Virus record (IMG/VR): IMGVR_UViG_3300017782_000058
Source: a virus
Reading direction: 5' to 3' (one strand)
Length of the DNA: 40,263 bases
Part shown: positions 1 to 40,263 of the stretch, one piece after another
Position numbering within the stretch: position 1 is the stretch's first letter
Layout of the letters: each line of letters begins with the position of its first letter
Translations under genes and position numbers: made by a program
Notes under the pieces: model-generated
Seen by the model: only the letters and a program-made list of their open reading frames with translations
Told to the model about the DNA's origin: nothing
Database searches by the model: none

Positions 1-123
1 GGTCTGCCATTGTAAGCGATTTTTGCTCCTGTTGCAATATGTTCAACGCTTGTGCAAAAACCTTTCTAATCTGCGCCCTTTCTGGTGGGCCTTGCGGTGC
101 TTCCTTTTGACCATCTAAATATA
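1..123. repeat. Terminal direct repeat, copy 1. This is a circular-contig assembly overlap, not a biological DTR.
   Basis: Bases 1..123 are letter-for-letter identical to 40141..40263. The repeat ends exactly at the window edge and lies inside a continuous coding frame. Confidence 0.95.
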
Positions 124-3100
124 CAGTCTGCATATTGCCTGATTTACGCAGTTCATCACCAATGCTCATTCGCTTTTGATTTGCTTTAGGCTCACCCAAT
201 GTGTCGGTAACTACCTTTGCATTGGCCTCAACTGTCATTGGTGCAATCTGTGCCATAGCTACACGATTAGCAGGCTTCATGCTTGACTTTTGAATTGCGA
301 CAGCAACCTCGTCAATGTTTGACATTTTGATTTTCATCTTAATGATTTTTTCAAATGCCGCTTTGTCTTCTTTAGTCATTCCCTTAATCAAAGATTTCAT
401 GGCCTGACGTTTTACTTTTGCTTGCTTACTGTAGTCAGTGATTAGCGTCCCGGTCATGCGGCCCCAGGTACGCATTAACCACCTGTCCATAGTTAGCTGC
501 TCAAAGTGACCGTATAGGTTTGCAAAGAAACCATTACCAATCTTTGGCCCCAGGATAGCTGCGCCATAAACCATTGTGGTTTTGTTTTCACCAGATACCT
601 TTTTCCCAGTGAATGCCTCTACCTCTTTGACAGAATGCATGGTGGTCATGAAACCTTCAAATGCTTCAAAACCATACTGGTCAATCATTGTGTTATAGAA
701 ATCTAGACCGCCATTAATTGCGATAGTTGCCGTGCCATCACCTATGTCAGTAGGCATACGGCCATCAGCTTTAAACTTAGCGTATGCTTTTTCTGCTAGC
801 TCAAAATTTTTGTTTACCTTTAATCCATTTGATGTGACAGCCAGAGCCCAGGTAAATGCAAACTTAGCTTCGGGATCGGTGGCCACCTCTGGATGTATAA
901 GAGAAACCAAACGTAGCGCCTTAGTAATCTTTTCATCGTACCAGCCAACAGCATTTGGATTTGTTTGAATAGCAAACAGCGCATCTGACAGCACCGCATC
1001 AACAAGATATTTTTCTGTTGCTACAGAGAAATCAGATAAATCAACACCAGCTGCTTTTGCTGCTGTATTAACTCGATCCTGGATTGCCACCTTTAGATCA
1101 CGGTTTGTTGCAAATTGCTGCGACCCAGCAAATTCAAAACTGTTTTCTAGTTTGCTAACATCTAGGACGCTATCAGGTACGGGCTTGCCAGGGCGTTGCT
1201 CTCTTCCTCTTTGATAGAACACGCCTTCATCAACTCTAGGCGATACTCGAGGCAGATCTGCCAGGCCAGCTTCAGCGTTAATAGCAGTCACTTCGTTATC
1301 AGATAGAACCCTGATCACTTTCATGCTGCCCGAAATCAACCAGTCACCGGTCATGTTTGGATTTGTTTTGTATCTATAATGACCATCATTTGGGATCTGG
1401 TCTGTGATGTGTGCAGTTCGAGGAATGATCTCCCCGTTCTTGTTTCTGGTTGCACGTTCATTAGCTGTAGTCTGCCAGTCAACGTCAGCTGGAAGCTCTA
1501 CTAATGCCCACACCTGGTTGTCTGGTCTGTAATCTGGCTTTGTTTTGTCACGGCTTGTTTTGCCACCAATATGGCTTGCCATTGGCAAATCACCAGAATG
1601 CCAGCCTGGTCTAAACGCCAGCTCTCCAATTTTAGATTTAACTTTTCCTGACGCTACTTGCGGCCCAACTTCTGCCTCAATCCATTCATTAGTTTTGACC
1701 GGTGTGTTTGCATTCACAAACAAGGGGAACAATTCACCTGGCCTGTTTGGATCGATACGAAATAATTTATATGCCTGGACAGTATCTCGAGGCTCTAGCT
1801 TTCCTTGTTGGAATAGCGTCTTACCTGTTGTTTCATCAATACCTGACTGCTGCGCTTGTTCAATAGCCACCGCATCTGTATTTGCTTGCTGCAATATGTT
1901 TGCAGTTTCATTTGACCATGTGCCGCTATTAAACTGTGATTTGATTGCTTTGTTATCAAAGATTACAATCTCATTAGAATTGTCTCGACCACCTGGGTTA
2001 TTAGGCATAATAACGCCATCGTAACCTTCTGCAACAAGCCTGTCTCTAAAACCATCAGCTGCCTTGCGGCCACCTACTCTGATCTCTTGTTTCTCTTCCA
2101 GGGTTGCTATGTATGGATTTTCCAACCGGGCAAACATCGGCATGATGTTAGCGCCAACACCATCATCAGGTATTCTGCCAGTTCTTTTCTTTTGTGCTTT
2201 TTGTTCAGCATAAATTTTTGCAAGGGTGGGATCGTCTGTTGCATATACCCCAGTGCCTAGCCATCCAGTATCGTTTCTGTTTGGATGTTCAAAATCAAAT
2301 GCCTCAATACTGTCTGCAGTCCCATGATAAATAACTTTTGGCGAACCATCTTCATTTACTAATTTTGACTGACCAAAAAATTCTATAAACTCCGGGGTGT
2401 CAAATCTTGCATTGCCATTGTTATCGAACAGCTGTTGAGCTGCCTGGGCTTCTGGTTGTGCCGGCGCTCTAGCAGCTTGCTGCTGATTAACAATCTTATA
2501 CATATATTCGCTGTAAAAATCGGCAGGCAATATGTTCAGTTCAGAGGATTGCGTTACAACAAAATCACGCACAAAGTCTGCATAATTAGACGCGACATTA
2601 TTTGTGTATGCGCCGGTAGCTTTAATTTGATCCAGAATACTTTTACGTACTTGTGCTGCGCTTTCTTTAAATCCTTCTATTTCTGCATTCTTTTCTTCGA
2701 CAATACGCAACGCCTCTTCTGTCATAGCCTGGCGGTCTTTAACAAACTGCGCCGCCTCTGTTGCGCTCATGCTGTCTTCAGTAACTCGCATATGTGGCTG
2801 CAATGCAGTACCTAGATCTGTGCCAGCAATTTTTGCTGCGTACTCGCCTGTTTGAATTTTTACATCACCCTGGCCACCGGTTGCGTTTATCTCTTTCAGC
2901 TCTTCGGCTACTTGTGGTGAAACTGCCTCGAGCTGTTCCATTGTCACGCCATTAGATTTTAGCTGCTGATTTAAAATTTCAGCATCAATGTAAATGTCAG
3001 TAACATCCTTGCCGTTTGCAGTGTTTTGTATAAACGCCTGGAAAGCAGTCGGGTTTCTTTTCTTTGTCTTGCTATCGTTTGACAGTGTTGACAATTGCTC

Positions 3101-4399
3101 AATAAATGCAGTCTCTCTTGTAGATGCTTTTGCTTTTGTGTAGTTGCTGTAAAAACTAACACTTGCACCGGGTATAGCTAGCAACGCCATACCTTTGCCA
3201 ACTTTTTCAAATATCCCTATTAGCCTGGCTGAAATCTGGGCTCTACCTTCTTCAGTGGCTCCCAGTGCCTCAAACTCACCTTCACTAAATTCTTTTGCTA
3301 TCTCCGCACCAGCAATAGCTGAGATCTCTTGCAGCACCTCTGTAGAAACTTCTGCTGTCCATGTCTTGGCATATGTGCCAGCAAATGCTGCAAATGCTCT
3401 TCCTGTCCCTGGCTTTTTCATTGCCTGGGCAACATCTTTTGTCACCCTTTTCATTAATGCTTTTTTAAATGGGGCAGCAACAACGCTGACGCCAACAACC
3501 TCGAGAGCCGCATTGACTATACCAACACCAGACGATGCGTATTGTGCAACATCTTTGTCTATGCCTTCTTCAATCATTTCTAAATATGAATGACCGCTTT
3601 CTATTACATAACTTTCTGCACCCATCTTTGCTACAAAGCCGGCAAAGAAACCGCCAACAAATGCGCTTGGTACTGTTATAATTTCTTCTGGTGTCGCAAT
3701 CTGTGGCCCAACTTGCCCGGCAATACCAACAGCTGTTGCATAAGACATACCAGTGCCCAGGCCAAACTCAAAAGCCTTGGGCATAGTCTTTGACATTTGG
3801 CCAACAAACTCTGATGCATTTTCCCAGAAACCAGCGCCATCACCCTCTAGCTCTTGGATACGGGAATTGATTTCTCCGATCCTAGCATCAATGTTTTCTG
3901 ATGATTGCCCTGTTTGTTTAAGATTGCCCAGCCTGCCCAGCTCATCCACTAGCCGGCCTTTCTCAAAGCCTTGTGATGTATTGTTTGGAATATTTACTAC
4001 CCCATCAAACACAGTCTCGAGAACGCCTAGTCTTTCTGTATCGTCATGAGCAATTGCTGCAAACGCTGGATCTCTTAATTGCTGTGCCAGGAACGGGCTT
4101 TGTTTAGCGAGGTTGTTTTGAAATATATCAATTTGTTTCTTTTTTTCTTTTAATTTATTGATAGCCTCATCGCTGTCTATTTTAACATCTGGTGGCAGAT
4201 TTAGGCTCTGCTGTATTTTCTGAGCCTCACCAACTTTATCGGGATCGTTATTAGAAACTGATGACAGCATCTTTTTAAGGATCGCATCACTCTCAGCATT
4301 TTCACGCTCTATTAATTTTTCAAAAGGATTGGCTTTTATTTCGCCATAGTTCTGGCTTGGAGCCGCATCAATTAATTTATCAAATGGATTGTCGGCCAT
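1..4399 (-). CDS. N-terminal 1,466 codons of a giant (3,146 aa) polyvalent internal-virion/ejection protein. The ORF continues across the circular junction into 35099..40140.
   Basis: This ORF is absent from the ORF track because it has no in-window stop. I translated the minus strand from the ATG at 4399, which lies 2 nt after the TAA of the 778-aa gene: MADNPFDKLIDAAPSQNYGEIKANPFEKLIERENAESDAILKK... The frame (first codon bases = 1 mod 3) stays open to position 1. It is in phase with codon 46, which equals 40186, and reads ...KVFAQALNILQQEQKSLTMADL, the same as the track ORF start. It contains an ART-like module (..VIYHGT..GTGVYAT..NEIVIFDNKAIKS) and hydrophobic helices. Confidence 0.9.
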   Translation of the reverse strand, partial: MADNPFDKLIDAAPSQNYGEIKANPFEKLIERENAESDAILKKMLSSVSNNDPDKVGEAQKIQQSLNLPPDVKIDSDEAINKLKEKKKQIDIFQNNLAKQSPFLAQQLRDPAFAAIAHDDTERLGVLETVFDGVVNIPNNTSQGFEKGRLVDELGRLGNLKQTGQSSENIDARIGEINSRIQELEGDGAGFWENASEFVGQMSKTMPKAFEFGLGTGMSYATAVGIAGQVGPQIATPEEIITVPSAFVGGFFAGFVAKMGAESYVIESGHSYLEMIEEGIDKDVAQYASSGVGIVNAALEVVGVSVVAAPFKKALMKRVTKDVAQAMKKPGTGRAFAAFAGTYAKTWTAEVSTEVLQEISAIAGAEIAKEFSEGEFEALGATEEGRAQISARLIGIFEKVGKGMALLAIPGASVSFYSNYTKAKASTRETAFIEQLSTLSNDSKTKKRNPTAFQAFIQNTANGKDVTDIYIDAEILNQQLKSNGVTMEQLEAVSPQVAEELKEINATGGQGDVKIQTGEYAAKIAGTDLGTALQPHMRVTEDSMSATEAAQFVKDRQAMTEEALRIVEEKNAEIEGFKESAAQVRKSILDQIKATGAYTNNVASNYADFVRDFVVTQSSELNILPADFYSEYMYKIVNQQQAARAPAQPEAQAAQQLFDNNGNARFDTPEFIEFFGQSKLVNEDGSPKVIYHGTADSIEAFDFEHPNRNDTGWLGTGVYATDDPTLAKIYAEQKAQKKRTGRIPDDGVGANIMPMFARLENPYIATLEEKQEIRVGGRKAADGFRDRLVAEGYDGVIMPNNPGGRDNSNEIVIFDNKAIKSQFNSGTWSNETANILQQANTDAVAIEQAQQSGIDETTGKTLFQQGKLEPRDTVQAYKLFRIDPNRPGELFPLFVNANTPVKTNEWIEAEVGPQVASGKVKSKIGELAFRPGWHSGDLPMASHIGGKTSRDKTKPDYRPDNQVWALVELPADVDWQTTANERATRNKNGEIIPRTAHITDQIPNDGHYRYKTNPNMTGDWLISGSMKVIRVLSDNEVTAINAEAGLADLPRVSPRVDEGVFYQRGREQRPGKPVPDSVLDVSKLENSFEFAGSQQFATNRDLKVAIQDRVNTAAKAAGVDLSDFSVATEKYLVDAVLSDALFAIQTNPNAVGWYDEKITKALRLVSLIHPEVATDPEAKFAFTWALAVTSNGLKVNKNFELAEKAYAKFKADGRMPTDIGDGTATIAINGGLDFYNTMIDQYGFEAFEGFMTTMHSVKEVEAFTGKKVSGENKTTMVYGAAILGPKIGNGFFANLYGHFEQLTMDRWLMRTWGRMTGTLITDYSKQAKVKRQAMKSLIKGMTKEDKAAFEKIIKMKIKMSNIDEVAVAIQKSSMKPANRVAMAQIAPMTVEANAKVVTDTLGEPKANQKRMSIGDELRKSGNMQTVYLDGQKEAPQGPPERAQIRKVFAQALNILQQEQKSLTMAD

Positions 4400-4401
4400 C
4401 T

Positions 4402-6738
4402 TTATTGTCCCAGACTTGATATATATTTGTCAGCCTCTGCTGCATTCTTAGGCCGATTAGCTCTGATCCACAATTCAGCAATCTTCTGTTCTGACACTGG
4501 AATACGTTTATTATTAAACCCAGATATAATTAGCGCTCGAACACCAGCTGGGATTGATGTCATATAAATTTGTTCACCGCCTACATTAACGTATGCATCT
4601 TCGAGCTGGTCAGGATCGAGCGATGATACAGGCACAGAGGGATCTCTGCCGAGCTCATCGAGCATAACTTTGTCCATAAGCAGATCATTTAAAATACCTT
4701 GTTTCTTGTCTCGACTTATTGGATTGTTGCCATTCTCAATTTGCGCCATGTCAACTCTGGTTTTCCAGGCTTCTGTAATTTGTATGTAATCCATTTTTTC
4801 TTTGTCATTGCCTTTGGACAGATCGTCAAAACCCATACGGTTTAATGTTGTGTCCAGCATATTGCCATCGACAGATGCCGATATAAAGTTTTTGCCCCCC
4901 TGGGTGCTAGCCTCAATACCAGCTGCTACAAATGATTTGTACTGGCTTTCGGATAACAGAGGTCTGAATTTTTCGATGTTTCCTGTAAGCATTAGAGAAG
5001 GGTCTTTTAAAATCTTGATAACAGTATCTGGATCATCGCCACGGTTCGGGCCTTCACGTAAAGCTGCTTTGTCTTCTGGCCTAATAGAATTCCATTGGGC
5101 CGGCGGTATATCTTGCCAGCCGCCTATTCTGGCAAACGCAACGTCTTGAGCTTGCTGGTGCATCTGAGAATAATTTGTTTCTTGAAAGTTTGTTTTCTCG
5201 GTATGCCAGGCTTTTATATATGTCTCAGCATGATCTAGCTTATCTGGATCTTTTATTGTGTCTCTAGCTTGCTTCAACATATCTTCTAATAAAGGCACAC
5301 CAGTGTTTTTATCTGTTCGGTACATTTGTTCTGCTGTCGTATAGCCTTCCCCACTTAAAGCGGTGTAGTCTACTTTTGACCCTATGAATGCTATATCGCT
5401 TTGCATTAGATCTACATGGTCACCTTTTGTGGTGGGCTGTAGAACGCCATCAATTTTTAATCCAAACTTGTTTTTTATTGCTTCGTTTGCAGCGAACATT
5501 GCTTTGTCTAAAACTACTGCAGGGTCACCCTTTTTGCCACCAGCATCTCTAAAAATTTTATCTGCAGCATTCACGCCTAATTTGCTTATAAGGTATAAAT
5601 GCATAGCCCGGTGCTCCGGTACTACACTCATATAGTCAGATGCGTTTTGCATAATCTGCAGTTGTTCTAATGCATCTTCCTGGTTCAGATCCATGACAGG
5701 AATACCATCATTCATGTGCAGCCCAAATCTAACCGGGCCACCAGCACCATCGTTGGCAAGGTATCCACTAGGCAATGTTTGTAAAAACTTAGCCTGGTCT
5801 TCATATATAAAACTGTTTGGATTACCTGTGAAATTTACAATTGATTTTCCTATATCTGTGCCAGCTTGCTTTTCATAGCCTGTTCTGATGGTTCCAATAT
5901 ATCTATTAGATACCTCGCTGCCTATCGTGCCTTGCTGCATATTAGTTTGCAGATATGCCATAGCTTTAAAATAGTCTTCATCAGCAACCATCGCGCCTAG
6001 TGCGCCTTCATGGATAGTGTCAAACGTACTCGCCATTAATTGTTTACGCTGCCAGCTGTCTTTTGATCCTTCAATATTTGGATCTTGTTTTTCCCAGCCC
6101 TGCTCATCTGCATAATCAGATGCAGCTTTTATAGCTGCTGCTGTATTGATTGTGTATTGACCAGTAGGGTCTGTCCAATCTTGATAGGCCATGCCAGCAT
6201 TTTTTGCTAACACGTTTACATGGGCTTTCTTTTCAGCATCAGCATACTTGCGCTGCTCGACAATAGAATGCCTGGCCATTGTGCTTGATGCGGAACGAAT
6301 AGAGCTGGCCGACATTGATTGAAGCATATACTTCTGTTTGTCGTTATCAGCTCGGTCTAAATATGAACCTAGCTTGCCTTCTAAATCGTTTATTGTCTGG
6401 TCAAAAACAGATATGGTAGCGCCTGTCTCGGGATCTTTACCCACCGACATAACAGCGCCTGGCCCTCTTGTAGATAGATAGTCTAGCTGAACGCCCTCGA
6501 GCTCGGTTGCAAACTCATTGTATAATTGTTTTGCTTTTGCATCATCCAGCTCATCTTGTAGCTGTCTAGAAATAATGCTTAATTGCTTGCCTTCTTTTTG
6601 TAGAGCCGCACCAAACTTTTGCTGGGATATTGCCTGATAGTTTTGTACCGGCGTAACACCTTGTCCTTGGAACCCTGCTGCTGATCCAACCTCTACGCCT
6701 ACTGTGGGTGTTTCCTGTAACGGTACTCTAGCCATCAT
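4402..6738 (-). CDS. Internal virion (core/ejection) protein, analogue of the T7 gp15 position
   Basis: A 778-aa ORF. It sits downstream of the nozzle and the small internal virion protein, and directly upstream (2-nt gap) of the giant ejection protein. I recognised no enzymatic motif. Confidence 0.55.
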   Translation of the reverse strand: MMARVPLQETPTVGVEVGSAAGFQGQGVTPVQNYQAISQQKFGAALQKEGKQLSIISRQLQDELDDAKAKQLYNEFATELEGVQLDYLSTRGPGAVMSVGKDPETGATISVFDQTINDLEGKLGSYLDRADNDKQKYMLQSMSASSIRSASSTMARHSIVEQRKYADAEKKAHVNVLAKNAGMAYQDWTDPTGQYTINTAAAIKAASDYADEQGWEKQDPNIEGSKDSWQRKQLMASTFDTIHEGALGAMVADEDYFKAMAYLQTNMQQGTIGSEVSNRYIGTIRTGYEKQAGTDIGKSIVNFTGNPNSFIYEDQAKFLQTLPSGYLANDGAGGPVRFGLHMNDGIPVMDLNQEDALEQLQIMQNASDYMSVVPEHRAMHLYLISKLGVNAADKIFRDAGGKKGDPAVVLDKAMFAANEAIKNKFGLKIDGVLQPTTKGDHVDLMQSDIAFIGSKVDYTALSGEGYTTAEQMYRTDKNTGVPLLEDMLKQARDTIKDPDKLDHAETYIKAWHTEKTNFQETNYSQMHQQAQDVAFARIGGWQDIPPAQWNSIRPEDKAALREGPNRGDDPDTVIKILKDPSLMLTGNIEKFRPLLSESQYKSFVAAGIEASTQGGKNFISASVDGNMLDTTLNRMGFDDLSKGNDKEKMDYIQITEAWKTRVDMAQIENGNNPISRDKKQGILNDLLMDKVMLDELGRDPSVPVSSLDPDQLEDAYVNVGGEQIYMTSIPAGVRALIISGFNNKRIPVSEQKIAELWIRANRPKNAAEADKYISSLGQ

Positions 6739-6745
6739 ATAATCC

Positions 6746-7408
6746 TTATTTTAGTTTCACGGTTGAAGGACTACCGCTAGCTGCTGGATTGTTGGCCAGT
6801 TGAGAGTACAGTTGAGCTGATTGCGTATCTTGATAATATCCGCGCATCATATTGCCAGCCCCTGTAAGCAGTGTCGTTGACATATTTAAAAAACTGTCGA
6901 TTGATTTAGCGCTAGCAAATGTGTTCCTTGCAGACATCCCAAGCATATCGCTAGCTATTGTAGTGTTAACGCCACGCAGACGCATATCGTTTGCTGCCTT
7001 AACTTTGTTACTATTCATTGTTAACAGATCAATTTCTTTCATAATCTCAGAGCTAGCAAAAGCATTTGCTGTACTGCCTACACTGATATCTATGCCCCTT
7101 GCACGCATCGATGTTTTGGCAGTTGATTTAGCTGCGCCTGCTTTGAGTGTCTGTATTTGAATTTGTTTATTGTATGCCCGGTAGATCTGTTGAGCTTGTT
7201 TTTCTTGCATCCGGCCAGTAATTTTTGCCATGTCTCGCTTGTGCTCTAGACTAAGCGCCTGGCTTTTTAACTGGTACTTTTTTGCTTCATCAGCGTAGTA
7301 CCCACCAAAAATAGAATTGATTGCACCACCAACTTGTAGGATTGGCCCCATCTCTGCAAAGCTGTCTATTGTACTTTGACTGAAGCCAAATGGATTTGCC
7401 GTAGACAT
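6746..7408 (-). CDS. Small internal virion protein, analogue of the T7 gp13/gp14 position
   Basis: A 220-aa ORF with a Gly-rich hydrophobic N-terminal segment (ILQVGGAINSIFGGYY) followed by a Gln/Lys-rich helical region. An AGAGG ribosome-binding site lies upstream. The function is assigned from position only. Confidence 0.5.
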   Translation of the reverse strand: MSTANPFGFSQSTIDSFAEMGPILQVGGAINSIFGGYYADEAKKYQLKSQALSLEHKRDMAKITGRMQEKQAQQIYRAYNKQIQIQTLKAGAAKSTAKTSMRARGIDISVGSTANAFASSEIMKEIDLLTMNSNKVKAANDMRLRGVNTTIASDMLGMSARNTFASAKSIDSFLNMSTTLLTGAGNMMRGYYQDTQSAQLYSQLANNPAASGSPSTVKLK

Positions 7409-7467
7409 TAGGTCAACACCTCTTCTAAATTTTTAATTATTCTGACAGTACAGACAATCTACCCAGT

Positions 7468-7478
7468 TACGGGCACAC
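7468..7478 (-). promoter_or_regulatory. Variant copy (GTGTGCCCGTA) of the conserved strand-specific motif, in the nozzle / internal-virion intergenic region
   Basis: The minus strand reads TAG-TGTGCCCGTAACTGGG directly after the nozzle stop codon. It shares the 9-mer GTGCCCGTA with the copies at 13.4, 16.5 and 35.1 kb. Confidence 0.4.
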
Positions 7479-9940
7479 TATCCACCTATAGAAACTTCAA
7501 GCGTCACACCTATTACAGTAAGCGGAAGAGGATCTGTTTGCCTAATAAATATTTGTCCATTGTCTGCCCATGTCGGTGTGAGCATTATCTTAACGTCTTG
7601 TGTTTTAAGGTTAGGCGGCGTTCCATAGGGCTCTGTAGTACGCTGTTTAGCTTCTACCAGGTTCTGATCATTTGGCCCGGCAAAGATACCAGAGCTCTCT
7701 AAAACACGCAGCCATGCATGGTTTAAGTTCTTTACACGGCCCTGTCCAAACGCCTCTGTCTGTAGAGCTAAAGGCAACGTCTGTACATCACTGTTATATT
7801 CCAGGCCAACATGAACGACACTTGATGCCCGGTCTAATGTTATAGATCCGCCTGTTACCACTCTTTGCGGATGCACCGCACCGTTCTCGAGAATGCTAAC
7901 TGTTTTACCTTCCAGCCAATTCAAACCAGAAATAGTGTTTCTTGCCACCTCAAAGCCTGTTGTGGCGGTGTTCTGTAAGTTTGCTGGTATATCTCTATCT
8001 ATCTGCACATTGGCCTGTGTGGCGCTTACAGTGCTGATAATGGTGCATCTATAATATTGATCACCATCAACCAGGATAATCGCATCGCCAATATCTGATA
8101 AACTTGGTGGTGCATTAAATAAATTATAATTTGTTGTAGCTGTTAGCGTGTCACCTTTTGAATAACTAGCGCCATTCACCGTTACGTTTCGGGCAGTGTT
8201 TGTATTGATGCCGTTATAAGTGGCCCCTGCATCGACAAAGAAACTATCACGCTGGGTTTTAAATAATCTGGTTCCCATTCGTTCAATATATCTTTTTTCA
8301 ACGCCGCCTATTGTTCTTTTAATTACACAATAAACAACATCATCATCGCCCTCAGAGACTGTCGCAACGCTTTCAAACTTGCCATCTGTGTCATGCCAGT
8401 GCCATGCGCCTACAGTCTGTTCTGGGACGTATGTAAGGCCCAGCAATCTGCCTTGTGTATTGACCATCCAAACAATTGGTGTTGGTGCTTTAGCCAAGGC
8501 CATATCTATTATTCTGTAGTTATCGAATAGATGTGATGCACGCAGTGACAGATCTCCGGTGATAAAACCATTGGCCTGCCAGTTGTATCCCAGCTCTCTT
8601 ATATGACCACCACGGGATGCGGCATAAACCATACTATTATTAACGATCACTGGTTGAGCGTTTGATGCACCTACGTAAGACTGTGGTTTAACAGATATTG
8701 ATGTTGGTGTGATTGCATCACTGTTAACTGATTGCACGCGCCATTCTGCAGATCCTGTCATTAACAATAACTGGGTCAGCGGCACGATGTGTCTAATTGT
8801 ATTTGCTTCACGGGCAGCAACTCTAAACTCAATACGATCATCATCACGTATTGGTAAGCCGTATGACATATTGCTTTCAGTACCTGATTTAGTCATCCAA
8901 ATACTTTGTGGAGCATTATTAGTGCCGGCAAAAACTCTACGCTGCTCAAAATAGGATACAGCGCCCGGATAGTTGCCTGTCCCAACAAAATCATTTTCAT
9001 AGATTGGTGGTGTTCTAGAAAAGTCTGGGGATATATTAACGTCTTCGATGCTGTTTCCTGTTGTCTCACCAATGAAACCAAATATGCCGCCGACATCTTT
9101 ATAAACTCGATATCTAACTGCATTGGTTACTGAGTTCCATGAAATAGTATTTTTAGCACCCGACACAAAAATGTTATTTGTTCTTGATGCAGTATTTGAT
9201 TTAGCGCTTTCGTCAACCAGGTTAGCTGCAATAGCTGTTACGCAATACCGGTGCGTTTCATATGTGTCACTGTTTACGCTTTCTGATGATGGTATATATC
9301 GCGCTACACTGACGCCACCTGGCCTGCCAATAGGGCTGCCGAAATCAATATTGGTTACTTGCCACTGAGAAGCGCCAAGCCTTCTTAATTCTTTTGGAGC
9401 ATGATTAGGGTGCACCAGTGTCATCACATCAGCTGACTGCACGTAATGCACATCAAACAGCTCTGCTTCTAGATACGGCGATGGTATCTCGTATGTGTAA
9501 TCTGTAGGTAATGCATACCAGTAAGATGCATTTGGTGGTGTGTTGTTTGTATTGTCTGCAGTGCAGTAATAATTTACGCCACCTACTTTTGCTATGTCAC
9601 CTACATCGTAGGCTGTACTGCCACTCCAGGCAGCGCCATCTGCATATTGTAATGTTGACCCTTGTGTGTGAAACCTCATGTACTGATCACCAAGCTCGAT
9701 GACCATTGTTTGTGTGGTGTTAAATGTAAACGATAACAACCTTACAGACTTTGTGCTGTCTTTAACCTCATTAACATATGCAAAGCCTGGACGGTTTTCT
9801 GCCGGGCCTTGTGGCTTGGCTATAAAGTTACGCATCCTTGCCGCGCCCTGTTGATACTTGGCATCATCAATACGTCCGAACATTTCTGGCGAGATCTCAC
9901 CGCCTGAGAATGCCCTGTTAAATGTACGGGTATTTGGCAT
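7478..9940 (-). CDS. Tail tubular protein B / nozzle protein (T7 gp12-like)
   Basis: An 820-aa ORF immediately downstream of the gp11-like adaptor. Its N-terminus, FSGGEISPEMFGRIDDAKYQQGAARMRNFIAKPQGPAENRPGF, is typical of podovirus nozzle proteins as I recall them. Confidence 0.65.
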   Translation of the reverse strand: MPNTRTFNRAFSGGEISPEMFGRIDDAKYQQGAARMRNFIAKPQGPAENRPGFAYVNEVKDSTKSVRLLSFTFNTTQTMVIELGDQYMRFHTQGSTLQYADGAAWSGSTAYDVGDIAKVGGVNYYCTADNTNNTPPNASYWYALPTDYTYEIPSPYLEAELFDVHYVQSADVMTLVHPNHAPKELRRLGASQWQVTNIDFGSPIGRPGGVSVARYIPSSESVNSDTYETHRYCVTAIAANLVDESAKSNTASRTNNIFVSGAKNTISWNSVTNAVRYRVYKDVGGIFGFIGETTGNSIEDVNISPDFSRTPPIYENDFVGTGNYPGAVSYFEQRRVFAGTNNAPQSIWMTKSGTESNMSYGLPIRDDDRIEFRVAAREANTIRHIVPLTQLLLMTGSAEWRVQSVNSDAITPTSISVKPQSYVGASNAQPVIVNNSMVYAASRGGHIRELGYNWQANGFITGDLSLRASHLFDNYRIIDMALAKAPTPIVWMVNTQGRLLGLTYVPEQTVGAWHWHDTDGKFESVATVSEGDDDVVYCVIKRTIGGVEKRYIERMGTRLFKTQRDSFFVDAGATYNGINTNTARNVTVNGASYSKGDTLTATTNYNLFNAPPSLSDIGDAIILVDGDQYYRCTIISTVSATQANVQIDRDIPANLQNTATTGFEVARNTISGLNWLEGKTVSILENGAVHPQRVVTGGSITLDRASSVVHVGLEYNSDVQTLPLALQTEAFGQGRVKNLNHAWLRVLESSGIFAGPNDQNLVEAKQRTTEPYGTPPNLKTQDVKIMLTPTWADNGQIFIRQTDPLPLTVIGVTLEVSIGG

Positions 9941-9943
9941 TGG

Positions 9944-10627
9944 TTATCTCCCGGATGTCCAAGGGACGATATGTTCTACGCTAATTTGCCTGTGTGCGTT
10001 GTCTGATTTCTTTGCTTGCTGCATATATCCTTGCATCATAGATGTGCATCGCTTTGCCTCTGCAGTGCCCTGGTCACCTTTAATTACAGGCCCGGCTAAC
10101 ATCGATGCTAGATGCCATGAAAGTGTCATTGTGAACAATGAAGAAAATTTAGTGGTGTCGTTTACATATGCCTGGTAACGCAACATGGCATTTTTTTGGT
10201 TAGAATAAATTAACTGATTACCGCTATTGTCTATCTCTAATACAAATTGCTGCGGTGTATACTGGCCAGCTGAAATGGTTGGCGCATAGTTAGATGTTAT
10301 GCCGCCCGGTGTATCACCAGCTGACATTCTAGTAGCGTAATCATTTTGTGCTGATGGTGAGATCACTGCTACTGCAGACATCATATCGCTGGGTGCAATG
10401 TATGCATATTCCCATTGATTGTTTGTGTTTGTCGATGAAGCCAAGTTCCCACGTTTTGTTGCAAAATCCCAGGCGTGCATATCTAATAACGTGTCTCGAG
10501 CTATCGGATAAAATCTTGACGCATTCTGTGCCTGCGCTGAACCCTCTGGTGGGGACAGCGTTGCTATCGTTGCATCATCACCCAGGTGCGCCAGGGCAAG
10601 ATTGCAGATGTCAACTTCTGTTGCCAT
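9944..10627 (-). CDS. Head-to-tail adaptor / tail tubular protein A (T7 gp11-like)
   Basis: A 227-aa ORF. Its N-terminus, VDICNLALAHLGDDATIATLSPPEGSAQAQNASRFYPIARDTLLDMHAWDFA, parallels the T7 gp11 N-terminal pattern (VNDILASIGEPPVSTLEGD...QSRGWTFN). Synteny supports the call. Confidence 0.65.
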   Translation of the reverse strand: MATEVDICNLALAHLGDDATIATLSPPEGSAQAQNASRFYPIARDTLLDMHAWDFATKRGNLASSTNTNNQWEYAYIAPSDMMSAVAVISPSAQNDYATRMSAGDTPGGITSNYAPTISAGQYTPQQFVLEIDNSGNQLIYSNQKNAMLRYQAYVNDTTKFSSLFTMTLSWHLASMLAGPVIKGDQGTAEAKRCTSMMQGYMQQAKKSDNAHRQISVEHIVPWTSGR

Positions 10628-10646
10628 AGCGGCCTCCTATCTAAAT

Positions 10647-10679
10647 AAGGGGGTCAATGGAAGATCCACTGGCCCCCTC
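10647..10679 (-). terminator. Rho-independent terminator after the capsid module
   Basis: The minus strand reads GGGGGCCAGTGG-ATCTT-CCATTGACCCCC. This is a 12-position stem with one mismatch and one G-U pair, followed by TTATTT. It lies between the 72-aa gene and the adaptor gene. Confidence 0.6.
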
Positions 10680-10710
10680 TGTTAAAATAGTAATACTAGA
10701 AGACCGTTGC

Positions 10711-10929
10711 CTATTTATCTTGGCCTTTGGCTGAATTACGTTTTACCTTCGGCGTCCATTTCTTTTTAGGCTCATCATCTTCTGCAGTAACCTCGGGAGC
10801 TGGTGCAGTTTTAGCTTTGCCTAGTTGTTCAATGTGCGCGAAAGGCTCACCGTTATATTCAAACTCCTCGCCTGCTTCTCTAAGCGTATTGCCTACGAAA
10901 CATTTGATTGTGGCTTTATACATTGGCAT
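10711..10929 (-). CDS. Hypothetical small protein in the head module
   Basis: A 72-aa ORF that follows the cement protein gene. It has a Lys-rich C-terminus. Confidence 0.5.
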   Translation of the reverse strand: MPMYKATIKCFVGNTLREAGEEFEYNGEPFAHIEQLGKAKTAPAPEVTAEDDEPKKKWTPKVKRNSAKGQDK

Positions 10930-10946
10930 TAGTCACTCCCTCTTAC

Positions 10947-11375
10947 TTATACAGTAAAGCCAGAAGCATAATACTTCTGTCCATCTTGTACTGTTTCCAC
11001 AATGTCACTAGTGATTGTGCCAGCTGAGTATGTGCCTGATACAGTGTATCGTGCACCCAGATAACGCTCACCATTGCTAGCGATTTGTGGGTTGATGGCT
11101 ACTGCAACATTCTTACCAAGCGTAAGGTCAGCTGTTACGACAGCATCAGTGCTACCAATAACAGTTGGGCTTGATAAGTTTGCGTTAGCAGATGAAATCA
11201 CTTCAAATTTAATGCTTGTGCCGCCTACCATCGCAGTTGTCACAGCAAAGTTCATGAAGAGATTGTGACCTTCGCCCATATCCCTAGCAATTTTTAGGTC
11301 TATGGTGTCGGTTGATACAGCAGTAACAGTTACTGCTTGATCTTCGCTCACTCTGAGCAGTTTGTCTGTAATCAT
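10947..11375 (-). CDS. Capsid cement/decoration protein (Bbp16-like)
   Basis: A 142-aa ORF directly after the major capsid gene, preceded by an AAGGAG ribosome-binding site. Its N-terminus, MITDKLLRVSEDQAVTVTAVSTDTIDLKIARDMGEG, matches my recollection of the Bbp16 cement family of Bordetella phage BPP-1. Confidence 0.65.
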   Translation of the reverse strand: MITDKLLRVSEDQAVTVTAVSTDTIDLKIARDMGEGHNLFMNFAVTTAMVGGTSIKFEVISSANANLSSPTVIGSTDAVVTADLTLGKNVAVAINPQIASNGERYLGARYTVSGTYSAGTITSDIVETVQDGQKYYASGFTV

Positions 11376-11399
11376 TTCAGATCTCCTTCTATGTTAGAG

Positions 11400-12419
11400 T
11401 TAAACCACACGGGCTTCTGTATTAACCAGGCTGTCCACTCTACGTAGAGGAACACCAAGGAATGAAAGATAGCTCTGTGGTGAACCAAACTGAGTAAGAC
11501 CTTCATTGATTGCTAGTACAGACTGCGACTTGTCGAGTGCTGAGATAGACAATCCTGAGTGAACAGATCTATTCATATAGAATGCTGCTCGGCCCATAGC
11601 CATGTTTGGAATACGATACAGTGCTTTAGCCATCATTTTCACCAAGGCTGTTGATGCAGCTGCGGCTTGTGTTCCAGAGCCAGTGTTAAGATCGCTGATA
11701 TCGATGTTTGCGATACGCACGACATAACGCCAGTCTTTAACAACCAAACCATTCTTCCACTGATAACGTGTAGCAAACGCTTGTAGGCGCGTGCCATCGC
11801 TATTGTAGACAGTCTGCTCACCAAGATCTTCGTGAGTTAGGCCAGCTTTCGATCCTTTAGGGAAAGGACAGTAAACCGTGTTGTCACCCCAGCATACTAA
11901 GAAAATTGAGGTGTTGTCTGAACCAGAGCCACCGGCATCTAAAATGTTCTGAGCATTGCTTGATGACAGATCTGAGTAACGAGGTGCTAGACCAAGAAAC
12001 TTTTTAGGATCTGTACCAGGGTTGCCATAGAAAATTGTTGATGCTTGTGTTTGGTTCATTGCTTCCAAGAAAGCAGTGTCTTCAGATAGGCGGAATTGCG
12101 CGGTGTTACCGTTCAACATTGCCAGATCTTTGTCCACTTCTGAACGTGCTTCAAGAATTCCACAAGCCTCATCAATCTGTGCTGTTGTTGATTTGCTTGA
12201 TGGAATACCTTGGTTCAGTGCACGCCAGTACACTTCTGGTAAACCAGTTCTGATAACTACACGTTCACCAGTGGGAAGATTACCTTCCTTGAAAACGCAG
12301 TCATCTAGGATTTCGTTGGACTGCGAAAGCAGTTCAGCGATGATCGGAACCCTACCATCAGGGTCACTTCTTTTAGCCCAGTCGGCCAAAGTAAGATTTG
12401 AGGTTGAGAGAGTAGCCAT
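11400..12419 (-). CDS. Major capsid protein (BPP-1 Bbp17-like)
   Basis: A 339-aa ORF preceded by an AGGAG ribosome-binding site. The motif LADWAKRSDPDGRVPIIAELLSQSNEILDDCVFKEGNLPTGERVVIRTGLPEVYWRALNQG is characteristic of this capsid family. The gene is flanked by the scaffold and cement genes. Confidence 0.85.
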   Translation of the reverse strand: MATLSTSNLTLADWAKRSDPDGRVPIIAELLSQSNEILDDCVFKEGNLPTGERVVIRTGLPEVYWRALNQGIPSSKSTTAQIDEACGILEARSEVDKDLAMLNGNTAQFRLSEDTAFLEAMNQTQASTIFYGNPGTDPKKFLGLAPRYSDLSSSNAQNILDAGGSGSDNTSIFLVCWGDNTVYCPFPKGSKAGLTHEDLGEQTVYNSDGTRLQAFATRYQWKNGLVVKDWRYVVRIANIDISDLNTGSGTQAAAASTALVKMMAKALYRIPNMAMGRAAFYMNRSVHSGLSISALDKSQSVLAINEGLTQFGSPQSYLSFLGVPLRRVDSLVNTEARVV

Positions 12420-12431
12420 ATTTTAGCTCCT

Positions 12432-13112
12432 TTATGTTTGCTGATTAGAATACAGTGCGTTGGCTAGGCCGGCGAAATCTTTTGGTGCTGATCTGCTTGC
12501 GCCTTCAGCTCCTTGAGATGATCCGACATAACTATCTTCACTGATTGCCTTACCGGCTCGGAACATAAACCGGATAACTTCCGGGTGGTTTCCAAGACCG
12601 CTTTCATGAAGCAGCGACCGCAAAGCATCAGTACCAAAGGCATCCAGGGATTTCTTTGCGACATCCAAGTTGCCAGCCAGCTGCTCACCACCGAATTCTT
12701 GATCGGTAGATGATTGCTGACCCCACTCGGCTTTCACACCCTCGAGGACTTTAGCTTGTTTGGCTTGTATAACAGGGGCCATCTTGTCTAATACTTTTTG
12801 TGCAGCGTCTTGTGACAAATTGAGTTCTTTAGCAACCTCACCGTAGGCTTCAACAACCTCGGCATCGAGAACCTGGGGCGCGTCAGCCACCTCAGTATTA
12901 AACTCGTATTTCTCAGGCGCAGTGTCCTGGTTACTATCACTCTCAACAGCGGCCCCATCCTGGGCTTGTTGGTCTGTTACACCTTCAGCTTGCTGCTGGT
13001 TTCCAGTATCTTCCACATTTACTGATTGCTCAGTCTCCGCAGCTTCTACTGGTTGCTGCGATGCGTTGCCTTCATTTGGTTGGTTGGCTTCCGTCATCAG
13101 CATCTCTGACAT
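12432..13112 (-). CDS. Scaffolding protein
   Basis: A 226-aa acidic protein with a Gln/Glu-rich N-terminus and a helical C-terminal half. It lies immediately upstream of the major capsid gene. Confidence 0.65.
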   Translation of the reverse strand: MSEMLMTEANQPNEGNASQQPVEAAETEQSVNVEDTGNQQQAEGVTDQQAQDGAAVESDSNQDTAPEKYEFNTEVADAPQVLDAEVVEAYGEVAKELNLSQDAAQKVLDKMAPVIQAKQAKVLEGVKAEWGQQSSTDQEFGGEQLAGNLDVAKKSLDAFGTDALRSLLHESGLGNHPEVIRFMFRAGKAISEDSYVGSSQGAEGASRSAPKDFAGLANALYSNQQT

Positions 13113-13416
13113 TTTTTTGCTCCTTTATCATTGTTGGATACAGCTCTGGGCAGAGAGTGTGGACTAAGGTTAGGATCTGTAAGCCAAAGTTTCTGTTACC
13201 TTCGCTAAATGACATTGCCATCGCGTTGGTGTTAAACGATAACCTAAACACCCCTGCTTGTTCCAGAAGACGCCATATTACACGCCGCCCCCTCTTACTG
13301 CTCATGAGCCATTTAATATCCGCCTCTTCGTTCTCACGATCAATTTTGGAAGTGACTTTTTTACTGTCTCTTTCTTTTTCTTGACCTTTAAGATCTAGAG
13401 GATCGTAATTGCTCAT
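13072..13416 (-). CDS. Bbp19-like head-assembly-associated protein
   Basis: A 114-aa ORF. The segment GRRVIWRLLEQAGVFRLSFNTNAMAMSFSEGNRNFGLQILTLV resembles the Bbp19 family as I recall it. Confidence 0.5.
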   Translation of the reverse strand: MSNYDPLDLKGQEKERDSKKVTSKIDRENEEADIKWLMSSKRGRRVIWRLLEQAGVFRLSFNTNAMAMSFSEGNRNFGLQILTLVHTLCPELYPTMIKEQKNVRDADDGSQPTK

Positions 13417-13444
13417 GTTCTAATATATCCAGTTATTGATTTGA

Positions 13445-13458
13445 TACGGGCACGCCTC
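13445..13458 (-). promoter_or_regulatory. Conserved strand-specific motif, exact copy (GAGGCGTGCCCGTA)
   Basis: The minus strand reads TGA-GGCGTGCCCGTATCAAAT in the 40-nt gap upstream of the Bbp19-like gene. The 12-mer is identical to those at 16532..16543 and 35082..35093. Confidence 0.5.
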
Positions 13459-13648
13459 ACGCGCCTTTTGTACTCGGGTATAGTTTTTTCAATTTCTCTT
13501 CATCACTGGTCTGGCTGTTCTTTATTGCCTTTGCAGTTGGTGCACCTTTTGAGCCTGGCTTTCTCATACGCTCACCAGATCCAGCCTTAATTCTTTTTCG
13601 CTTTGCATGAATGTTGGCCCACAAGCCCGGACGTTTAGCCATGATCAA
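13457..13648 (-). CDS. Small basic conserved phage protein
   Basis: A 63-aa ORF. The motif GLWANIHAKRKRIKAGSGERMRKPGSKGAPT is one I have seen in small phage and bacterial proteins of unknown function. Confidence 0.5.
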   Translation of the reverse strand: MIMAKRPGLWANIHAKRKRIKAGSGERMRKPGSKGAPTAKAIKNSQTSDEEKLKKLYPSTKGA

Positions 13649-14019
13649 TCCTTGTACAAATAGTTTGCGATGTCTTGCCCTGACCTTGGACTTTCTTTTG
13701 CCGGCGCTTCATTGCCATACAATGATTTTGCGTTGTCCTTAGTCTTATCCATTGGGTCAATTCCCATAGCGCAGATCTGCAGCTCAAGACTTTTGCTTGT
13801 GCCATCCATTTCTTTTTTCTCGCTAGCAGTTTTTACATACGCCATTGCTTTGATCATCATCTCAGCACCAGCTGCCGGCAGTTGTTCTATGCCGAGCTTT
13901 GCTAGTTCTTCTTCGCCCAGGCGAATGCATAGACCATAGCTGTATGCTGATTGATCTTCATACTGTTCGCCTTCGCTGTATTGTTGTTCTGGTTCTTTTT
14001 TAAGATCGATTAAATCCAT
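13645..14019 (-). CDS. Hypothetical head-assembly-associated protein
   Basis: A 124-aa ORF with an acidic N-terminus. Its start overlaps the portal stop (14019) and its stop overlaps the start of the next gene by 4 nt. Confidence 0.5.
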   Translation of the reverse strand: MDLIDLKKEPEQQYSEGEQYEDQSAYSYGLCIRLGEEELAKLGIEQLPAAGAEMMIKAMAYVKTASEKKEMDGTSKSLELQICAMGIDPMDKTKDNAKSLYGNEAPAKESPRSGQDIANYLYKD

Positions 14020-15710
14020 TATCCTACCTCCAATGGTGATGGTGATTGATATCCGCTAAACTGGTTCATCACATCCATTAAAGCATTTTTGTCTGGCCCT
14101 GTTTGAGCGCTCGACAGTTTAGCTGCTGTCTCAGCTTGTTGTGCTTGCGCTTGCTGTTGTGCTTGCGCTGCTTGAGCTTCTGCACGGGCGTTACGTATCT
14201 TGGCCACTTGTTCACCAGGAATAATAAGCGATGGATCTACACCCAACATATCAGCATATTCATCTGACCAGTTGTCTGCATCAAACTTGTCTAACACTTC
14301 TGGTTTCATCTGTGCGACCATGCCCATGCTGTTCACATATCTGTCGATGCTGTTTGTTCCGATAGCACGCTGCGCCTGGGCAAGCATTGAAACAAATTCT
14401 ACATTTAGTTCCATGCCTTGCAGTTCTGGTGGTGCAGGCGGTATCAGATTGCTTTCGATCATTCGATTAAATGTAATATCAATCAGCGGATCTAACAGCT
14501 CATTGTGCAGCCTCTCCAGGACAGGGCCAAGCATCAATAGCTTTTCCTCATGCCTTTCTGCTACCTCTGTCGCTGTCATACGTGTGTCTGTTGCATTGGC
14601 TAGCATTAGGAACAGGTCTGCATAGAACGCACCGTTGATACGCCCTCTAACATCCTGGATATCCATAAGCAGATGCTGCAGATTTAGATTAACTTGGAAT
14701 GCTGTTTCTATCTTGCCTTGTTGGCCATCAACAAAAGTTACGCCGCCAGGCAAACTGTCTACATCTCTATTCTTCATGTAGCTTGGAACCTGTAGAGGTG
14801 GCTTTGTTTGATAGTCGATGCCTTGTGCTTTACGCAATTGCTCATGCTGCAGCTGCTTCACATCACCAAGCGCTTCCATACCTGGACTGTTTCCATATAT
14901 GTCACCACCTGATAAACCCCAGCGAGGTACGACAGCCGGGAAATCATTGTATCCGCTTTCACGCAACAGCTGCTCACTGTCACCACCAAGCTCAAAATAG
15001 CATGACTTGAATGCCATGTTCTTTGCGTCACGTTTACCTTTGTCACGCTCTCTGTCATCTCTTGGCTCGACAGCATGGATGATTGTAATCCATGTATCCA
15101 GGTTGCCCCGGTCATATAAATTTTTAACGGTTGTTGAACAGTTGTTGTAACCAAACTCCCTGACTAATTCACTAACAGTCTTTTGGAATTCTCTAAACAA
15201 CGTATTCACACGGCCCTGATAATCCTGACCGATAGCATACTCACCGACTGTTACCGGGTAATGATGGATAGCTGTTTTGTAATCAGGCAGTATCAATGAT
15301 CCGCCAGTACCGAATGCGCCCAGCTCTTCATAGATGCCATGCAGTGTTCGATACGTATTTGATTTGGTAAAGACTAACCGCATCCTGTCGGTGCAATCAT
15401 CTAACCATAGTTTGACTGGTTGGTATTTATTTAGATCTGGATCTGCAGTGCCTAGTCTAAACCAGGGTCTAGCTGGTGACGTTGCGCCTGCCATCATGCC
15501 TGCACCAAGTGTTCTCAGTGCTCGAGTTCCTGTGTTGTCATAGATAGAATTGTGGCGTCTATGTCCCTTGTTCCTATCTTGCTCGAAATAACGCCCGTTG
15601 CGAGGCAACAGATATGTCGTGATTTCTTGCCAATGTGACCACCAGGTTGCACGCTCAGATCTGAGGTGGCCCCAGCGCGTCAGTAGTTTTTCGCGCTTGG
15701 TTGTTGCCAT
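14019..15710 (-). CDS. Portal (head-to-tail connector) protein
   Basis: A 563-aa ORF. The N-terminus LLTRWGHLRSERATWWSHWQEITTYLLPRNGRYF and the Gln/Ala-rich C-terminal tail are typical of podovirus connectors. It lies in the packaging/head region downstream of TerL. Confidence 0.85.
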   Translation of the reverse strand: MATTKREKLLTRWGHLRSERATWWSHWQEITTYLLPRNGRYFEQDRNKGHRRHNSIYDNTGTRALRTLGAGMMAGATSPARPWFRLGTADPDLNKYQPVKLWLDDCTDRMRLVFTKSNTYRTLHGIYEELGAFGTGGSLILPDYKTAIHHYPVTVGEYAIGQDYQGRVNTLFREFQKTVSELVREFGYNNCSTTVKNLYDRGNLDTWITIIHAVEPRDDRERDKGKRDAKNMAFKSCYFELGGDSEQLLRESGYNDFPAVVPRWGLSGGDIYGNSPGMEALGDVKQLQHEQLRKAQGIDYQTKPPLQVPSYMKNRDVDSLPGGVTFVDGQQGKIETAFQVNLNLQHLLMDIQDVRGRINGAFYADLFLMLANATDTRMTATEVAERHEEKLLMLGPVLERLHNELLDPLIDITFNRMIESNLIPPAPPELQGMELNVEFVSMLAQAQRAIGTNSIDRYVNSMGMVAQMKPEVLDKFDADNWSDEYADMLGVDPSLIIPGEQVAKIRNARAEAQAAQAQQQAQAQQAETAAKLSSAQTGPDKNALMDVMNQFSGYQSPSPLEVG

Positions 15711-15713
15711 GAT

Positions 15714-16037
15714 CTATCCGCCCAATAAAGTGTTTTTGCCAAGTTTAAGCAAGTTCGGATCAATACCCATGTTACCTGTAAGCATTGTGCCGGCAGCACC
15801 TGTCTTGCCTGCCTGTTCACTCTCAGAAACAATAGAGCTAACATTAGCTTGTTTCTGGTTCTGCCTATTGTATTCCATATCAGCACGGCTCTCAGCTTTC
15901 TCAGCTGCCACTTGTGCTTGAGTATTGGCTTTCTTTTGTTCGGCAAGAGCTTTTGCTTGCTCTTTCTTTTGTTCCTCACCACGTTTAACTGTGTAGGCTG
16001 TACCTACAACCGCAGTGACTGCTGCTGTTACACCCAT
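15714..16037 (-). CDS. Hypothetical protein with an N-terminal hydrophobic segment; possible virion-associated protein
   Basis: A 107-aa ORF. It has the N-terminus MGVTAAVTAVVGTAYTV, a Lys/Gln/Ala-rich helical middle, and a C-terminal GIDPNLLKLGKNTLLGG. It sits directly upstream of the portal gene. Confidence 0.45.
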   Translation of the reverse strand: MGVTAAVTAVVGTAYTVKRGEEQKKEQAKALAEQKKANTQAQVAAEKAESRADMEYNRQNQKQANVSSIVSESEQAGKTGAAGTMLTGNMGIDPNLLKLGKNTLLGG

Positions 16038-16038
16038 C

Positions 16039-16506
16039 TTATATCTCCTTTGAAAAGATTATGTCTTGCACACCATATTTCATTCTCGGCAAGATAGCAG
16101 CTAAAGGTGTGTTTTCTTTTGCGTGCCATAGCATCAGTTTGCATCCGAGATCTTTTGCTTGTGTCTCTGTAGCCTTCATCATTCTCATGCCGACACTCAT
16201 TGCCCGGTATTCTTTTTTGATAAAGAGAAGATCGTTTGAGCATAGTTTCATATCCGCATAGTGCAAATGGTTGGTTACAAAGTTTACAGAATACCCTGCA
16301 AGCACATCTTCTTGCCAGGCTGCTAAAATGAATATCGTGCCCTGCTCTTCTGCAGCACGATACTTTTCTTCGTATGGCTTGAGCACCATCACATCCTTGT
16401 TAAGAGCTATCTCGTTCCAGTGCTCTTCAAATAATGTTTGTGCCTCGACCAACATTTCATCAACCGTGGCTGGCCTAATGTCTATCATAGGATACCCCAC
16501 TTTCAT
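16039..16506 (-). CDS. GNAT-family N-acetyltransferase
   Basis: A 155-aa ORF. ILAAWQEDVLAGYSV ... LFIKKEYRAMSVGMRMMKATETQAKDLGCKLMLWHAK fits the GNAT acetyl-CoA-binding core. Confidence 0.7.
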   Translation of the reverse strand: MKVGYPMIDIRPATVDEMLVEAQTLFEEHWNEIALNKDVMVLKPYEEKYRAAEEQGTIFILAAWQEDVLAGYSVNFVTNHLHYADMKLCSNDLLFIKKEYRAMSVGMRMMKATETQAKDLGCKLMLWHAKENTPLAAILPRMKYGVQDIIFSKEI

Positions 16507-17128
16507 CTAATTTAACTTCATCGTCATCAGTTACGGGCACGCCTGACATAGGAAACAGATTTGTTACTGCATCGAATATTATGTGCACCCTGTTGTCGTT
16601 ACCTTTATTGTCAGCGGTGTGTTCTTTCTTATGGTCAAACCACCACACATCCCCGACATTAAATTCCTGTCTCTGATCTCCACAGGTCTGGCTGCATCCT
16701 TTGTTGGACTGCAGTACCAAATGAAACCTGGAGTAATAATCTGCATACATTCCCTGATCATCGTGTGCGTCTACATGGCCACCTGGTTCCAGGTTAACCA
16801 CTAGCACCCTGCCTAGTTCTATCACCTCTAGCCAATCTAATACTGGCTTTAACAATGGCACTAGCTCATCTGCCAGGTAATCCATGCACGGGTAATCGTA
16901 TGCCCCTAGGTCAAACATCACATAGTAATGGCTCATCTTTAATGGGCCTCTTACAAATATGCATTTAGTATCTTTGTGTGCAGAGTTGCTGGCCTTCTGC
17001 CGTGCCTCTATCTCATCCCATAGCTCTGGCTTATCGCTCAGTAGCTTATTGAATGGCCCAACGTCTAACCCTGTCGTAATGCGAATAAAGTTATCATCGG
17101 GCTGTTTAGATCGACTTGTATGGATCAT
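16475..17128 (-). CDS. Aspartyl/asparaginyl beta-hydroxylase-family (cupin, 2OG-Fe(II)) oxygenase
   Basis: A 217-aa ORF. GGHVDAHDD...YSRFHLVLQS...GDVWWFDHKKEHTADNKGNDNRVHIIFD matches the H-x-D...H facial triad and the RxHxPL and FDxxxxHxxxN blocks of this family. Confidence 0.7.
   Translation of the reverse strand: MIHTSRSKQPDDNFIRITTGLDVGPFNKLLSDKPELWDEIEARQKASNSAHKDTKCIFVRGPLKMSHYYVMFDLGAYDYPCMDYLADELVPLLKPVLDWLEVIELGRVLVVNLEPGGHVDAHDDQGMYADYYSRFHLVLQSNKGCSQTCGDQRQEFNVGDVWWFDHKKEHTADNKGNDNRVHIIFDAVTNLFPMSGVPVTDDDEVKLDESGVSYDRH
16532..16545 (-). promoter_or_regulatory. Conserved strand-specific motif, exact copy (CAGGCGTGCCCGTA)
   Basis: The minus strand reads CAGGCGTGCCCGTAACTGAT, 25 nt upstream of the GNAT start codon. 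It lies inside the 3' end of the hydroxylase ORF. Confidence 0.5.
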
Positions 17129-18425
17129 GATCTTTTTTAATCGCCCTTTCTTGCGCTTTGATGTAAATGTCTTTCGGCTCTTGTTTAGCCACCGGGTGAG
17201 CGAATGTTAGGCATAGCGCATCAGCTAGATCTGGTGACCCGGCCCCCTGCAATCGCTTCTTAATTAAATCTTTGCTTTCGAGCACACGCCTACCAGAGCT
17301 GTCATACCAGTAGATGGGTGTAGCTAGTTCTTGTTTCAGTGCGCTATCATTCGGTATAGCTCCACCGAGCTCCACCCATTCTTTCATATCCCACCACATC
17401 TCAGTTCTACGATTGATGTGCAGCTCTGGCCGTGTAGCCTTTCCACCAAACGGTACTTCGATCACGCTGTAATCTAACTGACGCAACCTATCAATGACGC
17501 CTGACCCTGCCCCTGCATCTATGAATACTGCGTCCGGGTCATGCTCCTCTATAAGATTTGCCACCCGTGATGCCAGCTCCATATTATCGATGCCCCGATA
17601 AACAACAGGCTTAAATGCCTGTCTACCCTGACGCCTAAACACAACTGATCTATCATCACCAAACCTGGCTGGATCTACGCCCATGACTACAGGCGCATGA
17701 TCTACATCAGGCGCTTGATAAACACGTTGTGCTGCTAACTCTGCATCGGCCAATGAGATTAACTGGTCATCACCAGCTGCTGAGAAATCACATAGGTATT
17801 CCCTGGCAAAAGATGTTTCGGCCATGTCACGTTTTAAACGCTCAACCTCATCAGGATGCAAACTGTCTGTATCGTAAACGGTGTATCGAGATGCTGTCCA
17901 TCCCTCAAGGTCAACAGCTCTATGATACAGCTCACTAAATAAATTGATACCGCTTGGCGTGCCTATGAATACAGCCCAGCCCAGGCGGTCAGATAAAGCC
18001 GGCTGTACTATGTCATTCCATACCTCGGGTTTAATCTGCGCCACCTCATCTATTACAATCCCATCAACTCTCAAGCCACGCATGGCATCAGGGTTGTCAC
18101 CGCCAAACAATCTAATGATAGCCCCGTTGTGTTTAAACTTAACAAACAGATCGCCTTCATTGATATCGATTACGTTAGTTCTGCGTAGTGGCTCGAGCTT
18201 TTGTTTTAGCCTGGCCCATGCAATTGCTTTTGATTGTTTTAGGAATGGTGCAACATATAGAAACAAGGCCAGATCTTTGTCTGTCTTCATTGCCTTGTCG
18301 ATTAGCTCCATGATTGCTAGCTCGGTCTTGCCGGCCCTTCGGTGCAATGCATAGACGCTAAATCTTTGCCTGCTTTGGTGGCATTGTTTCTGCCATGACC
18401 TTGGGGCGTAATCTAACTTAATCAT
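17106..18425 (-). CDS. terL: Terminase large subunit
   Basis: A 439-aa ORF. It has a Walker A-like RRAGKT, a Walker B GIVIDEVA, and nuclease-domain acidic motifs (VMGVDPARFGDD, VFIDAGAGSG, DLADAL). Confidence 0.9.
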   Translation of the reverse strand: MIKLDYAPRSWQKQCHQSRQRFSVYALHRRAGKTELAIMELIDKAMKTDKDLALFLYVAPFLKQSKAIAWARLKQKLEPLRRTNVIDINEGDLFVKFKHNGAIIRLFGGDNPDAMRGLRVDGIVIDEVAQIKPEVWNDIVQPALSDRLGWAVFIGTPSGINLFSELYHRAVDLEGWTASRYTVYDTDSLHPDEVERLKRDMAETSFAREYLCDFSAAGDDQLISLADAELAAQRVYQAPDVDHAPVVMGVDPARFGDDRSVVFRRQGRQAFKPVVYRGIDNMELASRVANLIEEHDPDAVFIDAGAGSGVIDRLRQLDYSVIEVPFGGKATRPELHINRRTEMWWDMKEWVELGGAIPNDSALKQELATPIYWYDSSGRRVLESKDLIKKRLQGAGSPDLADALCLTFAHPVAKQEPKDIYIKAQERAIKKDHDPYKSI

Positions 18426-18882
18426 CAGGCACGCCTGTACTGACTACCAGGTTTATGCCGCCCTCATGGTTGAGCCCTACCTTGTCACCATACTTTTTTG
18501 GGTTCCATTTAGATAAGAGTTTTAACCTGGCTTCGATCCTGTTCTTACTCCAGGCAACATGAGCGCTATCCATTCTAGGATTATCACCGCCTGTTTGCAT
18601 TGGCATAGCATCGATGATCTCCAGGCATTCTTCTGCAATAGCATCAGCCCCCATGTCTCGCGCGTGCGCGATGCGTGCCAGAAACTCTGGATCTTTATCC
18701 AGCCAATGGTAAATAGTACGCCAGGCCGGCTTACCTTTTAACCGACAGAATGCACGCAAAGTTTTACCGTCAGAGATCCAGTCCAATAGTTCATCGACTA
18801 TTTTCTGATCTGGTTTCTCAGCTGGTCTACCCTTCTTTGCGGATGGTTTTCCAGTTTTCTGGTGTTTGTGCTCTTCTTTCAT
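18418..18882 (-). CDS. terS: Terminase small subunit (P22 gp3-like HTH type)
   Basis: A 154-aa ORF. ELLDWISDGKTLRAFCRLKGKPAWRTIYHWLDKDPEFLARIAHARDMGADAIAEECLEIID is the typical small-terminase N-terminal DNA-binding pattern. Its stop overlaps the TerL start. Confidence 0.8.
   Translation of the reverse strand: MKEEHKHQKTGKPSAKKGRPAEKPDQKIVDELLDWISDGKTLRAFCRLKGKPAWRTIYHWLDKDPEFLARIAHARDMGADAIAEECLEIIDAMPMQTGGDNPRMDSAHVAWSKNRIEARLKLLSKWNPKKYGDKVGLNHEGGINLVVSTGVPDD
18426..18437 (-). promoter_or_regulatory. Partial copy (CAGGCGTGCCTG) of the conserved motif, at the TerS/TerL junction
   Basis: The 10-mer CAGGCGTGCC is shared with the copies at 16.5, 22.5 and 35.1 kb. It ends at the TerL ATG. Confidence 0.3.
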
Positions 18883-19090
18883 ATCTGCAAATCTTTGCCA
18901 CTGTTCCTCTGTCTATATTAAACATAGTTGATAATGTACCATAACCGATAGAATGATCTTCATGTAGATCGCGCATAGCGTCAACTGTCGCATCTGGTAT
19001 ACGAGCGTTTTGATGAGACATACCTACCCGGTATCCCTTCTCATTCACAGCTATCACTATTCTAGTTACCTTTGCCATCGCTCCTATCAT
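18827..19090 (-). CDS. Helix-turn-helix DNA-binding protein
   Basis: An 87-aa ORF. GMSHQNARIPDATVDAMRDLHEDHSIGYGTLSTMFNIDRGTVAKICRYERR is a resolvase-type HTH pattern common upstream of phage terminases. The true start may be the ATG at 19078. Confidence 0.6.
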   Translation of the reverse strand: MIGAMAKVTRIVIAVNEKGYRVGMSHQNARIPDATVDAMRDLHEDHSIGYGTLSTMFNIDRGTVAKICRYERRAQTPENWKTIRKEG

Positions 19091-19107
19091 CTAAAACAAA
19101 TCAAGTT

Positions 19108-19142
19108 TTAGTGAGATTATATCAACATTGATAATTATTCAA
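19108..19142 (-). promoter_or_regulatory. Sigma70-like promoter overlapped by an ATCAA-TG-TTGAT operator-like inverted repeat; candidate late/packaging promoter
   Basis: The minus strand reads TTGAAT (19142..19137), a 15-nt spacer, then a perfect TATAAT (19121..19116). The inverted repeat ATCAATGTTGAT occupies 19132..19121. The site lies in the gap before the HTH/TerS/TerL genes. Confidence 0.5.
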
Positions 19143-19356
19143 CAGCTATATCTCCGGTTACACACAATGCCCATAACACTTGTTCATCAGATATACGGTC
19201 ACCGCGCTCTTCAGCAATTGCATTTAATATTCTATTTGCACGTTCTCGCTCGATGCAAACACTGCCCAATTTGCAATAACCTTTGCATGGTGGGCAGCGT
19301 TCAGACTTATTGCGAACAACGCCTTTTTTTGTGTAGCTTGCTATAGAAGACATCAC
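19135..19356 (-). CDS. Hypothetical Cys-rich small protein
   Basis: A 73-aa ORF with a GTG or ATG start at 19356 or 19353. It contains CPPCKGYCKLGSVC. It overlaps the preceding ORF by about 50 nt, so the start is uncertain. Confidence 0.4.
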   Translation of the reverse strand: MMSSIASYTKKGVVRNKSERCPPCKGYCKLGSVCIERERANRILNAIAEERGDRISDEQVLWALCVTGDIAVE

Positions 19357-19558
19357 TCATAACTTTCTTCAATTCATCTGTTGGGCTTTTTCCTCGCTTG
19401 CTTTGTCTTGCGTTTAACGCTTCTCTCCGCTTGGCCAATGGCAATTTTAGCAGTGATCGTGCTTCGCACTCGAGCCGCCATTTTTCGCAATAGCTGCAGA
19501 CGTTTTGCCCACCAACTAATAAAATCTCTTTTGGCCTCTCGCAATTTTTGCATGACAT
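19307..19558 (-). CDS. Zinc-ribbon small protein
   Basis: I shortened the track ORF 19307..19663 to the ATG at 19558, which is preceded by GGAAGG 8 nt upstream. The protein starts MSCKNCERPKEILLVGGQNVCSYCEKW, giving a CxxC...CxxC pattern. Confidence 0.45.
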   Translation of the reverse strand: MSCKNCERPKEILLVGGQNVCSYCEKWRLECEARSLLKLPLAKRREALNARQSKRGKSPTDELKKVMSDVFYSKLHKKRRCSQ

Positions 19559-19563
19559 CCATG

Positions 19564-19968
19564 TTACCTTCCTTTCTTTGATTGTTCTTGTGCTAACGAT
19601 ATGATGATGCGCTGAATATAAACGGCAGTGTCCATTGCCTCTTCTTGCGCTTCGTTTAACCATTCAACGACAGGCCGTTCTGATTGCATCATGTTGCCGC
19701 CAAATTTTTCAATTCCCTTTCTTGCCCTGGCTTTTATTTTATCTATTACCTGGTCATTGATCGGGCAGCCTGTTGATATTTCTTTTAGCAATTGTTGCAC
19801 CTGTTGTTGTGCATCACCTAACTGTAAATCTATCTCATGTTCTGCCATCGAGCGTGCAGCCCAACCTTTTAAAAACATTTCATGAGCATACTGACTGCCG
19901 GCATCTTCTGGGTTTTCTGCTGCGTGCTGTTCCCAGGCTTTACTTGGTTCGCTATTAATTGCACTCAT
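19564..19968 (-). CDS. Hypothetical protein; weak resemblance to all-alpha (MazG-like) NTP pyrophosphohydrolase in the C-terminal half
   Basis: I shortened the track ORF to the ATG at 19968, preceded by a GAGAGGA ribosome-binding site. The C-terminal WLNEAQEEAMDTAVYIQRI resembles the EExxD metal-binding helix of MazG-like proteins. Confidence 0.35.
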   Translation of the reverse strand: MSAINSEPSKAWEQHAAENPEDAGSQYAHEMFLKGWAARSMAEHEIDLQLGDAQQQVQQLLKEISTGCPINDQVIDKIKARARKGIEKFGGNMMQSERPVVEWLNEAQEEAMDTAVYIQRIIISLAQEQSKKGR

Positions 19969-20167
19969 AATAATCCTCTCTATATGGCGGATAGCCGTTT
20001 CTAATATCAACGGGTATGCCTGCCTGTTTTTCACTCTCCCAGATCTGCCTGCCTTCACAGTACATATCTTGTTGCATTAAAAAATTTTCATAATCGCTAC
20101 GCCCTGCCATTCCAAAGGCAACAAACAATACGATTATAAATACAGCCACTGTAATTTTTTCTTTCAT
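19955..20167 (-). CDS. Small membrane-anchored/secreted protein
   Basis: The start was moved to the ATG at 20167. It has an AGGAGA ribosome-binding site and an ATGA overlap with the DnaC-like stop codon. The protein begins MKEKITVAVFIIVLFVAFGMAG (signal or anchor sequence), followed by a Cys-containing domain. Confidence 0.5.
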   Translation of the reverse strand: MKEKITVAVFIIVLFVAFGMAGRSDYENFLMQQDMYCEGRQIWESEKQAGIPVDIRNGYPPYREDYYECN

Positions 20168-20943
20168 CGATTTCTCCTGTAGCTGTCCCAATCGAAACCA
20201 ATCATCTTCCCACCATCTTCACGCAGCCGATCAGTGACACGTTCACCAAGGTAACCGCCGAGCTCATTGCCAGGAATATTTGATAGAAGAATTGCTGGTC
20301 TTCGTTTTTCGTATCGCTCATTGAGCACATCAAACAGAATTTGTTTTTCAAAATCTGACCCAAACTGAACACCAACCTCATCGAGTATCAAAAGATCTGG
20401 CGATGCATAGGCATCCACAATCTGGCTTTCTGTTTCGCCTTGAGTGTTCCAGCTATCTTTTATTCTTCTAATAAGACGTTGAACGGTGACAAATACTGGT
20501 GACCGATCTTGCTTCAAAATGTGAAGCGCAATGCCTATTGCCAAATGGGTTTTACCTGTACCCGGCTTGCCAACAAAGATTGCACAACGTCCTGTATCTA
20601 AAACCTGGTCAAAGTTTTCAGCGTATTCTTTTGCAAACGCTAATGCTTTTTCCTGGCCTGGGTTTTCTGCTTTGTAGCTATCCAGTGTCCTATCCCGGAA
20701 CCGTTCTGGTATAGCTGCTCCGCCTAACCTTGACTTCCATCGCAATTCTCTTCGCTCTTTTTCTCTCTCGATGGCTTCACGTTTTTCTTTTTCTTTATCT
20801 ATTGCTTTCTGTTCTTCTGAACAAACCGGGCAACTAGACCAGTGTGTTCCTAAAAAGTTTCTAGATGTGTATTCACCATGTTTATCACATTGGCGCTTTT
20901 CATCTGGCTGGGTTTTGCCCAGGACACTATCAAATTTATTCAT
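20164..20943 (-). CDS. DnaC-like AAA+ helicase loader / replication ATPase
   Basis: A 259-aa ORF. It has Walker A GKPGTGKTHLAIGIA, Walker B LLILDEVG, and an N-terminal zinc-ribbon pattern (CDKHGEY...CPVC). Confidence 0.8.
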   Translation of the reverse strand: MNKFDSVLGKTQPDEKRQCDKHGEYTSRNFLGTHWSSCPVCSEEQKAIDKEKEKREAIEREKERRELRWKSRLGGAAIPERFRDRTLDSYKAENPGQEKALAFAKEYAENFDQVLDTGRCAIFVGKPGTGKTHLAIGIALHILKQDRSPVFVTVQRLIRRIKDSWNTQGETESQIVDAYASPDLLILDEVGVQFGSDFEKQILFDVLNERYEKRRPAILLSNIPGNELGGYLGERVTDRLREDGGKMIGFDWDSYRRNR

Positions 20944-21590
20944 GATATTTCTTGCACTCCTTCCCCATAATTTATTTCGTTATATGATTTACCTTTCTGA
21001 TCCTTGACCCATTCAGCTCTAAACCCTCGCCAACCTCTAGCCTGCATCATGGTCAAGCAATCCTCGAGCTTGATGCCTGCCTTCTCCGCCTCTAACGTAA
21101 TGCCTACTAATCCTGTTGCTGTTAATGGCGCTTTGACATTTTTCCTATGCTTCAAGAAATCTTCCCAAATAGTTTTAGAAACATCATCTGGTTTATTTAT
21201 TTTTGTTTCTTGTTTCTTGTTTACTGTTTCATGTTTCTTGTTTGGTTGAACGACTGTTCGACTACCGTTAGCTCTAGCAGCTGCAGATGCCTTGCCAGCT
21301 CTTGATGCAGCGTCCAGTTTACCTTGGTATTTTTTAATCTCTTCATCAGCTCTGGGATTAATCCAGCCCACACCTTTATCGAGCTCAAAGAATTCTTCCA
21401 AAACAATCTGCACCTCATCAACCTGATCTCTCATATTGATTAAACGTGCAACGACTGTTGAGCTTTCGTTCAACGGCTCTTCATGTAGGTAATAAAGATC
21501 TAACAATCTTCGATACGCCAGGTCTTCTAATAAAGACAGATGCCTGGTATGGCTTATGTAATCGCCAATGTTAAAAGGGAAAAAGTGCAT
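20940..21590 (-). CDS. Replication initiation protein (DUF1376/YdaU-like N-terminal domain)
   Basis: A 216-aa ORF. MHFFPFNIGDYISHTRHLSLLEDLAYRRLLDLYYLHEEPL is the DUF1376 signature. It lies directly upstream of, and overlaps, the DnaC-like gene. Confidence 0.7.
   Translation of the reverse strand: MHFFPFNIGDYISHTRHLSLLEDLAYRRLLDLYYLHEEPLNESSTVVARLINMRDQVDEVQIVLEEFFELDKGVGWINPRADEEIKKYQGKLDAASRAGKASAAARANGSRTVVQPNKKHETVNKKQETKINKPDDVSKTIWEDFLKHRKNVKAPLTATGLVGITLEAEKAGIKLEDCLTMMQARGWRGFRAEWVKDQKGKSYNEINYGEGVQEIS
21204..21245. repeat. Six perfect-phase tandem heptamers (TGTTTCT TGTTTCT TGTTTAC TGTTTCA TGTTTCT TGTTTGG) inside the initiator gene; candidate origin iterons
   Basis: Read directly from the plus strand. 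The 7-nt period is out of phase with codons. An AT-rich run (gtttatttatttt) abuts it at 21191..21203. Confidence 0.6.
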
Positions 21591-21805
21591 TACTTGGCCC
21601 CCTTCACGCTGCCCTGTATGTGTGAACCATTTAACCTGGATGACAATTCAACCTGGATAAGTTTGTTCGACACTCGAGAGTTCTTGATCTGACAGGCCAC
21701 ACAACCAGCGTTGCTAGTGTAGCGCAGTGTTTCTCCGCAGGCTTTGCAGGGCTTCCCGGTATATTGCCGCTGGCCCTGCTTTGCTGCTAATCGTCTTGGT
21801 GACAT
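21590..21805 (-). CDS. Zinc-ribbon small protein
   Basis: I shortened the track ORF to the ATG at 21805, which is preceded by AGGAG 7 nt upstream. The protein reads MSPRRLAAKQGQRQYTGKPCKACGETLRYTSNAGCVACQ, giving a CxxC...CxxC pattern. Confidence 0.55.
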   Translation of the reverse strand: MSPRRLAAKQGQRQYTGKPCKACGETLRYTSNAGCVACQIKNSRVSNKLIQVELSSRLNGSHIQGSVKGAK

Positions 21806-21879
21806 TTGCGTTCTCCTATTTTTAGATTTGATTTTAAACACAGTCTAAACCAAAAACTAAAACTAGAAAAGCTATTTAT

Positions 21880-22218
21880 TTAAAATGGAATATCATCATC
21901 TAGATCAGGTTTTTTTGGTGGGGCTTGCCCGGCTCCTGATTGTGGCTGATACCCATCTTGTTTTGCTTTGTCGTGTGCTGTTGGCTGAAAATTGTTGCCA
22001 GTGTTTGGATCAAACATATTCACCAAAACAGCTGACGGGTTTGGCTTGTCACTAAAATCAGGCAAGCCGCCCAGGTTAACCCATCGATCAATCAATAGAA
22101 ATTGCCGGCCCTCATCGTTCTCCATGACAGCACCAATGTTTTGCCAGTTAGCTTTTTTTTCACCATCTTTCATGTACTCTCGAGTTTTCACTGCGAGATC
22201 TTTTACTTTATGCGCCAT
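21880..22218 (-). CDS. SSB-like protein with a canonical acidic C-terminal tip
   Basis: A 112-aa ORF ending in PDLDDDIPF, the bacterial SSB C-terminal interaction motif. A Gly/Gln/Pro-rich linker precedes it. The N-terminal approximately 70 aa are short and not a classic SSB OB sequence. Confidence 0.55.
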   Translation of the reverse strand: MAHKVKDLAVKTREYMKDGEKKANWQNIGAVMENDEGRQFLLIDRWVNLGGLPDFSDKPNPSAVLVNMFDPNTGNNFQPTAHDKAKQDGYQPQSGAGQAPPKKPDLDDDIPF

Positions 22219-22582
22219 AAGTTTTCTCCTTTAGGATGCGTATACGAACAAAACCACCGAGCATTTCGGTGTCCATAGTTGCGATGACAGTTGTAAACCG
22301 CTTGTCATCTATGCGGAGCGCGTCAGCTAAACCATCTATGCCGGCCTTCATTCGCGCAGTCAGGTTATCTCGATCATAGTTCCTTTTGTCCGGGGGAACG
22401 AATGTCATTTCGAGAACCATATCGTCAGGCAGATCCACTGCCTCTATTTTTTTCAGCTGCTCTTTTGCAACAGTGTGGCACGCCTGCCTGTAAGATTTTT
22501 TTGCCCGTGCCAATTTACCCCAATGCAGTCTAGCGTTTGGGCTCAGTTGGCTGGGCGGCCAGCCCAGGACAAGCTCAATCAT
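22208..22582 (-). CDS. RusA-like Holliday junction resolvase
   Basis: A 124-aa ORF. WPPSQLSPNARLHW... and YDRDNLTARMKAGIDGLADA fit the RusA size and acidic catalytic block. Confidence 0.6.
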   Translation of the reverse strand: MIELVLGWPPSQLSPNARLHWGKLARAKKSYRQACHTVAKEQLKKIEAVDLPDDMVLEMTFVPPDKRNYDRDNLTARMKAGIDGLADALRIDDKRFTTVIATMDTEMLGGFVRIRILKEKTYGA

Positions 22583-22797
22583 GACGCTCTTCCGAACACC
22601 ATTTCATGAGCAGTAATATCTATACCTCTTTCCCAGGCAATCTCGAGCAGCCTGCGCTGCAGATTTGTAGGCACAGTGCCTTGCCTCTTCCATCTACTTA
22701 CCGCAGCTGGATCTCGATCTATTGCCCTGGCTAGTTTACGTACTCCACCGAATTCATCGATAGCCAATTCAACGGGTGTTTTTGTATTAGTTTCCAT
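22579..22797 (-). CDS. Cro/YdaS-like HTH transcriptional regulator
   Basis: A 72-aa ORF. AIDEFGGVRKLARAIDRDPAAVSRWKRQGTVP is a Cro/YdaS-type HTH. It is the first gene of the minus-strand transcription unit, next to the divergent regulatory region. Confidence 0.7.
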   Translation of the reverse strand: METNTKTPVELAIDEFGGVRKLARAIDRDPAAVSRWKRQGTVPTNLQRRLLEIAWERGIDITAHEMVFGRAS

Positions 22798-22945
22798 TTA
22801 GAGATGTTGCCATAAATGCAACGCTTCGTAAACCGTTGATCTACAAGGGTTTCAGCAGGTCTACAAATATCAACAAAAAATAACTTGCGTTGTTGATGGG
22901 TGTTGATGTAAGCTCTACACACATTCAAAAAAAAGGAGTTACAAA
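22798..22945. promoter_or_regulatory. Divergent early regulatory region with operator-like repeats
   Basis: A 148-bp gap between divergent genes. It holds GTTGAT at 22835..22840, ATCAACA at 22869..22875, and TGTTGATG twice at 22891..22898 and 22901..22908 with a 10-bp period. TCTACA occurs at 22840, 22860 and 22914. AAGGAG precedes the plus-strand ATG. I could not assign exact -35/-10 hexamers with confidence. Confidence 0.6.
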
Positions 22946-23236
22946 ATGGGAAGACCAAAGAAGAATACACCTACCGCAGCTGATGTAGATATGCTCGGTT
23001 CGTTGTTGGCCCAAATCTCTGACCTGTCTAAGCAGGCAGATGCAATCAAAACTAAGCTAAAAGAAAGTGGCATGGATTGCAAAGAGGGCGCTCTGTTCAA
23101 CGCTGTAGTTGTGCATCAAATGCGTACTACCCTGGACAGCAAAAAGGTACGGCTAATGCTCGGAGACAAAGTTGCCTTGTGTGAACGTACCAGTGAAACC
23201 GTAAGCGTGCGAGTGAATGCCCGTAAAGCATCCTAA
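22946..23236 (+). CDS. Hypothetical early protein
   Basis: A 96-aa ORF with an AAGGAG ribosome-binding site. It has a coiled-coil-like N-terminal half. It is the first gene of the plus-strand recombination block. Confidence 0.6.
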   Translation: MGRPKKNTPTAADVDMLGSLLAQISDLSKQADAIKTKLKESGMDCKEGALFNAVVVHQMRTTLDSKKVRLMLGDKVALCERTSETVSVRVNARKAS

Positions 23237-23241
23237 CCGCA

Positions 23242-23267
23242 GGGGGCCATGCGCCCCCTTTTCGTTT
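23242..23267 (+). terminator. Rho-independent terminator/attenuator after the first plus-strand gene
   Basis: GGGGGC (23242..23247), loop CATGC, GCCCCC (23253..23258), followed by TTTTCGTTT. Confidence 0.6.
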
Positions 23268-23313
23268 ACATAAATCAACAGTGATGATACATTCATCAAC
23301 ACGGGAGAACAAT

Positions 23314-23520
23314 ATGCAGACCAATATCCACAGAGTTAAATCTATCGCAGTTAGCGAAATCAAAAAACTATCACAGTCTGATGCCAGCACATACACCAGG
23401 GACATTAACATTGTCTTTATGGTAGATGGCAAAGAGTGTTCATATGAATTGACTATGTTTACTGAAGAAAAATATTTGAGCGCTGAAGAAGCATCAGATG
23501 TTTTGGCGGTGAAATTATGA
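23314..23520 (+). CDS. Hypothetical protein
   Basis: I shortened the track ORF 23281..23520 to the ATG at 23314, which is preceded by a GGGAGA ribosome-binding site. The product is 68 aa. Confidence 0.5.
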   Translation: MQTNIHRVKSIAVSEIKKLSQSDASTYTRDINIVFMVDGKECSYELTMFTEEKYLSAEEASDVLAVKL

Positions 23521-23756
23521 GCGCCAAGAAACCTTCTCAATGTGAGTTAATCCTCGAACACCTGGAGAACGAGGGGCCGCTAACGCCCCTCGATGCTCTT
23601 AATCTATTTGGTTGTTTTCGTCTTACGTCTAGGATCTGGGATCTTAAACAAGATGGGCATGACATCCAAACGGCAACGAAAAATTTGCCAAACGGTAAAT
23701 CAGTGGCCGTATATTCACTGATAAAAAAAACTAAACAAGGAGTATTACCATTATGA
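23517..23756 (+). CDS. Winged-helix DNA-binding protein (HTH_39-like)
   Basis: A 79-aa ORF. ILEHLENEGPLTPLDALNLFGCFRLTSRIWDLKQDGHDI ... VAVYSL is the pattern I associate with the HTH_39 helix-turn-helix family. Confidence 0.6.
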   Translation: MSAKKPSQCELILEHLENEGPLTPLDALNLFGCFRLTSRIWDLKQDGHDIQTATKNLPNGKSVAVYSLIKKTKQGVLPL

Positions 23757-24715
23757 GTAATCCAAATATTGTAACCATACCGGTTACTGATGAAGAGAGC
23801 TGGCTACAAAATCGCTTGCTTGATGTAACTTCTACCGAGGTGTCGGCCTTATATGACCTGTCACCATACACCACTGAATACGAGCTTTATCATACAAAGA
23901 AAAATAAAGAGATCGTGCGGTTAGAAGAGAATGAACGTATGACCTGGGGCAAGCGCCTCGAGGGCAGCATTGCAAATGGTGCAGCTGAAAGTATGGGCTG
24001 GAACATTTCAAAAATGGATGTCTATATCCGCAACCCAGAAACCAGGTTGGGCAGTTCGTTTGATTATCAGATCGACAGCAAAAGTGATGGCGTTGGCATT
24101 CTCGAGGTAAAGAATGTTGACGGTAGTGTGTACCGTAGAAATTGGAATGATGATGGGGCCGGGAATATAGAAGCTCCGCAACACATCGAGTTACAGATCC
24201 AGCATCAAATGGAAGTGGCTGACGTTTCATGGTGCGCTCTTGTTGCGCTTGTTGGTGGTAACACACAAAAAGTTATTTACCGAAACAGGGATCGTGAGAT
24301 CGGATCTGACCTAACCAATAAGGTGAAAGCCTTTTGGGCTCGGGTTGATGCCGGCACACCACCGTCAGCTGATTATGCTAAAGACGCAGAGTTTATTATA
24401 AAGACACTGCGTAACCATGCAGAAGCAGGCTTAGTGGCCCAGGCCGATCACGATCTCGAGGAGCTTATAAGATCTTATGCTCATGCCAGTCAAGAGGCTA
24501 GCGACATGGGCAAGATTAAAGATGCTTACAAAGCGCAGATCCTGGAGCGTACAGGCGAGGCCAGCAAAATACTTAGCAGCATTGGATCTATCTCATGCGG
24601 TATGAGTAAAGGCAGCCAGGGCACGTTGATTACAGAAGACATGGTTGGAACATATCTGAACCCGAGAAAAGGTTACAGAATGTTTCGTTTAACAAAAAAC
24701 AAAGGGAGTAACTAA
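23753..24715 (+). CDS. YqaJ-like (lambda Exo-fold) recombination exonuclease
   Basis: A 320-aa ORF. It has the N-terminal STEVSALYDLSPYTTEYELY and the PD-(D/E)xK block DGVGILEVKNV. It is paired with the RecT gene downstream. Confidence 0.75.
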   Translation: MSNPNIVTIPVTDEESWLQNRLLDVTSTEVSALYDLSPYTTEYELYHTKKNKEIVRLEENERMTWGKRLEGSIANGAAESMGWNISKMDVYIRNPETRLGSSFDYQIDSKSDGVGILEVKNVDGSVYRRNWNDDGAGNIEAPQHIELQIQHQMEVADVSWCALVALVGGNTQKVIYRNRDREIGSDLTNKVKAFWARVDAGTPPSADYAKDAEFIIKTLRNHAEAGLVAQADHDLEELIRSYAHASQEASDMGKIKDAYKAQILERTGEASKILSSIGSISCGMSKGSQGTLITEDMVGTYLNPRKGYRMFRLTKNKGSN

Positions 24716-25575
24716 TGACAAAAAGTACAGCGCTTAGTCCAATGGAAGCGATGCGAGGCACGCTTACTACGATGTCAAATGAATTTGAAGCAGCTTTGCC
24801 ACCGCAAATTTCTGTAGACAAATTTATTCGCACAACAATTACAGCCGTGCAAATGAACCCAGATCTGCTGCAGGCAGACAGGAAAAGTTTGCTTGGTACT
24901 TGTATGAAGGCAGCTCAAGATGGGTTGATGTTAGATGGCCGTGAAGCAGCACCAGTAATTTTCAGATCTAAGTCTGGGCCTACTGTGCAGTATATGCCAA
25001 TGGTTGGCGGCATCTTAAAAAAGATACGTAACAGCGGAGAGCTGGCCAGCATCAGTGCCCAGGTGGCATACAGTAGAGATCATTTTGATTATGAGCTTGG
25101 TGACAATGAAACAATAATTCATAAACCATCTCTGGGAGCTGATCGAGGTGTGCCTATGGCTGTATATGCAATTGCCAAAACAAAAGACGGTGCAGTTTAT
25201 CGTGAGGTAATGTCTGTTGATGATGTAGAGAAAGTGCGTAAATCTTCTAGAGCTGGACAGTATGGCCCCTGGAAAGATTGGTGGGATGAGATGGCAAAGA
25301 AGACTGTTATTCGCCGTATTGCTAAACGACTACCATCTAGCGCAGACGTTGATGCTGTAATGCAATCGGATCTCGAGGCATCTGGGTTTGATAACAGCCC
25401 TGTTAAGAAACAGCCTGTAGATATAACACCGCCGCCAAGTGAGCAGCAAGAGCCACTGAAGCGCCTTAAACAATCTATTGGTATAGATGTGCCGGAAGAG
25501 AACCAGGACGCTGTAGCGGCCTCAGAGGAGCCTAGCAATGGAGATGATATCCCTGACGCCCAGCCAACTAGCTGA
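24715..25575 (+). CDS. recT: RecT-family single-strand annealing protein
   Basis: A 286-aa ORF. YMPMVGGILKKIRNSGE...VYREVMSVDDVEKVRKSS...WDEMAKKTVIRRIAKRLP is typical of RecT. Confidence 0.8.
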   Translation: MTKSTALSPMEAMRGTLTTMSNEFEAALPPQISVDKFIRTTITAVQMNPDLLQADRKSLLGTCMKAAQDGLMLDGREAAPVIFRSKSGPTVQYMPMVGGILKKIRNSGELASISAQVAYSRDHFDYELGDNETIIHKPSLGADRGVPMAVYAIAKTKDGAVYREVMSVDDVEKVRKSSRAGQYGPWKDWWDEMAKKTVIRRIAKRLPSSADVDAVMQSDLEASGFDNSPVKKQPVDITPPPSEQQEPLKRLKQSIGIDVPEENQDAVAASEEPSNGDDIPDAQPTS

Positions 25576-25732
25576 ACGGTTGCAGATCGCAGAGCAAACT
25601 TTGCGTAAATGGCGGCTGTCCGGTGCAGGCCCGGCGTATGTCAAACTTGGTGATACACGTAATGCAAAAGTTAGATATCGCCTGGTAGACGTTGAAGCCT
25701 GGGAACAATCTAATCGGATAACCCCGGAGTAA
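25538..25732 (+). CDS. Excisionase/AlpA-type (MerR-superfamily) HTH protein
   Basis: A 64-aa ORF. LTPSQLAERLQIAEQTLRKWRLSGAGPAYVKLG..VRYRLVDVEAWE is the excisionase-family HTH pattern. Confidence 0.6.
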   Translation: MEMISLTPSQLAERLQIAEQTLRKWRLSGAGPAYVKLGDTRNAKVRYRLVDVEAWEQSNRITPE

Positions 25733-25738
25733 AAAAGT

Positions 25739-25776
25739 GGCCGGCCTTAGACCAGGGAGAAAAACTAAGGCCGGCC
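25739..25776. terminator. Bidirectional rho-independent terminator between convergent units
   Basis: A perfect 12-bp stem, GGCCGGCCTTAG / CTAAGGCCGGCC, with a 14-nt loop. On the minus strand TTTTTT follows the stem after 2 nt. On the plus strand TTTTT lies 9 nt downstream of the stem. Confidence 0.75.
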
Positions 25777-25782
25777 CCCATG

Positions 25783-25836
25783 CTACTTTTTAGGTGGCTT
25801 GGGTTTCTTCGGTGGTTTAGGTTTACCGTATGCCAT
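25783..25836 (-). CDS. Candidate 17-aa Lys/Pro-rich micropeptide (MAYGKPKPPKKPKPPKK)
   Basis: AAGGAG lies 7 nt upstream of the ATG at 25836. The ORF starts 19 nt after the endolysin stop, and its TAG lies 6 nt before the terminator stem. Confidence 0.35.
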   Translation of the reverse strand: MAYGKPKPPKKPKPPKK

Positions 25837-25855
25837 TTTCTTTCTCCTTTTCTAG

Positions 25856-26311
25856 TTAAACAATCATCTCAAAATGTGGGCCATCTATAAACGGCCTACG
25901 GTTCTGAGCTCTACGGGTATCGATGTAATCGTTCATGGCTTCTTCCATCGTCCCATTCCATTCCCTTAGATCAGGGATATGCCACGCAGCTCCCCACCTA
26001 ATTGGAATTCCAATTTCTTTTGCTGCAAGTTTCATAGCATCAGCTACATCATCATAAATGTTTAGCTCCCAGCTTACTGCGCCATCAACATAAGCCACCA
26101 GATCTACAGCGTGGCCGACTAGGTGTTTGCTTTTCATGGTCTGGCTTTTGCCAGCTGCAACATATTTGGCCTGAGTTTCTTCAGTTCTCAAACCTTCTGT
26201 CACACCAAAATCAACTTTGGTAATTTCGATAGCCCGGCTAACTACGCCGATCAAATCTCGGTGCACACCTTCTAGCCTGCCCAAAGATCGTTGTGATAAT
26301 TTAAAACTCAT
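25856..26311 (-). CDS. Endolysin, M15-family (VanY / L-Ala-D-Glu peptidase-like) zinc peptidase
   Basis: A 151-aa ORF. SKHLVGHAVDL (the H-x6-D motif) and DGPHFE give the zinc ligands. Its start overlaps the holin stop in an ATGA overlap. Confidence 0.8.
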   Translation of the reverse strand: MSFKLSQRSLGRLEGVHRDLIGVVSRAIEITKVDFGVTEGLRTEETQAKYVAAGKSQTMKSKHLVGHAVDLVAYVDGAVSWELNIYDDVADAMKLAAKEIGIPIRWGAAWHIPDLREWNGTMEEAMNDYIDTRRAQNRRPFIDGPHFEMIV

Positions 26312-26703
26312 TTTGTTAATCCTTTTACTTTTTCTACGGTACGCAAACCACCAAGCCCCAACATACCTAACAAGACTGTCATCAGGCTATCCATGTCAAA
26401 CGCCGGCAGTTCTGGTGGTTCCATGCCAGCATAAGCAAAGGCAAACATTGTGATGGGAGCTATTACAAAATGCCATAGCATGGCAAAGCTCAAGCCCCAG
26501 CCCAGGAAGGGCCGCCAACCCGCCACAAAAATACTTCTGTGTTGGGCCTCCATCTTATTTATTTCTAGCTGCCCCATGTTTGCTTCATGCATTTGTTTTT
26601 CTGCCATTGTGGCAATGTCATGAGCCAGTTTATTTTTTTGGTCTTTGTCCTCAATAAATTTATCGAGTAATCCGGTGACCGGGCCGATCAATGCTTGTAT
26701 CAT
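26308..26703 (-). CDS. Holin (resembles the 3-TM gene-transfer-agent-type holin family)
   Basis: A 131-aa ORF. HRSIFVAGWRPFLGWGLSFAMLWHFVIAPI plus two further hydrophobic segments. It lies immediately upstream of the endolysin gene. Confidence 0.65.
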   Translation of the reverse strand: MIQALIGPVTGLLDKFIEDKDQKNKLAHDIATMAEKQMHEANMGQLEINKMEAQHRSIFVAGWRPFLGWGLSFAMLWHFVIAPITMFAFAYAGMEPPELPAFDMDSLMTVLLGMLGLGGLRTVEKVKGLTK

Positions 26704-26939
26704 TGTTGCACCTCTTCCATTAGTTTAGTTATGTGAAACTTACCGTCAGGACTTTTCTCTAACTGGACAGTAATTTCTTTACATTGCCAGCGCTGATCAA
26801 AATCAGATCCGCCTACAATGTTTCTTTTTATCTTACGCTTGGTTGCCAAGCACTCTGATAAACTTTCATAGGGTGTATATTCAATTGGCACATCTTCACT
26901 GGAAGACCACAACAACAACACAAATACCATCTCAATCAT
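26700..26939 (-). CDS. Small secreted/membrane protein (lysis-cassette associated)
   Basis: A 79-aa ORF with the hydrophobic N-terminus MIEMVFVLLLWSSS and no lipobox Cys. It has 4-nt overlaps with both neighbouring genes. Confidence 0.45.
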   Translation of the reverse strand: MIEMVFVLLLWSSSEDVPIEYTPYESLSECLATKRKIKRNIVGGSDFDQRWQCKEITVQLEKSPDGKFHITKLMEEVQQ

Positions 26940-27340
26940 TTTGTATATCCATTAACTCTAAGTTTCTCGATGTTCTCCTCAATAGTAGTAATACGTTTTT
27001 CATAAAATTCTAACGTAAGTTTTTGTTGCTGATCATATGGAGCCCGGCCAGTTTCTATTTCGGTTTGTAATTTTTCTAATTCTTTTGCCAGGTGTTCAAT
27101 CAACATAAACTGTTCACTATCTGCAGGCAGTGAACCCATCTCGCCTCTAGGCCATTTGATCCTAAACTCTGTATTCTTTTCGAGATCAGCTTGCATCATG
27201 GTCTGGTTTGTTTGAAGAGTATTTAATTTTTCAACCACGCCAAAGTATGCCCATGTAGCCACACTTGCTGCAGCGATCATGCTAAGAATATTTCTTAGTG
27301 GTAATGCAACCTCAGTATTTTCATTTATCTTTGGCATCAC
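26936..27340 (-). CDS. Type-II membrane protein with a coiled coil (i-spanin-like architecture)
   Basis: A 134-aa ORF with an N-terminal TM segment (ILSMIAAASVATWAYFGVV) followed by a long heptad-rich helical region. Confidence 0.4.
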   Translation of the reverse strand: MMPKINENTEVALPLRNILSMIAAASVATWAYFGVVEKLNTLQTNQTMMQADLEKNTEFRIKWPRGEMGSLPADSEQFMLIEHLAKELEKLQTEIETGRAPYDQQQKLTLEFYEKRITTIEENIEKLRVNGYTK

Positions 27341-27555
27341 TTCCCATGATCTTTTTCACTCGACAGCCAGACTGCCAGCGATCCTGTCATGCTGCCAGAC
27401 ACCACAGAAATCATGGCGCTTTGTTGAGTTGTTAAATTCTCGAGGCTTATTCCCCATTCGATTACTCTTATATAAACTAACGTCATTACTACCATCATAA
27501 ACCTGGGTAGGATACGTAGCTCTAACATTCTGCGTGCGATATATTCTACTGTCAT
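27337..27555 (-). CDS. Small membrane protein
   Basis: A 72-aa ORF with two hydrophobic segments (FMMVVMTLVYIRVI; MISVVSGSMTGSLAVWL). Confidence 0.4.
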   Translation of the reverse strand: MTVEYIARRMLELRILPRFMMVVMTLVYIRVIEWGISLENLTTQQSAMISVVSGSMTGSLAVWLSSEKDHGK

Positions 27556-28007
27556 ATTGCTTTACCCTTTACTAAAAATGCTACGAATATAATCAAAGCA
27601 ATGCCAGCTCCAACAATTAGAAATGCAGTGAACCCTAGTTCTATCCATTCTTCTATTTTGGCTTGCCTTTGAAATTTTATTCTTTGTTCTTCTTTTGCAG
27701 CTTCGTTTCTTTCACGCGCAGCTTTTGCCTGGAAGGAGATCCAATCACCCCAGAGCCCCGGCCTGCCTACGTATATCATTAATTGTTTAAGTTCTTCTTC
27801 CTGTTCACGCAGCTGCTCGAGCGCCAGGAATTCTTCCAAATCTGATTTGTCTGATTTGCCGCTGCTGTTAACAGCCTTTTGTAGTTTAGCTTTACTATCG
27901 AAATATGTGACAATGTTTTTACCGGCGGATGCAATGTCCCCGGTATTCTGCAGTGCTGATTTTATAACTTGGAAAGCCGCATTACACGCAGCGATTTCTG
28001 CCAACAT
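27552..28007 (-). CDS. Tail-anchored membrane protein with a coiled coil
   Basis: A 151-aa ORF with a C-terminal TM segment (LGFTAFLIVGAGIALIIFVAFLV) and a charged helical middle region. Confidence 0.4.
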   Translation of the reverse strand: MLAEIAACNAAFQVIKSALQNTGDIASAGKNIVTYFDSKAKLQKAVNSSGKSDKSDLEEFLALEQLREQEEELKQLMIYVGRPGLWGDWISFQAKAARERNEAAKEEQRIKFQRQAKIEEWIELGFTAFLIVGAGIALIIFVAFLVKGKAI

Positions 28008-28022
28008 ATTTGCCTCATTGTT

Positions 28023-28265
28023 TTATTTTTGCCTTTCAATCAACCTGTCAATTTTAAGATCGATGTTATCCAATCTACTTAGAACACGGTTGATATCTTC
28101 TTGCGCCTCATTTTTTGTTACATATTCTTTCGCAATCTCTTCTCTTGTTTTGTTAAGAAGAATAGTAATGCGATCCAATTCATCTGTTTTGCTCTTTATA
28201 AAATATGCGCTTACCCCAATAGACAGGGTAAGCAACACATTCCAAATCGTTTGTACTTCTTCCAT
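28023..28265 (-). CDS. Small membrane protein with a coiled coil
   Basis: An 80-aa ORF with an N-terminal TM segment (WNVLLTLSIGVSAYFI) followed by a helical region. Its start overlaps the fibre stop in a TAATG overlap. Confidence 0.4.
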   Translation of the reverse strand: MEEVQTIWNVLLTLSIGVSAYFIKSKTDELDRITILLNKTREEIAKEYVTKNEAQEDINRVLSRLDNIDLKIDRLIERQK

Positions 28266-31200
28266 TAAGCCTGGCTCTCAGACCATGAGATACGTGAGTT
28301 CACGATCAAAGGATTAGAGCTGGTCACTGTTCCAGGGTCTTCTGTAAGCCTTGCAACAACAGTCAAAATGTCTGGGCCATCAGGGAATGTATTGTTACCG
28401 CCCATGATTGAGTTACCTAGTGAAGCAACTTCACCCAAAGTTTGCTCTGTAAGTGCCTGGCTTCTAGCTGTTGAACCTGTACCGCCAGACGCTCTGAACC
28501 TATACAAGTTCACACCACCTTCGATGCTGTCTCCTGTACCGTGATAAATCAGCTGGGACAGTGATGGGTTTTCAACAGCCTGCCAGCTGGCGTTATCAAT
28601 AGCGCCATTCAATCTTAGAGAAACCTCGATTGTGTGAGTTGTCAAAACACCTACTGAATTTAGTAGCAGCTGCATACGGTTAATGATCTCACGCTCACCT
28701 AGCTCACCAATTGTTCCGGTGTCTACTGATGGGGCCAATCTAATAGAAATTAGTGGCACATCATAAACAACCGGCGTTGCTGCGTTAGCTAATGTGACTG
28801 TGTACGTGCTGTTCGAGCCTGCTGTACCTGTTGGCTGCTTATCTATAACAATTAAGTTTCTTGTTTGTAGATCGCTGTAGTTCGTACCTTGCGCTGCAAA
28901 AATCTCAGGCAGATAAGTGGCAGACGGTGTGATGTTTCTGTCGTATGGATTACGTAATCTTGTATCACTCGACAGGTTAGCACCTGTAACAGTTTGCCCG
29001 GAAGTAAGCTGGTTGTAGTTAATGTTAGTGTTTGTTTCTAAGGCATAACCAATTCTACGCCATCTACCAAACACTACGCTGTAGTAATAATTCGTATAAT
29101 CAACCTTACCTGTTACAGCAATTGTTGCGCTACCAGACACGGCAACGTCATTAGACGCAGCTGTAAAGACGTATGCTTTATCGTCATCAAACGTACCGTC
29201 CATAATTACAGACGTACCCCAGTGTGCCAGGGCAGGCACGTATGTAGGCGTGCCAATATTCTGAATGTCATATCGGGCCGGCATATTACCGGATCTCATA
29301 TACGCTTCTGTTTCTAAGTTGTTGTGGATAAATGCGTGCACATATTGAACGTCACCATCCTGGTCTTTAAAACCAAATCTAATTTTACCAGCGCCGTACC
29401 ATGAATAATCTATGTAGGCCATCTGGATTTTGTTTAGATCTATGACATAGCCTGTCGGGCCTAGACCGTCAGCTGTATCAATATTCCAATTAGCTTGGTT
29501 TACTTTAATTGTTTCAGTGATTGTGCCAATGACGCCATCACTTGTTTTGCCCCGGTATGATGGGGTGATGTACATAATCGTATCACTGTCAATTTTAGCG
29601 ATCTGATATGTTTGACCTTTAAGAACAATGTAATCATTCACATTACACTGGCTAGAAAATTTAGTGTTGATACCAGATACAACGCCAGCGCCAAACGTAG
29701 TAGTCATTGACCCGGCTAGCTGTTTAATAGATTTACGTCTACAACATTTTAAATTTTGACCATCATACTCAAAGAACATACCGTTCTGATCGTCAAACAA
29801 TCCGCAACGTAGCTGGCTGTTTTGCCATGCGTTAACATGGTAATAACCATATCCCCCGGTACTAACAGCCTGTGGTGGAGTAGATGGCAAAGTAATGTGG
29901 AAACTGTAATCATCATAAATTGCAGTCACACTAAACGTGCCGTTAAAATAGTCTTGCCCCAGGAATAGATCGACACCATTAATTGTAATTTCTAGACCGG
30001 CAGAAAGACGGTGTGCAAATTTTGTATATACCCTAGCTTGGGCTCCACCAAGAGCATAATCGATACGCTCAATCTGAGTAGTGGGACTAAAGTTTACAGC
30101 AAATGAAACCTGGATACCCTTACCAGATTGGTATCGGAAATATTTACGTGTCTGACGTATCATTTGACTGTCGGGATTTGTAGACGGGATCAGCTCGACA
30201 CCACCATCATAAGGTCTGTGTAATGCAAAGCCATCTGCACGCAACACCAGTGATGTACCCACAGAGTAATTAATGTCTGACAAACTTTCTGTAGAGCTTT
30301 CATCAATCTGAATTTTAGTTGGTGACAATACAGATTTCACTCGGTGAACAATTGTATCACCAGTTGTAAGAACCTTTTTTAGAACGCCGCTACTAATTGT
30401 ACCGCTGAATGTAACGTGATTTGCCGCAGCTGCTGCGTCAGTTGCATTGGTGTACATTTTGACAGAGTTATTATCAACTACACCAACATAGTAGAAAAAC
30501 CCACTAACCAAACCTGTCGGTACTGATGATGCCTCAAAGATAACCAGGTCACCATTTGAGTAGCCATGATTAGTAGAGGTGTTAAGATCTGTCCCCCCGG
30601 AGAGAGATGCAATTACTTTTTGGTCAAAAGTTTCTGGCTTGTACAAAGATATATCATCACCAGTTTTAAAGAACGATGTAAAGTTTGTACCAGCTCCAGT
30701 AATAGTAGAGCTATCAATTGGCAGAGTTACAGTGCCTTGCCCTGCAATCTCACCAATAAGATTGTTTGTTTCTAAGTTAGCCTGGCCAACACCTTTTGAT
30801 GTTAGAGTAACTTGTGTCCCGTCTAATGCATCATCGTATGAGGCAGCTAGCTTGACCCAGTTTTGTGATACCCGAATAATGTAATAAACAGTGTTATCTG
30901 TTAGACCGCCTGTCGCGGTTGTTCCTTCTTGGTATGTAATGGCAAAACCAGTACGCAAGAAATGGTCAGGTATTCTGATGCTGTCTTGCTCAATCCAAAC
31001 ACTACTGTCTGGGTCAAATGGGATTGACCGTTTTGGTATTGTTGCTCCGGCCTGCATTTCAAATGTATTGTCATCAATCTTTCTGGTCATTTTGTAAACG
31101 CTGTCTGATGCTCCATCCACACTAGCTGTGAATTTTTGTGCACCAGCGCCTGCACCAGTTAGATCTACAATGTCTGTTTTTCTTACTCGGCCCGTGCCAG

Positions 31201-33898
31201 AGAACGGTGAGCCCATTAACCTACGATCAGTCCAACTTGTGTTGGCTTGTGCGCCGGCTAGAGTTCTAAAGAAATAAAACCTGTTTGCATCAATACGCCT
31301 AATAAAATAAAACCCACCATTTCTCAAACCAGGTATTGGTGTATTAGATGTGTATTGAACACGGTCACCAGTTACTAAGCCGTGACCGTTCTTACGAATG
31401 TATTGCCGGCTATAAACATAGCCTGTTGTGTTAGATCCACTGGTTGCCTGGGCAAATGTAAAATCAACACCAGTATAACCAGTTGGGGTTGTTGATAGTT
31501 GTGTTTTAAATTCTGATGAATTCGTAACGTAATATGTTGCGGCATTAGTTAAACCGCCAATTGTGGTGTTTCCTTCATCTGAGTAAACAACCGGGTCACC
31601 ATCTGTTAGACCGTGACCAACTTGTGTCGTTACTACAGCTGGAGTGTTTGCTGTATTGCCCATGCCAGAATGACTAGTGCAATAGTAGTACAGGGTAGGT
31701 GCACCAGTTGCGACTACAATTGTGGTTTCTAAATCTGTACCAGCTGAACCGCTATTGTTTGTAACACCAGTTGTGTATGCTGTACCGCCGCCATGCGTAC
31801 CGTTTGCTGTTTCACTAAGAGCAAAAGTGTGGCCGGTATTACTTGGATCTGATTGATCAAATACGTAGGTGTTGCCCTCAGTCAGTTCTAACACTGGCGC
31901 TTCAATGCCATCTATGTAGAACACGTTTGCTGTACCATTATTCTGAACACTTACAAAATAATTTTGGGTAGTTGGGGCTGGAGTGATTGTCTGCGTTGCG
32001 TCAATAAAATCTGCGCCATCAATAGCAGACCATCCACTAATATCCAGTAGGGCAGTGTTAGCCCCGTATGATGTCATGTTGACCTGGCCGTTAGATTGAT
32101 AGTCAGAAAATCTAAAACGATGCGCGTCTACTGGGTAAACATTATACCAATCGTTTCTTGTCATGCCGCCAGGCACAGTTGCTGACGATGAGCCAAACTG
32201 GATTAAATCACCTTGCGACAGCCCATGATTTTCAAAATAAATTGTGTTTCGATTTGGGTTTAGATCCATCAAAACAATCGCACCAGAATGCGTGCTACGG
32301 CTCATGTTAAGAGCAGACCCATTTGGATAACGGCTAAACTGCATTACAGTCTCACCGTTTGCGTTCACGGTTACATTCCTTGGGAACATAATCTGTGTGG
32401 AGTTTTGGCTATAGCTGACTAAGCTGTTACTGTTGTTTGTAAAATAGGCAGTGCTATTGATGCCGGTGTATGAATAAAAGTTGATGAATGCTTGATTAGG
32501 ATCATTAGCAATCAAAGGTATTTCTACATCAAATCTAACTTGTTCTTGTGAAGCGCCTGTATAAATTTGAACAGGATTGTGTGCTGTTACAAAACAAGAT
32601 TTACTGACCTGGTTCCAGGTTCCATAGTTTGATATGTTTATTCTGCTAGTAGCGGTTGCCCCACCAGCTGTTAAATAAATTGTGTTCGCATCTACTACTC
32701 GCACCCAATATGGACGGGTATCAGTAAGGCCACCCATAGCACCATTGCCATAGCCATGAAGATAAACAACATAGTCACCGTCAGAAAATCCATGCGGCCC
32801 GTCATTAAAAGTAATAGTCTCAACGCCGCCTGCAGTATTTAGTGTAATAGTGCCAGGTGCGGTAGATTTAGGAATAAACCATTTAACAATAAGCCCCTGT
32901 GCTGGAGCGTGCTTTGGAATGTAATTGTGTGGATCAACAGCACCGTAGTTCCATTGATGTGTGCTTACTGGCAGCGATCCGACATTAGAGTTATTAGATA
33001 CAGTTGTTCCAATGTTATTAAAATTGTCATGGACAACTTTACTTGCTCCACCTTCAAAGTTTACAATTTTTTGACCAACAGAATTGACCAAGAAAAATGA
33101 TGTGTCTTCATTCAGACCTAGCGGATATTCAGTAGAAACTGTTAGCTTAGATGGAGCCCCTTCGTCTGTTGTGATCCCATTAACATTTTCTAATTTAAAT
33201 TCTGTGCCCTGATAAATAGACGCCAAGAACACCTGGGTGTATGTGTCTAGAATTGTGGCAGTGCCAGGCATATTAGCTTTGGCAGTAAAAATAAATGTAT
33301 TGTCATCCACAATCTTAGTTACAACAAAACCACCATTAGCATTGTTGTTACGGCTACCAACTACGATAATTGGGTTACCTTGTACCAAGTTGTGCGGATC
33401 GTCTGTAACTACCCGGATCTGGTTACTGTCGATTATCGTTGTCATTTCTATAACTTCGATATCCTGGTCACCATTACGGCTAAAGAATGTTGGGATGTTT
33501 CGGATAAGCTCTAGGGTTTCCCATTTTGTAGACTGCAATCCATATTCAAAGTCTGTGTCGATAAGGTTTTCTGGCTGGGATACACGAAATTTTGATACAG
33601 GATCAGTATAAGTTTTATCAGGACGCATCTCTGTGCTGTCCTTTTCGATGAATATCTGTAGTTCATCTGTGTCGGCCATCGCTGTTGTATTGATGTCCAG
33701 GGTAATTGTTGTCGTTAGCGCAGAGGTATCCACAACATAACTAGATGCACCTCGAACTGTGTCAGGGAAGGCATATAGAATTTCGTTTGCTGTTGTGTTG
33801 GTAATTGTCAGTAATCGCTTTTGTGCAATAACTTGATCAATCCTTACCGTGCCAGCTGATGCATCAAAAGCATATTTATGTATAATCTTTTTTGCCAT
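28265..33898 (-). CDS. Giant tail fibre / receptor-binding structural protein (1,877 aa)
   Basis: It follows the smaller fibre gene. It is beta-rich and Thr/Gly/Asn-rich, and contains seven copies of an HG(L)xxGDxVxY...GL...YYV repeat and a cupredoxin-like module ending in YYYCTSHSGMGN. Confidence 0.7.
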   Translation of the reverse strand: MAKKIIHKYAFDASAGTVRIDQVIAQKRLLTITNTTANEILYAFPDTVRGASSYVVDTSALTTTITLDINTTAMADTDELQIFIEKDSTEMRPDKTYTDPVSKFRVSQPENLIDTDFEYGLQSTKWETLELIRNIPTFFSRNGDQDIEVIEMTTIIDSNQIRVVTDDPHNLVQGNPIIVVGSRNNNANGGFVVTKIVDDNTFIFTAKANMPGTATILDTYTQVFLASIYQGTEFKLENVNGITTDEGAPSKLTVSTEYPLGLNEDTSFFLVNSVGQKIVNFEGGASKVVHDNFNNIGTTVSNNSNVGSLPVSTHQWNYGAVDPHNYIPKHAPAQGLIVKWFIPKSTAPGTITLNTAGGVETITFNDGPHGFSDGDYVVYLHGYGNGAMGGLTDTRPYWVRVVDANTIYLTAGGATATSRINISNYGTWNQVSKSCFVTAHNPVQIYTGASQEQVRFDVEIPLIANDPNQAFINFYSYTGINSTAYFTNNSNSLVSYSQNSTQIMFPRNVTVNANGETVMQFSRYPNGSALNMSRSTHSGAIVLMDLNPNRNTIYFENHGLSQGDLIQFGSSSATVPGGMTRNDWYNVYPVDAHRFRFSDYQSNGQVNMTSYGANTALLDISGWSAIDGADFIDATQTITPAPTTQNYFVSVQNNGTANVFYIDGIEAPVLELTEGNTYVFDQSDPSNTGHTFALSETANGTHGGGTAYTTGVTNNSGSAGTDLETTIVVATGAPTLYYYCTSHSGMGNTANTPAVVTTQVGHGLTDGDPVVYSDEGNTTIGGLTNAATYYVTNSSEFKTQLSTTPTGYTGVDFTFAQATSGSNTTGYVYSRQYIRKNGHGLVTGDRVQYTSNTPIPGLRNGGFYFIRRIDANRFYFFRTLAGAQANTSWTDRRLMGSPFSGTGRVRKTDIVDLTGAGAGAQKFTASVDGASDSVYKMTRKIDDNTFEMQAGATIPKRSIPFDPDSSVWIEQDSIRIPDHFLRTGFAITYQEGTTATGGLTDNTVYYIIRVSQNWVKLAASYDDALDGTQVTLTSKGVGQANLETNNLIGEIAGQGTVTLPIDSSTITGAGTNFTSFFKTGDDISLYKPETFDQKVIASLSGGTDLNTSTNHGYSNGDLVIFEASSVPTGLVSGFFYYVGVVDNNSVKMYTNATDAAAAANHVTFSGTISSGVLKKVLTTGDTIVHRVKSVLSPTKIQIDESSTESLSDINYSVGTSLVLRADGFALHRPYDGGVELIPSTNPDSQMIRQTRKYFRYQSGKGIQVSFAVNFSPTTQIERIDYALGGAQARVYTKFAHRLSAGLEITINGVDLFLGQDYFNGTFSVTAIYDDYSFHITLPSTPPQAVSTGGYGYYHVNAWQNSQLRCGLFDDQNGMFFEYDGQNLKCCRRKSIKQLAGSMTTTFGAGVVSGINTKFSSQCNVNDYIVLKGQTYQIAKIDSDTIMYITPSYRGKTSDGVIGTITETIKVNQANWNIDTADGLGPTGYVIDLNKIQMAYIDYSWYGAGKIRFGFKDQDGDVQYVHAFIHNNLETEAYMRSGNMPARYDIQNIGTPTYVPALAHWGTSVIMDGTFDDDKAYVFTAASNDVAVSGSATIAVTGKVDYTNYYYSVVFGRWRRIGYALETNTNINYNQLTSGQTVTGANLSSDTRLRNPYDRNITPSATYLPEIFAAQGTNYSDLQTRNLIVIDKQPTGTAGSNSTYTVTLANAATPVVYDVPLISIRLAPSVDTGTIGELGEREIINRMQLLLNSVGVLTTHTIEVSLRLNGAIDNASWQAVENPSLSQLIYHGTGDSIEGGVNLYRFRASGGTGSTARSQALTEQTLGEVASLGNSIMGGNNTFPDGPDILTVVARLTEDPGTVTSSNPLIVNSRISWSESQA

Positions 33899-33911
33899 TT
33901 TTCCTTACTCC

Positions 33912-35030
33912 TTATCCCAGTGCGATTGCATAAACGATGGCATCAGAATTGATTTCTAACAGCTCATCTCCACCAGCATTTTTTACATTAACAGAAATAC
34001 CAACGCCTGAGATAATCTTCTGTTGTAGTGTGTTTGCGTTTGTATCATTGGTTGTTACTTTTACAGTGCCGCCGCCTGATGTTGCCGCCGCACTATTTGC
34101 TGCAGCTACCGCTTGATCTCTTGCTGTTCCGGCTGCTGTCTCGCTTGCTTGTGCATTTGTTTCTGCAGTCTCGGCATCATTCTTAGCTTGTAAAGCATCA
34201 TCCCGGTGATCTTCTGCAGACAGTTGGGCTTGTTGTGCGCTGTCTCTATACGAAACTGACAAGCCTGCCGCATCGTTTGCATCGGTTGCGCTGCCAGACG
34301 CCGCTAGTGCGCTTGCTGCCGCTGCTGCTGCTGATGCCCCGGCAGCTGCTGCATCTACTATTAATGCCCAGTTAGTTATCTGTGCATTGCTAGACAAAGG
34401 CGTTGTGCCGCTAGACGTATGCGTTGCCTGATTAATATATATGTTTGAGTTAGAGGCATCTTTTACTATGTCTCTAATACCGTATGTAACTCCAGCGCTC
34501 CAGTCACCTCGGAAAACACCAAGCTCCTGTGCTACCTGGAATTCACCTTGTGCATCAAAAGCTAGTACCTTGTTTGCTCGAGCTGCTGCGTTTTCTGATA
34601 TCTCCAAACTACCGATAGTGTTTGTGATAGAAAACTTAATAGATCTTTCGAGATCTGACTTTTGCTGTTGAGCTAAGATCACCGCTTTGTCTAAAGCGTC
34701 ATTAATAACCTCTGGATAAAAACCACCTTGGTTAGTTAGATCTGTTCCTTGCAACGGTTGCAAGTTAGATGTGATTGTTACACTTTTCCCGATCACCAAA
34801 TTTCCAGCGGTCAAAGTAATATTACCACCAGGGTTACTATTTTGATCCTGATTAAGAATAACAGTGTAATCAGTTGAAAGCGCCAGCGTTGTTTCAATAC
34901 TTGTGCTGGCCTCTAAAATAATGACAACAACATCCGCAGCTTCAAACACTTTAAAGCTGAATGGGAATGTAGCCGCATTAGCTGTACCTGGGTACGGCCC
35001 GGCCTTTCGTATTGTAGAGCTTATGGTCAT
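33912..35030 (-). CDS. Tail fibre protein
   Basis: A 372-aa ORF. It has the N-terminus GPYPGTANAATFPFSFKVFEAADVVV and a central Ala-rich helical region (AAAAGASAAAAAASALAASG...NDAETAETNAQASETAAG) typical of phage fibres. Confidence 0.7.
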   Translation of the reverse strand: MTISSTIRKAGPYPGTANAATFPFSFKVFEAADVVVIILEASTSIETTLALSTDYTVILNQDQNSNPGGNITLTAGNLVIGKSVTITSNLQPLQGTDLTNQGGFYPEVINDALDKAVILAQQQKSDLERSIKFSITNTIGSLEISENAAARANKVLAFDAQGEFQVAQELGVFRGDWSAGVTYGIRDIVKDASNSNIYINQATHTSSGTTPLSSNAQITNWALIVDAAAAGASAAAAAASALAASGSATDANDAAGLSVSYRDSAQQAQLSAEDHRDDALQAKNDAETAETNAQASETAAGTARDQAVAAANSAAATSGGGTVKVTTNDTNANTLQQKIISGVGISVNVKNAGGDELLEINSDAIVYAIALG

Positions 35031-35081
35031 TGACTATACTCCTGGGATAATATCGATTAGAATATCCCTGTTTGGGTTTAA

Positions 35082-35096
35082 TACGGGCACGCCTGG
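35082..35096 (-). promoter_or_regulatory. Conserved strand-specific motif, exact copy (CCAGGCGTGCCCGTA)
   Basis: The minus strand reads TGA-TACCAGGCGTGCCCGTATTAAAC in the 68-nt gap between the giant ejection gene and the fibre gene. Confidence 0.5.
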
Positions 35097-35098
35097 TA

Positions 35099-38000
35099 TC
35101 ATCTACTAGCCGGACTTGCCTTGCCGGTAACCAACCCTCTGAGAAAATCAGCGTCACTAGTAGGATCAATTTTACCGCTTTCTACATCTACCGCATATCC
35201 AATTGGTCTACCCAATACTGTTAGCGGTATACCGGTTACCAATGACAATAATGTTAGAACATCCCTGACATTTTTTCCGGTCACATCTTTATCTTCATCA
35301 ATGATATTGATCGCTGTTTTAACAGTTCCTACTGTTGCAGCCTCGAGCAATGATATTGATGGGCTTGTGGTCATACGGTCATCGTATGGCAAATCATTAA
35401 ATGAATTTAAAGGCACGATAGCAATTGTGCCAAATGGCACTAACGCTGCAGCGCCTCTTAACTGTGAACCAAAGAACCATCCAGCCACCTCATCTAGATA
35501 ACCGTCATCATCTTCGTCATCAAAATCACCACCTACTGCCCGGACAATGGCATCGGCTACCAACATAGGCAATCCAAAACCTAACAAGTATGTCATAAAC
35601 AGCTGGCCTTTATTTCCTCGCCAACCAAGATCTCTAAATATTTTTGTGTATGCTGTAGCGTTTAAGTTAGCCAGCATATTAAAGTAACCGCCAAACTGTA
35701 ACATTGTTTTATAGAACGGCGAACCAACTTGGAATGCTGCAAGATCTTCTGCAGTCAAACTATCCTGGGTCATACGCACGTTAGCGTCAGCTCTTGCTAT
35801 AGCTTCTTTTTCAGCAGCCACATCTTTAGTTGATGCAGGCAGTTCTGCTAGCGTCTTGTTATATGTAGCAATCCACACAACGGTATCGACCTGGTTTTGA
35901 AATGCTTGCTGTAGAAAATAGCCGTGTCGTTGCGCCCACTTTTGGATCTTCGCATATTTACTTGGGTTGAGCAGAAGATCGTTTAATGTTTCTTGAATAT
36001 CAAAAATTTGATTACGCTGACGATCTGCCATAAACGGTGATAGCTCGGCTATCTCGGTTTGAGCTTTCATAGGCGCTTTCATATACTGAGCCAAACCAGA
36101 TCTTAAATATTTGCCTTCTACCTTTAGGGCGGCTGGAAAATATCCTGTGATTTGCTGCAGTGCGTTTGTGATATTGGCAAACATAATGCCAACACCAGTT
36201 CTGTTTCTGACTGCTCCCCAAAACTTGTCCATAGTTTGGTTTATGCCACGTTCAATTGTTGTCTGCCTGGCAGATCTATTAAGCCAAGGTATCAACATCT
36301 CTTCGATAGCGCCCGGATCAATAGCAGTTAGATTATCTGCAAATTGTCTATTACGCAGTATCTTCGTAACATCTTTAATAGCTGGCTGCAGATATGCAAA
36401 ACGCAAAACATCATCGATGTGCTTGGTCATTAACCTAACATCTAATGATAAAGGCTGATTGTATTCGACACGGCCTTTTGTAAATCCATTGCCAGTGCTT
36501 GGCAGTGCTTGTCTAAAATCACCCTCAAGCTCTTCTAGCTTTGCATTGCGTTGTGCATCACGCACCATAAATGGATCTGTTTTAGCCGGCACGTAACCGC
36601 CTCTGAACGTACCAAATCGGTTAGTGATAGGCACGGCCTCAACTTCATTAAAATAATAACCGTAGATTTCATTGTGTGCTTTTTGTGCCAGTGGCTTCAT
36701 TTCTTCTGTCATGTCCCAGACAGATTGTAGAAAATCAAAATCAGCTTTTGTCAAAACACCTTCATCAATCATACGATCAATAAATGTATCCCATTTAGCT
36801 GTATCCATTTCTTTGTTGTCATCCAATACGGCCCAGTTTCTACCGACAAGTAATTTACGCAGATTGCTTTCATTGCCCATGTGCAACATAGCGCCTAGTA
36901 ATTCTGCTTTGCCTAGGCCACCGTTCTCGTTCCCAAATGTATAACCAAACTCCCCGGCAATAATTTTACCTTTGCCCAGGTCTAGCTTGGCAATCATTTC
37001 TGCGTAACGCCTTGTGTAATTATTACGTGCCACACGATATAAATCTACCGCGCCTCTAATTGGACGCCATATATATTTGGTGAAAGCACCTACCCCGGCA
37101 GCCCCATCTAAACTATCAGCCCAATGCTCTACACGGCGCAGCTGGGCTTTTGTTGTATTGATTGATCGCATTATACGAGCTTTACGCCCTGGGGCTTCTG
37201 TGCTGCCCTCTGGCGTGTCTGGTATTCCTATCTCTTCTAGACGCAAGTTGAGCTCACCTATGACCCCTTCAAGCTCCATAGTCTGGCCATCGATAGTAAT
37301 TTGTTTATCACGCCGCGATTGATACCACAGTGACTGGATCATATCATTGAGTGTGTCGAATTCTTCACCGGTCAAATCTTTTATGTCCCGGCCACCCATT
37401 CTTGATGCGTCCATAATTAATGGTTCGACCTGGGCAAACATATCTGGATTATATGCTTTTAGCTTTTCAACGTAATCTAGTGGGCTATCAACTTTTGGCC
37501 CCATGTTATAAGCCGCCAAAATAGATCTGGCTGCATTTACTAGATCCATGTTTCTATTTTTTGCTAGCTTTTTATCTGCTTTGAAAACTTGCTTAAATAA
37601 TTTTTGTGCTTTGTCATACCGCTTGTGCACCTCGATTGCTTCACGCGCCAGCTGGTTTTGAATTAACTGTGCACGTTTTGCGCTAACAGCGCCGGCACTA
37701 TCACCTTTACGCATTGCCGCTTCTGCAGCCTTTACTGCTTTAGCTTCATTTCTTGCAAATTGTGATGGGCGTATTTCACGTAGTTTCTTTTTAGCCAGCA
37801 ATTCTTTTGCTACCTGTCTAGCTGCGGCTACCTGATAACGTACTGGCTGCATAGATTTAGATAGAAAACGCAGCTCTACCGATATGAACCTGGCTCGAGC
37901 TTCATTATGCAATGCCTCTTGTACTTGTAACTCTTGCTGTCTCGGGTCAGTCAGATCACTAAACTCATTTAACATACGGGCATCAGTTCGCTCAGTGATA

Positions 38001-40263
38001 ACCTCTTGCATAGGTCTAGCATTAAGCAACGCATTAATCATTGATTGCCCGGTTTCATAACCAAACATTTCTGCCACGATTGATACCGGCATACCGTCTT
38101 TTGCCACCATGCCGTATTTGCCAAACCCTAACTTTTTAATTTGGTCATTTGTTAGCTCTGGCATCAAAGCCTTTATGTCATCGATGGATATTTTGTGGCC
38201 ATCTTTTGCTGCCACTCTTTCGCCTTGTTCGTTGACAAATTCTCCACGCTTCAGAAATCCAATAATCTGATATATTTTTTCTGATTGTAATTTTTGAGCT
38301 TCTTCTTCTGAAACTTTTTTACGTTGAGTTCTGGCTGTTGCCTGTAGTTCTTTTATTACCCGGCTCCTAGCATTGGACAACCATTTGACCTGTCTCATGC
38401 TAGCTTTGGTCATGTCAGTGACAGCGCTATCATGCGCGTCTTTCATTATTTGTGTGTACTCGGCCCAGGTGGCGTCATCCATTCCGCTTTCTTGCTGGGT
38501 CTGGAACATTGCTTTCATGCCGTAAACTTGCTCTGCCTGATTAATCTGGTCTTCACTGGCAAGCATACGATCCATAACACCCCTAACTTCATCAGTTAGT
38601 ATTGGCAGATCTACGCCATTTTCTTGTCTGTAGATTACGTTTAGCTCGTCCCTGATTGACCGATATATACGCCGGAGGAAAGTGCTAAACCGATCAAACA
38701 GGGACTGCATTTTGACATTTGGAGCTTTGCCCTCGAACAAATAAATCTCAAAGTTATATGCAAAACTTTCATGATATTTTCTTTGCTCATTAAGTGACAG
38801 CTTATTCCAAGTGTCTAGATTTTCGACACCAAAGAAATCCAAAAGAGTTTGGAAATCATTTACCATCTTAGGTGTCGCATTTTCTTTACCGGCTAAATCG
38901 GCCATGACAGTCAACATAAAGTGAGCTGTCTCATGTAAGAACGTAGAATAGTCTGCGTCCTTATTTAATATTGTTGTAAGTGTAGTCGGATCAAAACCAC
39001 CTCTAGCACCACCAGGTATTTTTTCCTGAGATAAAATTTCGCTTTGCTGCATACCGTCACCAGTGATTGTTTCCATGTCACCGGCCACGCCTTCTTCATA
39101 TGTAAAGGCAGGCATCAGCCCAGTCTTTTGTTCTGCAAAAATAGTTTCTTCTAGAGAGGCTGTTCTGTTTTGTGGGCCATATGGGCCAAAGTTAAGCCAA
39201 CTGTTTTGGCCTCTTGTTTCTGTTGTGATAGCTGCACGGGCAGATCCAGTGAATAATCTAATGTGCGCTTGCCAGGCATTCTCTTCACCGTCATATCTAA
39301 ATCCAGAACCTTCTATGCCGTGCCCAAACGCATCGTGTACGGCTCTAAACAGATCATTGGCCAGAACCCTCTTAGGCTCACCGTCAAGGCTGCCAGAAGG
39401 CCATGTAAGGCCGGTATCGGCCAACATAGGATTTTCAGTAGAGCTTACAGTTTCTTCTGATCCAAACCCTGTTTCTGATGCATACACGGCCAAGGTTTGA
39501 TTGGCACGCAGCTCACGCATAGAGTTCCAAGGGTTGCCACCATATGGATCTGTAGTGTCATCAAAGAAATAGAATTGATATCCAGCATCTATTAGCGCCT
39601 GGTATTGGGCTGTAGTCTGCTTAATTAAATTTTCATATGCTTCAAGCACAACCGGATCATTCGGCGTATGCTCCATCTGTTCATATGCATTGGCTATTCT
39701 CGTAGCCAGGTCTGTGTTTACTCGGACGTATTCTCGTTGTCTTCTAAGATCGATCCCATTGTCTCGAGCGTATCGTTCAGCAACGGTGACAAGTCTGATG
39801 TCTGGGCCGGTTGCTCCATCGATGGTTGGCGCACCTTGTAACGGCGCAAGGCTTCCGCCTGCATACCCATCTCTTCTGTCTCGCTGGTTAAGAATTCTGT
39901 CTCCATCTCCAGGTTGTGTTCTTCCTGGCTGGATAGAGGTCTGTTGTTTGAGTTCATTATCTACATCCTTTATCGTTGCGTTAACATCAGCATCAGACAC
40001 ACCACGGCTCCGCGCTAGTGCAGCAGCGGCGTTAGCGTAGTCTGGCGCTTCCTGGTCTTCGTATCCCGTGTTGCCTTCTTGCTCCGAAACTTTCGCAGCA
40101 TCATACAGACGCTTTTCGGGATACCAAAGCAACGCCTGTAGGTCTGCCATTGTAAGCGATTTTTGCTCCTGTTGCAATATGTTCAACGCTTGTGCAAAAA
40201 CCTTTCTAATCTGCGCCCTTTCTGGTGGGCCTTGCGGTGCTTCCTTTTGACCATCTAAATATA
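35099..40263 (-). CDS. C-terminal part of the same giant polyvalent internal-virion/ejection protein. The track ORF 35099..40186 is a truncated view of it.
   Basis: The frame is open from the stop at 35099..35101 up to the window end. The track start at 40186 is a TTG that encodes Leu inside the continuous frame. The segment contains FLHETAHFML (an HExxH motif), LFRAVHDAFGHG, and C-terminal hydrophobic helices (GQLFMTYLLGFGLPMLVADAIV; AAALVPFGTIAIVPL). It occupies the T7 gp16 position, after the internal virion proteins. Confidence 0.9.
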   Translation of the reverse strand, partial: YLDGQKEAPQGPPERAQIRKVFAQALNILQQEQKSLTMADLQALLWYPEKRLYDAAKVSEQEGNTGYEDQEAPDYANAAAALARSRGVSDADVNATIKDVDNELKQQTSIQPGRTQPGDGDRILNQRDRRDGYAGGSLAPLQGAPTIDGATGPDIRLVTVAERYARDNGIDLRRQREYVRVNTDLATRIANAYEQMEHTPNDPVVLEAYENLIKQTTAQYQALIDAGYQFYFFDDTTDPYGGNPWNSMRELRANQTLAVYASETGFGSEETVSSTENPMLADTGLTWPSGSLDGEPKRVLANDLFRAVHDAFGHGIEGSGFRYDGEENAWQAHIRLFTGSARAAITTETRGQNSWLNFGPYGPQNRTASLEETIFAEQKTGLMPAFTYEEGVAGDMETITGDGMQQSEILSQEKIPGGARGGFDPTTLTTILNKDADYSTFLHETAHFMLTVMADLAGKENATPKMVNDFQTLLDFFGVENLDTWNKLSLNEQRKYHESFAYNFEIYLFEGKAPNVKMQSLFDRFSTFLRRIYRSIRDELNVIYRQENGVDLPILTDEVRGVMDRMLASEDQINQAEQVYGMKAMFQTQQESGMDDATWAEYTQIMKDAHDSAVTDMTKASMRQVKWLSNARSRVIKELQATARTQRKKVSEEEAQKLQSEKIYQIIGFLKRGEFVNEQGERVAAKDGHKISIDDIKALMPELTNDQIKKLGFGKYGMVAKDGMPVSIVAEMFGYETGQSMINALLNARPMQEVITERTDARMLNEFSDLTDPRQQELQVQEALHNEARARFISVELRFLSKSMQPVRYQVAAARQVAKELLAKKKLREIRPSQFARNEAKAVKAAEAAMRKGDSAGAVSAKRAQLIQNQLAREAIEVHKRYDKAQKLFKQVFKADKKLAKNRNMDLVNAARSILAAYNMGPKVDSPLDYVEKLKAYNPDMFAQVEPLIMDASRMGGRDIKDLTGEEFDTLNDMIQSLWYQSRRDKQITIDGQTMELEGVIGELNLRLEEIGIPDTPEGSTEAPGRKARIMRSINTTKAQLRRVEHWADSLDGAAGVGAFTKYIWRPIRGAVDLYRVARNNYTRRYAEMIAKLDLGKGKIIAGEFGYTFGNENGGLGKAELLGAMLHMGNESNLRKLLVGRNWAVLDDNKEMDTAKWDTFIDRMIDEGVLTKADFDFLQSVWDMTEEMKPLAQKAHNEIYGYYFNEVEAVPITNRFGTFRGGYVPAKTDPFMVRDAQRNAKLEELEGDFRQALPSTGNGFTKGRVEYNQPLSLDVRLMTKHIDDVLRFAYLQPAIKDVTKILRNRQFADNLTAIDPGAIEEMLIPWLNRSARQTTIERGINQTMDKFWGAVRNRTGVGIMFANITNALQQITGYFPAALKVEGKYLRSGLAQYMKAPMKAQTEIAELSPFMADRQRNQIFDIQETLNDLLLNPSKYAKIQKWAQRHGYFLQQAFQNQVDTVVWIATYNKTLAELPASTKDVAAEKEAIARADANVRMTQDSLTAEDLAAFQVGSPFYKTMLQFGGYFNMLANLNATAYTKIFRDLGWRGNKGQLFMTYLLGFGLPMLVADAIVRAVGGDFDDEDDDGYLDEVAGWFFGSQLRGAAALVPFGTIAIVPLNSFNDLPYDDRMTTSPSISLLEAATVGTVKTAINIIDEDKDVTGKNVRDVLTLLSLVTGIPLTVLGRPIGYAVDVESGKIDPTSDADFLRGLVTGKASPASR
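40141..40263. repeat. Terminal direct repeat, copy 2 (duplicate of 1..123)
   Basis: Identical to 1..123 by direct comparison. The unique genome length is therefore 40,140 bp. Confidence 0.95.

Follow-up and report, generated by a model that had tools for sequence, protein, structure and literature searches.

The window, a stretch of 40,263 nucleotides of viral DNA (IMGVR_UViG_3300017782_000058), contains a very large minus-strand gene that is divided between its two ends. The 5' part lies at 1-4399 (codons 1-1466 and the first base of codon 1467) and the 3' part at 35099-40140 (the rest of codon 1467 to residue 3146, with the TGA stop codon at 35099-35101). When the contig ends were compared, bases 1-123 were found to be identical, base for base, to bases 40141-40263, and no third copy of this duplication was found on either strand of the whole contig. 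Read on the minus strand, the frame that opens with the ATG at 4399 runs for 1,466 codons to base 1; an in-frame stop codon was looked for along it and none was found. After bases 40141-40263 were trimmed and the contig was rotated, the longest frame was 3,156 codons from stop to stop, with the ATG at 4399 as its earliest start codon. The probability of such an open frame arising by chance is about 1e-80 (43.9% GC, at which about 5.7% of random codons are stops). The joined gene (4399..1 plus 40140..35099) is 9,441 nt and encodes 3,146 aa before the TGA, which amounts to 23.5% of the 40,140-bp closed circle. On the minus strand, the ORF track is empty in 1-4400 and lists a 1,695-aa ORF with a TTG start at 35099-40186; by its own statement, the ORF lister leaves out ORFs that run off a contig end. 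The TTG at 40186-40184 is the codon at 46-44, that is, Leu1452 in ...AQALNILQQEQKSLTMADL...

The terminal overlap at 40141-40263, a copy of 1-123, falls inside the coding sequence (residues 1427-1467), and homologues are collinear with the giant protein across it. MW202722.1 aligned to residues 1057-1556 with 64% identity and P0001 to residues 1068-1685 with 61% identity, and both alignments span the junction. Judged from these alignments, the continuity of reading over the junction is biological. Once the contig is circularised, this is a single real gene of 3,146 residues, which seemed to be missing only because the cut that made the circular assembly linear fell within the gene. An earlier note on this DNA had claimed the lack of a listed ORF in 1-4400, the stop-free frame, the internal leucine read as a start methionine at 40186 (equivalent to base 46), the size of the joined gene and the circular continuity, and trimming, rotation and renewed ORF calling, together with the collinear homologues, upheld all of them. 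The note had also expected any linear annotation of this contig to split or lose the gene. In GenBank relatives whose records are cut elsewhere, the gene is already annotated, correctly, as a single CDS.

The genome is that of a BPP-1-like podovirus of about 40 kb. Genes for tubular tail A (9944-10627) and tubular tail B (7478-9940), together at 7478-10627, are followed on the minus strand by a 220-aa internal virion protein in the IVP-B/gp14 slot (6746-7408, phrog_418), a 778-aa protein in the IVP-C (T7 gp15) slot (4402-6738), the giant protein, and a tail fibre of 372 aa whose N-terminal adaptor is of the T7 gp17 type (33912-35030). This order mirrors gp11/12-gp14-gp15-gp16-gp17 of T7 and places the giant protein in the IVP-D, or T7 gp16-class, position that the earlier note had assigned to it. 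The ATG at 4399 begins 2 nt past the TAA of the 778-aa gene, and the tail fibre gene lies 68 nt past the giant gene's stop codon. The 778-aa protein contains no cysteine, and its homologue in MW202722 is annotated "lysozyme"; no lysozyme domain was detectable in the 778-aa protein itself.

At least seven separable modules were recognised in the giant protein with Pfam, PHROGs and pairwise alignment, all encoded on the minus strand. LPD22 (aa 44-136, 3992-4270; Pfam E 1.4e-13, 51.3 bits against a cutoff of 28.6) is an N-terminal signature common to BPP-1 Bbp10 and every orthologue tested. It is followed by an N-terminal backbone region, M1 (aa 141-670, 2390-3979), which matches phrog_9880 positions 288-679 and is hydrophobic over aa 239-258 and 289-312. 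An ART-PolyVal domain (aa 682-824, 1928-2356; Pfam 70.1 bits against a cutoff of 31.2) is the predicted ADP-ribosyltransferase of H-Y-E type. Its triad is intact when aligned with orthologues (YH692GT, GVY719 and NE810IVIFD), and by analogy the histidine, tyrosine and acidic residue would lie on strands 1, 2 and 5, as expected of H-Y-[E/D] enzymes.

The ADP-ribosyltransferase and the three modules after it are passengers that total about 1,070 residues in a central variable site. M3 (aa 870-1052, 1244-1792) matches phrog_30118, a family of unknown function. It has no Pfam match, its structure model is poor, and neither the GenBank orthologues nor 54 orthologues from IMG/VR contain it. M4 is all-alpha and carries on past the junction (aa 1065-1466, 1-1207; aa 1467-1540, 39920-40140), and has an AF2 pLDDT mostly above 90; about 65 of its alignment columns are conserved in 90% or more of the sequences. 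M5 (aa 1557-1831, 39047-39871) is an alpha/beta domain (AF2 pLDDT 92.7) with the conserved motifs ND..R..HD..GH, GEEN..H and ETRGQN, and is found also by itself, as a protein of about 225 aa. The predicted structures of M4 and M5 are confident; neither module had a Pfam match or, in sequence or fold, a significant match in the PDB. To call M3, M4 and M5 "effectors" is a guess from context.

Next comes a zincin-like region (aa 1832-2100, 38240-39046) with HETAH at aa 1869-1873 (38921-38935) and HESFAYNFEIY at aa 1923-1933 (38741-38773). The HExxH motif is kept in all 54 orthologues and the downstream HExFAxxFExY in 52 of them, and the sole Pfam match of the region, Tox-MPTase4, was below threshold (E 0.0099, 16.2 bits against a cutoff of 25). 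The C-terminal backbone (aa 2101-3146, 35102-38239) is common to Bbp10, JessA gp39 and OANV1 gp16 and has hydrophobic helices in aa 2980-3113 (35201-35602). It is enclosed by a match of aa 1812-3142 to phrog_9880 positions 914-2229.

The giant protein is orthologous to BPP-1 Bbp10 (NP_958679; blastp E 9e-132; 2,052 aa). Other orthologues in the same slot are MW202722.1 UOF81042.1 (3,209 aa), Limnohabitans phage DC33 XLZ15523.1 (3,125 aa), Octadecabacter virus OANV1 gp16 (2,986 aa) and Caulobacter phage JessA gp39 (2,039 aa). Over shared parts, the giant protein is 61-64% identical to its MW202722 and DC33 orthologues and 25-30% identical to Bbp10. All five share with the giant protein the slot, the N-terminal LPD22, the HExxH region, the C-terminal backbone and a central passenger site. 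MW202722, DC33 and OANV1 also resemble it in being about 3,000 aa long and having ART-PolyVal, but in MW202722 M3 is missing and about 190 other residues are present, and DC33 has about 500 other residues and neither M3 nor M5. Unlike the giant protein, Bbp10 and JessA gp39 each carry a sole passenger, PBECR1 and the ADP-ribosyltransferase, respectively. The PBECR1 RNase of Bbp10 (aa 643-729) overlaps the Bbp10 segment (aa 672-716) that is replaced by the passenger insert in the giant protein. In the 54 IMG/VR relatives, the orthologues range from 2,667 to 3,647 aa. The size that had struck the earlier note, 2.39 times that of T7 gp16, is typical of the BPP-1-like clade and not exceptional. 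None of these 54 orthologues combines the ADP-ribosyltransferase with M3, M4 and M5. Across hundreds of relatives, the four modules are found rearranged and in different combinations, and their partners there include M15 peptidases, GNAT, PBECR5, LPD38/39, DUF7178 and DUF3293.

The suggestion that this is a polyvalent protein was supported by ART-PolyVal and LPD22, both of which score above their Pfam cutoffs and belong to families derived from the polyvalent-protein survey (PMC5512222). Proteins of this kind are sited among virion genes and predicted to be injected, and their metallopeptidase is a likely processing hub (PMC5512222). The giant protein resembles those described by Iyer, Burroughs, Anand, de Souza and Aravind (2017) in its many unrelated modules, predicted H-Y-[D/E] ADP-ribosyltransferase, LPD domain and candidate zincin-like hub, in its virion-gene neighbourhood of tail tube, internal virion protein and tail fibre genes, and in the shuffling of modules among relatives. 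At least three of its modules (M3, M4 and M5) fall outside the Pfam families derived from that survey. Bbp10 is listed as an IVP-D homologue in Table 2 of Hardies et al. 2016 (PMC4819975). Direct comparison of the C-terminal backbone profile with T7 gp16 (hhalign probability 0.7%) and with N4 gp50 was not significant, so the assignment to IVP-D rests on synteny and on a chain of HMM comparisons in several steps from the literature. Descriptions of IVP-D proteins with passenger domains, and of polyvalent proteins, date from 2016-2017 (PMC4819975, PMC5512222), and the passenger-bearing giant is an instance of this known kind of gene, veiled by an annotation artefact. Taken together, we consider it quite probable that this is a late gene of a BPP-1-like podovirus encoding an IVP-D (T7 gp16-class) internal virion or ejection protein with central passenger modules.

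Other explanations were considered. Short direct terminal repeats are usual in T7-like podoviruses, and the overlap here is exact and confined to the two contig ends. It could be a real direct terminal repeat of a linear virion genome, with the gene split in the particle and restored on circularisation or in a concatemer. This is highly improbable, since the repeat sits within a conserved coding region, MW202722.1 and DC33 are circular records cut elsewhere with the gene whole, other IMG/VR contigs of about 40 kb (L020, L027, L047) are cut at differing points of the same gene, and the large terminase has a match to Terminase_6N, an N-terminal domain of T4 type. In addition, one MEGAHIT k-list for metagenomes ends at k = 123, and an assembly made with it would have an overlap of exactly this length. 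A role as a virion-associated lysin or "beta/gamma-crystallin motif" lysis protein that degrades the cell wall is suggested by the GenBank product names of Bbp10, MW202722 UOF81042, OANV1 gp16 and JessA gp39 and by the N-terminal lytic transglycosylase annotated in T7 gp16. However, no crystallin or muralytic Pfam family was found in the giant protein, these four or DC33; lysozyme, SLT and peptidase families were likewise undetected in the giant protein or Bbp10 with Pfam, and NCBIfam gave none of these in the giant protein. A dedicated holin and endolysin pair is encoded separately at 25856-26703, and the domains that were detected (ADP-ribosyltransferase; PBECR1 in Bbp10) act on cytoplasmic targets, which makes a lysin very improbable.

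Another possible explanation is that the central modules are structural, serving as spacers, rulers or assembly elements of the core or trans-envelope tube and not as delivered enzymes. A central module, apparently M4, is present in 47 of the 54 clade members and is therefore nearly a core part, and no catalytic fold was recognised in M3, M4 or M5. Against this, invariant polar and charged residues are numerous in M4 and M5, as is typical of active sites, the modules vary in position and order, M5 occurs alone and fused to MuF-type head proteins, and Bbp10 and JessA gp39 function without any of the three. We therefore regard a structural role as unlikely. In a Foldseek search of the PDB with the M3+M4 model, the top three of the six best matches were the N4 mini-vRNAP (E 0.12-0.3), and "VHDAFGH" in M5 resembles "HDSFG", motif C of T7 RNA polymerase. 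The layout of N-terminal region, cargo and C-terminal IVP-D part also parallels N4 gp50 (PMC5512222, PMC4819975). M4, possibly with M5, could accordingly be a highly diverged gp50-type virion RNA polymerase inside an IVP-D protein. The chance of this is close to negligible, as the Foldseek probability of 0.08 and TM-scores of 0.07-0.09 amount to noise, the M3+M4 profile matched full gp50 with an hhalign probability of 0.14%, and M4 and M5 occur apart and in either order, with M5 also a 225-aa protein by itself. A T7-like single-subunit RNA polymerase domain was thus rejected (best Foldseek E 0.12, TM 0.09; no Pfam match).

Under the preferred reading, an ejection protein with passengers, the backbone shared with Bbp10 consists of LPD22 and hydrophobic helices at the N terminus and, at the C terminus, the HExxH zincin-like region and a conserved stretch of about 1,050 residues that also has hydrophobic helices. 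The predicted H-Y-E ADP-ribosyltransferase and the three uncharacterised domains ride on this backbone. We infer that the protein is packaged in the virion and injected. A few copies would be packaged in the capsid core and exit unfolded through the tail at infection; the backbone would then help to form a channel through the cell envelope, and the passengers would enter the cytoplasm alongside the DNA. There, the ADP-ribosyltransferase, and probably M4 and M5 too, may modify host targets or counter host defences, and the HExxH domain may cleave the polyprotein into working units. In the literature, we found no virion proteomics for the giant/Bbp10 family; mass spectrometry in the BPP-1 cryo-EM paper identified just two capsid bands.

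Several known systems resemble the proposed one. T7 gp16 shares the site between the IVP-C and tail fibre genes and has a published distant homology to Bbp10 via epsilon15-group profiles (PMC4819975). Compared to it, the giant protein is 2.4 times longer, lacks the N-terminal lytic transglycosylase and has predicted cytoplasm-directed enzyme modules. The coliphage N4 gp50 virion RNA polymerase (3,500 aa), whose injection has been demonstrated experimentally, and Pseudomonas phage H66 gp60 are giant virion proteins related to IVP-D (PMC5512222, PMC4819975). Both have a metallopeptidase region with HExxH and, built into the chain, a passenger with a cytoplasmic role, a plan that the giant protein would share. 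Their passengers are an RNA polymerase or a methylase, neither of which is present here, and sequence similarity between the giant protein and gp50 is not detectable. T4 Alt is a precedent for an ADP-ribosyltransferase that is delivered with phage DNA and modifies host proteins (PMC5512222), but it belongs to another clade (R-S-E type) and is targeted to the capsid as a protein in its own right, without fusion to an ejection protein.

The giant protein has no cysteine in 3,146 residues, and its 54 orthologues have one in 157,393 residues. Cysteine is likewise nil in T7 gp16 and in the products of the contig's other two internal-protein-slot genes, compared to 0.43% in the other proteins of the contig. 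This near-total lack of cysteine lends indirect support to the proposed role as an ejected, low-copy component of the capsid core.

The first 123 nt of the window (40,263 nt) are identical to its last 123 nt, and no third copy of this repeat was found on either strand of the window. As the earlier note had claimed, the minus-strand frame is uninterrupted from the ATG at 4399 down to base 1, a run of 1,466 codons with no in-frame stop. The check that it had asked for, trimming 40141-40263 and rotating the circle, gave a longest frame of 3,156 codons from stop to stop, and the ATG at 4399 is the earliest start codon in that frame on the closed circle. The joined gene (4399..1 plus 40140..35099, minus strand) is 9,441 nt long, ends in TGA and encodes a giant protein of 3,146 aa and 348 kDa; it takes up 23.5% of the circle. 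The TTG at 40186, shown in the ORF track as the start of a 1,695-aa ORF, is the codon at 46-44, an internal leucine (Leu1452) within ...AQALNILQQEQKSLTMADL.... The gene was missing from the track since the ORF lister drops ORFs that run off an end and, therefore, 1-4400 seemed empty. By our own arithmetic, a frame of 3,156 codons would be open by chance with p ~1e-80 at 43.9% GC.

Two other explanations of the join were weighed. The alignments indicate that an assembly chimera is not its source, since homologues run unbroken through the junction: MW202722.1, a GenBank relative, at 64% identity to residues 1057-1556 of the giant and P0001, a metagenomic protein, at 61% identity to residues 1068-1685. 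The identical ends could also be a true terminal repeat of the phage. This is unlikely: the repeat falls inside coding sequence, the terminase is T4-type, and in the circular records of the relatives the cut lies at other points. Three other near-complete circular IMG/VR contigs of 38-40 kb from this clade (L020, L027 and L047) were also linearised inside the giant gene, as is expected for a gene filling so much of the circle. When a circular phage contig is cut at an arbitrary position, its largest gene is hidden or halved in about one case in four. The gene cut here is the one likeliest to carry injected effectors, and viral ORF calling should use the closed circle.

Contig-end fragments of the giant may also account for many of the 900-1,800-aa "proteins" that databases list on ~40-kb contigs (P0017, P0067, P0099 and others), so the full-length form may be under-represented in public collections. 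An exact-sequence look-up of the 1,720-aa contig-end fragment returned no record. The gene adjoining the giant was found on a Logan contig of 10.4 kb (SRR10522317) that ends partway through the giant. Also, two database proteins of 171 and 187 aa (P0146 and P0169), ~90% identical to parts of the giant's passenger module M5, both lie on one 40,074-nt ENA contig. Their sequences suggest that a close relative's giant gene is in pieces there through frameshifts, possibly caused by sequencing errors.

Gene calls made with PHROGs and Pfam showed a late operon that runs leftward in the window. It comprises the small terminase gene, the large terminase gene (17106-18425), the portal (14019-15710, Head-tail_con), the protease/scaffold, a major capsid protein of the epsilon15 GP7 type (11400-12419), a cement protein of the Bbp16 type (10947-11375) and the two tubular tail proteins, A and B; these are followed by an internal virion protein of 220 aa, a protein of 778 aa, the giant, a 372-aa tail fibre and a virion structural protein of 1,877 aa. 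The order from tubular tail B to the fibre parallels T7 gp12-gp14-gp15-gp16-gp17, which bears out the placement of the giant in the T7 gp16 slot. The 778-aa protein (4402-6738, minus strand), in the slot of internal virion protein C (IVP-C), showed no detectable lysozyme/SLT domain and no PHROG or NCBIfam match. Over the full length, it shares 29% identity with an MW202722 protein annotated as "lysozyme", and no similarity was found to BPP-1 Bbp11, the transglycosylase carrier. Between the portal and terminase genes lies a 155-aa acetyltransferase (phrog_1249; 16039-16506, minus strand). Since Hardies et al. put the T7 IVP-A, gp13, in an acetyltransferase family (PMC4819975), this protein may correspond to IVP-A, displaced out of the tail module.

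Among annotated genomes, BPP-1-like podoviruses are the closest. The genes outside the late operon are lambdoid (O-like/primosomal, DnaC-like, RusA, RecE/RecT and a holin-endolysin pair). A divergent switch region lies at 22582-23753, and the RecE/RecT-type genes (23753-25575) are the sole sizeable genes on the plus strand, the rest being on the minus strand. No phage RNA polymerase was found among the annotated genes (PHROGs, Pfam), and the PHROGs scan gave no BPP-1-type reverse transcriptase among the ORFs that it covered. The 1,877-aa gene after the tail fibre (28265-33898, minus strand), the second very large one, matches phrog_5838, "virion structural protein", and gives weak signals of tail-fibre and endosialidase beta-barrel domains; its product is probably a receptor-binding or depolymerase fibre.

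Orthologues occupy the slot of the giant as single CDSs in MW202722.1 (UOF81042.1, 3,209 aa), Limnohabitans phage DC33 (XLZ15523.1, 3,125 aa), Octadecabacter virus OANV1 (gp16, 2,986 aa), BPP-1 (Bbp10, 2,052 aa) and Caulobacter phage JessA (gp39, 2,039 aa). Bbp10 aligns in two blocks, its residues 50-671 with giant 49-729 and 717-1885 with giant 1803-2959 (E 9e-132), and so the ~1,070 additional residues of the giant all sit at one central site. The match to phrog_9880 (2,231 positions) is split likewise, with giant 244-664 at positions 288-679 and 1812-3142 at positions 914-2229. Bbp10 is listed for the epsilon15 subgroup as the homologue of IVP-D (T7 gp16) (Hardies et al. 2016, PMC4819975). 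Direct hhalign comparisons of the C-terminal backbone with T7 gp16 and with N4 gp50 were not significant; the case for homology to gp16 thus depends on synteny and PMC4819975.

In Pfam searches, Bbp10 carries LPD22 and a PBECR1 RNase (aa 643-729) that overlaps the giant's passenger segment, while the JessA gp39, OANV1 gp16, MW202722 and DC33 orthologues each carry LPD22 and ART-PolyVal, an ADP-ribosyltransferase (ART) family. BPP-1 has an RNase at the central site, Caulobacter phages have an ART, and the giant has an ART together with modules M3, M4 and M5. ART-PolyVal, LPD22 and PBECR1 all come from the polyvalent-protein survey (PMC5512222), and the first two were matched in the giant by Pfam, in agreement with the earlier reading of a polyvalent protein. 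Internal virion proteins have been described as hosts of "passenger domains for intracellular function" by Hardies et al., with N4 gp50 and H66 gp60 as their examples (PMC4819975). The giant is most probably an ordinary member of this published class of IVP-D ejection proteins with passenger domains (polyvalent proteins), hidden by an annotation artefact. The earlier note was essentially right in both its observation and its interpretation. What the analysis shows directly is the gene, slot, orthology, domain content and passenger swapping.

Four of the giant's orthologues (L001, L003, L004 and L006) bear product names such as "crystallin beta/gamma motif-containing protein", "lysin" or "lysis protein", which seem to have been propagated from the BPP-1 record. 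These names find no support in the domain content. Pfam found no crystallin or muralytic domain in the labelled orthologues, which carry LPD22 with PBECR1 or ART-PolyVal instead, and NCBIfam found none in the giant. The separate lysis cassette in the genome also disfavours a lysis protein.

The first modules of the giant are LPD22 (aa 44-136, Pfam E 1.4e-13) and M1, the N-terminal backbone (aa 141-670), which is hydrophobic at 239-258 and 289-312. ART-PolyVal follows (aa 682-824, Pfam E 4.3e-19) with His692 in YHGT, Tyr719 in GVY and Glu810 in NEIVIFD. Then come M3 (aa 870-1052; phrog_30118, function unknown), the all-alpha M4 (aa ~1065-1540, ~475 aa) and the alpha/beta M5 (aa 1557-1831, ~250 aa) with its conserved His/Asp/Glu cluster. 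An HExxH region begins at aa 1832, with HETAH at 1869 and HESFAYNFEIY at 1923, and the conserved C-terminal backbone extends to aa 3146 with hydrophobic helices at 2980-3113. The HExxH stands in an ST.xHExxH context in all 54 IMG/VR orthologues, and the downstream motif is found in 52 of them, plus Bbp10 and JessA gp39. The Pfam match of this region to Tox-MPTase4 is sub-threshold; apart from that weak hint, Pfam on separate segments at E <= 10 gave noise. NCBIfam found nothing in the giant, and PDB sequence searches with both protein halves and with the M3+M4 and M5 profiles gave nothing below E 0.2. GC per module (0.39-0.48) and GC3 (0.30-0.39) gave no clear sign of a recent foreign origin of the passengers.

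The 54 orthologues were drawn from 345 relatives found by an IMG/VR scan with the C-terminal backbone; the best 80 loci were examined, and those whose ORF does not run off the fetched locus were kept. Their ORFs span 2,667-3,647 aa and, therefore, the giant's size is normal for the clade. What sets it apart is only the exact combination of passengers: LPD22-M1-ART-M4-[variable]-HExxH-C-terminus is the commonest layout, and of the 54 orthologues none has M3 and one has M5.

In an alignment of 50 sequences, ~65 columns of M4 are at least 90% conserved, and the AlphaFold2 model of M4 is helical throughout with pLDDT mostly >90. A HMMER scan of 1.84 billion cluster representatives gave 1,885 matches, 702 of them at E <= 1e-30, nearly all within proteins of 2,000-4,400 aa and at variable positions. 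M4 had no Pfam family or PDB sequence match, and Foldseek with the M3+M4 model found no PDB fold at E <= 0.001 (best E 0.12, TM 0.09). Twenty-five residues are invariant in M5, among them ND..R..HD..GH, GEEN..H and ETRGQN, and its model is confident (pLDDT 92.7, pTM 0.91). It likewise had no Pfam family and no PDB fold at E <= 0.001 by Foldseek (best E 0.22, TM 0.11). In a library of viral predicted structures it matched 21 proteins, uncharacterised or labelled polyvalent, ART-PolyVal, MuF or NAT. Many of its 943 sequence homologues are stand-alone proteins of ~225 aa, and its C-terminal half resembles small proteins of 199 mycobacteriophages. The M3 model was poor (pLDDT ~30-65) since few sequences aligned there. 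In relatives, the modules are reordered and partnered with M15 peptidases, GNAT, SLT, PBECR5, LPD38/39, DUF7178 and DUF3293/SAM-lyase-like domains.

We tentatively propose, at somewhat below even confidence, that M4 and M5 are new enzyme families delivered into the cell by podoviruses as ejection-protein fusions. They might be counter-defence or host-takeover effectors; a purely structural role is possible for M4. An RNA polymerase was rejected, as hhalign of M3+M4 against N4 gp50 was not significant and Foldseek gave no PDB match. Abundant, highly conserved and confidently folded without known relatives, the two domains are reasonable targets in a search for new anti-defence or host-takeover activities, and Limnohabitans phage DC33, a cultured relative, has M4.

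Not one of the giant's 3,146 residues is a cysteine, and the 54 IMG/VR orthologues have 1 in 157,393 residues. T7 gp16 (1,318 residues) and the window's 220-aa and 778-aa proteins in the internal-protein slots also have none. Twelve other window proteins have 27 in 6,336 residues (0.43%), a background at which ~13 would be expected in the giant. We infer that cysteine is selected against in proteins whose unfolded chains pass through the oxidising periplasm. Cysteine avoidance, a simple sequence signature, may generally flag proteins ejected through the periplasm in other phages.

By analogy with T7 and N4 (PMC4819975, PMC5512222), a few copies of the giant would be packaged in the core and leave through the tail unfolded. 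The backbone would then form part of an envelope-spanning conduit, with the ART and other passengers reaching the cytoplasm. The HExxH domain may cut the giant's chain; this processing is the weakest step of the mechanism and rather doubtful. Searches of the literature on Bbp10 proteomics, ART-PolyVal experiments and ejection-protein effectors yielded no experimental data on this protein family. With its conserved ejection-protein backbone and hot-swappable passenger site, the family would offer a natural view of what a phage delivers first to the cell; this picture is part of its remaining interest, together with the two passenger domains and the cysteine-free signature.

Because the modules are shuffled among the sequences, MAFFT scrambled the alignments of full-length or mixed fragments (A2, A3), and these did not enter the modelling. 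MAFFT paired the M5 motif RAVHDAFGHGIEGSGFR..GEEN (39300-39360, aa ~1735-1755) with the backbone motif KYHESFAYNFEIYLFEGKAP (38741-38773, aa 1923-1933). The pairing could be chance, or M5 could be a diverged copy of the zincin-like region. Finally, the DC33 record (PQ492659.1), a 39-kb BPP-1-like tailed phage, has a GenBank taxonomy of Monodnaviria/Inoviridae, which is plainly wrong, and all 11 genes shown in its region, the 3,125-aa orthologue among them, are labelled "hypothetical protein".

Follow-up and report, generated by a model that had tools for sequence, protein, structure and literature searches.

We identified an ADP-ribosyltransferase (ART) domain of the ART-PolyVal family inside a 3146-aa protein of an uncultured podovirus of ~40 kb. 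By sequence, predicted fold and domain architecture, aa 670–830 of this giant protein are a bona fide member of the family; judged by residue conservation, the domain is apparently a catalytically intact diphtheria-toxin/PARP-like "H-Y-[E/D]" ART; and synteny together with homology supports the giant protein as an internal virion (ejection) protein of Bbp10/IVP-D type. The domain is a well supported feature of an expected kind, a fresh member of a known, computationally described family.

The window, by which we mean the whole 40,263-nt stretch analysed, is a circular assembly whose ends split the giant gene. Bases 1–123 are identical to 40141–40263, a 123-bp repeat common to both window ends, and the gene therefore runs on the minus strand from 4399 to 1 and then from 40140 to 35099 (Table 1). 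The ORF listed as 35099..40186 is the in-frame C-terminal half of the same protein, and a single PHROG profile, phrog_9880, spans both gene halves (profile positions 288–679 and 910–2229). The full protein extends beyond what a first-pass annotation made from the letters had seen. The minus-strand translation reproduces the peptide quoted there exactly (FDTPEFIEFFGQSKLVNEDGSPKVIYHGT ... NEIVIFDNKAIKSQF), and its residue numbering for H692 and E810 is correct when counted from M1 at 4397-4399. The module had been placed at 1930–2430, which corresponds to aa 657–824; that sequence is real, but the conserved domain is a little wider, at aa 670–830.

Table 1. Window coordinates of the giant gene, its neighbours, and the domains and candidate active-site residues of the giant protein.
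Feature	Coordinates	Strand	Remarks
Giant gene, N-terminal 1466 codons	1..4399	-	ATG 4397-4399; ORF runs off window start
Giant gene, C-terminal part, aa 1467-3146	35099..40140	-	stop 35099-35101; in frame over circular junction
Exact copy of window 1-123	40141..40263	.	assembly overlap; genome 40140 bp, circular or permuted
Upstream virion genes	4402..10627	-	tube A, tube B, 220-aa gene, 778-aa gene
Tail tube A	9944-10627	-	
Tail tube B	7478-9940	-	
Internal-virion-protein-like gene, 220 aa	6746-7408	-	
778-aa gene at IVP-C/Bbp11 position	4402-6738	-	
Tail-fibre gene	33912..35030	-	directly downstream of giant gene
N-terminal scaffold, aa 1-660	2420..4399	-	homologous to Bbp10 aa 50-671
LPD22 (large polyvalent-protein-associated domain 22), aa 44-136	3992..4270	-	E 8.8e-15, 55 bits vs cut-off 28.6
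ART-PolyVal domain, aa 670-830	1910..2392	-	Pfam envelope aa 682-824 (window 1928-2356)
H692, strand 1, YHGT	2324..2326	-	aligns with His in exotoxin A GYHGT motif
Y719, strand 2, GxGvYaT	2243..2245	-	aligns with Tyr in exotoxin A GFYIAG
Y730, 11 residues after Y719	2210..2212	-	aligns with Tyr in exotoxin A YGYA
D794, GYDGV, just ahead of strand 4	2018..2020	-	near-invariant family-wide
E810, start of strand 5, past variable loop	1970..1972	-	aligns with PARP4 DDEFVVY Glu
K820-S821 ... N824-x-G826 motif, strand 6 and beyond	1922..1942	-	near-invariant in family
Cargo module 2, aa 873-1052	1244..1783	-	highly conserved family
HETAH zincin-type HExxH motif (H1869, E1870, H1873)	38921..38935	-	candidate zincin
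C-terminal scaffold, aa 1845-3146	35102..39007	-	homologous to BPP-1 Bbp10

The label "ejection protein", already given to this gene in the first-pass annotation, is borne out by gene order and by homology of the scaffold to Bbp10. Tail tube A, tail tube B, the 220-aa gene, the 778-aa gene, the giant gene and the tail fibre follow one another in that order, with the giant-gene ATG 2 nt past the stop of the 778-aa gene, and the giant gene occupies the position held by gp16 in T7. Against BPP-1 Bbp10 the giant protein gives a tblastn E of 8e-104 and blastp E-values of 9e-132 and 3e-24. Hydrophobic segments lie in the N-terminal scaffold at aa 239–257 and 291–309 and in the C-terminal scaffold at aa 2981–3003, 3029–3047 and 3091–3113. 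Bbp10 is listed as a T7 IVP-D homologue in Table 2 of Hardies et al. (PMC4819975), where passenger domains bound for the cytoplasm are proposed for internal virion proteins. A megablast of the giant gene against 50,697 phage records returned no match, and an NCBIfam scan of both halves of the protein found nothing.

Membership of the ART-PolyVal family is evident from the Pfam match (PF18760; E 9.7e-20, profile positions 1–135 of 140), which scores 72.2 bits, far above the curated gathering cut-off of 31.2 bits. The AlphaFold2 model of the domain (pLDDT 90.2, pTM 0.86) contains a six-strand ART core, predicted in the order b1(H)-b2(Y)-helix-b3-helix-b4-loop-b5(E)-b6. When this model was searched against the PDB with Foldseek, all 50 of the 50 matches listed were ART-fold proteins (RES, MbcT, diphtheria toxin, tankyrase, ParT and AcrIF11 among them), at a distance reflected in E-values of about 1e-3 and TM-scores of 0.33–0.48, all below 0.5; against BFVD there were 87 matches at E<=1e-3, many of them named ART-PolyVal, with TM-scores up to 0.81. 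A single-sequence search of the PDB with the domain gave chance matches only, and ARTs were reached solely with the family profile, for which exotoxin A ranks first among PDB sequences (E 0.004). Profile, model and fold search, each of which the first-pass annotation had named as a check on its ART-PolyVal-like reading, thus agree with that reading, as does the combination of LPD22 and an HExxH motif in one protein. The family is large: at E<=1e-3 it takes in 7002 representative clusters, and the 1497 that match at E<=1e-10 are mostly giant proteins in which many copies of the domain are common. A stand-alone ART homologue in Dickeya phage LIMEstone1 carries the annotation "confirmed structural protein", and Limnohabitans phage DC33, a relative in culture, encodes an orthologue of 3125 aa whose ART lies at aa 652–799. 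Measured against the marks of the R-S-E clade, which are a strand-1 Arg, an S-T-S motif and a strand-5 ExE, the domain falls outside it: His (YHGT) occupies strand 1, ExE is missing, and no R-S-E toxin is found among the top matches.

The candidate active site comprises H692, Y719, Y730, D794, E810 and K820/S821. The family-profile alignment with exotoxin A covers YHGT and GFYxxxxPxxAxxYA, and pairs H692, Y719 and Y730 with residues that we take to be H440, Y470 and Y481 in standard exotoxin A numbering. Further along, a PARP4 segment, GYDSV...DDEFVVYKTNQVK, is aligned with GYDGV...NEIVIFDNKAIK of the ART domain, placing E810 opposite the Glu of the PARP4 strand-5 motif, presumably the catalytic Glu of PARPs. 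Among 65 copies at at least 45% identity, H692, Y719 and D794 are each retained in 65/65, E810 in 64/64 and Y730 in 63/65, and the loss of H, Y or E positions for which the first-pass annotation had advised looking is therefore absent among close copies. H692, proposed there as the active-site His, is kept in 212/215, 36/36 and 75/77 copies in three alignments, and lies in strand 1.

Over the whole family, only H692, D794 (about 99% conserved), K820, S821 and N824 are near-invariant. At the E810 position Glu is found in 36–74% of copies, with Q, D, S, T or H in distant members (D in about 12/214 copies), and the Y719 position holds Y, F or W, often F or W in distant members. The earlier H-Y-E reading describes the copies at at least 45% identity well; across the family E810 varies, and the authors who described the family set out its active site as H-Y-D (PMC5512222). 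The published H-Y-D places its Asp in strand 5, whereas here D794 precedes model strand 4 and E810 holds the strand-5 position; D794 is probably the "D" of that description. With Glu at only 36–74% and D794 at ~99%, E810A might not be a sufficient control by itself. As both E810 and Y719 vary in distant members, the chemistry may rest on H692, D794, K820 and S821, in a way unlike that of model ARTs.

The two scaffolds are separated by a cargo block of ~1100 aa, of which the ART is the first module; the conserved HExxH motif comes after this block. Cargo module 2 has relatives elsewhere that are mostly free-standing proteins of about 200 aa. We considered whether it could be a second, divergent ART and rejected this, given an hhalign probability of 1.6% against the ART alignment; fold matches of module 2 to diphtheria toxin, cholix and exotoxin A were likewise dismissed (probability <0.1, TM 0.29 or less). 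PDB sequence searches with aa 1055–1546 and aa 1559–1845 found nothing. The HETAH motif is followed by conserved E1924 (38768-38770) and E1931, and Pfam on the C-terminal half returned nothing significant, with Tox-MPTase4 below threshold (E 0.087); from the motif and this sub-threshold match we regard the region as a candidate zincin. Bbp10 aa 700–1000 served as seed for the CLCA_X zincin family (PMC3650047). GC content carries no signal of recent acquisition, with the ART and other modules at 0.41–0.52 and no outlier relative to the genome at 0.44, and no macro, ARH or immunity-type partner gene was seen by Pfam or PHROGs among the main and 100-to-220-aa ORFs.

Taken as a whole, we consider it likely that the ART is delivered within the IVP-D-type ejection protein and then modifies a host macromolecule; by analogy with known systems, it is probably injected along with the DNA for this purpose. 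A few copies of the giant protein would be packed in the capsid core and, upon infection, ejected through the tail as T7 gp16 is, with the N- and C-terminal hydrophobic segments helping to build a trans-envelope conduit. The cargo would reach the cytoplasm either tethered or freed by the zincin or the prohead protease, and the ART could then mono-ADP-ribosylate its target with host NAD+ ahead of any phage gene expression. Host takeover or anti-defence would be the purpose, by analogy with T4 Alt. Both the concept of a delivered ART and the Alt precedent are in the literature (PMC5512222, PMC9503650).

There is a small chance that the target is instead a nucleic acid, in the manner of DarT or Tpt1; the end of the incoming phage DNA, DNA of the host and RNA would be the candidates. 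The ART would pass along the same channel as the DNA, and DNA-modifying DarT belongs to the H-Y-E-clade ARTs (PMC9503650); however, neither by fold nor by sequence is a DarT or Tpt1 chain among the top 50 matches, and the describers of the family predict protein targets (PMC5512222). That the domain is an NAD+-consuming glycohydrolase or phosphorylase of RES/MbcT type, altering host NAD+ pools at entry, appears distinctly unlikely. Its two best PDB fold matches are indeed the NAD+-degrading toxins RES (9r35, E 8e-4) and MbcT (6fkg, E 1e-3), and many ART-PolyVal members do without the canonical Glu, but its sequence motifs find their counterparts in exotoxin A and PARP4, which are transferases, and not in RES-type residues. 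Loss of NAD+ is, moreover, a tactic of abortive-infection defences and so harmful to a phage, and about four copies per infection, a figure inferred from IVP-D (PMC4819975), would deplete NAD+ slowly. We give equally low credence to a more specific arrangement in which the ART does not diffuse freely but stays anchored where the ejectosome opens into the cytoplasm, is partnered with module 2 (aa 873–1052) and, using the non-canonical set H692/D794/K820/S821 in place of H-Y-E, modifies whatever meets the entering DNA end (perhaps a nuclease or a sensor of restriction or defence) or else that DNA.

It is highly improbable that the domain has no catalytic function and serves the ejectosome only for structure or binding: distant copies within multi-copy proteins do lack Y719 or E810, but the candidate active-site residues are kept here and in the 65 close copies (Y730 in 63), and conservation of H692 and D794 at about 99% over hundreds of copies is typical of enzymes. 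Action ahead of ejection, with phage proteins as targets while particles assemble or within the capsid rather than in the next host, has as little to recommend it, for while gene order suggests late production alongside the structural proteins, at a time when the cytoplasm can supply NAD+, such action leaves the fusion to an ejected scaffold hard to explain, and the logic of polyvalent proteins and IVP passengers favours delivery (PMC5512222, PMC4819975).

The find leaves the current picture unchanged. It does offer a clean, single-copy and apparently active ART-PolyVal domain from a podovirus of only 40 kb, and the site at which it is inserted into the ejection-protein scaffold is sharply bounded, making it convenient for a first biochemical test of a family of >7000 clusters, on no member of which we found experimental work in the literature searched. 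Activity of the domain would bear out the proposal of Iyer et al. and Hardies et al. that podovirus ejectosomes bring host-modifying enzymes along in cis.

Among known systems, the closest is the ART-PolyVal family itself, described by Iyer et al. 2017 with a virion RNAP protein of Roseovarius Plymouth podovirus 1 as prototype. The domain shares with it clear sequence membership, the fold, and a place within a giant virion protein of many domains, LPD and zincin modules among them (here 3146 aa, with LPD22, HExxH and further cargo modules). It differs from the prototype in lacking a virion RNA polymerase and in having a scaffold of Bbp10/epsilon15-type IVP-D and not of N4 type, and from the published H-Y-D triad in having E810 as its strand-5 acid besides the invariant D794. 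BPP-1 Bbp10 (2052 aa) matches the giant protein in genomic position, in both scaffolds and in the position of the HExxH motif, but has no ART and only ~45 aa in place of the ~1100-aa cargo; the likeness to T7 gp16 is known here from genomic position and from the listing of Bbp10. Pseudomonas phage F116 p60, also a listed IVP-D, likewise holds an ART-PolyVal domain (aa 530–675), at an ART identity of only about 28–31% and with another scaffold and cargo set. With the H-Y-E clade of diphtheria toxin, exotoxin A and PARP the domain has in common the six-strand core and a set of motifs that agree in order and spacing (HG[ST], GxYF[AST], Y-x10-Y, [YH]D[SG]V and an E-hydrophobic strand), whereas sequence E-values are marginal (0.004–0.4), TM-scores fall below 0.5, the phage domain inserts an additional long helix after strand 3 and ahead of strand 4, and the invariant K-S and N-x-G motifs are specific to ART-PolyVal. 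T4 Alt provides the functional precedent of an ART delivered with DNA to modify host proteins. Alt, however, falls in the R-S-E clade and is an internal head protein in its own right, where the ART described here is one domain within a tail-tube-forming ejection protein.

The giant protein of this uncultured podovirus, a 3146-residue putative internal virion (ejection) protein, carries an intact ART-PolyVal ADP-ribosyltransferase (ART) domain within a protein of the T7 gp16 type (IVP-D). In a Pfam search, residues 682–824 match PF18760 (ART-PolyVal) with an E-value of 9.7e-20 and 72.2 bits against a cut-off of 31.2, as the first-pass annotation had proposed; that call is correct and well delimited, and of a kind already described. 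At residues 44–136 the Pfam search also places LPD22, which was defined from polyvalent proteins. The peptide on which the call was based is present, encoded on the minus strand (window 1930–2430, residues 657–824), and its residue numbers are exact when counted from the ATG at 4397–4399, with H692 at codon 2324–2326 and E810 at codon 1970–1972.

The gene itself is divided by the ends of the assembly. Window bases 1–123 and 40141–40263 form an exact 123-bp direct repeat, so the assembly is circular or permuted and the true genome is 40,140 bp. The frame of the giant ORF carries on over the junction to give the full-length protein, and the “1695-aa TTG ORF” at 35099..40186 is therefore no separate gene. 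A single 2231-position PHROG profile, phrog_9880, covers both pieces (residues 244–664 at profile positions 288–679; residues ~1809–3142 at positions 910–2229, 1029 bits), confirming that they are one protein.

Coordinates of the features discussed (residues numbered in the giant protein; ART elements as in the AlphaFold2 model)
Feature	Residues	Window (nt)	Strand	Remark
Giant gene start		4397-4399	minus	ATG, 2 bases past upstream gene's stop; ORF leaves window at base 1
ART strand 1	690-694			bears H692
ART strand 2	718-721			bears Y719
ART helix	724-739			bears Y730
ART strand 3	751-757			
ART long helix	767-790			
ART strand 4	795-799			D794 just before
ART variable loop	800-808			
ART strand 5	809-813			bears E810
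ART strand 6	819-821			bears K820-S821
Cargo module	873-1052	1244-1783	minus	directly after ART; very conserved family
HETAH	1869-1873	38921-38935	minus	zincin-like metallopeptidase motif; start of C-terminal scaffold, just past cargo
E1924, E1931		38747-38770	minus	downstream of HETAH
Small terminase		18418-18882	minus	
Large terminase		17106-18425	minus	
Portal		14019-15710	minus	
Protease		12432-13112	minus	
Major head protein		11400-12419	minus	
Tube A		9944-10627	minus	
Tube B		7478-9940	minus	
220-aa protein		6746-7408	minus	matches phrog_418 “internal virion protein”
778-aa protein		4402-6738	minus	followed by giant gene
Tail fibre		33912-35030	minus	next after giant gene
1877-aa virion structural or fibre protein		28265-33898	minus	last in listed order, after tail fibre

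An AlphaFold2 model of the domain, built from an 80-sequence input, is confident (pLDDT 90.2, pTM 0.86). All 50 of the PDB matches listed by Foldseek have the ART fold (E ~1e-3, TM 0.33–0.48), including RES and MbcT toxins, diphtheria toxin, tankyrases, ParT and AcrIF11, and 87 predicted viral structures match at E<=1e-3 (TM <=0.81), many of them named ART-PolyVal. When the family profile was compared with PDB sequences, exotoxin A ranked first (E 0.004), aligning GYHGT with the family's YHGT and GFYIAGDPALAYGYA with GxYFTxDPxxAxxYA; Cholix toxin, diphtheria toxin, PARP4, PARP10 and PARP12 scored more weakly. The C-terminal half aligns with PARP4 GYDSV...DDEFVVYKTNQVK at an E-value of 0.2–0.4, which alone is not significant. 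Taken together, the fold and the exotoxin A/PARP alignments place H692, Y719, Y730 and E810 at the classical H-Y-Y-E positions of the diphtheria toxin/PARP clade.

Conservation refines this assignment. The 150 best proteins yield 214 domain copies, of which 212 have His at position 692 and 213 have Asp at 794, with near-invariance also of K820, S821, N824, G826 and P762; position 719 is Tyr in 161 (Phe or Trp in 48), and position 810 is Glu in 159, Gln in 15 and Asp in ~12. A further 80 proteins, mostly short, show Glu at 810 in only 29 copies and Asp at 794 in 79. The 65 copies at least 45% identical to the window's domain all keep H692, Y719 and D794; Glu stands at 810 in 64/64 non-gap copies, and Tyr at 730 in 63 of the 65. 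The H-Y-E reading of the first-pass annotation stands for the window's own subclade, but D794 is the better-conserved acid. According to the family's describers, who place ART-PolyVal together with Tox-ART-HYD2, the active-site residues are a His in strand 1, a Tyr in strand 2 and an Asp in strand 5 (PMC5512222). Their Asp may be D794, which stands at the head of “strand 5” when a short strand at residues 763–764 is counted, or the Asp found at 810 in part of the family. The testable features that define ART-PolyVal are all present here, with the precise residue in the third catalytic position the one exception.

The setting of the domain in an ejection protein is supported by gene order and homology. 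The window's minus-strand cassette follows the T7 gp11–gp17 order, and in a tblastn search the C-terminal 1254 residues of the giant protein match 49 phage records, among them Bbp10 of Bordetella phage BPP-1 (E 8e-104), a listed homologue of IVP-D (Hardies et al., PMC4819975). In BPP-1 too, the cassette runs from tail proteins through an internal virion protein and a transglycosylase-bearing protein to Bbp10, and the window also encodes a Bbp19-like protein. Between the large terminase and portal genes lie a GNAT acetyltransferase (16039–16506, minus) and an Asp/Asn beta-hydroxylase-like protein (16475–17128, minus); PMC4819975 describes T7 IVP-A as acetyltransferase-like. The only sizeable plus-strand genes are a YqaJ-like exonuclease and RecT recombination pair (23753–25575), and the 1877-aa protein shows repeated phrog_5838 matches and sub-threshold matches to endosialidase beta-barrel and E1 FCCH domains.

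Within this scaffold, the ART opens a block of cargo. By blastp, residues 49–729 align with Bbp10 50–671 and residues 1803–2959 with Bbp10 717–1885; the insert between them is therefore ~1100 residues long, against ~45 in Bbp10, and the ART profile finds no match in Bbp10. All ART-bearing relatives of 2100–3400 aa contain the N-terminal scaffold with ART (residues 1–~840) and the C-terminal scaffold (~1845–3146), and modules 873–1052, 1055–1546 and 1559–1817 are variably present; as this set was chosen by ART hits, the constancy of ART in it holds by construction. Scaffold homologues found independently of ART were compared through tblastn organism tallies, which leave no room for ART hits in Bordetella, Xanthomonas and Vibrio phages, where such homologues appear to lack it. 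An ART-PolyVal domain is also present in F116 p60 (residues 530–675), likewise listed as an IVP-D. In the giant protein, hydrophobic, membrane-span-like segments lie on both flanks of the whole (residues 239–309 and 2981–3113). HETAH, E1924 and E1931 are kept in 32–34 of 38 relatives, with HESGH at 797 as the Bbp10 counterpart; Bbp10 700–1000 served as seed for the CLCA_X zincin family (PMC3650047), and Pfam matches to a zincin in the giant protein are sub-threshold only.

The module beside the ART is arguably understood less well than the ART itself. A search with this module gave 364 hits, typically free-standing ~200-aa proteins at 55–69% identity; 40 sequences share 44 invariant columns (the family's motifs are RPGWHxGD, ATHIGG, VWAEVE, DVDWQ and GGHYRYKTNxNM), and most orthologous giant proteins lack the module. 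It looks enzymatic; searches of Pfam and NCBIfam gave no match, its confident AlphaFold2 model (pLDDT 89) has no significant match among PDB folds, and no relationship to the ART is detectable. Two further minus-strand modules, residues 1055–1546 (window 2–1237 and 39902–40138) and 1559–1817 (39089–39865), occur in some relatives only and have no match in PDB sequence searches; the latter contains a conserved-looking LFRAVHDAFGHG patch (phrog_3170).

The ART-PolyVal family is large. In an exhaustive HMMER search, 7002 representative clusters scored E<=1e-3, of which 1497 reached E<=1e-10; most are 2000–5000 aa long, and the domain is often repeated many times in one protein. A gene for a stand-alone ART-PolyVal homologue occurs in ~180 Ackermannviridae-type records (Salmonella, Escherichia, Dickeya). 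The closest cultured relative, Limnohabitans phage DC33 (PQ492659.1, 39 kb), encodes a 3125-aa orthologue with ART at residues 652–799, and its genes are annotated solely as “hypothetical protein”; because it shares this podovirus ejection protein and the window's tail/IVP gene order, its record's Inoviridae placement fits poorly.

By analogy with T7 and N4 biology and comparative papers, a few copies of the giant protein would be packed in the capsid core and ejected at infection, helping to form an envelope-spanning conduit. The cargo may then be exposed to the cytoplasm, possibly after a cut by the protein's own zincin or the prohead protease, and the ART would modify a host target with NAD+ ahead of phage transcription. 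In support, Dickeya phage LIMEstone1 has a homologue of the domain that stands alone as a 152-aa protein (ORF173, 3944–4402 of that phage) and is annotated “confirmed structural protein”. Less probable rival readings are that the domain is a NADase, a nucleic-acid ART or a dead module, or that it acts in the producer cell. Our literature searches on the ART-PolyVal family found no experimental paper. ARTs in injected polyvalent or internal virion proteins have been in print as an idea since 2016–2017, such domains are already labelled in databases, and Hardies et al. proposed that internal virion proteins bear “passenger domains for intracellular function” (PMC4819975). In its proposed working, host modification before phage transcription, the window's ART would resemble T4 Alt, yet it is no member of that R-S-E family.

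Follow-up and report, generated by a model that had tools for sequence, protein, structure and literature searches.

A conserved two-part element marks four probable late promoters in a BPP-1-like podophage

A 12-base word repeated on the gene strand of a podophage genome forms the upstream half of a two-part element, in which the word is followed, exactly 17 nt further on, by a hexamer of the form TAnnnT. The element is found at four places in the window (the whole stretch of DNA that was analysed, 40,263 nucleotides), and these four sites are probably promoters. This reading is based on the invariant T (-12), A (-11) and T (-7) of the hexamer, the rigid 17-bp spacer whose sequence is free, the position ahead of genes and the strict strandedness. 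It also appears likely from the sequence that the 12-mer is the activator box of four late promoters, read by a phage factor and combined with a -10 for the host sigma70. The initial annotation had offered late promoters read with a phage factor, RNA processing sites and strand-specific nick sites as possible roles; the fixed N17, the TAnnnT hexamer, the synteny and the distances to start codons favour the first of these, and the -10 is left unexplained by the other two. The predicted sites are as follows.

16509..16543, minus strand: late promoter A (predicted), with box GGCGTGCCCGTA at 16543..16532, -10 hexamer TAAATT at 16514..16509 and a predicted start at about 16503-16501; targets are the GNAT gene, a 107-aa gene and the portal gene.

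13414..13456, minus strand: late promoter B (predicted), with box GGCGTGCCCGTA at 13456..13445 and -10 hexamer TATATT at 13427..13422; targets are the Bbp19-like gene (ATG 13416, the 6th nt past the -10), the protease and the capsid.

7445..7479, minus strand: late promoter C (predicted), with box AGTGTGCCCGTA at 7479..7468, -10 hexamer TACTGT at 7450..7445 and a predicted start at about 7438; targets are the internal-virion genes and the 3146-aa polyvalent protein.

35059..35093, minus strand: late promoter D (predicted), with box GGCGTGCCCGTA at 35093..35082, -10 hexamer TATTCT at 35064..35059 and a predicted start at about 35053-35051; targets are the fibre, the 1877-aa virion protein and the lysis genes.

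Positions 1-123 and 40141-40263 of the window are an identical stretch of 123 bases, which indicates a circularly assembled genome of 40,140 bp. Nearly every gene lies on the minus strand. Scans against Pfam, PHROGs and NCBIfam covered 38 ORFs or ORF fragments, both giant proteins included. Pfam and PHROGs assigned the packaging genes terS and terL, the head and neck genes (T7-type portal, Bbp19-like protein, GP7-type major capsid protein and tail/nozzle protein), an Asp/Asn-hydroxylase-like protein, a GNAT, an internal virion protein, a polyvalent protein of 3146 aa that crosses the window ends, and the fibre, 1877-aa virion protein, holin and endolysin. The same databases place a YqaJ/RecT block on the plus strand and an early block on the minus strand, the latter encoding Cro-like, RusA-like and DUF1376 proteins together with a DnaC-like loader. 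The polyvalent protein is encoded by an ORF that linear ORF calling splits in two:

35099-40263 continuing into 1-4399, minus strand: ORF of 3146 aa.

This ORF contains ART-PolyVal and LPD22 domains and matches phrog_9880; its product is a giant polyvalent virion protein that is probably ejected. The portal protein shares 64% identity with that of BPP-1 (Bordetella), 71.5% with that of Limnohabitans phage DC33 and 74-75% with those of two Manatee Spring phages, and its more distant kin include Caulobacter phage Jess A and Salmonella phage epsilon15. Judged by portal similarity, the window is a BPP-1-like podophage. The GenBank record of DC33 (PQ492659) is filed under Inoviridae though this is a podovirus-like dsDNA phage; the taxonomy line looks wrong, and nearly all genes in the record are called 'hypothetical'.

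The exact word GGCGTGCCCGTA is absent from all 100 dinucleotide-preserving shuffles of the window (0 copies in each), which bears out the earlier claim that three exact copies exceed chance. The longest exact word common to the three copies is the 13-mer AGGCGTGCCCGTA, one of very few 12- or 13-mers present three times in the window. When two mismatches are allowed, the fourth same-strand copy, AGTGTGCCCGTA, is real and lies between the nozzle and internal-virion genes, as had been proposed; other matches at this level are no more numerous than expected by chance. Its first bases deviate because they overlap the TAG stop of the 820-aa tail/nozzle gene. All four copies have the same orientation, on the gene strand, in agreement with the initial annotation. 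Three of them start 0-5 nt past the stop codon of the preceding gene (at site D, 5 nt past the TGA of the 3146-aa ORF), and the distance from the box to the annotated ATG of the next gene is 25-59 nt across the four sites. A protein-coding origin of the box, which had been discounted from the start, is rejected here as well: three sites are non-coding, and the fourth lies inside the 3' tail of the 217-aa hydroxylase-like ORF, a tail that relatives do not keep. A host uptake sequence, a Chi site and a CRP half-site were considered for the strand bias and for the TGTGA found in the marine variant of the box; these were rejected because TGTGA is absent from the window variant and the element keeps a constant distance to a -10.

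Partial copies sharing CAGGCGTGCC had been reported at 18437..18428, the end of terS, and at 22486..22477, inside the RusA-like ORF. They exist, but they are excluded from the set because they have no CCGTA and no -10 and because GGTGTGAC, the marine counterpart of this half-box, almost never occurs apart from full boxes in the marine relatives. The weaker relatives proposed at 37986..37975 and 1189..1178 do not survive: they are at chance level, with no CCGTA and no -10. The 10-mer CAGGCGTGCC itself is present four times on one strand, two of them outside the promoters, an excess over chance that the promoter set does not explain. Similar peptides are encoded across it, ..TGVPDD followed by the stop at the C-terminus of TerS and ..SGVPVTDDDE.. 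in the tail of the hydroxylase ORF.

The second half of the element is as regular as the first in its placement, since TAnnnT lies exactly 17 nt past the final A of ...CCGTA at 4/4 copies. With one mismatch allowed and both strands searched, the pattern GTGNCCGTA-N17-TANNNT finds the four window sites only, and 0/100 shuffles reached four matches. Numbered as a promoter, each window site has its box at -40 to -29 and its hexamer at -12 to -7, with the T (-12), A (-11) and T (-7) of a sigma70-type -10. A TTGACA-like -35 is missing, the in-register hexamer being CCCGTA or ACCGTA with a match at 1/6 positions, and the TG extension of the -10 is absent from the sites. As in class II-type activation, the box covers the -35 region at all four sites, keeps a fixed phase to the -10 and lies upstream of late genes. 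A sigma70 consensus scan had been run over positions 18000-29000, a range that contains none of the four sites. The initial annotation saw no resemblance to sigma70 elements, which is correct for the 12-mer alone and incorrect for the whole site, given the TAnnnT 17 nt downstream of every copy. No terminators lie upstream of the boxes; read-through expression of these genes is thus also possible, and the four promoters may only boost expression.

Conservation of the motif at syntenic junctions, which had been suggested as a check, was found at four junctions, distant relatives included. A portal-based search of IMG/VR gave 80 loci. The four closest keep GTGCCCGTA, and the other loci carry [AG]GTGTGACCGTAA, which occurs 150 times on the gene strand and 0 times on the other strand. 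The marine copies have three syntenic locations: some 840 nt ahead of the portal gene, immediately ahead of the Bbp19 homologue, and across the TAG stop of the nozzle gene. For the junction between the giant-ORF stop and the fibre start, a second search for relatives was anchored on the C-terminus of the giant protein; the box at this junction reads GTGACCGTA, GTAACCGTA or GTACCCGTA, most often with TAACCT as the -10. Site by site, the counterpart of A is present in 79 relative loci, with TACTGT or TACTCT as the -10, and also in DC33 and BPP-1; that of C reads ggtggaTAGTGTGACCGTAA-N17-TATATT in marine relatives and occurs in DC33 too; that of D is present in 26 of the 27 relatives whose sequence reaches the junction, as well as in DC33 and upstream of bbp9 in BPP-1. 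A set of 122 distinct marine sequences, drawn from three site classes, shows 100% invariance in the box and at the T, A and T of the hexamer while the spacer varies freely; the same set has a strong preference for A 6 nt past the hexamer. Three marine relatives have GTGACCATA in place of GTGACCGTA at the Bbp19-homologue site only, with the -10 and the spacing kept, a naturally occurring point variant of a CCGT core that does not otherwise vary. When 198 related loci are pooled (1.96 Mb, loci partly overlapping), the core GT[GA][AC]CCGT[AG] is found 344 times on the gene strand versus 34 times on the other, and TAnnnT follows exactly 17 nt past it in 307/344 versus 3/34 of these. Spacings of 16 or 13 nt amount to six cases in all among these loci.

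The same architecture extends to more distant genomes with other versions of the box. DC33 (54% GC) has (A)AGGTACCCGTA-N17-TAnnnT at 4/4 syntenic junctions, and one Manatee Spring phage has four ACCCGTA-N17-TAnnnT sites. In BPP-1 (65% GC), GGGTGCCCGTG-N17-TAnnnT precedes bbp24 (GNAT), bbp19 and bbp9 (fibre), and a weaker copy precedes terS. GGTGCCCGT[AG]-N17-TAnnnT is the form seen in prophages from genome bins of Thiobacillus and Gallionella; one site that fits the pattern precedes the HTH gene of a Dechloromonas locus, and the box variant of a Polynucleobacter prophage is GTGCGCGTA. These prophage relatives with an HTH gene, in which boxes are seen, come from genomes or bins labelled as Polynucleobacter, Dechloromonas, Thiobacillus or Gallionella; except for a few other metagenome bins, the prophage relatives lie in genomes or bins labelled as Betaproteobacteria, which suggests that the group has betaproteobacterial hosts. 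A search without a preset motif, for 7-mers that stand 17 nt ahead of TAnnnT three times or more in a genome, yielded the same box from the window, from DC33, from the Manatee phage and from BPP-1, and yielded no 7-mer from epsilon15 or Jess A. Jess A, in which the hexamer spacing varies, has a repeated intergenic word, GGTGCGCATGAT, with three copies, one of them upstream of terS. The box differs by lineage (GTGCCCGTA, GTGACCGTA, GTAACCGTA, GTACCCGTA, GTGCCCGTG) and is identical at all sites within one genome. At 6125-6187 of BPP-1, a strong terminator-like hairpin (CCCCTGGGGAAG...CTTCCCCAGGGG TTTTT) lies past the bbp9 box, with the -10 hexamer in its loop; from this layout, upstream transcripts would end and new ones begin at the bbp9 site.

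The position of start codons provides a further constraint. Of 84 distinct regions upstream of the Bbp19 homologue, 83 have its start codon 5-7 nt past the -10, at a distance of 5 nt (n=62), 6 nt (n=18) or 7 nt (n=3). This gap leaves no room for a ribosome-binding site and would imply a leaderless mRNA, and the A (or G) of the start codon sits at the expected transcription start, which gives independent support for initiation there. The full arrangement, box-N17-TAnnnT-(5-7 nt)-start, spans genomes of 44% to 65% GC among those with measured GC, and bbp24 of BPP-1 has the same geometry, at 7 nt. In the window, the Bbp19-protease-capsid mRNA is predicted to be leaderless, with its start on the A of ATG 13416. 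Sites other than B are followed by a Shine-Dalgarno-like sequence at normal distance. At site A the annotated GNAT start, ATG 16506, is only 2 nt past the predicted -10; because a Shine-Dalgarno-like GTGGGG precedes ATG 16488, likewise in DC33, the true start is probably ATG 16488.

A box that is uniform within each genome and variable by lineage fits a single trans-acting reader that is borne by the phage. The candidate is a small HTH protein:

18827..19090, minus strand: HTH protein of 87 aa, directly upstream of terS; homologue of BPP-1 Bbp27.

Members of the Bbp27 family have 83-87 aa, and their gene is directly upstream of terS. When early regions were compared, the Bbp27-like protein was the sole non-structural protein common to the window, four marine relatives, DC33 and BPP-1; the gene is also present in the Manatee Spring phage and in Jess A, and epsilon15 has neither a Bbp27-like HTH gene nor the box. 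Bbp27 is annotated as 'endonuclease' in BPP-1, and other family members are 'hypothetical'. The family is strongly conserved (...VNExGYRIGxxHHNAxIxDxxVDxIRDLHED...TIAKICRYERRAQ...), and Pfam and NCBIfam give nothing above threshold. The AlphaFold model of the Bbp27-like protein is a three-helix helix-turn-helix of moderate confidence (pLDDT 65). When searched with Foldseek, the model gave weak hits (E >= 0.1) that are generic for small HTH folds, among them KorA, the DNA-binding domain of DeoR and several region-4 domains of ECF sigma factors on -35 DNA. Such matches to a predicted model are consistent with a binder of the -35 region, though not diagnostic of one.

Helix 3 of the regulator and the box of the Bbp19 site were tabulated in about 80 loci, with shared ancestry uncontrolled. 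The GTGCCCGT[AG] box always goes with a ...K[IV]CRYERR helix (R69), in eight helix variants; the GTACCCGTA box always goes with C[N/K/Q]YERR, never Arg (five variants, nine loci). The GTGCGCGTA box of the Polynucleobacter prophage goes with the helix GVCQYRRR, and Jess A combines helix DIIACRQR with the word GGTGCGCATGAT. The GTGACCGTA box, however, is found with both CRYERR and CKYQIR helices, and the association of GTACCCGTA with a non-Arg residue may be one ancestral event. The co-variation is thus partial and, given the two helices of GTGACCGTA and the uncontrolled shared ancestry, is taken as suggestive only. On balance, the phyletic pattern and the partial co-variation tip the odds slightly towards the Bbp27-like HTH protein as the reader of the box.

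The proposed mechanism would run as follows. The primary sigma of the host RNA polymerase would recognise TAnnnT as the -10, and a phage-encoded sequence-specific protein would sit at the -35 region and recruit or stabilise the polymerase, an arrangement that could be called class II or 'sigma-appropriation-like'. The reader would most likely be the HTH protein of about 85 aa from the end of the early operon, just upstream of terS, and it would activate the structural and lysis genes after the early phase of expression. Transcription from promoter B would begin at the A of the Bbp19-like ATG and yield the leaderless Bbp19-protease-capsid mRNA. More speculatively, and with the odds well against it, the Bbp27-family HTH protein could be a free-standing substitute for sigma region 4 that docks on the host polymerase at the -35. 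If true, this would be a minimal, one-protein sigma appropriation acting over the whole structural regulon of BPP-1-like phages, a regulon that would span a leaderless capsid-operon mRNA and the fibre/mtd tropism-switching cassette of BPP-1.

The nearest alternative keeps the promoters and changes the reader, which could be an alternative sigma or transcription factor of the host (Betaproteobacteria) or another phage protein. The promoter anatomy fits this reading too, and the link between the HTH protein and the box consists of a phyletic pattern and an imperfect helix correspondence at the sequence level. A common host factor is also conceivable as the prophage relatives are mostly in Betaproteobacteria-labelled genomes or bins. 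However, the box changes between close phages, and does so in concert across the sites of a genome, which a phage-borne reader explains better; epsilon15 lacks the box and the HTH gene together; the box is, to our knowledge, unlike the sigma32, sigma28, sigma54, sigmaE or CRP consensus; and no RNA polymerase or sigma factor gene, nor any match to the Sigma70_r2 and Sigma70_r4 domains, turned up when Pfam, PHROGs and NCBIfam were run on 38 ORFs or fragments, with the 3146-aa and 1877-aa proteins included. Another reader is thus considered improbable. A loading or pause site for a Q-like protein, acting on elongating polymerase in the manner of lambdoid antiterminators, would share the logic of box plus hexamer: Q-binding sites have a DNA box beside a -10-like hexamer, and the boxes discussed here lie within a long co-oriented gene array without upstream terminators. 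Such an explanation is nevertheless very unlikely, as there are four sites per genome rather than one and no genuine promoter just upstream of each. The 5-7 nt between hexamer and start codon at site B fit initiation at the ATG rather than a pause, and the BPP-1 terminator hairpin, which separates the box from the next gene and holds the hexamer in its loop, suits re-initiation.

Two further explanations dispense with promoters altogether. Strand-specific nick sites in virion DNA, of the T5, phiKMV and LUZ24 type, would suit a motif that, like this one, is strand-specific, present in few copies per genome and conserved within a lineage. Nicking leaves the TAnnnT at a fixed 17 nt and the fixed start-codon distance unexplained, however, and the motif always lies just ahead of gene starts; the ORFs scanned contain no candidate nicking enzyme, and we know of no published nick consensus that resembles the motif. 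The chance that nicking accounts for the motif is put very low. An RNA-level signal in the late mRNA (a processing site, a translational operator or a ribosome-recruiting element) would suit an intergenic element on the transcribed strand, and is rated just as low. The four window sites have RNA-fold z-scores of 0.29, -0.61, 1.08 and -3.73, with no common fold, and zero matches in Rfam. The motif had been described as having no hairpin potential, which is true of three sites; the fourth, site C (7425-7495, minus strand), can form a stable hairpin that contains the box (-21.4 kcal/mol, z = -3.7), with a pairing that is lost in relatives. Furthermore, the distance from box to start codon varies from 28 to 59 nt and that from box to TAnnnT is fixed, which points to recognition at the DNA level by polymerase, as the promoter reading would have it.

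Among known systems, the predicted promoters can be compared with the middle promoters of T4, which join a MotA box to a sigma70 -10 through AsiA-mediated sigma appropriation. The likeness of the proposed promoters lies in a good sigma70-type -10 combined with a phage-specific asymmetric box instead of the -35, used by host polymerase with a phage protein, and in several copies per genome that share one box. In contrast, the MotA box, consensus (a/t)(a/t)(a/t)TGCTTtA, is centred near -30, and the box described here occupies -40 to -29 and is unrelated in sequence. T4 uses MotA together with AsiA at middle promoters, whereas here a single HTH candidate of about 85 aa would act on late structural genes; no MotA or AsiA homologue was found by Pfam and PHROGs in the 38 ORFs or fragments. 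The lambda CII promoters (PRE, PI, PaQ) and class II promoters likewise have an activator site over the -35, a usable -10 and no -35, but CII is a tetramer that binds the direct repeat TTGC-N6-TTGC and serves lysogeny control, unlike the single asymmetric 12-mer and the late-gene activation proposed here. RinA, ArpU and LtrC of Gram-positive phages are comparable in that the gene of a small DNA-binding regulator lies right before the packaging and structural genes and its product acts on promoters ahead of them; they typically have one target promoter, upstream of terS, versus four inside the structural cluster, and Pfam, PHROGs and NCBIfam do not assign the Bbp27-like protein to these families. 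T7-type promoters are also short words repeated in intergenic gaps on the gene strand that differ between related phages. They depend, however, on a phage RNA polymerase and form a continuous 20-23-bp promoter through +1, in contrast to a two-part element with a free spacer in a genome where no polymerase gene was found by the scans. Promoters of ECF or phage sigma factors come with a sigma gene and a -10 other than TAnnnT, such as CGT; the present sites have the -10 of a primary sigma, and no sigma gene was found in the ORFs scanned.

The general kind of promoter, in which host polymerase uses a sigma70 -10 and a phage-specific element replaces the -35, is already known. What appears undescribed is this box in particular, together with its conservation in BPP-1-like phages, the leaderless geometry and a candidate reader from the Bbp27 family: in a literature search with the motif strings, the 15 papers listed out of 271 were all unrelated, papers on Limnohabitans phages and on the Caulobacter relatives do not discuss promoters, and the 2004 genome paper of BPP-1 might carry an earlier mention. 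The analysis gives a testable map of late transcription for widespread podophages, among them lineages abundant in marine and fresh water, betaproteobacterial prophages and the model phage BPP-1. Its predictions are four promoters with start sites, a leaderless capsid-operon mRNA and a named candidate regulator. The box and its lineage variants could be used to group uncultured phages by regulator specificity, and the boxes could be a source of portable, phage-inducible promoters. In BPP-1, one site lies ahead of the bbp9-mtd-avd-TR-brt tropism-switching region and may bear on expression of the diversity-generating cassette.

Another repeat was observed in the early block of the window. The heptamer TTGTTTC is present in about six tandem copies at 21187-21243, within the gene of the DUF1376 replication protein (20940-21590), and this array may represent the iterons of a replication origin.
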